Shown here piece by piece: positions 1 through 32,000 of a stretch of 32,000 nt of DNA. Source of the stretch: Candidatus Nanoarchaeia archaeon (GTDB lineage: Archaea; Nanobdellota; Nanobdellia; Woesearchaeales; JANQNC01). Numbering within the stretch: the stretch's first letter is position 1; each line of letters begins with the position of its first letter. Both the position numbers and the translations under genes were made by a program. The notes under the pieces are model-generated. The model was not told where the DNA came from, did no database searches, and saw only the letters and a list, made by a program, of their open reading frames with translations. Where the stretch lies: NCBI GenBank assembly GCA_028279745.1, contig JANQNC010000001.1, positions 900,001 through 932,000 of the forward strand, in the 5' to 3' direction.

Positions 1-44
1 AAACAAAAGGAGGCATTTAAATAGATCGATTGAATATTTTAGAA

Positions 45-89
45 ATATTTATAAGTGATTAGTAAACATTTTAACAATATATGGAGGGG
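45..89 (+). promoter_or_regulatory. Putative promoter and ribosome-binding region of panD
   Basis: An AT-rich TATA-like tttataag lies at 48-55. A Shine-Dalgarno-like GGAGGGG at 83-89 sits 5 nt before the ATG at 95. Confidence 0.35.
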
Positions 90-94
90 TAATA

Positions 95-436
95 ATGAGG
101 GAATTTGCATCATCAAAAATACACAAAGCGAACGTAACGCAAGCAGACTTGGACTATGTAGGTTCAATTACTATAGATCAAGATCTGATGGACAAAGCAG
201 GTCTTATGGAAAACCAGAAAGTGCTGGTTGTAGATAACACAAACGGAGCAAGACTAGAAACTTATGTAATAGTCGGAGAAAGAGGGTCTGGTGTTATATG
301 CATGAATGGAGCAGCAGCACATCTGATAAAAAAAGGAGATGAAATAATCATAATAGGTTTTGACATTGCAGAAAAACCTGTTGAGATGAAAAACATCTTA
401 GTAGATAAAGACAACAATTTTGTTCGTTATTTATAA
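95..436 (+). CDS. panD: Aspartate 1-decarboxylase proenzyme (pyruvoyl-dependent)
   Basis: The 113-aa product is collinear with bacterial PanD. It has [15 protein letters not shown] with the Gly23-Ser24 self-cleavage site (Ser codon 164-166), plus [21 protein letters not shown]. Confidence 0.9.
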
Positions 437-452
437 TTTTTTTATTTAGGGG

Positions 453-1991
453 GTGGAGTTTAAGTTGGAGATAAAGTTAATTCAAGATATCTTGAAGTAC
501 AACGTTACGAGAAATCCTGACAAAACTTGCTGTGTTTTCCCCAGAGATAACGACTCAAGCTTAACTTATTCTGAACTTGATAAGAAATCAAATACTTTTT
601 CAGGCAACTTAATTGATTTTGGTTTGAAGAAGGGAGATAAAGTGCTTGTAATGACTACAAATCTTCCCGAGTCTTTGATCGTTTATTATGGTATACTCAA
701 AGTGGGAGGAGTTTTAGTTAATGTAAGTGCGAATTCTTCCGAGAAAGATGTTAAAAGGCTACTGAAAGAGACAGAGGCTAAGCTAGTAATTTATGAGAAT
801 GTTTTTTCTGATGTTATCAAAGAAGTAAAAAATAGTGAGATGTGTAATTTTATTGGAATAAGAACAACTGATGAAAAGTTGAATATCGATTATAAAACTG
901 TTAAAGAGAGCGATAAAGAACTTAATGTTGATATTTTAGATGATGATAATACTTTAATACTGTATACTTCTGGATCCACAGGGCTACCAAAAGGGTCTAT
1001 ACTGACACATAAAAACTTTGTCAGTACTGTAAAAAGCATACTTGAACGAGGTTTGTTTAAAGAAGGGGATAAAGCTTATTGTGTACAACCACTTTATTAT
1101 ATTGATCAAACCATATTTTTACATACTCCTTTTATGCTTGGGGGCACAGTATATGTTTCACCAAGATTCAGCAAAACAAACTTTTGGAATGATATAAAGA
1201 GTTATAATATAGATTATGTTTCTACTGTGCCTGTGATGCAGAGGATATTGTTGAAAGAATGTATTGAAGAAGCAAAAGGGCATTCTTTAAGGTTGATGTT
1301 CTCAACAGGACAACATTTACCTTTAGAGCTTATGGAAGAAGTTGAATCAAACTTTGACGTGGGTTTAGTGGATTGTTACGGGATGACTGAAGGGAGCGGA
1401 TTCTCAACGTTTAATCATTTTGATAAAGATAAGAGGAAAAAAGGGTCTATAGGGACAGTATTGAGTTGTTGTGAACATAAAGTTATAGATGAAGAAGGCA
1501 ATGCTCTTGGTGTAAACAAAATAGGTGAAATAATGGTCAAAGGAGACAACCAGATAAAAGGATATTTTAATGATGTTGGATCTTCCTCTGAACTTTTAGA
1601 TGATAAAGGGTGGATGCACACAGGGGACTTAGGATATTATGATGAAGAGGGGTTTTATTATCTGGTTGGAAGAATAAAAAATTTGATAATAAAAGGTGGA
1701 GAGAATATTTCTACTTTAGAGATTGAAGATATGATAAACAGTATTGGGGGAGTTGCAGATTGTTGTGCTGTGCCAATACCTGATGATATTTACGGAGAGG
1801 AGATAGGTTGTTTAGTTGTACTGAAAAAAGATGTTAAATGCAATGAAAAAGAGGTGATCGATTACTGCTTTGAGAAAAAAGGTAAACTAAAAACGCCAAA
1901 AAAAGTGTTTTTTGTGCCTGAGCTGCCAAAAACGGCTTCAGGAAAACACGACTTGGTGAAAATAAAAGAAATGGTATTGAGTTTGATGTAG
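453..1991 (+). CDS. AMP-forming acyl/aminoacyl ligase (adenylate-forming ANL superfamily)
   Basis: Core motifs are LYTSGSTGLPKG, GYYDEEGFYYLVGRIKNLIIKGGENI and C-terminal PKTASGKHD. The start is uncertain: GTG at 453 abuts a G-rich SD-like run, and TTG at 465 is an alternative. Confidence 0.85.
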   Translation: MEFKLEIKLIQDILKYNVTRNPDKTCCVFPRDNDSSLTYSELDKKSNTFSGNLIDFGLKKGDKVLVMTTNLPESLIVYYGILKVGGVLVNVSANSSEKDVKRLLKETEAKLVIYENVFSDVIKEVKNSEMCNFIGIRTTDEKLNIDYKTVKESDKELNVDILDDDNTLILYTSGSTGLPKGSILTHKNFVSTVKSILERGLFKEGDKAYCVQPLYYIDQTIFLHTPFMLGGTVYVSPRFSKTNFWNDIKSYNIDYVSTVPVMQRILLKECIEEAKGHSLRLMFSTGQHLPLELMEEVESNFDVGLVDCYGMTEGSGFSTFNHFDKDKRKKGSIGTVLSCCEHKVIDEEGNALGVNKIGEIMVKGDNQIKGYFNDVGSSSELLDDKGWMHTGDLGYYDEEGFYYLVGRIKNLIIKGGENISTLEIEDMINSIGGVADCCAVPIPDDIYGEEIGCLVVLKKDVKCNEKEVIDYCFEKKGKLKTPKKVFFVPELPKTASGKHDLVKIKEMVLSLM

Positions 1992-1992
1992 A

Positions 1993-3051
1993 ATGATAAA
2001 ACAAGAGTCCAAGCTTAGATTGTCAAATCTGTTCTCTTTTAGAAATAATAAAGATCTGTTTTTGGACAAAAATTGTTCTTTTTTTCATATGGCAAGGTAT
2101 GGATTGTATGAGATTGCCAAAAGACTAAATGATGTAGGAAGTATTAATGTATTAGTTCCTTCTTATCATTGTGATGCAATTGTAAAACCTTTTGAAAAAG
2201 CAGGAGTTAAAGTAAAATTCTATAAGATTGACAAGAATTGTAATACTGATTTTGTTGATTTGGCGAAGAAGATTGATATGGATACTAAAGCAGTTGTGAT
2301 GATACACTATTTTGGGTTTCCTAACGAGATAGAGAAGTATGTTTCAATCTGTAAAAAAAAGAATGTTCTGCTTATCGAAGATTGTGTGCAGTCTATGTTT
2401 TCTTCTTATAAAGGGAAAAGAGTGGGGTTGTTTGGAGATGTAAGTTTTGTAAGCTGGAGAAAGTTCCTTCCGTTGGAAGAAGGTGCGAGTTTTAGACATA
2501 ATGGGTTTTTAATGAATAACCAAAGTAGATTAGATATAAAGAATTGGTTGAAGGCAGTTAAAAATACTGTCGAAAATGTTTTTAGCAAAGATGTAAGCAT
2601 TAAGCCTTTAAGCTCTGGAAAAGTTGACATTGATAGGTCTGCATCAGAATTAGTTCCTGCGTTCTTTAATAAAAAACCAACAGGTTTAACCGAAAGAATA
2701 TTTAGAAAGTATGATATAAGATCTGTAGTTATTAAAAGAAGGAATAACTATGCTTATTTAATGGAGGCACTTAAAAATTCTAAAATAGTATTACCCTTTC
2801 AAAAATTGATTGAGGGAGTGTGTCCTTCTGCATTTCCATTAATTGTAAAAGAAGATAATGTTGATGTTAAGCTGAGAGCTAAAGGGATATCTGCGTGTCA
2901 ATGGAGATATTTAAGCCCGGACTTGTCTAGAAAAGAATTTAAAGATGCCTATTTTTTGATGGAACACTTAGTTTTTTTGCCAGTACATGAGGGATTGAAT
3001 ATGCATGAATTGAATCATATTATTGAAGAGGTCAAAAAGTTAGTAAGATGA
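1993..3051 (+). CDS. DegT/DnrJ/EryC1/StrS-like PLP-dependent sugar aminotransferase or dehydratase
   Basis: The layout is family-like: VLVPSYHCDAIVKPFEKAGVKVKFYKID, LIEDCVQS, and GDVSFVSWRKF with a candidate PLP lysine. It starts 2 nt after the ligase stop. Confidence 0.7.
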   Translation: MIKQESKLRLSNLFSFRNNKDLFLDKNCSFFHMARYGLYEIAKRLNDVGSINVLVPSYHCDAIVKPFEKAGVKVKFYKIDKNCNTDFVDLAKKIDMDTKAVVMIHYFGFPNEIEKYVSICKKKNVLLIEDCVQSMFSSYKGKRVGLFGDVSFVSWRKFLPLEEGASFRHNGFLMNNQSRLDIKNWLKAVKNTVENVFSKDVSIKPLSSGKVDIDRSASELVPAFFNKKPTGLTERIFRKYDIRSVVIKRRNNYAYLMEALKNSKIVLPFQKLIEGVCPSAFPLIVKEDNVDVKLRAKGISACQWRYLSPDLSRKEFKDAYFLMEHLVFLPVHEGLNMHELNHIIEEVKKLVR

Positions 3052-4217
3052 GTTTAACAATTGAAAGGATAAGTACTTTTGAAGAGTTTAAGAAGTTAGA
3101 ACCCATTTGGAACACTTTTTTAGAGAAAACACCTGCAGATACTGTTTTTTTGACATATGAATTCTTAAGTGTGTGGTGGGAAGCATTTGGAAAAGACAAA
3201 AAGATGCTTGTTCTGTTAGTCAAAGATTCTGGAAAATTACTGGGGATAGCGCCTCTGATGATTGAAGGGGGAGATGTAAAGTTTATGAGAGATGTTCATT
3301 CTTACTATTTTGATTTTATAATATCTGAAAAAAACCAAGAGGTTTTGTTTGCAATTTTTAGTTATTTAGAGAAGAACATAGAGTTTGATAAGCTTATTTT
3401 AGAGGACGTACCCTTAGATTCAACAAATTTAGGCATGATTAAGAGTAAGAAATTTAAAAAATCAGGTTTTATTTTTTTAAAGTTTAATGAGCGAGTATCT
3501 CCTGTAATTAAGATAGAAGAAGAATGGGAGAACTATTATGGTGGTATACCAAAAAGTAGAAGGAAAAGCATAAGAAATAATCTTAGTAAACTTTCTAGAA
3601 TTGGTAACGTTAGATATTGTGATATTGTCAATAAAGAGTTGTTGCCCAGACTTATCAAAGATTTTTTCTTAATCGAGAGAGGTTCGTGGAAGCATACAGT
3701 AGGAAGATCAGTAACCGGAGATAAACAACAAATGTTTTTTTATAAGACGCTTGCAGAAAGAATGCAAGATAAAGGGCAGATATGTCTAGATTTTTTATTC
3801 GTAGACGAAAAACCTGCCTCTTTTGTGTATGACCTTGTTTACAAAGATAAGAGGTACAATCTAAAAACCTCTTTTTTGGAGGATTATGATGGGGCAGGTC
3901 CCGGCACTTACCTTGCTAAAGAAGTTGTTCAAAATAGTTTTAAAAAGGGACTAGATTGTTTAGATTTTTTGGGTGTTATGGATTCTAGGAAAAAATTATT
4001 CTCCAACTCTGAGAGGGCTGCAGAATATATTTATTTGTATAAAAGCACTATTAAAAATAAAGTTTATGTTTTGTTCAACCAACTGGTTTGGAAAAGATTG
4101 GGGAGGTGGGAGATTATTCAAAAGATAAAAAATAAACTTCTTGGTAAATTTCCCACTGAAGAAAAGAATAGAGAAGAATTCAAAAAATTACAAAATGAAA
4201 GACTTAACCAAGATTAG
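3048..4217 (+). CDS. FemAB/CelD/BioF2-like GNAT-fold acyltransferase
   Basis: The 389-aa product has an N-terminus (EEFKKLEPIWNTFL...FLTYEFLSVWWEAFGK...LGIAPLMIE) typical of CelD/BioF2-like acetyltransferase-domain proteins. It is paralogous to 26006-27079. ATGA overlap with the upstream gene. Confidence 0.6.
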   Translation: MSLTIERISTFEEFKKLEPIWNTFLEKTPADTVFLTYEFLSVWWEAFGKDKKMLVLLVKDSGKLLGIAPLMIEGGDVKFMRDVHSYYFDFIISEKNQEVLFAIFSYLEKNIEFDKLILEDVPLDSTNLGMIKSKKFKKSGFIFLKFNERVSPVIKIEEEWENYYGGIPKSRRKSIRNNLSKLSRIGNVRYCDIVNKELLPRLIKDFFLIERGSWKHTVGRSVTGDKQQMFFYKTLAERMQDKGQICLDFLFVDEKPASFVYDLVYKDKRYNLKTSFLEDYDGAGPGTYLAKEVVQNSFKKGLDCLDFLGVMDSRKKLFSNSERAAEYIYLYKSTIKNKVYVLFNQLVWKRLGRWEIIQKIKNKLLGKFPTEEKNREEFKKLQNERLNQD

Positions 4218-5208
4218 AAAAGAGATTCTTGAGTTTTCAAGAAAGACGTTTCCTGGAGAGGAAAGTAGAGAATGGACCTACTTTCAAAATAATTATGTGA
4301 ATCATCCCGATAAAAAAAGTCCAAAGTACACTGCAATTTTTGAAGGAGGCAAGATGATAGGTTTTTTGGGATATATTCCTATGAGATTAAAAATTGGAAA
4401 AGTTTTTTATAAATCTGGCTGGCAGCTTGACCAGTTTGTTTCAGAAGAAAAAAGAGGTAAAGGGATAGGCAGGAAGATACTTAACGAGGCATATTCGCTT
4501 TTTGATATAAACCTGGCAATTAAAAACAGTGAAGATGCTATAAGAATATATACTAAACAAGGGTGGAAGTATCATAGTATACCTCTTTATCTTAAAATAA
4601 TAAGTTTTAGAAGTTATCTCCCTAGGTTCTTGGAAAAGGTGGGTCTTGTTTATGTTCTGGATAAGGTTTACCAGACCCTATTTTGTAATAAGGAGAGTGA
4701 ATTAGATTTTGAAAGATTTGGTGAATGTGGGGAGGAGCTCAGAGAAGTATGGAAAAAGAATAGTAAGCACTATTCTCTTGTTAATGAAAGGGATAGAGAT
4801 TATCTCAACTGGAAATTTAAGAACTATGAAAAGTATTATGTAATAAACAAAGGAACTATTGAAGGTTACATAATCCTGAAGACAGAAAGAAAAGGGAAAA
4901 AGAAAATGCTGAGTATAATAGACTTTTTTATGGATCCAAATAAGAAGGGGATCATCAATTCTGTTATAAATTTCTTAAATAAAAAAGCAATAGACGTTAA
5001 TGCGGACGTAATACGGTTTTATATTTCAGACAAAAGATTAGTAAAACTTTTCAGAAAGCAAAAATTTATTAAACGGGAAGATGATTTGAGACTGATGTAC
5101 TATTCAAAAAAACATCTTGAACTGAACAGAAAGTATGAGGGTGTGTTAGTTACACTTTATGATTCGGATGGTGAGCCTTTCTTTTACAAAGAAGGAAAGA
5201 GAGATTAA
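4195..5208 (+). CDS. GNAT family N-acetyltransferase with a C-terminal extension
   Basis: Acetyl-CoA motif A QFVSEEKRGKGIGRKILNEA. I prefer the ATG at 4195 over the TTG at 4141 in the ORF track. It overlaps the upstream gene by 23 nt. Confidence 0.65.
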   Translation: MKDLTKIRKEILEFSRKTFPGEESREWTYFQNNYVNHPDKKSPKYTAIFEGGKMIGFLGYIPMRLKIGKVFYKSGWQLDQFVSEEKRGKGIGRKILNEAYSLFDINLAIKNSEDAIRIYTKQGWKYHSIPLYLKIISFRSYLPRFLEKVGLVYVLDKVYQTLFCNKESELDFERFGECGEELREVWKKNSKHYSLVNERDRDYLNWKFKNYEKYYVINKGTIEGYIILKTERKGKKKMLSIIDFFMDPNKKGIINSVINFLNKKAIDVNADVIRFYISDKRLVKLFRKQKFIKREDDLRLMYYSKKHLELNRKYEGVLVTLYDSDGEPFFYKEGKRD

Positions 5209-5212
5209 GAAA

Positions 5213-6598
5213 ATGTCATTACCTAAAAAAATATTAATCTTTTTTCTTTTAACTATCTTTATTCTTCCTGCTACTGCGATGGGTTTTGTCTTGTTGTGGG
5301 GTGCTTCTTACCAGAACCAAACTAAACTTTTAGTTGACACCGTAGATTATTATAATGATGGTTCTAGGACAGAGGTAGTACTGGTCGATGAAGGAGTATA
5401 TGTATATGATGCAAACGGCGCCTTATTGTGCAGTAATCCTGAAAGCGGATTTGTTGAAGGTAGAAATGGTAAGTGGATTACTAGCGTGTCTGATGTTTAT
5501 TCGGGGTTTTATGATCATGTCTTTGTCAGCGGAGATAGTGGGGAGAGTGCACCCCGAACTTTAACAAGAGTGTTCAGCAAGGATTGTGAGTTGGTGGAAG
5601 ATTTTCAAAAAAGCTATGTCTACACACCTTATTTGAGAGATGTTGACAGTGATGGCTGCGATGAACTGATATATGGTGGAAAAGCTTTAGATTTGGACCG
5701 TACAAAAAAAAGTAACGAATGGGTACAGTTATGGGATACTGAAGTGCCAAAGTTTATGGATGAAGTTTATGACTGGGATTTTGAGAATGGATTTTGTTAT
5801 AATGAATATATAGAAAATATAGTTTGTGTTAATGGATCTGGAAATGTTAAGTTTAGAAAGAAACCCTTAAACGGTTCCCGTAACATTGCTGTTGGGGATT
5901 TTGATGGAAAAGGAATAAAGAATGATGTAGCAACTGTGGGTGTAAAACCATCAGAAAAAGTACTTCGTCTTTATATAGGGGATGAATACGGTAAACAGTT
6001 AGTTTTAGTAGAAGAAAAGGGAAAGTCTACAAGTTTGCCAAGAGAGCTTGTGGCTGGGCAGATTGATTATACTTCTAAAACAGATGAGCTTGTTTTTGGT
6101 GCCGGCGGGGTAATAAATGCCTATGATTCTGAAGGACGTCTATTATGGAACTACGCTCCTGAAATGGGGGGTTATGCAGATAACATTATCATAGCTGATG
6201 TTGAGAATGATGGTAAGAACGAAGTTGTTGTAGCACAAGGTAGTAAGATCTATGTGTTGGATAATGAGGGGGGGCATTTATTTAACATGACTGTAAATGG
6301 AGTTTCGTTTAACTGGCACGGCACACACCCAACAATGCAAGTTCAAGATATTACTGGGGATTGTTGTAAAGAAATATTGTTATCAACTAATTCAGGGGAT
6401 TTTTATGTTTATGGGTTGGAAGAATGCGGAGTTAATGAATGCGATGAAGGAGATTTATTAAGAAAAAACAACTGTTTTAATGAAAATCAATCCCCTTTCA
6501 GAAATTATGAGGTAAAAGAGGAAAGTTTGTGGGATGTTATTCTACATTTATTTAAAGATAGATTTTATTTGATAAAGAAACTAGTTGAAATCAACTAA
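5213..6598 (+). CDS. Secreted FG-GAP/VCBS-like beta-propeller repeat protein
   Basis: From the ATG at 5213 the N-terminus MSLPKKILIFFLLTIFILPATAMG looks like a signal peptide. Calcium-loop-like repeats follow: DVDSDGCDELIYGG, VGDFDGKGIKNDVATVG, IADVENDGKNEVVVAQG and VQDITGDCCKEILLS. Confidence 0.65.
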   Translation: MSLPKKILIFFLLTIFILPATAMGFVLLWGASYQNQTKLLVDTVDYYNDGSRTEVVLVDEGVYVYDANGALLCSNPESGFVEGRNGKWITSVSDVYSGFYDHVFVSGDSGESAPRTLTRVFSKDCELVEDFQKSYVYTPYLRDVDSDGCDELIYGGKALDLDRTKKSNEWVQLWDTEVPKFMDEVYDWDFENGFCYNEYIENIVCVNGSGNVKFRKKPLNGSRNIAVGDFDGKGIKNDVATVGVKPSEKVLRLYIGDEYGKQLVLVEEKGKSTSLPRELVAGQIDYTSKTDELVFGAGGVINAYDSEGRLLWNYAPEMGGYADNIIIADVENDGKNEVVVAQGSKIYVLDNEGGHLFNMTVNGVSFNWHGTHPTMQVQDITGDCCKEILLSTNSGDFYVYGLEECGVNECDEGDLLRKNNCFNENQSPFRNYEVKEESLWDVILHLFKDRFYLIKKLVEIN

Positions 6599-6623
6599 GT
6601 AGTAGGATAAGAAGGAATCAAAA

Positions 6624-8096
6624 ATGTTAAAAGATCTAACCCGAGTTGGAAAACACAGCATCATCTATGGTTTAGGGGGTGTTGTGCAGAAACTAGTTGG
6701 ATTTTTAATGGTGCCTGTATACACAAGGTATCTTAGCCCAACAGATTATGGGGTGGCTGCACTAATCATGTTTACTGTAACTTTGGCAGGTATGTTATGG
6801 AACAACGCGTTGAACAGAACAATTTCAAGATTTTATTTTGATTATAAACGACAAAAGGAAAGAAACGCTGTGATAAGCACAAGCTTAGTAATCCAAACTA
6901 TATTTTCAGTTATCGTTTCAGCTGGAGTAATAATGTTTAGTTCAAAAATATCTTATCTTTTGTTTGACACTAGCAGATATGCATTATTTATCAATCTTGC
7001 GTTCATAGCCTTCTTGTTACAGTCTATTATAGAGATACCAATGACACTTTTAAGGTTAGTTGAAAAATCTGTCTTTTATTCGGTTATTAGTGTTGTACGT
7101 CTATTTGTTGCATTATTCTTGAACATTTTACTCATAGTTTTTTTGGATATGGGCCTTTTGGGTATATTTGTTAGTGGGGTAGTTACATCAGGACTTGTAT
7201 TCTTCTTACTGGTTCCAAAAACAATTTTCGAAACAGGTATTAAGTTTTCTATGAAAAAAGCAAGACACATGATGAAGTTTGCACTTCCCCTTGTCCCAGG
7301 GGGGCTGTTAATATTTGTGCTAATGAGGGCAGATGTTTTTTTATTACAAAAGTTGTCGACAACTGCGCAAGTGGGATTGTATAACTTGGGGATACAGTTG
7401 GGGACAGTGCTGATATATCTTATAGAACAGCCTTTTTTCTTGATATGGTACCCTTTTGTGTACTCTAGCTTAAAAAAACCAAAAATAAATAAAGTATTTT
7501 CAAGAATGCAAACTTATTTCTTTTTTATACTTATATTTTTTAGCTTATGCCTGGCAGTTTTGATTAAGCCAGTATTAAGTTTTCTTGTGGGGCCTGACTT
7601 TTTTGAAGTGTATAAGGTAGTTCCATTAATAGTTCTAGCATTTTTCTTTAGACCTCTTTCAGACTTTTTTAAGACGGGTTTACAGATAAAAAAGAAGACA
7701 AAAATGATTCCTTTAATTCTTGGGGTGGGAGTAATAATCAATCTTGCGTTAAACTTTATTTTAATACCGGGTATGGGTTATATGGGGGCAGCTGTTGCAA
7801 AATTATCAGCTTTTGCAGTTATAGCGTTAGTCGCTTATTTTATCTCTATAAAAATTTATAAAATAACACCTGAAAAGAGAGTTATTTTTGCTTTAATAGT
7901 TGCGATTGTGTACTATTTTGTGAGTTTGTTGATATCTGTCGAATCGATAGTGTTACAAATTACATTGGATGTGCTGTTTTTAATGACATTTCCTTTAGTA
8001 CTTTATCTGCTAAGAGTATTTAGGAAAGATGAAATTAAGAAAACAAAGGAGATTTTGAAAAAAATAAAGAACGTAAGGTCTTCAAAGATCAAATAA
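6624..8096 (+). CDS. Wzx-like oligosaccharide flippase (MOP/polysaccharide biosynthesis protein family)
   Basis: The 490-aa product is very hydrophobic and multi-spanning, with about 12-14 predicted helices by eye. It sits among glycosyltransferases. Confidence 0.8.
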   Translation: MLKDLTRVGKHSIIYGLGGVVQKLVGFLMVPVYTRYLSPTDYGVAALIMFTVTLAGMLWNNALNRTISRFYFDYKRQKERNAVISTSLVIQTIFSVIVSAGVIMFSSKISYLLFDTSRYALFINLAFIAFLLQSIIEIPMTLLRLVEKSVFYSVISVVRLFVALFLNILLIVFLDMGLLGIFVSGVVTSGLVFFLLVPKTIFETGIKFSMKKARHMMKFALPLVPGGLLIFVLMRADVFLLQKLSTTAQVGLYNLGIQLGTVLIYLIEQPFFLIWYPFVYSSLKKPKINKVFSRMQTYFFFILIFFSLCLAVLIKPVLSFLVGPDFFEVYKVVPLIVLAFFFRPLSDFFKTGLQIKKKTKMIPLILGVGVIINLALNFILIPGMGYMGAAVAKLSAFAVIALVAYFISIKIYKITPEKRVIFALIVAIVYYFVSLLISVESIVLQITLDVLFLMTFPLVLYLLRVFRKDEIKKTKEILKKIKNVRSSKIK

Positions 8097-8220
8097 TCTA
8101 TAAAGAGTTAGCTTGTTTAAGATATGACACTAGTAAGGGATTATTTATAATAATTTTTCTTATTTAAACGAAGGTAAAAAGTTATAAAACACTGTTAAAA
8201 ATGGGTTATTAACTGTTTAT

Positions 8221-9360
8221 TTGATGACTAAAATGGGAAAGATAAAAATATTGAGGATTGTTGATGAGTTTTTTAGAGCAGGTCTCCAGCAAGGTGTAAG
8301 AAACATAATATGTAACACAGAAACTAAAAAGTTTGAGAATGTAATCGTAAGTTTAAAAGGAGTAAATGAAGATATGCTGATCAAAGGAGTGAAAACTTAC
8401 GTTCTTAACAAAAAACCTGGTTTAGGGTGGGAGTTGCCTTTAAGAATAGCAAGGATAATCAAAAAAGAAAGACCTCACATACTGCAGATGCATAATATGG
8501 ATTCTTTGCAGCAAGGAATGCTTGCAACGTTGTTGTCTGATGTTCCAATAAAGATCTATGTCGATCACAACTCTTTTGAAAACAAACGATCAAAAAAAGC
8601 AGTACTGTTGAGCAGAATTCTTTCAAAAAGACTTGACAAAGCAATAACTGTGTCTGATGAAGTCCGAGAAAAAGTTGTTAAGGAGTTAGGGGTTAAAAGA
8701 AAAAAGGTAAAAACTATATTGAATGGGACTGACATAAGTAAGTTTGATAAAAAAATCAGTTTAGCTGGGTTAAGAAGTGAATTAGGAATAAGCAATAAAG
8801 ACAAGATAGTAACAATTGTGGCAGGCCTTAGAAAAATAAAAGATCATCTAACTTTGATCAAGGCATTTTCAACTGTTGTAAAAAAGGAAAAGAATGCAAA
8901 GCTAATAATAGTCGGGGTGGGTGAGGAAAAACCAAGAATCCAACAAACTATAGAAGAAGATATTTTGGAGAATAATGTGTTATTATTGGGATTAAGAGGA
9001 GATGTACCTGAAATTTTAGGAGTTACAGATGTTTCGGTTATATGTTCTTTATCTGAGGGGATTTCGCAAACAATAATGGAATCAATGGCAGCATCAAAAC
9101 CAGTTGTCGCAACAAATGTAGGGGGCAATCCTGTTTTGGTGGAAGAAGAGGTTAATGGACTACTTGTCCCTGTCAAGTCGTCTGATAAGTTAGCAGAGGC
9201 AATAGCGAGGTTGTTAGAAAATAAAAATCTAAGAGCGAAGATGGGAAAAGAAGGAAGAAAAAAGATTGAAGAATATTTTAATGTACAAAGAGTTTGCAAG
9301 GATTATGAGACATTGTATGTTGAGTTACTTAATAAAAAAGGAGTAAAATGTGCGGAATAG
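8221..9360 (+). CDS. Glycosyltransferase family 4 (GT-B)
   Basis: C-terminal E-x7-E region: SLSEGISQTIMESMAASKPVVATNVGGNPVLVEEEVNGLLVP. The start is ambiguous among TTG 8221, ATG 8224 and ATG 8233. Confidence 0.85.
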   Translation: MMTKMGKIKILRIVDEFFRAGLQQGVRNIICNTETKKFENVIVSLKGVNEDMLIKGVKTYVLNKKPGLGWELPLRIARIIKKERPHILQMHNMDSLQQGMLATLLSDVPIKIYVDHNSFENKRSKKAVLLSRILSKRLDKAITVSDEVREKVVKELGVKRKKVKTILNGTDISKFDKKISLAGLRSELGISNKDKIVTIVAGLRKIKDHLTLIKAFSTVVKKEKNAKLIIVGVGEEKPRIQQTIEEDILENNVLLLGLRGDVPEILGVTDVSVICSLSEGISQTIMESMAASKPVVATNVGGNPVLVEEEVNGLLVPVKSSDKLAEAIARLLENKNLRAKMGKEGRKKIEEYFNVQRVCKDYETLYVELLNKKGVKCAE

Positions 9361-11210
9361 TCGGAGTTTGGGATTTTAAGAATAAAGTTGACAAAAAAAG
9401 ACTTAACCAGATGAGAGACTCTTTAGAACATAGGGGGCCAGACGATAAAGGAACATATGTGGATGGGAGTATAGGGCTTGCGCAAAGAAGGTTAAGTATT
9501 ATTGATCTTTCCAAGGCAGGCAGACAACCGATGAGCAATGAGGATGGAAATATATGGATAACTTATAATGGAGAAATCTATAATTTCAAAGAGATAAAAG
9601 AAGATCTTGAGAAAAAAGGACACAAGTTTGAATCAGATACTGATACAGAAGTGATCATACATGCATACGAAGAATATGGTGAAAAATGTGTCAGTATGTT
9701 TAATGGCATGTTTGCATTTGCCATATGGGACTCAAACAAAAAAGAAATTTTCTTGGCAAGAGATAGAATTGGTCAGAAACCTTTAGTTTACTATAAAGAT
9801 CAAGATAAGTTTGTTTTTGCTTCAGAACTAAAAGCGATACTTCTTTATCCTGCGGTCGATAAGACAATAGCTGATGAAGCCATAACTCACTATCTTAGTT
9901 TTGGATATGTGCCAACGCCAAAGTGTATATTTGAGAAGATGTCAAAATTACCTCCAGGGCATTATGGGGTTGTTGATAAAAAAGGGAATGTTAAGATTGA
10001 ACAGTATTGGGATGTACATTTTTATAAGACTATAAAAAAATCAGAAAAAAGTCATTGTAAAGATATAGTCAAAGATTTGTATGAAGCTACAGAAAAAAGA
10101 ATGATATCTGATGTTCCGCTTGGAGCATTCTTATCTGGGGGGATAGACAGTAGTGCAGTTGTAGCAATGATGTCAAAAATATCTGACCTGCCTGTAAAAA
10201 CGTTTTCAATAGGTTTTGAAGAACAAGACTTTGACGAAACAGTATATGCAAGACAAGTTGCAGACTTATTTGGAACAGACCATCGAGAAGAGATAGTGAA
10301 GATGGATGCGATAAACATAATGGATGATCTAGTGTGGCATTATAACGAGCCGTATGCGGATTCATCAGCAATACCTACATTTTATCTGTCAAAAATGACA
10401 AGAAAACACGTTACTGTTGCGTTAAGTGGTGATGCGGGGGATGAAAGCTTCTTGGGTTATCCAAGATATGTCCCAGATAAGTACGAGATAATGTCAAAAG
10501 TGACGCCTGGTTTTTTGAAACCTTCAGTTTCTAGTTTTGGTAAAATGTTTTTCTCACAAGGTCATAAAATACCTTTATTCCAACAGATAGGGAGAAAATT
10601 TGACCTTCTTACGATGAAAGAAGAAGAACAATATTTTGAATGGCTATCAAATTTTAACACATACTACAAAAACAAAACAATGAACCAAGTAAAGGAGAGT
10701 TCTAAACAAATTCTTTTACAAAAGGCAGACAAGTACAAAGCACCCATGCTAAAAAAACAGTATTTTGATTTTAAGCACTATCTGCCTGATGATATCCTTG
10801 TAAAAGTAGATATAGCATCGATGGCACACAGCTTAGAAGTGAGAAGTCCTTTTTTGGATCATAATCTAATAGCGAGCGCAAGCAGAATACCTTGGAAAGT
10901 GAAAATGAAGAACTTGGAGAAAAAGTATCTTTTAAAGAGAGCGTTATCTGGAATATTGCCAAAAAATATTCTTTACAGGAAAAAAGCAGGATTTGGTGTT
11001 CCCTTAGTTCATTGGTTTAGGAAAGACTTGAAAGATGTGAGTTATGATGTTTTGCTTAGCAAAGATGCAAGTAGCAGAGGGTATTTTAATAAGAGCTTTA
11101 TCAAAAAATTACTGGGCAGCCATAATAGAGGCGCTGACCACAGCCACAAGATATGGAGTCTATTGTTCTTAGAGAAATGGTTTAGAAAATTTATGGATGG
11201 GGAAAAGTAA
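9348..11210 (+). CDS. asnB: Asparagine synthase (glutamine-hydrolysing)-type amidotransferase
   Basis: N-terminal MCGIVG (Cys2 nucleophile of Ntn amidotransferases). The synthetase domain has a PP-loop LSGGIDSS. 620 aa. It overlaps the upstream GT4 by 13 nt. Confidence 0.9.
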   Translation: MCGIVGVWDFKNKVDKKRLNQMRDSLEHRGPDDKGTYVDGSIGLAQRRLSIIDLSKAGRQPMSNEDGNIWITYNGEIYNFKEIKEDLEKKGHKFESDTDTEVIIHAYEEYGEKCVSMFNGMFAFAIWDSNKKEIFLARDRIGQKPLVYYKDQDKFVFASELKAILLYPAVDKTIADEAITHYLSFGYVPTPKCIFEKMSKLPPGHYGVVDKKGNVKIEQYWDVHFYKTIKKSEKSHCKDIVKDLYEATEKRMISDVPLGAFLSGGIDSSAVVAMMSKISDLPVKTFSIGFEEQDFDETVYARQVADLFGTDHREEIVKMDAINIMDDLVWHYNEPYADSSAIPTFYLSKMTRKHVTVALSGDAGDESFLGYPRYVPDKYEIMSKVTPGFLKPSVSSFGKMFFSQGHKIPLFQQIGRKFDLLTMKEEEQYFEWLSNFNTYYKNKTMNQVKESSKQILLQKADKYKAPMLKKQYFDFKHYLPDDILVKVDIASMAHSLEVRSPFLDHNLIASASRIPWKVKMKNLEKKYLLKRALSGILPKNILYRKKAGFGVPLVHWFRKDLKDVSYDVLLSKDASSRGYFNKSFIKKLLGSHNRGADHSHKIWSLLFLEKWFRKFMDGEK

Positions 11211-12339
11211 AGTGAAGATATTATTCTTATGCCACAGGGTTCCTACACCTTACAGAGGGAGCAGCAGGACAGCTTTGAATGTGATAAAACATCTATCAAA
11301 GAAGCACGAAGTTCATGTTGTTTATCTAAGTTTTAGCAGGAAAGATTTGTTGTGGGCTAAAGAGCTAGAAAAGTTTTGCAGTAAAGCATCAACAACAATA
11401 ATAAAAAGACCTGTGTTGGGTGCAGTTGGAAGCATTTTTTCATTAAGGCCAAGCTCTTTTGGATATTTTTACTCTAAGAAGCTGAAAGAGATTGTAGATA
11501 GTATAGATTGCGATCTTATATTTATAAGATCATCACAGATGGCAATGTATGTTTCTGAAAGAAAAGAAAGAAAGATAGGTTTTATAGGTGATGCGGATTC
11601 AGAAAAATGGAAAACATATTCAAAAGAGAAACTTTTCCCATTAGGGCCGTTTTACTATCTCGAATATCTCAAAGTAAAGAGATGGGAGAAAAAGATCGTT
11701 AAACAGTGTGAAAAGATAATAGTTATCTCGGAGCCAGAGAAAGAATTATTGAGTAAAGATGCAATAGTGATGCCCAACGGAGTAAAGATACCAAAACTGA
11801 AAAAAACAGTCAAAGCGAAAAGTTCAGTTATCTTCTTGGGAGTTATGGACTACAGACCAAATGTTGAAGGAACTATATATTTTCATGATGAGATACTTCC
11901 TTTGATAAAGAAGCAAGTTCCTGATGTAAAATTTGTAGTTGCAGGGATGAATCCTGCGAAAAAACTGAAAAAACTGAAAAATGCTACAGTTACAGGGTTT
12001 GTAGAAGATATGACTTCTTTAGTTGCAAGCCAGTCAGTTTTTGTGTCTCCGTTAAAGACTGCAAGAGGGGTTCAGAACAAGATACTTGATGCGATGGCAG
12101 CAGGTGTTCCAGTAGTGAGCACAAGTCTAGCAAATCAAGGGATATTGGCAGAGGATGGAAGAGAGATATTGATCGCAGACACGCCTGTAAGATTTGCTGA
12201 GAAAGTTATGAGGTTATTGAATGATAAAAAATTAAGAGAAAAGATTTCATTAAATGCTAAGAGATTCATAAAAAAGAAGTTTGATCTAGATACAAACTTA
12301 AAAATGTTGGACAATATAGTTTATGGGGTGAAGAGTTAA
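11197..12339 (+). CDS. Glycosyltransferase family 4-like (GT-B)
   Basis: ARGVQNKILDAMAAGVPVVSTSLANQGI is the donor-binding region of GT-B retaining transferases. It overlaps asnB by 14 nt. Confidence 0.8.
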   Translation: MGKSKVKILFLCHRVPTPYRGSSRTALNVIKHLSKKHEVHVVYLSFSRKDLLWAKELEKFCSKASTTIIKRPVLGAVGSIFSLRPSSFGYFYSKKLKEIVDSIDCDLIFIRSSQMAMYVSERKERKIGFIGDADSEKWKTYSKEKLFPLGPFYYLEYLKVKRWEKKIVKQCEKIIVISEPEKELLSKDAIVMPNGVKIPKLKKTVKAKSSVIFLGVMDYRPNVEGTIYFHDEILPLIKKQVPDVKFVVAGMNPAKKLKKLKNATVTGFVEDMTSLVASQSVFVSPLKTARGVQNKILDAMAAGVPVVSTSLANQGILAEDGREILIADTPVRFAEKVMRLLNDKKLREKISLNAKRFIKKKFDLDTNLKMLDNIVYGVKS

Positions 12340-13517
12340 TGAGGGTGTTATTTTTGTGTAAGGATGTGATCTTCCCGATAGATTCAGGGGGGAGGATAAG
12401 AACTTATAATATGCTTAAACAGCTAAATAAGAAGTTTGATTTAGATATAATCTCTGTTGTGTGCCCAGGAGAAGAGAAATACATCCCTGAAATGAGAAAG
12501 TTATGTAAGAATTTTGTTTATGTGAGGTCAAGGAAATCTTCTAAACAAGGTTTAAAATTTTATTTGCATGTATTTAGAAATCTATTCTCAAGATACCCTT
12601 ATACCATGGCGCATGACTATAAGAGAGACTTGAAACGAAATATAAACAGAATCTATAAGAATTATAATCTGTTCATCTGTGACTTTCTGTTCCCAGCTCT
12701 TAACTGCTTAGATGTAAAGATAAAAAAAGTACTGTTTCAGCATAATGTTGAATTTATGGTTTTGAAAAGGCATTTTCAGAACACAAAAGGCATAAAAAGA
12801 CTTATATGGTGGTTACAGTACATAAAAGCAAAAAGAATGGAGAAAAAGATTACAAGGCTATTTAACTATGTAATCTGTGTATCGGAAAATGATGTCAATA
12901 TTCATAGACGTGTATTTGGTGTGAAAAATACAGATTATGTAGACCTTGGGGTGGATGTAAAAGAATATGAAAGGAAGGGTTTTGAAAGAGAAAAAAAATC
13001 AATAGTTTTCACAGCAGGTCTTGACTGGAGACCAAACCCTGATGGAGTCAAATATTTTAACGATAAGATATTTCCCAGACTTGAAGGATACAAGTTTTAT
13101 TGTGTCGGAAAAAATCCAGATAAGGAGATTAGAAAACTGAATAGAAAAGATTTTGTGGTTACTGGGCGAGTGCCAGATGTTAAACCTTACTTGTTTAGGG
13201 GAGAGGTTTATGCAGTGCCACTGAGAATTGGCGGCGGAACAAGAATAAAAATATTCCAAGCGATGGCTGCAAAGATCCCTGTTGTTTCGACAACAATAGG
13301 TGCAGAAGGATTGCCAGTAACTGACGGAGAGAACATATTGATAAGAGATTCACCCAAAGAGTTCGCTGAAGCGATAGATAAACTGAGTACTGATAAAAAA
13401 CTGTATAACCGAATTAAAAATAATGCGTATAACCTAGTTAAGAATAACTATTCTTGGGAAAAAATATCAAAGAAATTTATTGAGATATGTGAAACTGTTG
13501 TGGGGATAAGAAAATGA
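12339..13517 (+). CDS. Glycosyltransferase family 4-like (GT-B), paralogue of the previous gene
   Basis: GGGTRIKIFQAMAAKIPVVSTTIGAEGLPV, and an N-terminus similar to 11197-12339. TAATG overlap of 1 nt. Confidence 0.8.
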   Translation: MRVLFLCKDVIFPIDSGGRIRTYNMLKQLNKKFDLDIISVVCPGEEKYIPEMRKLCKNFVYVRSRKSSKQGLKFYLHVFRNLFSRYPYTMAHDYKRDLKRNINRIYKNYNLFICDFLFPALNCLDVKIKKVLFQHNVEFMVLKRHFQNTKGIKRLIWWLQYIKAKRMEKKITRLFNYVICVSENDVNIHRRVFGVKNTDYVDLGVDVKEYERKGFEREKKSIVFTAGLDWRPNPDGVKYFNDKIFPRLEGYKFYCVGKNPDKEIRKLNRKDFVVTGRVPDVKPYLFRGEVYAVPLRIGGGTRIKIFQAMAAKIPVVSTTIGAEGLPVTDGENILIRDSPKEFAEAIDKLSTDKKLYNRIKNNAYNLVKNNYSWEKISKKFIEICETVVGIRK

Positions 13518-14308
13518 AATTTGTAAAAGGTTTAATCTTAAAGTTTTTGCCTGAAAAAGTTTTGATTTGGTTGAAGAAAAAGTATTACGCAAGAACTCTT
13601 TCAAGACTTTCATTAAGTGGAAAGTTGGCTTATTTTAAAGTTGTTAGAGAGCTGGTTGTACCTGGAGATAGGGTTATAGACATTGGTGCTAATATAGGTT
13701 ATTGCACGAAAGTAATGTCTAAATTTGTTTCAGAATCTGGAAAAGTGTACAGCATTGAGCCTGTAAAGCAAACCTTCGAGTTACTAAAAAGTAATATTGG
13801 GAGTTTTAAGTTAAGAAATGTTAAACCATTGAGGTTTGCAGTTTCTAACAAAGAAGAGATGGTAAAAATGGAAATACCTATCTATGAATCTTTGGGGAAA
13901 AACTATTATGAAGCGAGATTGGTTGGTGATAAGGAAGAGTTTAAAGACATTTTCAGTGTTCAGTCAAAAAAGATCGACTCTTTATTTTTGGATGAGAATA
14001 TATCTTTCATCAAATGTGATGTTGAAGGTCATGAACTTGAAGTTTTTCAAGGGGCAAAGCAGTTTTTGAAAAAAGTAAAACCTGGTTGGTTGGTTGAAGT
14101 GATAAGCGATCCAGAAGAAAAAGGTTCTCCAGCAAACCGTCTTTTTAAATTGGTCAAAAAAGAAGGGTATGGGGCATATTGGTTTAACAGCGAGGATAAA
14201 TCACTAAACAGGTATAAAAAAGGGACGAAAGCAATCGACTTTTTCTTTTTGACCAAAGAACATATAAATAAGTTGATGAGTTCAGATGAAATAAAAGTAA
14301 AAGGTTAA
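13514..14308 (+). CDS. FkbM-family SAM-dependent methyltransferase
   Basis: SAM motif VIDIGANIGYCT, then IKCDVEGHELEV, which is typical of FkbM-type methyltransferases. ATGA overlap upstream. Confidence 0.75.
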   Translation: MKFVKGLILKFLPEKVLIWLKKKYYARTLSRLSLSGKLAYFKVVRELVVPGDRVIDIGANIGYCTKVMSKFVSESGKVYSIEPVKQTFELLKSNIGSFKLRNVKPLRFAVSNKEEMVKMEIPIYESLGKNYYEARLVGDKEEFKDIFSVQSKKIDSLFLDENISFIKCDVEGHELEVFQGAKQFLKKVKPGWLVEVISDPEEKGSPANRLFKLVKKEGYGAYWFNSEDKSLNRYKKGTKAIDFFFLTKEHINKLMSSDEIKVKG

Positions 14309-14309
14309 G

Positions 14310-15524
14310 ATGAACATAAGTGTTTTTGGATTGGGTTATGTGGGGATAGTAACATCTGCAATACTTTCAAAGAAGCATAAAGTTATAGGTGTAGATGTAA
14401 ATCCGACAAAAGTCTCAATAATGAACCAAGGCAGATCACCTATAATTGAGGAAGGGGTGAGCGAGCTAGTAAAAAAAGGGATAAAGTCTAAAAGGCTTAA
14501 AGCAACTTCTGATCCAAAATATGCTGTAATGAACACAGATGTTTCTGTGATTTGTGTCGGGACACCTTCTGAAGAGTCGGGAGGACACGATCTCTCTTAT
14601 CTTAATAATGTTATGGAAGAGATATCAGAGCTACTTAAGGAAAAGAAAAAGTATCATCTTATTGTAATAAGATCTACAGTAACTCCTGGGACTTCTCTTG
14701 AGATGAAAGAAAAGTATTTTCAGGGGATGAATGTTGGGTTATGTTTTAACCCAGAGTTTTTGAGAGAAGGCGTCGCGGTTAAAGATTATATCAATCCTCC
14801 TTTCATAATTGTTGCATGCACAGACAAGAAAGCAGTTAAGCTTATGAAAGAATTTTATAAAGGGATTAAATCAGAGTTTATTGTTGCACCATTTCAGGAA
14901 GCAGAGACAGTAAAGATGTTGTGTAATGTGTTCCATGCATATAAGATTGTGTTTGCGAATGAAGTGGGCAGGTTTTCGGAAGCATATGGTGTGAGTGGAA
15001 AAAGATTAATGAGCTTGTTGTGCAGAGATAAAAAGCTAAACATCTCAAGTAAGTATCTTATACCTGGTTTTGCTTATGGGGGGAGTTGCCTACCAAAAGA
15101 TCTAAGAAATTTACAGTATCTTGCAAGAAAGAAAGATCTAGATTTACCTGTAATAAACAGCCTTGATATTTCAAATGAGAAACACATACACAACGCAATA
15201 AGAAAAATAGAGTCATTTGATGTGCGGAGTGTGGGTTTTGTAGGATTAAGCTTTAAACCAGGTACAGATGATTTGAGAGAAAGTCCGCAAGTTAGGTTGG
15301 TTGAATACTTTATCGGAAAAGGGTATGATGTTAAAATATTCGACAAAGATGTTTCACTTGCAAAACTGATGGGTGCAAACAAAGCATACATCGAGAAAGA
15401 AATACCTCACATAAGCTCGCTTCTTGTGGATAGATTGGATGAGTTAGATGAGTGTAAAACTATAGTTCTTAATAGGAATGTTAAAAAAGATTTTAGCAAT
15501 AGGAATGTTGTTGATTTAAGATAA
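14310..15524 (+). CDS. Nucleotide-sugar 6-dehydrogenase (UDP-glucose/GDP-mannose dehydrogenase family)
   Basis: N-terminal Rossmann FGLGYVGIVTSA, a catalytic-cysteine motif GFAYGGSCLPKD, and LSFKPGTDDLRESP. Confidence 0.9.
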   Translation: MNISVFGLGYVGIVTSAILSKKHKVIGVDVNPTKVSIMNQGRSPIIEEGVSELVKKGIKSKRLKATSDPKYAVMNTDVSVICVGTPSEESGGHDLSYLNNVMEEISELLKEKKKYHLIVIRSTVTPGTSLEMKEKYFQGMNVGLCFNPEFLREGVAVKDYINPPFIIVACTDKKAVKLMKEFYKGIKSEFIVAPFQEAETVKMLCNVFHAYKIVFANEVGRFSEAYGVSGKRLMSLLCRDKKLNISSKYLIPGFAYGGSCLPKDLRNLQYLARKKDLDLPVINSLDISNEKHIHNAIRKIESFDVRSVGFVGLSFKPGTDDLRESPQVRLVEYFIGKGYDVKIFDKDVSLAKLMGANKAYIEKEIPHISSLLVDRLDELDECKTIVLNRNVKKDFSNRNVVDLR

Positions 15525-15541
15525 TGTTTTCCTTTTAAATG

Positions 15542-15559
15542 AGGGGTCACTCCCTTTTT
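15542..15559 (+). terminator. Hairpin plus T5 tract after the dehydrogenase gene
   Basis: AGGGG-tcac-TCCCT stem-loop at 15542-15555 runs directly into TTTTT (15555-15559). Further T-tracts follow before the next gene. Confidence 0.4.
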
Positions 15560-15607
15560 AAGGCAGGGGAAAAACTTAATAAAGACTTATTTTTCCTATT
15601 TTAGAAT

Positions 15608-16768
15608 ATGGTGGTTATAGATAACAAAGGAAGACTTTTTGGGAAAGTAAATGTTATAGATATTATTCTGGTTGCACTTGTTATTCTTGGGGTGATTGTT
15701 GGTGTGAAGTTTATTAGTGATCAACTTGAACCTCCCGAGTATGAAGCAACATACCTTATTTTAGAAGTTGAAAGAGTCTCTTCCTACATACTTGAGACTG
15801 TGAAGGAGGGAGATGTAGGTTATTATAGGGGCATACCTGTACTAAAAATAATAAATTTTACAGCAATACCTAAATCAAAAGAGGAAGGGAACTATGAAGT
15901 TTACCTTACCTTTAAAGTTTTGTCCACAAATAACGGCGGAGATTTAAAATTTGCAGATGGCCAAGAGATAAGGGCGGGCGCACCCATCGAGCTTATAACA
16001 GAAAACAGCAGGTTTTTAGGAAAAATACAAAAAGTATCTCAGGATGTGGGCGATTTACATTTACCAGACTATAAGATAGTAAAAAAAGTAATTGGTGTAG
16101 AAGTGAGTAATCTGGTGTCTGATGAGATTATAAGATCAATTGTTAAAGGAGGGGTAAATGAGTATGCAGGTATGAACATAACGAACATAGTTGACTATTC
16201 AGCTTTTCCTTCAGTTACGAGAGAAGGATACAGTCAGTTGTACTTGATTGTTGAAGTATTAGCAATATCTAAAGATGGAAGATTGATCTCGATAGAAAAC
16301 GATAACCCTTCAAATGATATTAAAATAGGGAATTACGTGAATATACACACAGATGATGGTTATTTTAGGGGGGTCATAGAACTGGTTGGAGATAACACCT
16401 CTGAGTTTAGAGAAGCTTATGATAAACGAGTTATGGGGGTATCTGTAATATCTCGAGGGGTGTATCCTGAACAAGGAGTTAATTTTGTGAACGTGGGTGA
16501 TGTAGAGTTAGATGCTAGCGGAGAAGTAATTGTTAAGGTAGTAAACAGAGAAGAAATAAGTTCTAGTCTAGTCTCTGTGAGCGATTCAGGAAAGGTGTTT
16601 GTTGTAAAAGACCCGGTTAGAAAGGATATTACGTTAGATGCAGATATAACTGTACTAAAAAAAGGAGATGACTACTTCTTTAAAGACGAACTTGTCAAAA
16701 TTGGTGGGAAAATAACATTTTTACCGAGGAATAATTTAGTTGAAGGAGTAGTAATAGACATAAAATGA
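15608..16768 (+). CDS. Membrane-anchored DUF4330-like protein with three tandem domain copies
   Basis: The N-terminus IDNKGRLFGKVNVIDIILVALVILGVIV matches my memory of the DUF4330 signature plus a TM anchor. Three beta-rich segments of about 100 aa follow, ending FLGKIQKV, FRGVIELV and VEGVVIDI. Confidence 0.55.
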   Translation: MVVIDNKGRLFGKVNVIDIILVALVILGVIVGVKFISDQLEPPEYEATYLILEVERVSSYILETVKEGDVGYYRGIPVLKIINFTAIPKSKEEGNYEVYLTFKVLSTNNGGDLKFADGQEIRAGAPIELITENSRFLGKIQKVSQDVGDLHLPDYKIVKKVIGVEVSNLVSDEIIRSIVKGGVNEYAGMNITNIVDYSAFPSVTREGYSQLYLIVEVLAISKDGRLISIENDNPSNDIKIGNYVNIHTDDGYFRGVIELVGDNTSEFREAYDKRVMGVSVISRGVYPEQGVNFVNVGDVELDASGEVIVKVVNREEISSSLVSVSDSGKVFVVKDPVRKDITLDADITVLKKGDDYFFKDELVKIGGKITFLPRNNLVEGVVIDIK

Positions 16769-17244
16769 AACGTCTAGCTGAAACTAGCTTTACATTTCAA
16801 TCTTTAAACAAATTGAACGATCTTATTGTCATGGTAGTTTCTTTCTCTAGGTACAGTGTACTGTTTAGATTATTAGACTGCATTGAAAGAAAGATAAGCA
16901 ATATGTTCGGTGTTACTAAATTGGCGGAAATTAAAAGCGGCAGTAAGATTTTAGGTTTTTTTGAAGGGGATAATAAAGAGACATTTGAGGTTGCCAATAA
17001 AGGAGTTATCTACTCCATACTTAGTTTTGCAGGGAAGGTTGTGCACTTTTTTGTTGGATGTATCTTAAACCTAGTTCCTGAAAGAGTTTTAGGTATGAAG
17101 ATGATAAGAGTGATGGGTGTTTTTATATTCGGATTGATAGCTGCGAATAGCATAATCTCATCTGGAGAATTAAATTTACAAGGGGTTATAGTAAGAGGCA
17201 TCATTATGGCAATATCTTTATTCTTGATCTGGAGGTTTAAATGA
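16765..17244 (+). CDS. Small hypothetical membrane protein
   Basis: 159 aa with hydrophobic segments (VIYSILSFAGKVVHFFVGCIL; VMGVFIFGLIAANSII; GIIMAISLFLIW). ATGA overlaps at both ends suggest translational coupling. Confidence 0.5.
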   Translation: MKRLAETSFTFQSLNKLNDLIVMVVSFSRYSVLFRLLDCIERKISNMFGVTKLAEIKSGSKILGFFEGDNKETFEVANKGVIYSILSFAGKVVHFFVGCILNLVPERVLGMKMIRVMGVFIFGLIAANSIISSGELNLQGVIVRGIIMAISLFLIWRFK

Positions 17245-17810
17245 AAGCTCAAGACGTGATAAAAAAGATCGCACCCGTTTTTTTAGTACTAGTAAGTATG
17301 TTTGTTATTTTTATAGTTTTAATTATGGCTCAAATGGGAATTTTTACTTGTGCACCTGGAGAAGTTGGTGAGTGTAATCTGTTGGATGGAGAAAAAGGCA
17401 TAAGGTTATGTTCTTCTTCGGGAAAACTAAGCAAATCCTGGAGTGTATGTTTACCTTATGAATGCAACAGACTGGACGCCACAGAGAAGTGCGAATTGAC
17501 TGAAGGATTAGTTGGAATAAAAAAGTGTGTTCCTCGGGGTGAAGTTGGCAAAGTTTGGAGTGAGTGCGTTTTACACGAATGCGAGTATGACGGTAAGATC
17601 TTAGAATGTGGTTTTTCTGACGGAAGTAAAGGAATCCAGAACTGTGTGAGTTTTAAAGGAATTGGCACTAAATTAAGTGAATGTATCCTGTATGAATGTG
17701 AATATGCTTTTCAGGAAAAAGCCTGTATTTTAAGTAGTGGCTTAGAAGGCAAACAAATCTGCCAAAGCCATAGTGGTGGCTTGGGCAAAAAATGGAGTGA
17801 ATGCCAGTAA
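17241..17810 (+). CDS. Membrane-anchored Cys-rich tandem-repeat protein (unknown family)
   Basis: N-terminal anchor APVFLVLVSMFVIFIVLIMA, followed by four repeats of about 31 aa with a fixed cysteine spacing. Confidence 0.6.
   Translation: MKAQDVIKKIAPVFLVLVSMFVIFIVLIMAQMGIFTCAPGEVGECNLLDGEKGIRLCSSSGKLSKSWSVCLPYECNRLDATEKCELTEGLVGIKKCVPRGEVGKVWSECVLHECEYDGKILECGFSDGSKGIQNCVSFKGIGTKLSECILYECEYAFQEKACILSSGLEGKQICQSHSGGLGKKWSECQ
17349..17807 (+). repeat. Four tandem coding repeats of about 39 aa (about 115 nt), pattern C-x7/8-C-x11-C-x12/13-C-x4
   Basis: R1 CAPGEVGECNLLDGEKGIRLCSSSGKLSKSWSVCLPYE. R2 CNRLDATEKCELTEGLVGIKKCVPRGEVGKVWSECVLHE. R3 CEYDGKILECGFSDGSKGIQNCVSFKGIGTKLSECILYE. R4 CEYAFQEKACILSSGLEGKQICQSHSGGLGKKWSEC. 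Confidence 0.7.
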
Positions 17811-17822
17811 CTCCACTAAATC

Positions 17823-17830
17823 TTTATAAA
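17823..17830 (+). promoter_or_regulatory. Archaeal TATA box for the tRNA gene
   Basis: TTTATAAA is centred about 27-28 nt upstream of G17855, the first base of the acceptor stem. That is the usual archaeal TATA-to-start spacing. Confidence 0.55.
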
Positions 17831-17874
17831 TAAAATACTTGTTCTTTAATGTATGAACCTGTAGCGCAGCCTGG

Positions 17875-17964
17875 CAACTGCCACTGTCAGTTGACACCAG
17901 GAGGCGACTCCTAGTGCTTCGCACCGGAGTCCCCTGGGAACACTTGATCGTGTAAGTTGGGCAA
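17875..17964 (+). other. tRNA intron 1 (90 nt), D-loop, after G18G19
   Basis: BHB motif: central helix G17869-C17962, C17870-G17961, C17871-G17960, U17872-G17959. The 3-nt bulges are GG|C (17873-17875) and AA|A (17963-17965). The inner helix pairs AACU 17876-17879 with AGUU 17955-17958. Boundaries could shift by 1-2 nt. Confidence 0.65.
17904..17933 (+). repeat. 30-nt hairpin module, copy 1 (inside intron 1)
   Basis: GCGACTCCTAGTGCTTCGCACCGGAGTCCC matches copy 2 at 28 of 30 positions. It folds as GACUCC/GGAGUC plus GUGC/GCAC, with an asymmetric UA/C internal loop. Confidence 0.9.
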
Positions 17965-17983
17965 ATAGCGCAATAGCCTCCTA

Positions 17984-17999
17984 AACTTAAGTTGAAGAC
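17984..17999 (+). other. tRNA intron 2 (16 nt), canonical 37/38 position
   Basis: The anticodon stem AUAGC/GCUAU flanks 23 nt, and only the 6+1 split gives U33 and a purine at 37 (loop CUCCUAA). The BHB is relaxed: the central helix CUCC/GAAG has one C-A mismatch, and the bulges are UA|A and AC|A. Confidence 0.7.
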
Positions 18000-18021
18000 A
18001 GCTATAGGTCGAGGGTTCGAA

Positions 18022-18117
18022 ACAGCTGGTTACGCTCAGCTGGCACGCAAAAAGCGACTCCTAGTGTTACGCACCGGAGTCCCTTGTGATTTGTCAGTTA
18101 GTAACTGTTGACGAAAG
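18022..18117 (+). other. tRNA intron 3 (96 nt), T-loop 59/60
   Basis: Near-ideal BHB. The outer helix is the T-stem GAGGG/CCCUC, and the central helix pairs UUCG 18016-18019 with CGAA 18112-18115. The bulges are AA|A (18020-18022) and AG|U (18116-18118). Splicing yields the canonical T-loop UUCGAAU. Confidence 0.75.
18054..18083 (+). repeat. 30-nt hairpin module, copy 2 (inside intron 3)
   Basis: GCGACTCCTAGTGTTACGCACCGGAGTCCC. One of the two differences turns a C-G pair into U-G; the other is in the apical loop. The copies are 150 nt apart in direct orientation. Confidence 0.9.
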
Positions 18118-18140
18118 TCCCTCCAGGTTCGTATTTTAAG

Positions 18141-19244
18141 ATGATACAAGAAGCATACCAGATAGCAAAAGAGAATTTGAGGAATTCGTATAGTGATAAA
18201 GGGGTGTTAGCAGGGACAACACACTTTTCAGACTACTGGGCAAGAGACGGACTCTATGCCGTATTTGGAATGTGTGAATTGGGGGATTTTGAAAAAATAA
18301 AAAAAGAGCTGCTTTTGTTGCTTAATTATCAGAAAAAGGATGGGCAGCTGCCTTTAAGGGTTGGACAGAAAAGTATGATCTTGAACTTTTTAGGAATTAA
18401 AGGTAAGATACAAGCAAGATATACAGAAGACAAAAAAGATAATGTTCCAACAGATCAAAATTCTTTGTTTATAATTGCATTAAAACATTATGTTGATAAG
18501 ACTGGAGACATTGATTTTGTAAAAAAGAACCATTCAAAGATAAAAAAAGTGATAGACTGGTATGGTGCAGGAGATCTGGTTGTTGAAGATGAATATTGCT
18601 CGTGGGCAGATAACATAAGAAAAAAAGGAAAAGTGCTGTATACGAATGTACTTTACTGTAAGGCATTATCAGATATGCATAAAATGGAGAATAAGCTGGG
18701 ACATAAATCAGAGTATATGAAAAAATCAGTTTTTATTAAAGAGAAAATCAACAAAGAATTCTGGAGCGGAAACTACTATTCAGACTGGATAGACTCTGAA
18801 GGGCGACATGATTATTTTACTGCCTGTGGAAACTTATTAGCAATAATATTTGATGTTGCAGACAAAGAGAAAGCATATAAGATACTTTATTTTATGGAAA
18901 AGAATAAGTTAGATGGGGGGTTCACAACACTTAATGCATTTCCAAGATACAAAAAAGAAGAAAAGTCAGCATTACTGAGATTTTTCGGGATGGATGACTA
19001 TCAAGACAATGTATACTGGTTATGGCCTGGCTGTTTGGATATAATAGCAAGACACAAAACAGGATTTAAGTATGAAGATCTTGTCAGGAAGATGTCAGAA
19101 AAGATTGTAGAGCATAAAGGAGTTTATGAAGTTTATAGTTTGGATGGGAAACCACTTAAGAGATTATTTTATAGGTCAGAAAAGAATTTTGCATGGAGTT
19201 CGTCTCTTTTTATACATGCTGTTCACGAAACAAAACTATTTTGA
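18141..19244 (+). CDS. Amylo-alpha-1,6-glucosidase (GDE_C)-like (alpha/alpha)6-barrel glycoside hydrolase
   Basis: The HFSDYWARDGLYAVFGM motif and overall pattern resemble archaeal glycogen-debranching-enzyme-related proteins. I prefer the ATG at 18141, because 18108-18140 lies inside or next to the tRNA gene. Confidence 0.65.
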   Translation: MIQEAYQIAKENLRNSYSDKGVLAGTTHFSDYWARDGLYAVFGMCELGDFEKIKKELLLLLNYQKKDGQLPLRVGQKSMILNFLGIKGKIQARYTEDKKDNVPTDQNSLFIIALKHYVDKTGDIDFVKKNHSKIKKVIDWYGAGDLVVEDEYCSWADNIRKKGKVLYTNVLYCKALSDMHKMENKLGHKSEYMKKSVFIKEKINKEFWSGNYYSDWIDSEGRHDYFTACGNLLAIIFDVADKEKAYKILYFMEKNKLDGGFTTLNAFPRYKKEEKSALLRFFGMDDYQDNVYWLWPGCLDIIARHKTGFKYEDLVRKMSEKIVEHKGVYEVYSLDGKPLKRLFYRSEKNFAWSSSLFIHAVHETKLF

Positions 19245-19260
19245 AAGTTGGGATTATAAA

Positions 19261-20103
19261 ATGATAAAAACAATATTGTTATTTGGCTTGGCGGTTTTGT
19301 TAGTGCTAAGAATAAAAGGCAAAATAAAAAGAGCAAAAAATATGAAAAAAAAGCCAAAAGTGATGAAAGGAGCAGAATCAAAGTTTATTAAAGGAGGGAA
19401 AGAAGGGGTGTTGTTATTGCATGGATTTACATCAACACCTGATGAGTTCCCTTGGATACTGAAGAACTTTCCAAAGAAAAAATATACTGTAAGTGCACCA
19501 TTACTAGCAGGGCATGGAACTTCTATAGAACATCTTGATACAACAACCTGGCAAGATTGGTATAGGTCAGCGGAAAAAGCATACAAAGAACTAAGAAAGA
19601 GCTGTGAAAAAATAATTATAGTGGGATCATCTTCAGGAGGCAATTTAGGCTTATTACTTGCTTCAAAATACAAAGTTGATTCAATAGTCTTAATGGGCAC
19701 AATAGTCAAGTTTAAATTTCATGAAGCAATAAGGGTATTAGCATCAATAACAGGAATATTTACTGATAAAATTAAGAAAAGACATTTTCCTAGGGTAATT
19801 GAAAAAGAGATAAACAAAAAAAGACACTATAGATTCATTCCTATAAAAAGTTTTAAAGTCTTATTTGGTCTAATGAAAGAATCAAGAAACGCGCTTTCAA
19901 ACGTTAAATCAAATCTTTTACTAATACAGTCTAACGATGACTTCTTAACTAATAAAAATAATGTGAGATGTATCTATAAACAAATAAACTCAAAAAACAA
20001 AGAAGCAATAATAATGGACAGTGCATTCCACATCCCAGTATTTGAAAAAGAAAGAAAAGAAATCAGAAGTCTAATTACACGTTATTTAGACCAAGTAAAA
20101 TAA
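19261..20103 (+). CDS. Membrane-anchored alpha/beta hydrolase (esterase/lipase-like)
   Basis: From the ATG at 19261 the N-terminus is MIKTILLFGLAVLLVL. Also present are LLLHGFTSTP and a nucleophile elbow GSSSGG (G-x-S-x-G). Confidence 0.7.
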   Translation: MIKTILLFGLAVLLVLRIKGKIKRAKNMKKKPKVMKGAESKFIKGGKEGVLLLHGFTSTPDEFPWILKNFPKKKYTVSAPLLAGHGTSIEHLDTTTWQDWYRSAEKAYKELRKSCEKIIIVGSSSGGNLGLLLASKYKVDSIVLMGTIVKFKFHEAIRVLASITGIFTDKIKKRHFPRVIEKEINKKRHYRFIPIKSFKVLFGLMKESRNALSNVKSNLLLIQSNDDFLTNKNNVRCIYKQINSKNKEAIIMDSAFHIPVFEKERKEIRSLITRYLDQVK

Positions 20104-20104
20104 G

Positions 20105-21202
20105 TCAGATAGTTTCTAATATTTCATCAGCAAGCTCTAAAGCTTCCTTACATGCAACGTCCATATTGATGTACTTATATCTTCCAAGCCTTCCCAAGAA
20201 ATAAGTGTCTTTTGTATTTTCTGCAAGCTCTTGATATTTTTTGAAAAGCTCTTTTGTTTCCTTTTGAGGTATAGGGTATGCAGGTACGCCTTCCCAAGTA
20301 GGGATTTCTTTCATAATCGTAGTCTTATCAGTCTTTTGATTCAAGAAATGTTTAAACTCGGTGATTCTAGTATAAGGAACATCAGGTCCTGGGTAGTTTA
20401 CTACCGAATTTTCCTGAAATAGCTCCTTGTCTTTGGTTTCTAATATAAATTTAAGAGCTCTATATTTTAATTTTCCAAATTTGAAATCAAAAAATTCATC
20501 AATCGGGGCTGTGCAAATTAGTTTTGAATAATCTATTTTGTTTATTACATCTTTGTAATCTGTATTAAGCTTAATTTGGATGTTTGGAGATGCAATAATC
20601 TTTTTGAACATTTCGGAAAAACCATTGATTGGGATTCCTTGAAGTTCATTACTAAAATAGTAATCATCTTCATCAAATCTTACAGGAATTCTTTCAAGAA
20701 CTTCTTTATCTAGATCTTCAGGATAACAATCCCATTGTTTTTTAGTGTAATATTTAATAAAAGCATCATAAAGCTCAGTGCCAATCCTAGAAAGAATAAC
20801 GTCTCGTGAATTTTTTATTATATCTATCTTTTCCCTTTTGTCCTCGAAAAACTCTTTCATACCTTCCCCGTCAAGATTAAGATTGTAAAACTTGTTGAAA
20901 GTTGTAAGATTAATTGGTACGGGGTAAAGCTTGTCTTTGTGTTTTGCAATAACTTTATGTTTGTAATCATTAAATTTTGTAAATCTATTTAGATATTCAG
21001 AAACATCTTCGAATTTGGTGTGAAATATGTGCGGGCCGTAAGTCTGAACCATAACTCCATTTTCGTCCAGCTTATCGCTACACTGACCACCAATATGATT
21101 CCTTTTTTCAACTATTAAAACATTAAGACCTTTTTCAGCCAGTCTCTGAGCAGCAACACAGCCAGAAAAACCAGCACCTACAATTAATACATCACACTTC
21201 AT
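20105..21202 (-). CDS. glf: UDP-galactopyranose mutase
   Basis: MKCDVLIVGAGFSGCVAAQRLAEKGLNVLIVEKRNHIGGQC is an FAD-binding N-terminus. The 365-aa length and overall collinearity match bacterial Glf. Confidence 0.9.
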   Translation of the reverse strand: MKCDVLIVGAGFSGCVAAQRLAEKGLNVLIVEKRNHIGGQCSDKLDENGVMVQTYGPHIFHTKFEDVSEYLNRFTKFNDYKHKVIAKHKDKLYPVPINLTTFNKFYNLNLDGEGMKEFFEDKREKIDIIKNSRDVILSRIGTELYDAFIKYYTKKQWDCYPEDLDKEVLERIPVRFDEDDYYFSNELQGIPINGFSEMFKKIIASPNIQIKLNTDYKDVINKIDYSKLICTAPIDEFFDFKFGKLKYRALKFILETKDKELFQENSVVNYPGPDVPYTRITEFKHFLNQKTDKTTIMKEIPTWEGVPAYPIPQKETKELFKKYQELAENTKDTYFLGRLGRYKYINMDVACKEALELADEILETI

Positions 21203-22358
21203 TTTTATTAAGCAGATTCAGTAAGAATTGAGCAATCTCATCACTGCCATTATCTATGGATAAATTCTCAATATTCTTAACATAATCATTATAGCCTCCT
21301 TTATCTTTTAGTATTTTAGTAACTAGTTCATAAGCTTGCTTAGGTTTTTTTCTATACCAACAAACTTTTTCTTTTAAGAATGCCTTCAATGCAGGTTCTT
21401 CATTCTTAAGACATTGCGTGATTATTATCGGTTTTTTGTAAATAAAAGATTCAAACATAAAAGATAATCCTGATTTACCCATCATCAAGTCAGAAGCAGA
21501 AACATACTCTTCCATGTTTGTAACAAAACCAAGAACAGTTAGCGAGAACTTTTTTGTGTTGTGGGTTTTAGCTAAGTTTTCAAGCTTGTTCTTCAAAGCT
21601 TCATTTCTGCCACACACAACAACCATCTGAACATCTAGATCTGATTCTATAAACGGAAGGATTATCTTATCTAAGTCTCCAATACCCTCTCCTCCCGAAA
21701 CCAAGGTAACTGTGAACTTATTTTTTTCTAAACCTAGTTTAGATCTTGTTCCGTTAACGTTAACTTTTTTACTTTGGAACACTTCTCTCAATGGAAAGTT
21801 AAAGTTTTTTATCTGTGAACCAGTTAATCCTTTTTTGGTTAATTTCTTGTTAGCATCTTTAGAATAAATAATTGTATAATCATTATTTTTGTTTATCCAA
21901 TTGCGATGAGGATCAAATGCATCGGTAATGAAAGAAACGGTTGGGACGTCAAGTTTATTTTCCTTCTTAAGATCTCCAACTATCTGGTTAAAAGTGAAGT
22001 GAGTTGTAAAAATTAAATCAGGTTTTGTTTGGGTTATGTAGTTAAGTATTTTTTTCTTTAAGTCTCTTCTCAAAAATTTTTCAACTTGATGTGCAACCCC
22101 ACTGTTTAAAATAGGATAAACTGTAGAAAAAAGTTTTGGGTTATTAAGACAGAAATTCCAGCTGTCTTTGTAAAAGTTATCAAATTTCAGACAACCAACC
22201 TCTTTTGCGCCATCAATAACTTGAAAGTCTATACTTTTATCCATTTTGTGGATAGAATTCTTTACTGCCATGGCAGGCATTTTGTGGCCAGAGCCAGCTT
22301 CCATCATAAGCGCTAGGATCTTTTTCATTTTTAAACCAGTGCTACTGTTTTTATTCAT
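21192..22358 (-). CDS. MGDG-synthase/UgtP-like glycosyltransferase (GT28-type, GT-B)
   Basis: N-terminal MEAGSGHKMPAMAV (G-x-G-H loop of MurG/MGDG-synthase-type enzymes). The C-terminal region has MMGKSGLSFMFESFIYKKPIIIT. An alternative start is the ATG at 22328. It overlaps the start of glf by 11 nt. Confidence 0.7.
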   Translation of the reverse strand: MNKNSSTGLKMKKILALMMEAGSGHKMPAMAVKNSIHKMDKSIDFQVIDGAKEVGCLKFDNFYKDSWNFCLNNPKLFSTVYPILNSGVAHQVEKFLRRDLKKKILNYITQTKPDLIFTTHFTFNQIVGDLKKENKLDVPTVSFITDAFDPHRNWINKNNDYTIIYSKDANKKLTKKGLTGSQIKNFNFPLREVFQSKKVNVNGTRSKLGLEKNKFTVTLVSGGEGIGDLDKIILPFIESDLDVQMVVVCGRNEALKNKLENLAKTHNTKKFSLTVLGFVTNMEEYVSASDLMMGKSGLSFMFESFIYKKPIIITQCLKNEEPALKAFLKEKVCWYRKKPKQAYELVTKILKDKGGYNDYVKNIENLSIDNGSDEIAQFLLNLLNKNEV

Positions 22359-22458
22359 GGAAAGGAAGGTGTTTTATAAAGCTATGCTCTCTCACATTTA
22401 AATAAAAATATGCTAATAGATAAGCTTTAAAAGGGAAAGTTATTAGTTAATAAAACAG

Positions 22459-23520
22459 ATGAAAGTACTACTCGGTGCCCTATCTTGGGGTTTAGGACAT
22501 GCAACAAGAGACCTTCCAGTACTAAAAAAAATGATTGATGAAGGTCATGAAGTTACTGTTTTAAGCTATGGGCGATCTCTTGAATTACTAAAACATACTC
22601 TAAAAGATAGATGTGAATACAAAGAGTTGTTTGATTACCCTTTACCATATACTAAGTCAAATTTAATGCCTGGGAAAATAATGCTTTACTTTCCAAGAAT
22701 TTTAAAGGCAATAAAAGATGAGCATAGAAAAGCACAAAAAATAATACATCAAGGAAACTTTGACAGAGTGATATCTGATGCAAGATATGGAGTTTATAGT
22801 TTAAAGAAACCTTCGTTCTTTATGACAAATCAAGTCAAATACATTTCTCCCGGAAGATTCTTTTTGGGAGAGTTAGCGACAGAATTTTTTAACCATAACT
22901 TTCACAAGAAGTTCAGTGCAGTTATTGTCCCAGATTATAGGGATAACTCTTTAAGCGGGGATTTAAGCCATAACTTGAAATTTCTTAAAGATAAAAGGAT
23001 AGAATATGTGGGGATGTTAACAGATCTTCAGAAGAAGGAAGTCAAGCAAGACATCGATCACTTTATCACTATATCAGGACCAGAACCACAAAGAACCTTA
23101 TTTCAGGAAAAGATATTCAAGCAGATAGACCAGCTAAAAGGGAGAATTGTTGTGACGTGCGGGAAGCCTGAGTCAATTAATAAAGATCTATTGGGGGATG
23201 TTGAAGTCCATACACATCTGAAAAGAGAAGATCAAGAAGATTTTACCAACAGAAGCAAAATGGTGATAGCAAGATCAGGATACACAACAATGATGGAACT
23301 AGTTGCACTAGGAAAAAAAGCATTATTGGTTCCAACACCTGGGCAAACAGAACAAGAGTACCTATCAAAATATCATAATAAGTTAGGAACCTTTTATTCG
23401 GTAAGCCAAAATAAATTCCAATTAGGAAGAGATGCAAAGATTGCAGAGAAATATTCTGGATTTAACGAACAACACGATACAAAAAAATCTGTAGACAAAT
23501 TTATGCAGATAATCTCTTAA
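22459..23520 (+). CDS. GT28 C-terminal-domain glycosyltransferase (MurG-like, similar to uncharacterised archaeal MJ1255-type proteins)
   Basis: N-terminal LSWGLGHATRDLPVLKKM. The C-terminal region is ARSGYTTMMELVALGKKALLVPTPGQTEQEYLSKY. Confidence 0.65.
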   Translation: MKVLLGALSWGLGHATRDLPVLKKMIDEGHEVTVLSYGRSLELLKHTLKDRCEYKELFDYPLPYTKSNLMPGKIMLYFPRILKAIKDEHRKAQKIIHQGNFDRVISDARYGVYSLKKPSFFMTNQVKYISPGRFFLGELATEFFNHNFHKKFSAVIVPDYRDNSLSGDLSHNLKFLKDKRIEYVGMLTDLQKKEVKQDIDHFITISGPEPQRTLFQEKIFKQIDQLKGRIVVTCGKPESINKDLLGDVEVHTHLKREDQEDFTNRSKMVIARSGYTTMMELVALGKKALLVPTPGQTEQEYLSKYHNKLGTFYSVSQNKFQLGRDAKIAEKYSGFNEQHDTKKSVDKFMQIIS

Positions 23521-25324
23521 GAAGTTCCATAACTTTCTTACCGTCAGCTTTACCTTTAAACTTAGCCATAGCCTTACCTATCAATGCATTGAAAGGAAGC
23601 CCTTTGTTTTCTTTAACTATTGTTTTAAGTTCTTTTTCTAGTTCTTCGTCAGAGATTAGCGCATACTTTTCTGGATTGATGCCTTCACCTTTACAGATGT
23701 CTAGTAGGATATCATTTACTGAATTCTTAGCAACCTTGCCTTGATCTAGCAAGGAGAACAGTTCTTTGAAGTTTTCATCTGTGATCTTATCTGTGTCAAC
23801 TTTTTCTTTTCTTGCCAACTCTTTCAGTGTTGGAATTAATGTTTCAGCAATAAAAGAAGGTTTGATGTTATTGAACTCTTTTACGCATTGATCAAACAAG
23901 TCTTTCTTTTCAGATTTTGAGATAAGGTTAGCTAGATCTTTACCAAGACCCATCTTTGTGTATCTTTCTGATACGTCTGTAATAAGCTCAGGAAGCTTGA
24001 TGTTCTTTATCTCTTCGTCAGATATGTGAGTTATAGGGACATCGGTCTCAGGATACATCCTTGCTGCACCAGGCATAGGTCTGATAAATACAGAAGTGCC
24101 GTCTGGTTGAGCATCTCTAACTTCTTCAGGGACTCCTTTGAAGAACTGATTGATTCTTGGTATGATGAGTTCTTTTAATAATGCAATAGCTTTTTCTTTA
24201 TCTCCTAATAACATAAACCAAGCATCATTATCTTTAAGCTTAAGCTGTTTTTCAACATTCTTTATCTCTTCCTCGCTAAACTTGTATTTTTTTAGGTCTT
24301 CATCAGAGTGGATTATTCCACCAAAGCCCCTAGTCTTAGCATAACCTGCTAACTCACTGCCAACCCTAAAACCAGTTGTTAGTTCCATGCCTAGGATACC
24401 TTTGAATTTGTCAATCTTGATTGCAGTTAAAGAGTTTTTCTTCTTTAGACCTGCATTAACAAACTTGCATTCTGTGTTTTTGAAAATTTCAGAAACGTCT
24501 ATTATTGACTTTTCATAATCTGCTTCTTTAACACCAACCAAATTTTCTTCCAACCTTATCAAGTTAATCTGTCTTTTAGCTTCATTCTCAATAAGAAGTG
24601 GAACAATCTTGATATCTTGAGCACCCTTAATCTCAATTCGAGAGCCACCTGTTACTGAAATGTTTAGGTCTTGTCTAATTGTGCCTAATCCTCGCTTAGC
24701 TTTTCCTGTACTTCTGAAAATCATGCCGATCTTTTCAGCAACCTCTTTAGCTTGTTCGGGAGTCTTGATGTCAGGACCGGTTGCAACTTCTATCAAAGGA
24801 ATTCCAAGTCGGTCAAGCCTGTAAACTGTGTAATCTTGTTCTTTTCCAATAATCTTAGCAGCATCTTCCTCTAAAAAAACACCTTCAATTGAGATTCCAT
24901 CTAGATCTCCATTAGTGGCAACAAAAGAAGTTCTTTGGAATCCTGAAGTATTAGAACCATTAACAACAGTCTTACGCATGAAATGAATGTCGTTGAATAT
25001 CTTACATTTGAGCATCTTAGCAAATTGGATTGTGGTGATTAAAGCATCTCTGTTAACTTTATGAGGGGGTTCTTCATCAAGTTCAACAAGACAAGTTGTA
25101 TCTGAGTAAGCTTCGTACAGAAAGTGCTGTTTCTTTAGCTGTTCAAGCTGTGCAGCAATATCAACTTTTCCACCCTCTCCTGCAGAAGCCCTAAGATAAC
25201 GTTTTAGTTTAATATCCGGTTCATCTTCCCTCATCAAAGTAGGACAGTCACAGAATAACTTTTTACCTTCTAGCTGTTGGTGAATTTCTAATCCAACTTT
25301 TAGGCCTATTTTTTCGTAATCCAT
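23501..25324 (-). CDS. gatE: Glutamyl-tRNA(Gln) amidotransferase subunit E
   Basis: MDYEKIGLKVGLEIHQQL...KLFCDCPT is a GatB/E-type N-terminus. The protein is 607 aa with a C-terminal YqeY-like tail. GatE is archaea-specific. Confidence 0.92.
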   Translation of the reverse strand: MDYEKIGLKVGLEIHQQLEGKKLFCDCPTLMREDEPDIKLKRYLRASAGEGGKVDIAAQLEQLKKQHFLYEAYSDTTCLVELDEEPPHKVNRDALITTIQFAKMLKCKIFNDIHFMRKTVVNGSNTSGFQRTSFVATNGDLDGISIEGVFLEEDAAKIIGKEQDYTVYRLDRLGIPLIEVATGPDIKTPEQAKEVAEKIGMIFRSTGKAKRGLGTIRQDLNISVTGGSRIEIKGAQDIKIVPLLIENEAKRQINLIRLEENLVGVKEADYEKSIIDVSEIFKNTECKFVNAGLKKKNSLTAIKIDKFKGILGMELTTGFRVGSELAGYAKTRGFGGIIHSDEDLKKYKFSEEEIKNVEKQLKLKDNDAWFMLLGDKEKAIALLKELIIPRINQFFKGVPEEVRDAQPDGTSVFIRPMPGAARMYPETDVPITHISDEEIKNIKLPELITDVSERYTKMGLGKDLANLISKSEKKDLFDQCVKEFNNIKPSFIAETLIPTLKELARKEKVDTDKITDENFKELFSLLDQGKVAKNSVNDILLDICKGEGINPEKYALISDEELEKELKTIVKENKGLPFNALIGKAMAKFKGKADGKKVMELLKRLSA

Positions 25325-25409
25325 GTGTTCAAAGATAGCTTGTGTGGTTTATATAGTTTACCAAAAGTTTTATTAAAAAGCAGGTTTTTGTGAGGTTAAA
25401 GGTTTTAAA

Positions 25410-26018
25410 ATGAAAGTGTCAAAGATTATTAAATACTCTTTAGATCAGTTACTTCCAAAAGCTGGTTTGAGACTAAGATTAGATTATATATATTCTTATG
25501 TTGCTGGAGAGTCGGTTAACTCCTCAAATTTATCAGGCTCTGTTGTAATTATTAAAGATACAAAGAGTGTTAAACTTTTAGCAGGATTGGACAAGTCAAG
25601 TGGCGCGAACAAAATAAGAAAAAGATTCAGAGAGTTTAAGGAACGTATAGCTATAGGAAATATGATGTATGCTGTGAAGGCCGAATCAACTCTTGCTGGT
25701 TATTATTGGGTCTCAAGAGACAGGGAGACAGTTCCTAAAGAGATTATAACTTCTCAGATCCCAGAAAGTTTTATTTATACTTATGACGCGTTTATAGATC
25801 CTCAGTTTAGGAGAAGAGGTTTGTTTGATAATCTAGTTTCAATAATTAAGAATGACCATGTAGATGGTATTAGAGGACTTGCGTGTTTTATATCCGTTTT
25901 TAATAAAAGGTCCCAGCGAGCTCATGAGAAACTGGATTTTAGAAAGCGATATCTGATTTTGACTTTTAAATTATTCAATAGGTTCAACTTTGTTAAAAGA
26001 TTAAAATGTTTTCAGTAG
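25410..26018 (+). CDS. GNAT-like acetyltransferase (divergent)
   Basis: Motif A-like IDPQFRRRGLFDNLVS followed by NKRSQRAHEKLDF. It overlaps the next gene by 13 nt. Confidence 0.5.
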   Translation: MKVSKIIKYSLDQLLPKAGLRLRLDYIYSYVAGESVNSSNLSGSVVIIKDTKSVKLLAGLDKSSGANKIRKRFREFKERIAIGNMMYAVKAESTLAGYYWVSRDRETVPKEIITSQIPESFIYTYDAFIDPQFRRRGLFDNLVSIIKNDHVDGIRGLACFISVFNKRSQRAHEKLDFRKRYLILTFKLFNRFNFVKRLKCFQ

Positions 26019-27079
26019 AAGAAATAACTAGTAGAGAAGAGTTTGAAAAACTCAGTAATTCTTGGAACATTTTGCTTGCGAAGGGTGAATTTGATGAGAT
26101 TTTTTTGACTTACTCATGGGTTAAATCTTGGTTAGACTCGTTTTGGAAAAACAAGGAATTGTTTTTTATAGTTGTTAAAGAGGGTGATAAAATTGCAGGT
26201 ATAGCGCCTCTGATTATTGTCGAGGAAAAATTTTTTGGAATTAAAAAAAGAGTTTTGAAATTTACGGGTTTGAATGATTCGGACTATAATGATTTTATAG
26301 TTGCTGGAGATAGGCAGAAAGTGATCTCTAAGATCTTTGATTATATTCTAGTAAACAAAAAGAGGTTTGATTTGGTAGACTTGGTCCAAATACCTGAAAA
26401 TTCGTCTACTTTGAAAATATTTCAAGAATATTTTGGGGAGAAAAATGTCAGGGCGCAAATCAGGGTGAAAACTGTCTGCCCCGCCCATGTTGTTAATAAG
26501 GACTCAGACTCTACTTTTAATAAGAAGAGTATAAGGCGGGCAAATAATGCTTTGTCCAAAGTGGGCAAAGTCACATTTGAGAATATTGCAGATGCGCATG
26601 AAGTTGTTAAAAAGTTACCTTCTCTTTTTGAACAACATATTAAGAGGAGAAATCTGCTGGTTGATAAAAGTCTGTTCTTGAAGAAAGAGTCAAGAGGTTT
26701 TTACGAAAAGTTAACCTGGTCTTTACCATCTGGTCAGGTTTTATTTTCGGTTTTGAGATTAAATGATGTCCCGATAGCATACCATTATGGTTTTGTGTAC
26801 AATAAAAAGTTGATTTGGTACAAGCCTTCTTTTGATATGGAATATTATAAGTATTCCCCGGGGATGATTCTTGTTAAAAATCTTTACCAGTATGTTAAAA
26901 AAAATAGTTTGAATGAGCTTGATTTTACTGTGGGTGGTGAGGAGTTTAAGAAAAGATTTGCGAATAAGTACCGAAAGAATATGCGGATTGTTGTTTATAA
27001 CGATTGGGGATTATATATTTTTGAATGTTACTTTAAGAATTTGGCCAAATTTATATTAAAGTTTTTTTCTAAGAAATGA
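26006..27079 (+). CDS. FemAB/CelD/BioF2-like GNAT-fold acyltransferase (paralogue of 3048-4217)
   Basis: EEFEKLSNSWNILL...FLTYSWVKSWLDSFWK...IAGIAPLII aligns by eye with EEFKKLEPIWNTFL...FLTYEFLSVWWEAFGK...LLGIAPLMI of the first copy. The C-terminal LDFxxG motif is shared (LDFLGV versus LDFTVG). Confidence 0.6.
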   Translation: MFSVEEITSREEFEKLSNSWNILLAKGEFDEIFLTYSWVKSWLDSFWKNKELFFIVVKEGDKIAGIAPLIIVEEKFFGIKKRVLKFTGLNDSDYNDFIVAGDRQKVISKIFDYILVNKKRFDLVDLVQIPENSSTLKIFQEYFGEKNVRAQIRVKTVCPAHVVNKDSDSTFNKKSIRRANNALSKVGKVTFENIADAHEVVKKLPSLFEQHIKRRNLLVDKSLFLKKESRGFYEKLTWSLPSGQVLFSVLRLNDVPIAYHYGFVYNKKLIWYKPSFDMEYYKYSPGMILVKNLYQYVKKNSLNELDFTVGGEEFKKRFANKYRKNMRIVVYNDWGLYIFECYFKNLAKFILKFFSKK

Positions 27080-27832
27080 CTAGTATGAGTTTAACTTCAT
27101 ATACGTATTACAATTAGAGTTTCTACTTAGTCTTAAGAATAATCTGCTCGATAGATAGCTTCCAGAGTATCTTGGAATTTTTAAATAACTTTTGCAATGT
27201 TTAAATGATCTTCCTCGGATCGTAAATGCATACTTGAATCCTGCCTTTTTTACTATGTCAGCGAATTTTTTGTTAACTTTTCCTTGGGGGTAGCAAAATG
27301 ATTCGCATTTTTTGTTTGTAATTTTTTCAATTATTTTAGTTGATTTAAGTAGGTCTTTGAGAGTTTCTTCTTTACTTTTATTTAAGAAGTCGCTGTGAGT
27401 GTGAGTGTGAGAACCAATAGTGATTAGTTTGTTTTTTGATAGTTTAATTAAAGATTCTTTTGATATGACTTCTTTTTCTCTATTTTTATTTTTTGAAATG
27501 TCATCTTCAAGCTTTTTCCCTAAATACTTGGTAGGGACAAAGAGAATACAAGGGATTTTGAATTTGTTTAATATGGGAACAACTTCTGTTTTAAATGAAG
27601 CATAAGCATCGTCAAAAGTTAAAAGGATTCTTTTATGCTTTTTTAGTTCTTTAACTTTTGAAGTAAAAATGTAGCCTTTTTTTAGATAGTATTTGAGTTG
27701 ATATTCAAAGAATTCAGGCTTTAGTTTACTTTTTTTGCTTATGTCGTGATACATTAGTGCAAAGGAGTCAGAATCGTTTTTACCAAAGAGGATCAATAAT
27801 TTTATAAGAAGTTTTTTTAATAATTTTTTCAT
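27080..27832 (-). CDS. Polysaccharide deacetylase (NodB homology domain, CE4)
   Basis: LTFDDAYASF (TFDD metal/catalytic motif) and GSHTHTHSDF (H-x-x-x-H). The N-terminus is hydrophobic. Confidence 0.75.
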   Translation of the reverse strand: MKKLLKKLLIKLLILFGKNDSDSFALMYHDISKKSKLKPEFFEYQLKYYLKKGYIFTSKVKELKKHKRILLTFDDAYASFKTEVVPILNKFKIPCILFVPTKYLGKKLEDDISKNKNREKEVISKESLIKLSKNKLITIGSHTHTHSDFLNKSKEETLKDLLKSTKIIEKITNKKCESFCYPQGKVNKKFADIVKKAGFKYAFTIRGRSFKHCKSYLKIPRYSGSYLSSRLFLRLSRNSNCNTYMKLNSY

Positions 27833-27896
27833 TTTATGGGGTGGGGGAGAGTTTTAATTTAAATCTTGCTAATTTATTTATTAACCCTGTGCGGGG

Positions 27897-29177
27897 TTAA
27901 AGATAAGAATTAATATCTGTGCAGTTTGCGAGTTCCCCTCTAAGGTTTTTAGTGATGAGTTCTTTTACTTCTTCTGGTTTGTAGTTTCCTAAAAGCCAAG
28001 CAAGCTTAATGAATGCAGTTTCAGGAAGCATATCCTCTCCAGGGATTACACCCAGTTCTTGCAGATCTCTACCTTTAGAATAAACATCCATATCAACTCT
28101 GCCAAAAGTGCAAGTTGTGGTCATTACGATTATGCATCCATTGTCTGTAAGTTTTTTAATCTCATCTTTGATCTTATCATGAACTTTAGTACAATCATCC
28201 AAAACATCTAAAGGTGTGTGACCAAGGCCCGTACCTTCTATTACAAGACCTTTGTAGTTCTTGTAAGCTGCAAACTCTTCAGGCTGCATGTTGACATGGA
28301 TTTTTAGTAATCCAACTTTCTCTTCAAACTCTGTCTTGGTCTTTATCGATTTGCCTTCACACTTACCTTCTTGTAGAAACTTAACTTCTCTAGTGTCATA
28401 GTCAACTCTTGCAATTGGAGTTACGTTAACTGGTTTGAAAGCATCCCTTCTAGAGCTGTGTAACTTTTTAGTCTTAGCTGCAGGCAGTATGACACATGAA
28501 TTATCATCTGTGTTTTCATGCATACATAAAGCAACACCTTTGAACTTAGTTTTTGTAATGAACTCGGCAGCGCAAATCAAGTTAGATGCGGCATCGCTGC
28601 TTCCTCTATCAGAGCTTCTTTGTGCGCCGACGAAAATGATTGGGATGTTTACTTCTTCGAATACAAATGATAGCGCTGCAGAAGCAACAGCCAAATTATC
28701 AGTACCCATCCCGATAATGATTCCTTTAACGTCTTTTTTTGCTTCAGACTCTATCGCTTTAGCGATCTTTTCAAAATGGCAGAACCTTAAGTCATCAGAC
28801 CACATATTACTGATAAGTTTGGAATCAAAATTAGCAATATCTCTTAGCTCAGGAAACATTTCTAATAGGTCTTCTGGTTCAAACTTTGAAACTACTCCAC
28901 CTGTTCTGTAATCTACTTTAGATGCAATGGTCCCTCCTGTGTGTAAAATTGTAATGTTTGGAAGTTTAGAGTTCTTTTGAATAAGTGTTTTTTTTGTTTT
29001 AGTGTCTTCTGCTTCTTTTGTAACTTCTATTTTCTTTACGTCGTCCTTATTTATGCTGACGTTATAGCCTGACTTAAGCTTAAGAACTACTGTGTTATTT
29101 TGTTCAGGCATCAGAATACCCTTAAAACTATCATCTTTTGTCTCAATAACAACTTCATCTCCGGGTTTTCCAGTCAT
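27897..29177 (-). CDS. gatD: Glutamyl-tRNA(Gln) amidotransferase subunit D
   Basis: N-terminal AD1 domain followed by an asparaginase-like domain with ILHTGGTIAS (catalytic Thr) and GMGTDNL. 426 aa. Confidence 0.92.
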   Translation of the reverse strand: MTGKPGDEVVIETKDDSFKGILMPEQNNTVVLKLKSGYNVSINKDDVKKIEVTKEAEDTKTKKTLIQKNSKLPNITILHTGGTIASKVDYRTGGVVSKFEPEDLLEMFPELRDIANFDSKLISNMWSDDLRFCHFEKIAKAIESEAKKDVKGIIIGMGTDNLAVASAALSFVFEEVNIPIIFVGAQRSSDRGSSDAASNLICAAEFITKTKFKGVALCMHENTDDNSCVILPAAKTKKLHSSRRDAFKPVNVTPIARVDYDTREVKFLQEGKCEGKSIKTKTEFEEKVGLLKIHVNMQPEEFAAYKNYKGLVIEGTGLGHTPLDVLDDCTKVHDKIKDEIKKLTDNGCIIVMTTTCTFGRVDMDVYSKGRDLQELGVIPGEDMLPETAFIKLAWLLGNYKPEEVKELITKNLRGELANCTDINSYL

Positions 29178-29215
29178 AACGGGATATTTGAGGTTTTCTT
29201 ATATAAATCTGTTGC

Positions 29216-29947
29216 TCATAAACCAGTGGGAGAATCAATAAAGACACAAGGAATATTATACTTTTCTTGCACATACTTCATCAAAGCTTTAGGCCCAACA
29301 GTTTCTGTTTTGTAATGGCCAGAGGCAATCAAGTTAAGTTTTCCTTCCTCACCTAACCTGTTATTATCATGTTTAATCTCGCCCGTCAAGAAACAATCAG
29401 TTTTGCCAATGAATGAAGGAATCCTAGAATCACCTCTCCCACTCACGATACTTACAGTTTTTATCTTATCTTTTCCACATTTCCATAATGTAGATTTGGT
29501 CTTTAACTTTTTGTTTATGGAATTCACGAAAGATCTAACTTTTATTGGTTTAGGAAAATGTCCTACAGTAATGTGATTAGTGTGAGAAACTTTACTGATC
29601 CCAAGTATCCTATACAGCTCAGCATTATTCCCTACAACAGGATGTCTATCTAAAGGAAGATGCACACCATATAGACTGATCTTGTTTTTCTTTAGGTAGT
29701 TTACTCTTCTGTTGAAGATGGTGTCTTTTTCCATACCCTCCCACAGTAGACCATGGTGGACTATAACTAAATCACATCCTTTCTTTTTTGCTTTTTGAAA
29801 AACATCAATACATGCGTCAACCGCAAACCCTATTTTTGTAACTTTATCTTTGGATTTTATCTGCAAACCATTTTTAGAAGCGTCTTCAATCTCTTTAACC
29901 TTTAGAAATTTATTCAATTGTTTTGAAAGTTCAGTTGTTTTCATCAT
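29216..29947 (-). CDS. NIF3 (DUF34) family dinuclear-metal-centre protein
   Basis: DLVIVHHGLLW and ASGHYKTETVG are typical NIF3/YbgI motifs. 243 aa. Confidence 0.8.
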   Translation of the reverse strand: MMKTTELSKQLNKFLKVKEIEDASKNGLQIKSKDKVTKIGFAVDACIDVFQKAKKKGCDLVIVHHGLLWEGMEKDTIFNRRVNYLKKNKISLYGVHLPLDRHPVVGNNAELYRILGISKVSHTNHITVGHFPKPIKVRSFVNSINKKLKTKSTLWKCGKDKIKTVSIVSGRGDSRIPSFIGKTDCFLTGEIKHDNNRLGEEGKLNLIASGHYKTETVGPKALMKYVQEKYNIPCVFIDSPTGL

Positions 29948-30248
29948 GGTTGCTAAATTCTAGAGTGAAATTATGATCTATATACTTTCTATTAACTGTT
30001 CTAACCTGATTTTTAATTGTTTCCTTTTTCTTACTTGTTATGTCAGACATTATAACACTTGTAACCAACCATTGGTAGGTGAAGTAGTTTTCTTCCAAGT
30101 TTTCTTGAACCTTGTTTTGAATCAAAGAATAACCAAGTTTAGAAGTAAAATCATACATCTTGTCTGGCTTGCCAAAGATATCTCTGAGCCGCTTATTACT
30201 CTTGGTTCTTACACCTCTTAGAAAGTAGCTTAGATCTTTAACATGCAC
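29931..30248 (-). CDS. Hypothetical protein (105 aa)
   Basis: It fills the gap between CDC48 and NIF3 on the same strand and overlaps the NIF3 start by 17 nt. I recognised no motif. Confidence 0.4.
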   Translation of the reverse strand: MHVKDLSYFLRGVRTKSNKRLRDIFGKPDKMYDFTSKLGYSLIQNKVQENLEENYFTYQWLVTSVIMSDITSKKKETIKNQVRTVNRKYIDHNFTLEFSNHDENN

Positions 30249-30254
30249 TTTAAC

Positions 30255-32000
30255 TTACCCCATGTAAGAAGGTCTGTCTTCCTTCATCTCTTCACCACGA
30301 GCCTTACGGAAGTGTTCACCTAATTCATTGTAAGCTTTCTCAATATCTTTAGTAACAGAAGGTTTAACCTTCTTCAAAGCATCATTAAAATGCTTCATAG
30401 AAATCTCTTTGCTTTTGATATCTTCTCTCAGTGCAGACATAGCTGCTTCTCTACAAACTGCTTCAATATCAGCACCGACAAAACCTTCAGCCTGCTTAGC
30501 CAAATCAATAGGCTTAATATCTTTCAAAGGCATATTTGCAGTATGAACTGTGAAAATTGCTTCTCTGGTCTTAATATCTGGAACAGGAGCAAGAATGATC
30601 CTGTCAAATCTTCCAGGTCTTAACAATGCAGTATCTAAAATATCTGGTCTATTAGTAGAGGCAATAACAATCACGTCATTCATCTCCTCCAAACCATCCA
30701 TCTCAGTCAAAATTTGGTTGACAACACGTTCAGTAACATGACTGTCTTGAGAAAGACCTCTTCTTGGAGCGATTGAATCTATTTCGTCAAAGAAAACGAT
30801 TGTTGGAGAGGTTTGTCTAGCTTTTTCAAACACTTTTCTAACAGCTTTTTCAGATTCACCGACCCATTTACTTAACATCTCAGGACCTTTAACTAAAATA
30901 AAGTTAGCATTTGTCTCGTTAGCAACAGCTTTTGCCAACAAAGTCTTACCAGTGCCTGGTGCGCCGTAGATAAGAACGCCTCTTGGAGGTCTAACACCCA
31001 TCCTCTTGAATGCTTCAGGAGATTTTAGAGGCCAGTCAACAGCTTCCTTAAGCTCCTGCTTTAACTCTTCTAATCCGCCAACATCAGACCATTTTACACT
31101 AGGAACTTCAACTAAGAACTCTCGCATAGCACTTGGCCTAACAACTTTTAGCGCGTTTTTGAAATCTTTAGCCATGATAACAAGTTTTTCTAGCAATTCT
31201 TTTGAGATTGTAGTTTCATCATCTAACTTGATATCTGGAAGTATTCTTCTGATGACAGACATAGCAGCTTCTTTAGTTAAAGCTTCTAAATCAGCACCAA
31301 CAAAACCATAAGTGATGTTAGCAATACTCTCTAAGTTAACTTTTTTACTTAAAGGCATGTTTCTGGTATGGATCTTAAGAACATTTAGTCTTCCTTGTCT
31401 GTCAGGAACACCGATCTCTAACTCTCTATCAAATCTCCCAGGTCTTCTCAACGCAGGATCTAACGAGTTAGGCATGTTAGTTGCAGCAATAACGACAACT
31501 TTGCCTCTACTTTTCAGGCCATCCATCAAAGCTAATAGTTGAGCAACAACTCTCTTCTCAACTTCACCCTTAGTCTCTTCTCTTTTGGATGCAATTGCAT
31601 CAAGTTCGTCAATGAAAATGATCGATGGAGAATTTTTCTCAGCATCCTCAAAAATCTTTCTGATATTCTCTTCAGACTGTCCGTAATATTTTGACATGAT
31701 TTCAGGACCATTGATAACTGTAAAGTTTGCATGTGTCTCATTTGCAACAGCTTTTGCCAAAAGAGTCTTTCCTGTTCCTGGCGGGCCTGAAAGAAGAACT
31801 CCTTTTGGAGGCTCAACACCAAGTCTTTCAAAAATCTCAGGATGTTTAAGAGGTAACTCAACCATCTCTCTAACCATCTTGATCTCGTTATCTAAGCCAC
31901 CAATGTCTTCGTAAGATGTATCAGGGACTGTTTCTTCAGCAACCTCGACAGCTTCGGGTTTGTAATCAATTTCAGTAGATTCAGTAACTATGATCGGACC
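30255..32000 (-). CDS. CDC48/VCP-like double AAA+ ATPase (N-terminus lies beyond the window)
   Basis: Two Walker A motifs (GPPGTGKT and GAPGTGKT), two Walker B motifs (IIFIDELD and IVFFDEID), and SRH regions. The frame stays open upstream of the M at 31877 (…[20 protein letters not shown]) through to position 32000. Confidence 0.92.

Follow-up and report, generated by a model that had tools for sequence, protein, structure and literature searches.

The panD gene and the ANL-superfamily ligase gene directly 3' of it are best read as a functional pair that heads a glycan-tailoring operon. We analyzed a 32-kb stretch of DNA from a DPANN-type archaeon (the window), in which a one-strand glycan cluster of ca. 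19 kb is headed by panD, ligase, DegT-like, Acetyltransf_6, and GNAT genes. We estimate a probability of roughly 55% for the following scheme: beta-alanine comes from PanD, is activated by the ligase (probably to a CoA thioester), and is placed on an amino sugar by the GNAT-fold enzymes. The head of the cluster contains the following features.

48..54, plus strand: TATA-like box TTTATAA, 41 nt 5' of the panD start, candidate operon promoter read from the sequence
95..436, plus strand: PanD, pyruvoyl-dependent aspartate 1-decarboxylase, 113 aa (PF02261, TIGR00223)
437..464, plus strand: panD-ligase spacer with a Shine-Dalgarno-like GGGGGTGG at 449-456 before the TTG start
465..1991, plus strand: ANL-superfamily adenylate-forming ligase, 508 aa (PF00501 and PF13193)
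1993..3051, plus strand: divergent DegT/DnrJ/EryC1/StrS-family PLP enzyme, 352 aa, candidate sugar aminotransferase (PF01041)
3048..4217, plus strand: Acetyltransf_6 (FemAB/CelD-like GNAT-fold) acyl- or aminoacyl-transferase, 389 aa (PF13480, E=1.1e-17)
4195..5208, plus strand: two-domain GNAT N-acyltransferase, 337 aa (PF00583, E=5.9e-9; PF13508; PF13527)

All five head genes were found on the plus strand, at or near the positions given by an earlier sequence-only reading of this DNA, and the tight packing that it described was confirmed: the successive junctions are a gap of 28 (or 16) nt, a gap of 1 nt, an overlap of 4 nt, and an overlap of 23 nt. The last overlap follows from the public call of 337 aa, which places the GNAT start at 4195 rather than at 4141 as in the ORF lister. 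The public call of 508 aa likewise places the ligase start at TTG 465, 28 nt from panD; the panD-ligase gap had been put at no more than 17 nt, which holds for the GTG 453 start of the ORF lister (16 nt) but not for the public call. The spacer is laid out similarly in two related contigs, L010 (GGGTGG, then GTG) and L092 (GGGGGT, then TTG). Neither contig conserves the T7 run at 437-443 or the TATA-like word at 430-436 of the window, both of which would speak against co-transcription there. panD and the ligase gene may nevertheless be co-transcribed, and the TTTATAA box, which also occurs 24 nt 5' of panD in L010, may act as their promoter. AT-rich words such as TTTATAA are common in this genome of 33% GC.

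Profile matches confirmed the flippase, glycosyltransferases, and sugar dehydrogenase previously read downstream of the head genes.

5213..19244, plus strand: co-directional glycan assembly genes (profile matches)
6624-8096, plus strand: Wzx-type flippase
14310-15524, plus strand: NDP-sugar dehydrogenase (TIGR03026, 344.5 bits against a cutoff of 189.8)

In order, these genes encode a secreted FG-GAP protein, the Wzx flippase, a GT4 glycosyltransferase (stp2-like), an AsnB-like amidotransferase, two further GT4 enzymes (stp1-like; three GT4 in the cluster), an FkbM methyltransferase, the NDP-sugar dehydrogenase, a DUF4330 protein, two small unknown proteins, and a GDE-like glycosidase. For the GT4 enzymes and the AsnB-like amidotransferase, the best family matches were TIGR03087 (260 and 177 bits), TIGR03088 (235 bits), and TIGR03108 (665 bits), none of which reaches its curated cutoff. 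Profile searches found no exosortase gene in the window and no pantothenate or CoA gene anywhere in its 32 kb, as the sequence-only reading had stated for the neighborhood. No carrier protein gene is present in the window, which has no room for one. Cdc48, GatD, and GatE are also encoded in the window; therefore, the organism is an archaeon.

PanD matched PF02261 with E=1.4e-41 and TIGR00223 with 134.5 bits (cutoff, 106), and all catalytic residues (Lys8, His10, Gly23-Ser24, Arg53, Thr56, Tyr57, and Asn71) were kept in an alignment with the catalytic set of E. coli PanD. The product of 95..436 is thus a PanD enzyme by sequence and is predicted to be active. Pyruvoyl PanD had been described as lacking in most archaea, but in this lineage it is not unusual: homologues with 70–81% identity are common across Woesearchaeota, Nanoarchaeota, and Patescibacteria. 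Most of them lack a neighboring ligase, and the window-type ligase was found near panD in 0 of 80 species-representative loci of this PanD type. The nearest PanDs (77–81% identity) adjoin YchF/YdjM or toxin-antitoxin genes. The window PanD looks like an ordinary lineage-wide enzyme and may well serve other beta-alanine needs as well. Since the same PanD type adjoins panC in bacteria (73% identity between the window PanD and that of locus L013), PanD could be an ordinary beta-alanine source that also serves the operon, and a housekeeping role is fully compatible with its sequence. The case for a dedicated beta-alanine supply is therefore weaker than had been claimed.

These properties of PanD raise the alternative that it is a housekeeping neighbor acting in general metabolism (CoA synthesis or salvage), that the ligase activates some other small acid, which the GNAT-fold enzymes put on an amino sugar, and that the gene order is synteny inherited within one lineage. 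Consistent with this alternative, the three ligase-linked PanDs are not mutual nearest relatives and form no exclusive clade; in the small clade with linked PanDs, the panD of one member is followed by an unrelated ORF. The best family matches of the ligase, fatty or small-acid CoA ligases, also fit it. The distribution of the ligase argues against it. In a search of 5.8 billion proteins, the ligase (PF00501, E=3.9e-76; PF13193, E=5e-18) had only two close homologues (>40% identity), at 66% and 63%, the next being at or below 37%; a metagenome scan for further close homologues added none. Both are encoded directly 3' of panD on the same strand, at 17–26 nt, with a Shine-Dalgarno-like element and a non-ATG start. 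Counting the window, panD precedes the ligase gene for every one of the three known subfamily members (gaps, 17–28 nt), despite rearrangement of both flanks, the genes around the pair differing among the three contigs. Because both sole close homologues sit directly 3' of panD, the panD-ligase link exceeds chance, although the three contigs could represent one inherited arrangement within a single lineage.

The ligase is also below every curated fatty-acyl-CoA ligase cutoff in a curated profile search, and its pocket differs from that of its nearest relatives. Its best solved relatives are oxalyl-CoA synthetases, 4CL, FadD13, and MatB. The oxalate pocket of AtAAE3 consists of Val215-His216, Cys288-Ser289, Ala313-Met314, His319, and Lys500, of which Ser289 and His319 are specific for oxalate (PMC8905533). 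At the corresponding positions, the ligase has Ile-Asp (215-216), Thr-Gly (288-289), and Gly (319), which are invariant in 3/3 PanD-linked ligases; the residues that bind oxalate in its nearest solved relative are thus missing from its acyl pocket, which contains an invariant Asp. The PanD-linked ligases share the invariant pocket motifs PLYYIDQ, STGQHLP, and YGMTEG-GFSTFN, and the nearest non-linked relatives carry YHING, SASSALP, and TETAAP at these sites. In this comparison by sequence alignment, the pocket looks rebuilt, roomier, and negatively charged, which would suit a C3 omega-amino acid. The pantetheine-tunnel gate residue (His214 in AtAAE3) is an aromatic Tyr, and motifs A3, A5, A7, A8, and A10 are intact. 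The Tyr gate, the CoA-ligase relatives, the intact A motifs, the lack of a carrier gene, and the two acyl-CoA-type GNAT-fold enzymes downstream argue for CoA-type activation. The ligase subfamily is rare, PanD-linked, and probably CoA-forming. To our knowledge, no enzyme of this family has been described as a beta-alanine:CoA ligase.

Bacterial polysaccharide loci widely encode a PanD-like domain fused to a different adenylating enzyme, which is CapK-like (CapK_C::PanD-like; at least 117 clusters). Four of the five loci with flanks examined are polysaccharide loci, and the recurring neighbor in the fusion loci is a CE4 deacetylase. The fusion occurs together with a stand-alone PanD in five loci, and the PanD gene adjoins the fusion gene in three of them. 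This independent fusion indicates that the pairing of PanD with an adenylating enzyme recurs and, with the ligase pocket and the conserved adjacency, makes a mere housekeeping neighbor unlikely.

The fused enzyme also bears on the polarity of the reaction, because the CapK-like family is named from a capsule locus (Pfam CapK_C), and the type 1 capsule of S. aureus contains amide-linked taurine. Beta-alanine might be the amine nucleophile, with the ligase adenylating a carboxylate, for example of a uronic acid from the NDP-sugar dehydrogenase of the cluster, to form an amide; the product would then be a uronic acid bearing an amino acid. Direct amide formation is known for some ANL enzymes, such as GH3 enzymes and aminocoumarin ligases. 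However, this polarity leaves the conserved GNAT partner without an obvious role, and carboxylates are usually modified by enzymes of the AsnB-like amidotransferase type, one of which the cluster already encodes. In addition, repulsion would be expected between the pocket Asp and a sugar carboxylate, and the recurring CE4 deacetylase exposes an amine, not a carboxylate. We consider this polarity improbable.

The DegT-like enzyme matched PF01041 with 72 bits (E=5.8e-20), limited to residues 50-155, and DegT-family entries in the PDB with E=1e-12. Its full-length homologues (24–27% identity) are annotated as DegT-family and come from an Aliiroseovarius plasmid and haloarchaeal plasmids. The Lys of the W-R-K-F-L-P motif is invariant in 4/4 subfamily members, and an EDC-x-Q-S motif is present. 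The Acetyltransf_6 protein of 3048..4217 showed no sequence match to solved structures. The family profile of the GNAT matched AAC(2') aminoglycoside N-acetyltransferases (E=1e-7), and also GNA1, N-myristoyltransferases, and Eis-like proteins. In L092, an orthologue of the DegT-like enzyme (52% identity) is encoded 3' of the ligase. L010 contains panD, ligase, GNAT (47% identity), and GT4 genes in this order, without DegT-like and Acetyltransf_6 genes, and has other upstream genes including a GT2. The panD-ligase junction is thus kept across substantial divergence of the neighboring proteins. In each of the two contigs of sufficient length, the GNAT occurs with the ligase and the context is a glycan one. 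Overall, the gene content, the tight packing, and the panD-ligase link of the sequence-only reading are supported, but PanD is not unusual in the lineage, its dedicated supply role is weaker than proposed, and the DegT-like and first GNAT-fold genes are not constant partners.

Only panD, ligase, and GNAT being common to the window and L010, the product could be a small beta-alanine conjugate (e.g., N-acyl-beta-alanine) rather than a glycan, or the ligase could replace pantothenate synthetase by joining pantoate and beta-alanine. PanC-type chemistry is likewise adenylate-forming, and no PanC was visible near any DPANN panD examined. However, the pair sits in an operon whose genes share one strand and meet at overlaps or 1-nt gaps, and which includes a sugar-type aminotransferase, a flippase, and glycosyltransferases, and the GT4 gene follows directly in L010. 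Moreover, these lineages have the ligase far less often than PanD, so that it cannot be the general pantothenate route. A non-glycan product thus seems very improbable.

A possible second tailoring set lies further downstream.

25410..27832, strands mixed: 202-aa unknown protein with a GNAT-like RRRGLF motif (plus), second Acetyltransf_6 protein (plus; PF13480, E=5.9e-24), and CE4 polysaccharide deacetylase (minus; PF01522, E=6.7e-26)

The second Acetyltransf_6 protein shows 34% identity with one encoded 3' of a ligase::PanD fusion in a Nitrospira locus (L075), and this set may be tied to the panD module.

The proposed pathway resembles several known systems. In the Dlt system (DltA-DltC-DltB-DltD, teichoic acid D-alanylation), an ANL enzyme also activates a small amino acid for a charge-modifying decoration on a surface glycopolymer. 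However, Dlt works through a carrier protein and an MBOAT membrane protein and links the amino acid as an ester, whereas the window has no carrier gene, GNAT-fold transferases lie 3' of the ligase, and a decarboxylase would supply the amino acid; the Asp of the NRPS/DltA FDxS motif is Tyr in the window ligase. For perosamine tetronate of Vibrio cholerae O1, an N-acylated O-antigen amino sugar, a glycan cluster encodes the DegT-family aminotransferase RfbE, which produces the sugar, and RfbK-O, among them an ANL-type ligase that activates an unusual acyl group for the amine. There, the acid is a hydroxy acid and an acyl carrier protein takes part, whereas the window system would use a PanD-made beta-amino acid, transferred probably via CoA and GNAT enzymes. 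Natural-product clusters can encode pathway-dedicated PanD homologues of the pyruvoyl type (e.g., CrpG of cryptophycin), which provide an adenylating enzyme with a beta-amino acid; these are bacterial NRPS assembly lines, whereas the window encodes a stand-alone enzyme of the CoA-ligase type in an archaeal glycan cluster. Bacterial XrtA/PEP-CTERM exopolysaccharide loci have families (TIGR03087, TIGR03088, TIGR03108) that best match the window GT4 enzymes and AsnB-like amidotransferase; other genes of these loci encode a ligase, a PLP decarboxylase, and a FemAB-like protein. The window likewise combines a ligase, a decarboxylase, FemAB-like proteins, and a deacetylase, but differs in its sub-cutoff scores, the lack of an exosortase, a pyruvoyl PanD instead of a PLP enzyme, and an archaeal host. 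The insect aspartate decarboxylase (black) and Ebony give N-beta-alanyl-dopamine, beta-alanine being supplied by the decarboxylase, activated by an adenylate-forming enzyme and coupled to an amine (PMC4468592, PMC8907826). There, however, the decarboxylase is PLP-dependent, Ebony is NRPS-like with a carrier domain, and the acceptor is a catecholamine, not a sugar.

In the preferred reading of the window, PanD would process itself to the pyruvoyl form and convert L-aspartate to beta-alanine, and the ligase would adenylate the carboxylate and transfer it to CoA as its nearest solved relatives do, giving beta-alanyl-CoA. The two-domain GNAT, alone or together with the FemAB/CelD-like acyltransferase, would then transfer the beta-alanyl group to the amine of an amino sugar made by the DegT-like enzyme or exposed by a deacetylase. 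The GT4 enzymes would build the decorated unit and the Wzx flippase would export it. Both the chemistry and the acceptor are inferred. Literature searches found no described beta-alanyl glycan; comparison with other genomes suggests that in this archaeon, beta-alanine may be attached to a surface sugar.

A six-frame ORF listing and profile searches of the window confirmed the gene order of the sequence-only reading, which had taken PanD, an ANL ligase, a DegT-like protein, and two GNAT-type proteins as a probable module for decorating a surface sugar with beta-alanine or a related aminoacyl group. The starts of the ligase gene (465) and the GNAT gene (4195) were taken from public gene calls (508 aa and 337 aa, respectively).

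Genes at the head of the cluster (positions within the window).
95-436, + strand: PanD (PF02261, E=1.4e-41; TIGR00223, 134.5 bits, cutoff 106)
465-1991, + strand: ANL adenylate-forming ligase (PF00501, E=3.9e-76; PF13193, E=5e-18)
1993-3051, + strand: DegT-like protein (PF01041, E=5.8e-20, residues 50-155 only)
3048-4217, + strand: Acetyltransf_6 protein, FemAB/CelD-like (PF13480, E=1.1e-17)
4195-5208, + strand: GNAT (PF00583, E=5.9e-9)

The gap between panD and the ligase gene is 28 nt (16 nt with the alternative start GTG at 453), and the later junctions are a 1-nt gap (ligase/DegT-like), a 4-nt overlap (DegT-like/Acetyltransf_6), and a 23-nt overlap (Acetyltransf_6/GNAT). Downstream of the GNAT gene, the + strand encodes a secreted FG-GAP protein, a Wzx flippase, a GT4, and an AsnB-like amidotransferase, and further on two additional GT4, an FkbM methyltransferase, and an NDP-sugar dehydrogenase. 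Profile searches of the ORFs detected no pantothenate or CoA gene in the 32-kb window. Since GatD, GatE, and Cdc48 are encoded in the window, the host is an archaeon; GC content is uniform (31-39%).

The best matches of the GT4 and AsnB-like proteins (8221-13517) were families of XrtA/PEP-CTERM loci, all with scores below the cutoffs (TIGR03088, 235 vs 409; TIGR03087, 260 and 177 vs 317; TIGR03108, 665 vs 817). No exosortase was found in the window ORFs scanned, and membership in an XrtA/PEP-CTERM system was excluded on these two grounds. The matches suggest that this DPANN genome carries polysaccharide machinery of bacterial type. On the - strand (20105-21202), a UDP-galactopyranose mutase scored above its equivalog cutoff (333 bits vs 304), which implies galactofuranose in the glycans of this archaeon. 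Positions 17241-17810 encode a 189-aa protein in which an N-terminal membrane helix leads into four or five repeats rich in Cys (C..L..G..G...C......G...K.WSEC); no Pfam match was obtained for it.

Window PanD exceeds the curated equivalog cutoff of TIGR00223 and retains the Gly-Ser self-cleavage site, the MNGAAA motif, and the catalytic set Lys9, His11, Arg54, Thr57, Tyr58, and Asn72. The numbering is that of E. coli PanD; the result agrees with that for a bacterial PanD encoded next to panC (L013), which is 73% identical to window PanD. Judging from its sequence, window PanD is an ordinary enzyme and is predicted to be active. The earlier view of pyruvoyl PanD as unusual in archaea fails for DPANN, as homologues showing 70-81% identity occur in Woesearchaeota and Nanoarchaeota; others in this range come from Patescibacteria and many bacterial phyla. 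The gene is well conserved and widespread in DPANN archaea and Patescibacteria.

panD genes of this type mostly stand alone without a ligase gene, and a window-type ligase was present within 8 kb of panD at 0 of 80 species-representative loci among the matches listed. The nearest relatives of window PanD are encoded beside YchF, YdjM, or SWEET genes or between toxin-antitoxin pairs, and the neighbours of other DPANN/CPR panD genes are FEN1, OapC, CCA-adding enzyme, class-V aminotransferase, and MurD. In bacteria, PanC was the commonest same-strand neighbour (7/82 neighbours). No pantothenate or CoA gene lay beside panD at the retrieved loci L001-L007, L011, L012, L014, L015, L037, L064, and L071. 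At the Saccharibacteria locus L064, panD begins 3 nt downstream of a gene for a MurD-like ligase. Such a distribution leaves room for a rival reading, which we consider unlikely, that PanD has only a housekeeping role beside a ligase activating another acid; the linkage looks different from the ligase side.

The ligase has only two close homologues among 5.8 billion proteins (66% and 63% identity); beyond these two, identity drops to 37% or less. On one of the two contigs encoding them (L092), panD is followed by a 17-nt gap, the ligase gene, a DegT-like orthologue, and the contig end. On the other (L010), 26 nt separate panD from the ligase gene, behind which come an orthologue of the 337-aa GNAT (47% identity) and a GT4; upstream of panD, a GT2 and genes without assigned function lie on the opposite strand. 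A metagenome scan using the three-ligase alignment yielded no more members (best relatives ≤31% identity, none beside PanD). Because both close homologues adjoin panD and the scan added none, the linkage to panD seen from the ligase side is 3/3, and it was retained although both flanks changed. The DegT-like and Acetyltransf_6 genes are absent from L010 and are therefore variable accessories. In a PanD tree of 61 sequences, the three ligase-linked PanDs fell within a 7-leaf clade but were not mutual nearest neighbours, and one member of this clade had a different downstream gene. PanD, with its short length and high conservation, proved unsuitable for discrimination by phylogeny, which was therefore discarded.

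A TTTATAA box lies upstream of panD in the window and in L010, and a G-rich Shine-Dalgarno-like element precedes the TTG or GTG start of the ligase gene in all three panD-ligase spacers. These signals fit a single transcript headed by panD. At 430-456 of the window, a TATA-like TTTATAA made up by the final panD codons precedes a T7 run, after which comes GGGGGTGG; upstream of the ligase gene, this stretch could act as an internal promoter or as a partial terminator. Neither the TATA-like word nor the T7 run is kept in L010 or L092. Given this lack of conservation and the 67 runs of at least T6 on the + strand of the window, a terminator in the panD-ligase spacer was rejected.

All ANL core motifs are present in the ligase (A3, YTSGSTGLPKG; A5, YGMTE; A7, TGD; A8, GRxKxxIKxGGxNI; A10 with its Lys, PKTASGK), and by these motifs it is an ANL superfamily enzyme of the acyl-CoA synthetase type. 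Its nearest solved relatives are the oxalyl-CoA synthetases 6qjz and 5ie0 (E about 1e-65), followed by 4-coumarate-CoA ligase, FadD13, MenE, and malonyl-CoA synthetase, that is, CoA ligases acting on small or aromatic acids. The NCBIfam fatty-acyl ligase models scored far below their cutoffs for 25 of the 25 families listed (best, NF004837, 346.9 bits vs 476). In the oxalyl-CoA synthetase AtAAE3, the oxalate pocket is formed by Val215-His216, Cys288-Ser289, Ala313-Met314, His319, and Lys500; the residues specific for oxalate are Ser289 and His319, with His214 as the gate of the pantetheine tunnel (grass pea enzyme paper, PMC8905533). We transferred these residues to the window ligase through pairwise alignment with solved relatives.

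Pocket positions of AtAAE3 and the aligned residues of the window ligase.
His214 (tunnel gate): Tyr
Val215-His216: Ile-Asp
Cys288-Ser289: Thr-Gly
Ala313-Met314: Gly-Met
His319: Gly

The positions of Ser289 and His319 correspond to Gly282 and Gly312 of the ligase (alignment A1 numbering). The mapped residues were invariant across the three PanD-linked ligases, and 36%-identical relatives had YHING, SASSALP, and TETAAP at the pocket sites. An oxalyl-CoA synthetase is ruled out, since Ser289 and His319 are both replaced by Gly and His216 by Asp. According to the alignment, the pocket is predicted to be larger and to have one added acidic residue, as would be expected for a three-carbon acid with a terminal ammonium. 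In the A4 motif, PLYYIDQ, a Tyr takes the FD position of FDxS and an Asp stands two residues later. A DltA/NRPS-type adenylation enzyme was rejected because the Asp of FDxS, which binds the amino group in that class, is replaced by Tyr and the window lacks space for a carrier gene. No gap in the window is big enough for a carrier protein gene, and CoA is therefore favoured as the acyl acceptor.

The 337-aa GNAT matched PF00583, PF13508, and PF13527. Its family, with 1,076 representatives at E<1e-3, comprises two-domain proteins about 350-380 aa long. The N-terminal domain of the family profile matched AAC(2') aminoglycoside 2'-N-acetyltransferases (E=1e-7) as well as GNA1, N-myristoyltransferases, and the Eis-like 3n7z/2ozg. 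These relatives, which match the N-terminal domain only, are acyl-CoA-dependent N-acyltransferases, several of them having amino-sugar substrates. The C-terminal half of the family profile had no match among solved structures, and the single GNAT sequence gave only noise against them. A sequence search of solved structures with the Acetyltransf_6 protein found no relative. Single-sequence AlphaFold models were of low confidence (pLDDT 36 for the GNAT and 42 for the DegT-like protein).

The DegT-like protein scored 72 bits with PF01041, above the gathering score, over the PLP-binding core only, and at most 72 bits with the NCBIfam DegT equivalogs, whose cutoffs are >375. Full-length homologues annotated as DegT family (24-27% identity) are encoded on an Aliiroseovarius plasmid and several haloarchaeal plasmids. 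In a four-member alignment, the PLP-binding Asp motif (IEDCVQS in the window protein, of EDxAQ type) has an invariant EDC-x-Q-S, and a candidate Schiff-base Lys in S-W-R-K-F-L-P is invariant (4/4), at a place where HMMER alignments to solved structures put a 3-residue gap. We take it that the protein is an active but divergent PLP enzyme, as predicted from these motifs. Like the proteins encoded at L125:7986-9128 and L126:8001-9170, it belongs to a divergent subfamily with a shortened loop at the invariant Lys (x-K-[FYL]-[LF]-P), which generic models misalign. In Haloterrigena, the DegT-like gene lies near genes for a GNAT and an alkaline-phosphatase-family protein, glmS, and glmU.

A second pairing was reached via PanD in a Nitrospira japonica MAG (L075), which encodes a 566-aa PaaK/F390-synthetase-like enzyme with a C-terminal PanD-like domain (TIGR00223, 102.6 bits); downstream lie genes for an Acetyltransf_6 protein, a GT4, a CE4 deacetylase, and a stand-alone PanD. 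The CapK_C + Asp_decarbox architecture was found in 120 of the 120 matches listed, from Nitrospirota, Krumholzibacteriota, and Latescibacterota, whose source names were only "aspartate 1-decarboxylase" or "phenylacetate-CoA ligase".

Ligase::PanD fusions, stand-alone PanDs, and CE4 deacetylases (about 400 aa) of bacterial loci.
L075:4560-6260, fusion; 9980-10336, stand-alone PanD; 8713-9927, CE4 deacetylase
L096:10001-11698, fusion; 11698-12042, stand-alone PanD; 8772-10001, CE4 deacetylase
L123:10001-11722, fusion; 11783-12133, stand-alone PanD; 8781-9983, CE4 deacetylase
L085:8183-9904, fusion; 9965-10360, stand-alone PanD
L090:7928-9649, fusion; 9995-10354, stand-alone PanD
L094:15322-16536, CE4 deacetylase

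The L094/L095 locus contains Wza, Wzc-like, Wzx, and glycosyltransferase genes and a CE4 deacetylase gene, and L096-L098 contain Wza, Wzz, and Wzy genes followed by a CE4 deacetylase/fusion/stand-alone PanD triad. L123/L124 consist of methyltransferase, CE4 deacetylase, fusion, and PanD genes, with no obvious polysaccharide locus around them. The pairing of PanD with an adenylate-forming enzyme thus recurs with a non-orthologous ligase, usually in polysaccharide loci.

In Nitrospirae and Latescibacteria, the CE4 deacetylase gene is immediately upstream of the fusion, with ends touching or overlapping. Since this deacetylase accompanies the fusion, it hints at a de-N-acetylated amino sugar as the acceptor. 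It also bears on the idea that beta-alanine is the amine partner of a uronic acid or another carboxylate, which we regard as improbable: a recurrent CE4 deacetylase exposes a sugar amine, so that N-acylation by activated beta-alanine fits better than uronic acid amidation. The window has a second trio of genes at 25410-27832, 20 kb from panD and between gatE and gatD, encoding an unannotated 202-aa protein (GNAT-like RRRGLF motif), a second Acetyltransf_6 protein, and a divergently oriented CE4 deacetylase. This second Acetyltransf_6 protein shows 34% identity with the one beside the Nitrospira fusion.

The fused PanD-like domain has no Gly-Ser cleavage site (Gly→Asp in 115 of 117 fusions); across these 117, Tyr58 is usually Phe, and Lys9 and Arg54 are kept, as is His11 in the five fusions examined in detail. 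The stand-alone PanDs (5/5 fusion loci examined) keep Gly-Ser, Arg, Thr, Tyr, and Asn and have Lys9 and His11 replaced (SAIF or SMIL). The two patterns of loss complement each other, which suggests that the fused domain and the stand-alone PanD build a heteromeric decarboxylase whose active site is split between them and which is tethered to the ligase.

From the enzyme family assignments and genomic linkage observed, we infer substrate, acceptor, linkage, and co-transcription in a pathway to which we give a probability of roughly 0.55, in which beta-alanine is made, activated, and transferred to an amino sugar of an exported glycan. PanD would produce beta-alanine, the ligase would convert it to beta-alanyl-AMP and probably then to beta-alanyl-CoA, the GNAT-fold enzymes would move the beta-alanyl group to the amino sugar produced by the DegT-like enzyme, and the glycosyltransferases and flippase would assemble and export the glycan. 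Beside these glycosyltransferase and flippase genes, a small molecule or pantothenate-like compound as the product, rather than a glycan, seems very improbable.

Dlt D-alanylation of teichoic acids, insect aspartate decarboxylase with Ebony (N-beta-alanyl-dopamine), O-antigen N-acylation modules (ANL ligase + DegT aminotransferase), and PanD homologues dedicated to NRPS pathways follow a similar logic. What sets the window apart from all of these is an archaeal glycan cluster that unites pyruvoyl PanD with GNATs and a stand-alone CoA-ligase-type enzyme. The open-access literature yielded no account of beta-alanyl glycans or of a glycan cluster with PanD, which is weak evidence of absence, and nothing relevant was found there on PanD in DPANN, CapK function, or PanD with adenylate-forming enzymes in exopolysaccharide loci.

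We raise, as a tentative and rather doubtful proposal, that glycan beta-alanylation is a widespread modification, undescribed so far, in uncultivated archaea and bacteria, with at least two origins using unrelated adenylating enzymes and, in bacteria, a two-gene heteromeric decarboxylase. One origin would be a FadD/AAE3-like ligase beside PanD in DPANN; the other, in Nitrospirota, Krumholzibacteriota, and Latescibacterota, would be a CapK-like ligase with a fused PanD-like domain. The bacterial split site would comprise a fused domain contributing Lys9 and His11 and a stand-alone PanD contributing the pyruvoyl site, Arg54, Thr57, and Tyr58; if true, the heteromer would couple beta-alanine production physically to its activation. 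This fusion family is large and mis-named, and a split active site would be unusual enzymology.

Amino-acid decorations alter surface charge, antigenicity, and phage/host recognition, teichoic acid D-alanylation being the classic case; for a beta-alanine counterpart with its own decarboxylase, we found no description in the open-access literature. The DPANN archaea and candidate bacterial phyla concerned here have a lifestyle attached to other cells, with the surface as its interface, and to our knowledge these surfaces are almost uncharacterised chemically. In the reduced genomes of DPANN/CPR, PanD might serve mainly the cell surface and not CoA, and such a role offers a testable answer to why genomes without pantothenate genes near panD retain a conserved PanD.

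Follow-up and report, generated by a model that had tools for sequence, protein, structure and literature searches.

The 32,000-nucleotide stretch of DNA analysed here (hereafter the window) contains what is very probably a functional tRNA-Arg(CCU) gene that is broken up into four exons by three bulge-helix-bulge (BHB) introns, the first and third of which belong to a single family of structured elements. The host is archaeal, as indicated by equivalog matches for GatE (701 bits) and GatD (470 bits), both above the cutoffs, and is probably a low-GC member of the DPANN assemblage from the Woesearchaeota/Nanoarchaeia group, a placement based on relatives labelled Woesearchaeota, Nanoarchaeota or Nanoarchaeia. 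The new part of this finding is the conserved hairpin module, with a covarying lower stem, shared by introns 1 and 3. The features of the locus, all on the + strand, are as follows:

17823..17830, +: TATA box TTTATAAA, read from the sequence, centred ~28 nt 5' of tRNA position 1 (G1)
17855..17874, +: exon 1, with the 5' strands of the acceptor and D-stems and the D-loop through G19 (in-silico splicing and ARAGORN)
17875..17964, +: intron 1, 90 nt, in the D-loop at 19/20 (G19/A20), from BHB geometry
17892..17941, +: element core copy 1, in intron 1 (66.5 bits); lower stem 17902-17904 with 17933-17935, C.C mismatch 17905/17932, hairpin 17906-17931
17965..17983, +: exon 2, A20 to A37, including the anticodon CCU (ARAGORN and L031 comparison)
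17984..17999, +: intron 2, 16 nt, at the canonical 37/38 site, with a relaxed BHB
18000..18021, +: exon 3, A38 to A59, with the 3' strand of the anticodon stem, the variable loop, the 5' strand of the T-stem and most of the T-loop (ARAGORN and L031 comparison)
18022..18117, +: intron 3, 96 nt, in the T-loop at 59/60, from BHB geometry
18042..18091, +: element core copy 2, in intron 3 (55.9 bits); hairpin 18056-18081
18118..18131, +: exon 4, with U60, the 3' strands of the T-stem and acceptor stem and the discriminator G73; CCA is not encoded (ARAGORN and L031 comparison)
18134..18137, +: T4 tract, where transcription probably stops
18141..19244, +: downstream GDE_C/GH116-like glycosidase gene, separate from the tRNA, whose product is identical to a 367-aa database protein (P0001)

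The 75-mer obtained by joining 17855-17874, 17965-17983, 18000-18021 and 18118-18131 is called as tRNA-Arg(CCT) by ARAGORN. This agrees with the original prediction of a four-exon, three-intron tRNA-Arg(CCU), the exon and intron assignment of which is further backed by two orthologous loci, L031 and L032 (see below). The unconstrained minimum free energy (MFE) structure of the spliced molecule is the cloverleaf, with all 21 stem pairs intact, and the conserved positions U8, A14, the G15:C48 pair, G18G19, A21, U33, G53, U54U55C56, A58 and C61, together with A20, can be read directly from the sequence, bearing out the claim of a perfect cloverleaf furnished with the near-universal tRNA positions. 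Introns account for ~73% of the gene. Its span (17855-18131) has a GC content of 52.7% vs 34.4% for the whole window, and it occupies the sole long GC-rich intergenic gap (17811-18140; 330 nt, GC 0.47). The GC-rich block, TATA box and T-tract are all present as predicted, with TATTTT directly 3' of the gene. A TTG-start ORF does begin within the gene at 18108, as had been pointed out; the database protein starts at the ATG at 18141, which is the true start of the downstream protein. L031 and L032 were anchored by synteny to this glycosidase gene.

The expectation that standard gene callers would overlook the gene also held. On the unspliced genomic DNA, the tRNA is found neither by ARAGORN, with or without its intron mode, nor by Rfam, whether at the gathering threshold or at E<=10. 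A match of the region to another RNA family had been named as grounds for abandoning the prediction, and no Rfam family matches the whole region.

A BHB had been proposed for each junction, and a 4-bp helix with 3-nt bulges is indeed found at all of them, albeit in a relaxed form in intron 2, for which the claim was slightly overstated. In intron 1, the central helix GCCU/GGGC (17869-17872 with 17959-17962) is paired at 4/4 positions in the correct register, with the bulges GGC (17873-17875) and AAA (17963-17965) and an inner helix AACU/AGUU (17876-17879 with 17955-17958). The central helix UUCG/CGAA of intron 3 (18016-18019 with 18112-18115) is likewise paired at 4/4 positions in the correct register, with the bulges AAA (18020-18022) and AGU (18116-18118); its outer helix is the T-stem itself and its inner helix is shifted by one unpaired A. 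By contrast, the central helix of intron 2 (CUCC/GAAG) has 3/4 pairs with a C.A mismatch, each of the three orthologues being mismatched at C34, and its junction can slide by 1 nt with no change to the product. A strictly specific EndA might refuse both the intron 2 mismatch and the 1-nt offset of intron 3. The cloverleaf combined with the three BHBs folds at -98.6 kcal/mol vs an MFE of -105.4 kcal/mol (a gap of <7 kcal/mol), and the acceptor stem and the complete intron 3 BHB are already part of the unconstrained MFE structure. A generic geometric BHB finder was dropped as a means of discovery: it returned dozens of chance matches per locus and missed true introns with an offset inner helix.

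The two orthologous loci retain the exons while their introns vary or are missing altogether. In L031, where the neighbouring protein is 65% identical to that of the window, the orthologue is interrupted by introns at all three of the sites used in the window; its exons are identical to those of the window at 67/75 positions, as against 56/90, 15/69 and 71/96 for introns 1, 2 and 3, respectively. In L032, the same tRNA has the anticodon-loop intron alone (22 nt), its D- and T-loops running contiguously across the predicted junctions of introns 1 and 3, and it is detected as a tRNA by Rfam with 50.3 bits. Hence, the choice of intervals is independently validated, because in L032 the predicted spliced sequence is uninterrupted at two of three junctions and is recognized by the Rfam tRNA model, and the existence of orthologous genes at two other loci argues that the locus is not a product of chance. 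Exon 1 is conserved at 19/20 positions in both loci, and the intron 2 site is filled in all three orthologues, by 16 nt in the window, 69 nt in L031 and 22 nt in L032. Relative to the window, L031 shows compensatory changes in the stems at the linear pairs 30:44 and 52:66, and in the intron 1 BHB helix an exonic C-to-U change is matched by an intronic G-to-A change (GCCU/GGGC vs GCUU/GAGC). That the three-intron structure and these compensatory changes were kept in L031 despite its divergence points to selection on the spliced product. When the three orthologues are compared, pairing of the cloverleaf is complete (100%) and 3 pairs are compensatory, a weak statistic given this sample, as 23/500 shuffles match it. 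An energy-only RNAalifold consensus of the three spliced tRNAs has a non-cloverleaf centre and was set aside, since pair counting shows that the cloverleaf fits the substitutions better. Outside the transcribed region, TTTATAAA recurs 32-34 nt 5' of G1 in both L031 and L032, and a T4 tract also lies 3' of the gene in L031.

By analogy with established archaeal tRNA processing, a precursor of ~280 nt would be transcribed from the TATA box and would fold such that every exon-intron junction comes to lie in a BHB motif. EndA would then cut at all six bulge sites, after which the four exons would be joined by an RtcB-type ligase into the 75-nt tRNA, to which CCA would be added after ligation. No EndA is encoded in the 32-kb window; DPANN EndAs with an L3 loop have been reported (PMC5829648).

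Introns 1 and 3 have in common a 30-nt block, for which the number of matches expected by chance is 0. Two short-read contigs of SRR20820740 break within the tRNA gene, one ending and the other starting there, probably on account of this repeated block. In the shared element, a 5' hairpin is followed, after an A-rich linker (GUAAAAAGC), by a main hairpin with a variable apex and a conserved base, the latter made up of a 3-bp stem that covaries, a mismatched C.C and GAC/GUC; the diverged copies keep this base and swap the apex for other pairing sequences. The lower stem displays 11 compensatory cells vs 1.9 in shuffles (0/500), and, for copies recovered with search patterns, those patterns themselves account for part of the invariance of the upper hairpin. 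Searches of genome and metagenome collections yielded 28 further loci besides the window, with ~25 distinct copies on genome and metagenome contigs, and those with a taxonomic label come mostly from Woesearchaeota or Nanoarchaeia. About half of the copies are in tRNA introns, and the others directly follow a tRNA 3' end or a duplicated 5' fragment of a tRNA, lie in an rRNA spacer, or stand alone between protein genes.

Upon excision of the element, ARAGORN identifies the host tRNAs as Ala(GGC), Glu(CUC), Val(CAC), Val(UAC) and Ile(UAU). The host in L005 is a tRNA-Leu with the anticodon CAA or AAG, depending on the splice junctions chosen, and that in L011 and L019 is tRNA-Gly(GCC) by reading of the sequence, the ARAGORN calls there being inconsistent. 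This list is limited to tRNAs that come out clean after a single excision or were checked by hand, as free placement of introns by ARAGORN gave spurious isotypes in multi-intron hosts. The core sits at 59/60 in the Arg, Ala, Glu, Val(CAC), Val(UAC), Ile and Leu tRNAs, and it also occurs in the anticodon-loop intron of tRNA-Gly and the D-loop of tRNA-Arg; furthermore, the tRNA-Val(CAC) intron of L015 begins with the same 31 nt as intron 3 of L031. Similar introns are therefore present in different tRNAs at both the same and different positions, which is the hallmark of a transposed tRNA intron family in the sense of Fujishima 2010.

Three copies, those in L012, L026 and L009, are bracketed by direct duplications, which vary in length (27, 44 and 172 nt), and a further flanking duplication of ~11 nt is discernible by eye at the tRNA-Gly intron. 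Both the tRNA-Gly and the tRNA-Arg orthologues include short or empty sites alongside filled ones. tRNA fragments and duplicated tRNA ends are scattered through the related loci. Together, the distribution of the copies and their flanking duplications suggest, at the level of sequence comparison, a mobile intron-forming element. Such a family would spread at the DNA level and could persist in tRNA genes since its ends, along with the D-, anticodon- or T-loop, would form a BHB that allows the RNA copy to be removed harmlessly. If so, its insertion targets would include the D-, anticodon- and T-loops of tRNAs, existing short introns, terminator-like hairpins and the rRNA spacer. We saw no transposase, integrase or within-population polymorphism for the element. 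Carriage by viruses or plasmids was rejected, the viral contig collection having returned 0 element matches, and the copies do not fit a MITE- or IS-type element: the flanking duplications are of variable length and terminal inverted repeats were not recognized on unsystematic inspection. With somewhat less than even confidence, we propose an undescribed, non-coding structured element of ~60-110 nt, of the Woesearchaeota/Nanoarchaeia type, that inserts as DNA, frequently where the sequence can form a hairpin loop, duplicates its flanks, and survives in essential tRNA genes by way of a BHB completed with the loop it has entered; alternatively or additionally, it could be a small RNA of a new class, one that relies on tRNA processing to be produced.

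The long introns could instead have been kept as hosts of a functional small RNA, released by splicing, probably as a circle, and binding a protein or acting in trans. This possibility, which we consider unlikely yet far from negligible, does not conflict with the tRNA gene; the only idea it rivals is that of introns 1 and 3 as selfish mobile introns. It would account for the conservation of the hairpin base and linker, with covariation, across loci with unrelated flanks, and for the stand-alone copies L006, L007, L008 and L009, in which a closing helix followed by T5-T7 and AT-rich boxes upstream resemble an independent gene; the copy inside an rRNA operon spacer is a further point in its favour. 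There is also a precedent in the C/D box sRNA in the tRNA-Trp intron of Euryarchaeota, cited in PMC12558985. The tRNA-embedded copies are moreover all in the sense orientation, but as splicing would need this anyway, it favours neither view. Against a hosted small RNA, the apical hairpin is freely replaced, even between the orthologous introns of the window and L031, L032 dispenses with introns 1 and 3 altogether, and the copy number and location of the element differ among genomes; further, the window copies have neither C/D nor H/ACA boxes nor a match in Rfam. The idea that the window introns harbour a guide RNA of the C/D or H/ACA type was accordingly rejected, the boxes being absent from the sequence and Rfam having no match at E<=10 within the gene. 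C/D-like motifs occur only in L031, in intron 2 and the 3' part of intron 1, with sub-threshold Rfam scores of 9-15 bits vs gathering cutoffs of 38-45. RNase P, SRP and other known RNAs were rejected for the stand-alone copies, as Rfam gathering scans of the related loci gave rRNA and tRNA only.

It is very unlikely that the locus is a dead tRNA-Arg pseudogene, broken by repeat insertion and neither expressed nor spliced. Such decay might be read into the two insertions of one repeat family in a single gene, the relative that has the same gene free of both, and the tRNA fragments and duplicated tRNA ends of related loci. However, every conserved tRNA position is intact along with 21/21 stem pairs, the promoter and T-tract are conserved, and L031 keeps the three-intron structure beside a neighbouring protein of 65% identity, with compensatory changes in both the stems and the BHB helix, a pattern in L031 that would not be expected in the absence of selection on the spliced product.

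The intron hairpin GACUCCUAGUGCUUCGCACCGGAGUC has the 8-nt blocks CUCCUAGU and ACCGGAGU in common with H95 of the Escherichia coli 23S rRNA, the stem of the sarcin-ricin loop (5,426 genomes contain this E. coli sequence at 100% identity, which confirms it), raising the thought that it mimics H95 as a decoy or binding site for an H95-binding factor. We regard this as extremely improbable and reject it as the function of the hairpin. The hairpin lacks both the GAGA tetraloop and the A.G pair found in the bulged-G motif (AGUA/GAA), its loop being CUUCG or a variant thereof and the A.G pair being replaced by G-C; the 23S H95 of the element-carrying L022 reads CCCUCUAGUACGAGAGGAACGGGGG, a far poorer match that differs in both flanking blocks; and the orthologous and diverged copies swap exactly those blocks for unrelated pairing sequences. 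The likeness was noticed only post hoc and is probably due to chance. Finally, there is only a very small chance that the region is a different, unspliced structured ncRNA of ~277 nt, or two adjacent small RNA genes, with the tRNA likeness an artefact of the chosen deletions: it does fold strongly (the MFE given above), and three free intervals do allow tRNA-like products, free intron placement by ARAGORN giving spurious calls at other loci, but L032 is contiguous at 2/3 predicted junctions and is matched by the Rfam tRNA model, Rfam has no family for the region as a whole, and it is the exons that are conserved and the introns that have diverged.

The preferred reading, a tRNA-Arg(CCU) gene with three BHB introns, is an addition to a class already known, namely the multi-intron tRNAs of archaea. 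Genes of this kind, with BHB introns at non-canonical sites, have been described in Thermoproteales, ARMAN/Micrarchaeota, Atabeyarchaeia and Freyarchaeia, where broad-specificity variants of EndA accompany them and simple tRNA finders overlook them (PMC4090602, PMC5829648, PMC11291895). They are less rare than the original prediction held, more than half of the tRNA genes being multi-intron in Atabeyarchaeia and Freyarchaeia (PMC11291895), and undetected disrupted tRNAs are expected in DPANN lineages (PMC5829648). The gene of the window differs from these in its Woesearchaeota/Nanoarchaeia-type DPANN host, its high intron fraction and the paralogy of two of its three introns as copies of one element. 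For the transposed tRNA introns of Thermoproteales, a 2010 study (Fujishima 2010), as relayed by PMC4090602, presumes a spread at the DNA level by a mechanism described there as unknown. In contrast to those families, the module of the window also occurs outside introns and has three copies bracketed by duplications; we found no reports of non-intronic copies or flanking duplications for the Thermoproteales families.

Other parallels are partial. The C/D box sRNA in the tRNA-Trp intron of Haloferax, Pyrococcus and Halobacterium is likewise a structured RNA in a BHB intron, released, often in circular form, by EndA and ligase (cited in PMC12558985), whereas the window introns have no C or D boxes (RUGAUGA/CUGA) of the kind that flank 10-12-nt guides. 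At the tRNA-Thr locus of Caldiarchaeum subterraneum (PMC3293823), a tRNA 5' fragment and a full tRNA form a direct repeat around an insert, an arrangement tied to intron gain, and L020, L021 and L026 have the same layout for tRNA-Gly; the Caldiarchaeum insert, however, is 1.9 kb long and codes for a putative recombinase, as opposed to ~57-110 nt with no ORF in loci of the latter type. A eukaryotic nuclear gene shows the same three-arm distribution of introns and dependence on BHB-like motifs as the gene of the window, but the endonuclease differs and a shared intron element has not been reported there.

These observations bear first on genome annotation, as a tRNA needed for AGG codons is invisible to ARAGORN and the Rfam tRNA model; estimates of the completeness of DPANN genomes and statements about their "missing" tRNAs are affected by such genes, as anticipated in PMC5829648. 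For the study of evolution, the tRNA-Arg orthologues, two with three introns and one with a single intron, and the tRNA-Gly series, with its short and element-bearing introns, provide comparisons of filled and empty sites for intron gain or loss outside Thermoproteales. In mechanistic terms, the non-intronic copies, the covarying structure and the flanking duplications offer a tractable system for the spread of BHB introns between tRNA genes. If the element is indeed mobile, these loci would show intron gain in progress and would open a route to the mechanism of tRNA intron transposition in archaea.

The stretch 17855-18131 is very probably a tRNA-Arg(CCU) gene interrupted by three introns. 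With 52.7% GC against 34.4% window-wide, it is the GC-rich block of about 277 nt in AT-rich DNA that the original prediction described, and the TATA box and T-tract placed on either side of it are both present, the latter as TATTTT directly after base 18131. The region is laid out as follows:

17811-18140, the sole long GC-rich intergenic gap in the window, containing the gene
17823-17830, TATA box (TTTATAAA), centred about 28 nt ahead of the first exon base
17855-17874, first exon
17965-17983, second exon
18000-18021, third exon
18118-18131, fourth exon
18108, TTG start of an ORF overlapping the tRNA gene
18141-19244, + strand, downstream gene for a GDE_C/GH116-like glycosidase, whose database protein begins at ATG 18141

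Joining the four exons gives exactly the 75-mer expected from removal of the proposed introns; ARAGORN identifies this molecule as tRNA-Arg(cct), and folding it without constraints gives a cloverleaf as the structure of lowest energy. On the unspliced genomic sequence no tRNA is reported by ARAGORN, with intron mode on or off, or by Rfam, at the gathering threshold or E<=10, as had been anticipated for standard callers, and the TTG 18108 ORF is the coding call already noted to open inside the gene.

The junctions were examined for a bulge-helix-bulge (BHB) in the canonical register, in which the 5' exon ends at bulge position 2 and the central helix has 4 bp:

Intron 1, 90 nt, at G19/A20: central helix GCCU/GGGC (4/4), bulges GGC and AAA, inner helix AACU/AGUU
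Intron 2, 16 nt, at 37/38: central helix CUCC/GAAG (3/4, C.A mismatch), bulges UAA and ACA, outer helix the anticodon stem
Intron 3, 96 nt, at 59/60: central helix UUCG/CGAA (4/4), bulges AAA and AGU, outer helix the T-stem, inner helix offset with one unpaired A

The claim that every junction combines 3-nt bulges with a 4-bp helix thus stands for introns 1 and 3 and has to be loosened for intron 2, which is a relaxed BHB because its central helix has only three of four pairs. A fold constrained to the cloverleaf and the three BHBs has an energy of -98.6 kcal/mol; the unconstrained minimum lies at -105.4 and already holds the acceptor stem and the complete intron-3 BHB.

Relatives of the downstream glycosidase with 65% and 61% identity belong to two orthologous loci, L031 and L032. 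L031 has this tRNA gene at the corresponding location, interrupted at the same three sites by introns of 88, 69 and 91 nt, and its spliced product, again tRNA-Arg(cct), is identical to that of the window at 67/75 positions, the introns matching at only 56/90, 15/69 and 71/96. Two stem pairs with partners in different exons are changed on both sides (U-A to C-G, A-U to G-C), an exon C-to-U in the intron-1 BHB is compensated by an intron G-to-A (GCCU/GGGC to GCUU/GAGC), and the inner helix of that intron retains pairing in another sequence (AGAUGGU/AUCAUCU). The L032 gene encodes the same tRNA with a sole intron, 22 nt long, inside the anticodon loop. Both its D-loop and its T-loop run on without a break where introns 1 and 3 were predicted to be joined out, and the tRNA model of Rfam scores the gene at 50.3 bits. 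When the window gene, L031 and L032 are compared, the cloverleaf shows 100% pairing and three compensatory pairs; an energy-only alternative from RNAalifold fits more poorly, at 97.3% pairing with two cells broken and a single compensatory pair. The shuffle control for the cloverleaf is weak with three sequences (23/500), and the uninterrupted sequence of L032 is a stronger argument than covariation statistics. The TATA box is kept in all three orthologues, and the central helix of their anticodon-loop intron is mismatched at one and the same position in each.

In both long introns of the window the 5' strand has two alternative pairings (18023-18043 with 18097-18107; 17876-17894 with 17954-17959): with a local partner it forms a 5' hairpin, and with a similar segment beside the 3' splice site it extends the BHB. 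Both are maintained between the window and L031 despite changed sequence, and could represent either a switch between two folds or what is left of a duplicated flank. C/D-box-like motifs are seen in L031 in the 3' part of intron 1 (2446-2476; CUGAUGA, 12 nt, CUGA) and in the 69-nt intron 2 (2496-2564; CUGAUGA ... CUGA, closed by GGCU/GGCU). The seven sub-threshold Rfam matches of that region all belong to families of C/D box snoRNA/sRNA, the majority of them archaeal (9-15 bits against gathering cutoffs of 38-45), and judged from sequence these motifs may be intron-hosted C/D sRNAs. The window introns contain no C/D or H/ACA boxes.

Related proteins and contigs bearing the intron element discussed below carry the label Woesearchaeota, Nanoarchaeota or Nanoarchaeia. 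An archaea-specific pair, GatE (701 bits against a cutoff of 456) and GatD (470 bits against 310), is encoded in the window together with a CDC48-type ATPase; no gene for the splicing endonuclease EndA lies within these 32 kb. An additional L3 loop in DPANN EndAs is reported to accompany increased tRNA gene disruption, and undetected disrupted tRNAs have been predicted for such genomes (PMC5829648). The gene belongs to a known kind, the multi-intron archaeal tRNA, with examples in Thermoproteales, ARMAN and those Asgard lineages that have several introns in more than half of their tRNA genes (PMC11291895), and is a further case from a DPANN-type genome.

A block of 30 nt, part of a structured hairpin element, is common to introns 1 and 3 (17904-17933 and 18054-18083; chance expectation 0 matches). 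In Logan contigs of SRR20820740, L001 ends and L030 starts inside the tRNA gene, a break likely caused by this repeated block; genes of such type can break up short-read assemblies. A hairpin search of reference genomes yielded 9 loci in 7 MAGs (six labelled Woesearchaeota or Nanoarchaeia, one Methanosarcinales), and a looser pattern added 19 loci from metagenomes, for a total with the window of 30 copies and 25 distinct sequences. No description of the element turned up in Rfam or in the searchable literature.

Contexts of the element copies
59/60 intron: tRNA-Arg(CCU), window
59/60 intron: tRNA-Ala(GGC), L010/L029
59/60 intron: tRNA-Glu(CUC), L014
59/60 intron: tRNA-Val(CAC), L015/18/23
59/60 intron: tRNA-Ile(UAU) with a second intron, L016
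59/60 intron: tRNA-Val(UAC), L017 and L025, second intron present
59/60 intron: three-intron tRNA-Leu, anticodon CAA or AAG by junction choice, L005
59/60 intron: truncated host, L004
Anticodon-loop intron (near 37/38): tRNA-Gly(GCC), assigned by reading the sequence, L011, L019
D-loop intron: window intron 1
Behind a duplicated tRNA-Gly 5' fragment: L020, L021/L026
After or near a tRNA 3' end: L028, L002, L022
Between protein genes, either orientation: L003/24, L006/13/27, L007, L008, L009, L012

L005 (minus strand, oriented ~6352-6620, Woesearchaeota MAG NYYS01) is a second three-intron tRNA, with introns in the D-loop, in the anticodon loop and at 59/60; its splice junctions are ambiguous, the ARAGORN anticodon varying with their choice. 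L022 holds a complete archaeal rRNA operon (3385-8851), in whose 16S-23S spacer an element copy (6803-6830, ~350 nt ahead of the 23S gene) lies between a two-intron tRNA (Ala(UGC), by sequence reading) and the 23S gene; this spacer also shows the tRNA 3' end duplicated 73 nt downstream and an apparent stray 3' exon of another tRNA. L002 and L006 (CAYGYA010000060, CAYGYA010000002) come from the MAG labelled 'uncultured Methanosarcinales archaeon', which has a tRNA-Ala locus syntenic with L010 of a Woesearchaeota MAG, with the same ~560-aa neighbour protein closely similar at the N-terminus; its label or binning may be wrong.

The hairpin is fixed by the search patterns, and covariation was measured on the lower stem outside it, 3 bp across a conserved C.C mismatch. 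This stem occurs as AGG/CCU, AUG/CAU, AAA/UUU, AAG/CUU, AGA/UCU and AUA/UAU. Its compensatory cells number 11, where shuffles give 1.9 (0/500), and the proportion of paired cells is 99.3%, where slid controls give 29-55%. A covariance model recovered diverged copies that keep the linker and base (AAAAAGC-AGG-C-GAC ... GUC-C-CCU) and have unrelated, still paired apical stems; the apex of L031 intron 1 likewise differs from that of the window. Small A5...T5-type hairpin modules such as CAAAAGCAAAGCTTTTG, repeated in L019 (oriented 6760-6810), L003:900-950 and L002:5330-5420 and in L019 nested within the 5' hairpin loop of the element, may be a second mini-insertion family. The element hairpin (17906-17931, 18056-18081) shares two 8-nt blocks, CUCCUAGU and ACCGGAGU, with the verified E. 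coli sequence of H95, the 23S sarcin-ricin stem. It lacks the GAGA loop and bulged-G features, H95 of the element-carrying L022 (CCCUCUAGUACGAGAGGAACGGGGG) is without the two blocks, and orthologous and diverged copies have lost them; the likeness is probably coincidence.

Several loci bear signs of insertion at the DNA level. Direct duplications flank the element in L012:1511-1635 (27 nt, spacing 98 nt), in L026:8633-8777 (44 nt, spacing 101 nt, including tRNA-Gly nt 1-20, ~20 nt) and in L009:800-1255 (172 nt, spacing 284 nt, a tandem array of element and gene). L010 and L022 each have a second copy of a tRNA 3' end further downstream. In L010 (oriented 4307-4600) the tRNA-Ala 3' end CGCAGGGTCCA recurs ~100 nt downstream, past an A/T-rich hairpin run; this recalls an attachment-site duplication, with no integrated element evident. 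The tRNA-Gly orthologues differ in their anticodon-loop intron: in L020 it is short, at ~24 nt, and in L011 the 5' hairpin of L020 is joined by a ~61-nt insert between similar ~11-nt segments; the tRNA-Arg D- and T-loop sites are filled in the window and L031 and empty in L032. The varying duplication lengths speak against a classical IS or MITE, no ORF or integrase is associated with the element, and a viral contig collection contained no copies. The closest known cases are the transposition of intron families in Thermoproteales, where the mechanism is not known (PMC4090602), and the Caldiarchaeum tRNA-Thr model, in which a tRNA fragment and the full tRNA are repeated around an insert (PMC3293823). 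We tentatively suggest that the structure shared by introns 1 and 3 might be an undescribed mobile, intron-forming element; that it would additionally be a functional hosted small RNA seems rather unlikely. The added value of the locus lies in this element borne by its introns.

Follow-up and report, generated by a model that had tools for sequence, protein, structure and literature searches.

Transposed BHB introns were described in tRNA genes of the Thermoproteales, where up to three introns occur per tRNA (Fujishima et al., 2010, as summarised in PMC4090602). In the same text, the junctions of these introns are adapted to each site, and transposition is thought to occur at the DNA level by an unknown mechanism. 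The tRNA-Arg(CCU) gene described here, which lies in a 32-kb window (the whole stretch of DNA that was analysed), is comparable in that related introns occur at different positions and in different tRNA species. Relative to the Thermoproteales introns as presented there, it is distinguished by an AT-rich DPANN/Woesearchaeota host instead of thermophilic Crenarchaeota, by a shared part that is a discrete covarying hairpin between diverged arms, and by the additional presence of this hairpin module in leaders, trailers, antisense positions and spacers between protein genes, with flanking repeats and empty sites in close relatives.

In a model for Caldiarchaeum subterraneum, tRNA genes are disrupted when mobile elements integrate into them (Sugahara et al., 2012, PMC3293823). 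The loci studied here are similar in that intron gain and duplicated tRNA fragments beside tRNA genes appear tied to the insertion of mobile DNA, and in the population heterogeneity at one tRNA locus. The Caldiarchaeum element is 1.8 kb long and encodes a recombinase (PMC3293823), whereas the inserts here are 70–90 nt long and non-coding, with a conserved hairpin at their centre. Read as a mobile element, the hairpin would extend both the Thermoproteales picture of intron transposition and the Caldiarchaeum model.

A further comparison is offered by AT-rich mitochondrial genomes, with their palindromic GC clusters and double-hairpin elements such as yeast GC42 (PMC4478555). Like these clusters, the hairpin element is short, GC-rich, hairpin-forming, apparently non-autonomous and sporadically distributed in an AT-rich genome (PMC4478555). 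Shared features are a putative duplication of the target, insertions that lie in spacers, introns and variable RNA regions, signs that the palindrome is constrained, and copies that have merged and been shuffled with other hairpins. The resemblance is behavioural only, in that the GC clusters are eukaryote-organellar, have no link to BHB introns in tRNA and share no sequence relationship with the present hairpin.

The intron of archaeal tRNA-Trp carries a C/D-box sRNA that is released by BHB splicing and is often circular; free-standing genes for it also exist. This sRNA is mentioned in PMC12558985. In the introns of the window, by contrast, C, D, C′ and D′ boxes and a k-turn are all lacking, and no guide function can be proposed for them. 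Multi-intron tRNAs in DPANN archaea (PMC5829648) and archaeal intron transposition (PMC4090602) are already described. The literature search returned no account of the hairpin, of copies that lie outside introns or of insertion intermediates. To our knowledge, no mobile unit or intermediate has been identified for the gain or movement of archaeal tRNA introns since transposition was inferred in the Thermoproteales. The hairpin provides a marker, searchable with a covariance model, that joins intron copies, non-intron copies, duplicated targets and empty orthologous sites; because of these links, the question of intron gain becomes testable, and the loci can be regarded as snapshots of the growth and spread of archaeal tRNA introns.

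A tRNA-Arg(CCU) gene with three introns

The positions of the gene, its introns and the hairpin modules are given in Table 1. Removal of introns 1, 2 and 3 (I1, I2 and I3) in silico gave a 75-nt product that ARAGORN identified as tRNA-Arg(CCT) with a normal cloverleaf. The intron limits and lengths that a first-pass annotation of this DNA had proposed (a D-loop intron of 90 nt and a T-loop intron of 96 nt) were thereby confirmed. The unspliced DNA of the same region yielded zero matches by ARAGORN or Rfam, which explains how such genes are missed by tRNA finders in DPANN genomes.

Table 1. Positions of the tRNA-Arg(CCU) gene, its introns, hairpins and flanking signals in the window
Feature	Position	Strand	Remarks
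TATA-like box, TTTATAAA	17823-17830	+	~25 nt upstream of tRNA 5′ end; putative promoter, read from sequence
tRNA-Arg(CCU) gene, three introns	17855-18131	+	spliced 75-mer called by ARAGORN; same architecture in ortholog L031
tRNA-Arg(CCU) exons	17855-17874, 17965-17983, 18000-18021, 18118-18131	+	
Intron 1 (I1)	17875-17964	+	90 nt; D-loop, between G19 and A20
I1 BHB, central helix and bulges	helix 17869-17872 (GCCU) / 17959-17962 (GGGC); bulges 17873-17875, 17963-17965	+	
I1 BHB, inner helix	17876-17879 / 17955-17958	+	
I1 hairpin 1	17875-17893	+	CAACUG / CAGUUG; direct reading
Module copy 1	17902-17935	+	P0 AGG/CCU, C.C mismatch, P1 GACUCC/GGAGUC, UA/C internal loop, P2 GUGC/GCAC, loop UUC
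Intron 2 (I2)	17984-17999	+	16 nt; canonical 37/38; relaxed BHB, one C.A mismatch in central helix
Intron 3 (I3)	18022-18117	+	96 nt; T-loop 59/60; textbook hBHBh′
I3 BHB	central helix 18016-18019 (UUCG) / 18112-18115 (CGAA); bulges 18020-18022, 18116-18118	+	T-stem GAGGG/CCCUC
I3 hairpin 1	18023-18042	+	CAGCUG / CAGCUG; direct reading
Module copy 2	18052-18085	+	P0 AAG/CUU, C.C mismatch, P1 GACUCC/GGAGUC, UA/C loop, P2 GUGU/GCAC (U.G), loop UAC
T-run 3′ of tRNA	18134-18137	+	direct reading; putative archaeal terminator

Judged by known archaeal promoter geometry, the TATA-like box is a putative archaeal promoter. A TTG at 18108, overlapping the tRNA, was rejected as the start of the downstream glycogen-debranching-type gene, for which ATG 18141 was taken instead. 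The GC content of the window is 34% and its proteins have their best named relatives in Woesearchaeota/Nanoarchaeota; the host of the gene is a Woesearchaeota-type DPANN archaeon. No EndA gene is present in the 32-kb window. EndAs of DPANN archaea with an L3 loop have been linked to many disrupted tRNA genes (PMC5829648).

Both long introns are bounded by BHB junctions. At I1 the bulges read GG/C and AA/A, where the slash marks the cut, and place the cuts between 17874 and 17875 and between 17964 and 17965. Over the D stem, central helix and inner helix of four genes (the window, L031, L017 and L021), this junction was found to be 98.1% paired with double changes at 6 pairs, matched by 0 of 500 shuffles, and slid controls gave 21–40% pairing. 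The central helix occurs in these four genes as GCCU/GGGC, GCUU/GAGC, GCCU/AGGU and GUCU/GGGU. At I3 the hBHBh′ motif is the exact minimum-free-energy fold of 18008-18126, with bulges AA/A and AG/U, and this fold sets the cuts between 18021 and 18022 and between 18117 and 18118. The I3-type junction recurs in L015 and L020; L008 and L031 have it with a single mismatch. An assembly break lies at 18021-18049. From this BHB anatomy, EndA, the archaeal splicing endonuclease, would cut I1 and I3 from the pre-tRNA at the two 3-nt bulges, after which the exons would be ligated.

The first hairpin of I1 rivals the BHB inner helix for the same 5′ nucleotides; counterparts of different sequence occur in L031, L017 and L021. 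Long introns are nearly constant in length, at 88–91 nt in the D-loop and 89–96 nt in the T-loop. Both I1 and I3 fold better than shuffled sequences (z −3.0 and −2.45). As the first-pass annotation had reported for the shared hairpin, I1 and I3 contain no C/D boxes, ACA boxes or k-turn; TGATGA and CTGA are likewise absent from them. Readings of the two introns as C/D, H/ACA or k-turn RNAs were dropped, as the defining motifs are absent.

A hairpin repeated in two introns

The sequence GCGACTCCTAGTG(C/T)T(T/A)CGCACCGGAGTCCC occurs on the forward strand at 17904-17933 in I1 and at 18054-18083 in I3, with 28 of 30 bases identical. These coordinates and this identity agree with the first-pass annotation, and 100 dinucleotide shuffles of the window contained 0 matches at ≤3 mismatches. 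The repeat can be extended to 36 nt at 89% identity. The 30-mer makes up the core of a 34-nt hairpin module with 63–67% GC, against 34% for the window. Copy 1 scores 63.5 bits with covariance model (CM) R1 (E 2e-20) and folds at −13.5 kcal/mol; the corresponding values for copy 2 are 57.7 bits (E 3e-18) and −12.1 kcal/mol. The isolated module hairpins reach z values of about −3.3 against shuffles. Both copies are at, or at most 2 bases from, the family consensus. A scan of the 32-kb window and the collected loci with CM R1 revealed no further copies, leaving two in the window.

The two 34-nt hairpins differ at four bases, none of which disturbs the structure. Two of them form a G-C / A-U exchange in the lowest helix, the third turns a C-G pair of the upper helix into U-G, and the fourth is in the loop. 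The fold thus agrees with the earlier observation that the C to T substitution keeps a U.G pair and that the T to A substitution lies in the loop. The compensatory G-C / A-U change sits just outside the 30-mer (columns 14/47 of alignment A2). I1 and I3 are paralogous, as proposed, on the evidence of the module and, loosely, of both arms. The 5′ arms show a better alignment than the first-pass annotation had indicated.

Distribution and covariation of the hairpin

A search of other genomes and metagenomes, which the first-pass annotation had envisaged, found the hairpin at no fewer than 25 distinct sites in genomes and metagenomes of DPANN archaea (Woesearchaeota/Nanoarchaeia). A degenerate pattern gave 9 archaeal places among species-representative genomes. 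Six of these belong to Woesearchaeota MAGs and one to a Nanoarchaeia MAG, and the other two lie in a 'Methanosarcinales' MAG of 40% GC, which is probably mis-binned. Five matches in high-GC bacteria (L002, L004, L005, L012 and L013) were taken as chance matches within coding regions. The metagenome scan added 14 loci of a variant with one extra P2 base pair (5-bp P2); its pattern had 11 N between TAG and CCGGAGTC, where the window type has 9 N, and this count covers the 5-bp-P2 variant and not the window type. In the genome scan, 1–2 exact copies were seen per MAG. No viral contig matched in three scans, which between them used both hairpin variants and the AT-rich 5′ arm. Rfam 15 returned no match at the gathering score for the window and 9 loci, and in E-value mode only chance-level matches for the tRNA region and an intron of L020.

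Many of the copies lie in introns. D-loop introns at the I1 position carry the module in tRNA-Arg(UCU) genes (L017 and L021/L018), and I1 clusters with these D-loop introns of other genomes. In L017 the tRNA-Arg(UCU) gene has three introns at the exact three positions seen in the window, its T-loop intron being 33 nt long and module-less. T-loop 59/60 introns with the module were found in tRNA-Ala(GGC) (L015), tRNA-Leu(UAA) (L020) and a class II tRNA (L008), as well as in L007, so that related introns occupy the D-loop in Arg-CCU and Arg-UCU and the T-loop in Arg-CCU, Ala-GGC, Leu-UAA and class II tRNAs. The first-pass annotation had suggested duplication or transposition within one tRNA gene. 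The module is mobile in so far as it is present in other tRNA introns and elsewhere, but its confinement to one gene is contradicted by L031, which has both introns, by the tRNA-Ala and tRNA-Leu T-loop introns and by the non-intron sites.

Outside introns, the module lies in 5′ leaders with a 10–11-nt repeat of the tRNA 5′ end (L016 and L022) and just 3′ of a tRNA, in trailers (L019 and L003). Antisense copies are found at the 3′ ends of two different tRNA-Thr genes, with 19–24-nt repeats of the tRNA 3′ end (L024 and L029), and at the 3′ end of a tRNA in L026, where the flanking repeat is imperfect and not significant. Spacers of protein genes harbour further copies, mostly antisense (L009, L010, L014 twice and L039; also L006, L011 and L028). 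Among the distinct tRNA-associated copies, 12 are sense and 3 antisense. The 5′-leader inserts of L016, L022 and L035 were considered as BHB introns; only a 4-nt palindrome can pair and the outer helices do not form, and for this reason they are more likely leaders.

Alignment of 21 distinct copies showed 98.9% pairing, with 7 of 14 pairs double-changed, a result matched by 0 of 500 shuffles; slid controls gave 30–52%. This covariation supports selection for pairing, as the first-pass annotation had suggested from two copies. The hairpin is a candidate new structured RNA motif. P0 covaries (AGGC/CCCU, AUGC/CCAU, AAGC/CCUU and AAAC/CUUU), as does P2 (GUUGC/GCAAC, GUUAC/GUAAC and GUCAU/AUGAC), and both were left free by the search patterns. 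P1 (GACUCC/GGAGUC) was fixed in the patterns, and its invariance is therefore partly an artefact of ascertainment. Five copies were located by position instead of pattern (L014b, L031 D, L031 T, the L016 fragment and L039), and among them the canonical P1 is present in L039 alone. L014b, L031 D, L031 T and L039 retain the C.C mismatch, which is not assessable in the L016 fragment. On the module strand U.G pairs are tolerated, and A.C pairs do not occur among the 21 copies.

Most copies have hairpins 0.8–1.0 identical even where the intron arms are near background. Copies with arms so diverged as to be near-random still share the exact 26-nt hairpin, which favours purifying selection on sequence, and thus function, over neutral selfish DNA.

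Orthologous sites and duplicated flanks

Synteny with the window is seen in L031, where the neighbouring homolog of the debranching enzyme has 65% identity and is followed, in the same order, by a glycosyltransferase gene and a GatE-type gene. Its tRNA-Arg(CCU) gene has long introns at the D-loop and T-loop positions of the window, so the paralogy of the two introns predates the split between the window and L031. The L031 hairpins are altered yet paired (GAUCUCGC-UAC-GCGAGAUC and GACGUUCGGUGCUUCGCACCGAAGUC). In the T-loop hairpin, P2 and the flanks are kept and P1 has changed from UCC/GGA to UUCG/CGAA; in the D-loop, an unrelated perfect 8-bp stem stands between the same flanks. Substitutions in this homologous tRNA thus preserve the hairpin pairing, in keeping with the structural reading of the first-pass annotation. 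The arms of the four Arg(CCU) introns of the window and L031 are similar across positions (0.55–0.76). Synteny is patchy, because a tRNA is missing upstream in L032, whose neighbouring protein is 61% identical, and tRNA-Ala is missing near GluRS in L034 and L036.

The T-loop site of tRNA-Ala(GGC), beside metallophosphatase and GluRS genes, varies widely among relatives: no intron was found in L035, a 29-nt intron in L003, a 34-nt intron in L037, a 90-nt intron with the canonical module in L015 and an intron of about 190 nt with several hairpins in L033. The L037 intron corresponds to both ends of the L015 intron minus the central part. The module is thus unneeded for splicing as such, because orthologous tRNAs have short module-less introns, or none, at the same place. 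In L035, a 78-nt insert of the same subfamily follows tRNA position 20 instead, and tRNA positions 1–20 are repeated beside it as a 20-nt flank. Presence and absence also alternate at protein genes. The rpoB/rpoA′ spacer contains the element in L010 and only a few bases in L038, whose RpoA′ is 92% identical, and L039 and L040 (88% identical) have a copy 3′ of rpoA′ that was found outside the pattern.

Significant flanking direct repeats of 10–24 nt were found in L016, L022, L024, L029 and L028 and are absent at most spacer copies; the lengths of flanking repeats are 10, 10, 11, 19, 20 (L035) and 24 nt. The duplicated tRNA segments stop at tRNA transcript ends. In long introns, the stretch that precedes the module is a repeat of the 3′ arm of the same intron (p = 0.017–0.07 in 6 of 9 introns), for example GCAAAAAATCTCGTAA vs GCAAAAACTCACGAAA in L015. 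This arm repeat looks like a duplicate of the old 3′ arm made at insertion. Such a duplication would also account for the ability of the 5′ segment of long introns to pair with two alternative partners.

Origin and role of the hairpin

The preferred reading, to which we assign a probability of roughly 60%, is that the hairpin belongs to a GC-rich mobile element nested in BHB introns and removed with them, and that the introns are old paralogues. The 34-nt GC-rich hairpin, built from P0, the C.C mismatch, P1, the 2x1 internal loop, P2 and the 3-nt loop, would be the hallmark of a family of small elements that spreads at the DNA level to sites tolerating extra RNA, namely intron apices, tRNA leaders and trailers, and short gene spacers. 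Inside introns, the element would stretch a short hairpin intron to about 90 nt and cap the intron rod, and after insertion selection would maintain it as a stable hairpin. Mobility at the DNA level is suggested by the distribution, the occurrence in both orientations, the empty sites in close relatives and the duplicated flanks. Counting against it, no transposase, integrase or reverse transcriptase linked to the element was seen, the copy number seen is low and the 26-nt hairpin is conserved between copies with diverged arms. The conserved C.C mismatch and the ending of the repeats at tRNA transcript ends are also left unaccounted for by this reading. No terminal inverted repeats were found at the insert ends, and no known transposition chemistry fits, because the length of the flanking repeats ranges from 10 to 24 nt and most intergenic copies have none. 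A MITE carries terminal inverted repeats (TIRs) and a target-site duplication of fixed length; this reading was dropped because TIRs are absent and the repeats, where present, vary in length. Readings as an integron attC site, group II domain V or an origin box were also dropped, their defining sequence features being missing.

The hairpin might instead be the protein-binding core of a host small RNA or RNP, expressed as part of tRNA transcripts (in introns, leaders or trailers) or from small genes of its own, with release by EndA, RNase P or RNase Z, in which case its contexts would be relocatable sRNA genes and not selfish DNA. The C/D-box sRNAs of tRNA-Trp introns would be a parallel. P1, the UA/C loop and the C.C mismatch stay the same between copies even though changes have saturated the arms, tRNA-associated copies are predominantly sense, L009 and L010 have a T-run directly 3′ of the closing stem on the module strand, and the 69-nt 37/38 intron of L031 contains C/D-box-like CUGAUGA...CUGA, indicating that functional RNAs are possible in introns of this clade. 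Such a role nonetheless appears unlikely, given that the copies of L024, L026, L029, L010, L039 and L014 are antisense to all neighbouring genes and tRNAs, that no conserved genomic position or promoter was seen across the loci, that both hairpins are replaced or reshaped in ortholog L031, and that copies are missing at the same site in close relatives; similarity to Rfam families and to k-turn, C/D or H/ACA motifs is also lacking. A simpler role as a mere thermodynamic clamp, aiding the folding of long introns in an AT-rich genome, would make the shared sequence a matter of common descent: any stable GC-rich apical hairpin would do, letting the BHB form with the tRNA body undisturbed. The swap of the L031 D-loop module for an unrelated 8-bp hairpin between the same flanks is what this would predict, and substitutions keep the pairing and the hairpin caps the rod in minimum-free-energy folds. 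It is an improbable explanation on its own, since non-intron copies, antisense copies, flanking direct repeats and empty orthologous sites are left unexplained and short hairpin-less introns work at the same T-loop position (L003, L017 and L037).

The palindrome could also act as DNA, either as a recombinase site at tRNA genes or as a single-stranded hairpin for a Y1/HUH transposase (REP, IS200/IS605-derived), with the introns being incidental. Elements of the REP and IS200/IS605-derived type have an imperfect palindrome, bear a conserved GTAG/CGTC tag, insert without duplicating the target and are associated with a RAYT/TnpA gene. The hairpin is likewise imperfect, its asymmetry would permit strand-specific recognition, both orientations occur, and the insertions with duplicated tRNA termini in L024, L029 and L035 resemble att duplications. 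Still, the conserved GTAG/CGTC tag is absent, no GTAG tag or recombinase gene was found near the loci read, viral contigs gave no match, U.G is tolerated on the module strand where A.C is never seen, and duplications are present although insertion of the IS200/IS605 type leaves none. A single att core does not fit either, because each repeat corresponds to its own host tRNA and the lengths are not uniform, and the DNA-site explanation is rated as highly improbable. Recent copying between the two introns of this one gene, by duplication or gene conversion and with no wider distribution, would account for the near identity of the window copies, as the two L031 copies differ from each other; the 5′ arm of I3 is about equally similar to the D-loop arm (0.76) and the T-loop arm (0.71) of L031, which is compatible with some exchange. 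As a complete explanation it is refuted by the wider family and the L031 ortholog: the same hairpin, often base-identical to copy 1, occurs in at least 20 other loci of other organisms, and both introns are already present in L031. Its probability is therefore negligible.

Within the preferred reading of a mobile hairpin element, a stronger version is possible, though we hold it only tentatively and regard it as somewhat doubtful. This version proposes a previously unrecognised, non-autonomous archaeal mobile element that builds and enlarges BHB introns of tRNA genes through insertion into these genes and into introns already there, with duplication of the neighbouring tRNA or intron segment. 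The loci would then represent successive stages of intron gain, from the empty site through the short intron and the insertion with a duplicated tRNA end to the 90-nt intron. Since the duplicated segments end where the tRNA transcript does, an RNA or cDNA intermediate may be involved.

Direct repeats flanking inserts at tRNA genes

Inserts at tRNA genes were found to be flanked by direct repeats on either the 5' or the 3' side of the gene (see table). Each repeat always covers the stretch between the insertion point and the transcript end of the tRNA, with 1–4 nt in addition, and the lengths vary between 10 and 24 nt. Such repeats match neither a single att core nor a fixed target-site duplication.

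Features of the window and of the loci compared with it
Feature	Location	Strand	Remarks
Polysaccharide biosynthesis cluster	window 1-15500		glycosyltransferases, Asn synthase-like, UDP-glucose dehydrogenase
DUF4330 protein	window 15608-16768		upstream of tRNA-Arg(CCU)
Cysteine-rich protein, 189 aa	window 17241-17810		upstream of tRNA-Arg(CCU); repeated C..C..GxKG..C modules; no Pfam match
Canonical 37/38 intron, tRNA-Arg(CCU) ortholog	L031:2496-2564		69 nt vs 16 nt in window
T-loop intron, tRNA-Ala(GGC) ortholog	L033, about 640-900	minus	~190 nt, several hairpins
T-loop intron, tRNA upstream of module-bearing tRNA	L016	minus	46 nt, contains ACGTTCGGTGCTTC
Direct repeats, 5' side of tRNA genes	L016, L022, L035
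Direct repeats, 3' side of tRNA genes	L024, L029, L015:~390-520

Introns of related tRNA genes

One constituent hairpin of the T-loop intron in L033 is module-like (GTAGGACATTCACTTCGTGAAGTCCTAC), and was left unscored by the covariance model of the module, the GC-rich hairpin carried by window introns 1 and 3. The ACGTTCGGTGCTTC sequence in the 46-nt T-loop intron of L016 is the same as part of the reshaped T-loop hairpin of L031, the syntenic ortholog of the window tRNA-Arg(CCU), and the element bearing it in L016 is probably a decayed module. The 37/38 intron of L031 contains a C-box-like CUGAUGA close to its 5' end, a CUGA close to its 3' end and a short terminal stem; these features suggest that this tRNA-Arg intron encodes a C/D-box sRNA.

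Assembly and taxonomic labels

The SRR20820740 Logan assembly was observed to be interrupted within window intron 3 (18021–18049), where the L001 contig stops at ~18049 and the L030 contig begins at ~18021, with an overlap of ~29 nt immediately 5' of module copy 2. Strain heterogeneity, an A5 run or another copy of the 30-mer elsewhere in the genome could account for this break. L003 and L009 are 40%-GC contigs of the CAYGYA01 'Methanosarcinales' MAG, and have in common with Woesearchaeota both the module and the way in which tRNA-Ala and GluRS are arranged. For a partial RpoA' that carries a Methanosarcinales label, identity to a Woesearchaeota RpoA' is 91%. L003 and L009 are probably mis-binned DPANN contigs.

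Other hairpins

The module is absent from the rpoA'/rpoA'' spacer of the relative L038 (L038:3186-3316), and a different GC-rich imperfect hairpin, GGCCCTCGCCGACTGAGAGCC, was observed in this spacer directly after the stop codon. Close to the module and to tRNA genes in L003, L006, L015 and L026 there are recurrent perfect AT-rich palindromes (CAAAAA-N-TTTTTG / AGATTTTTGCGAAAAATCT type), which may represent a second family of small hairpin elements.
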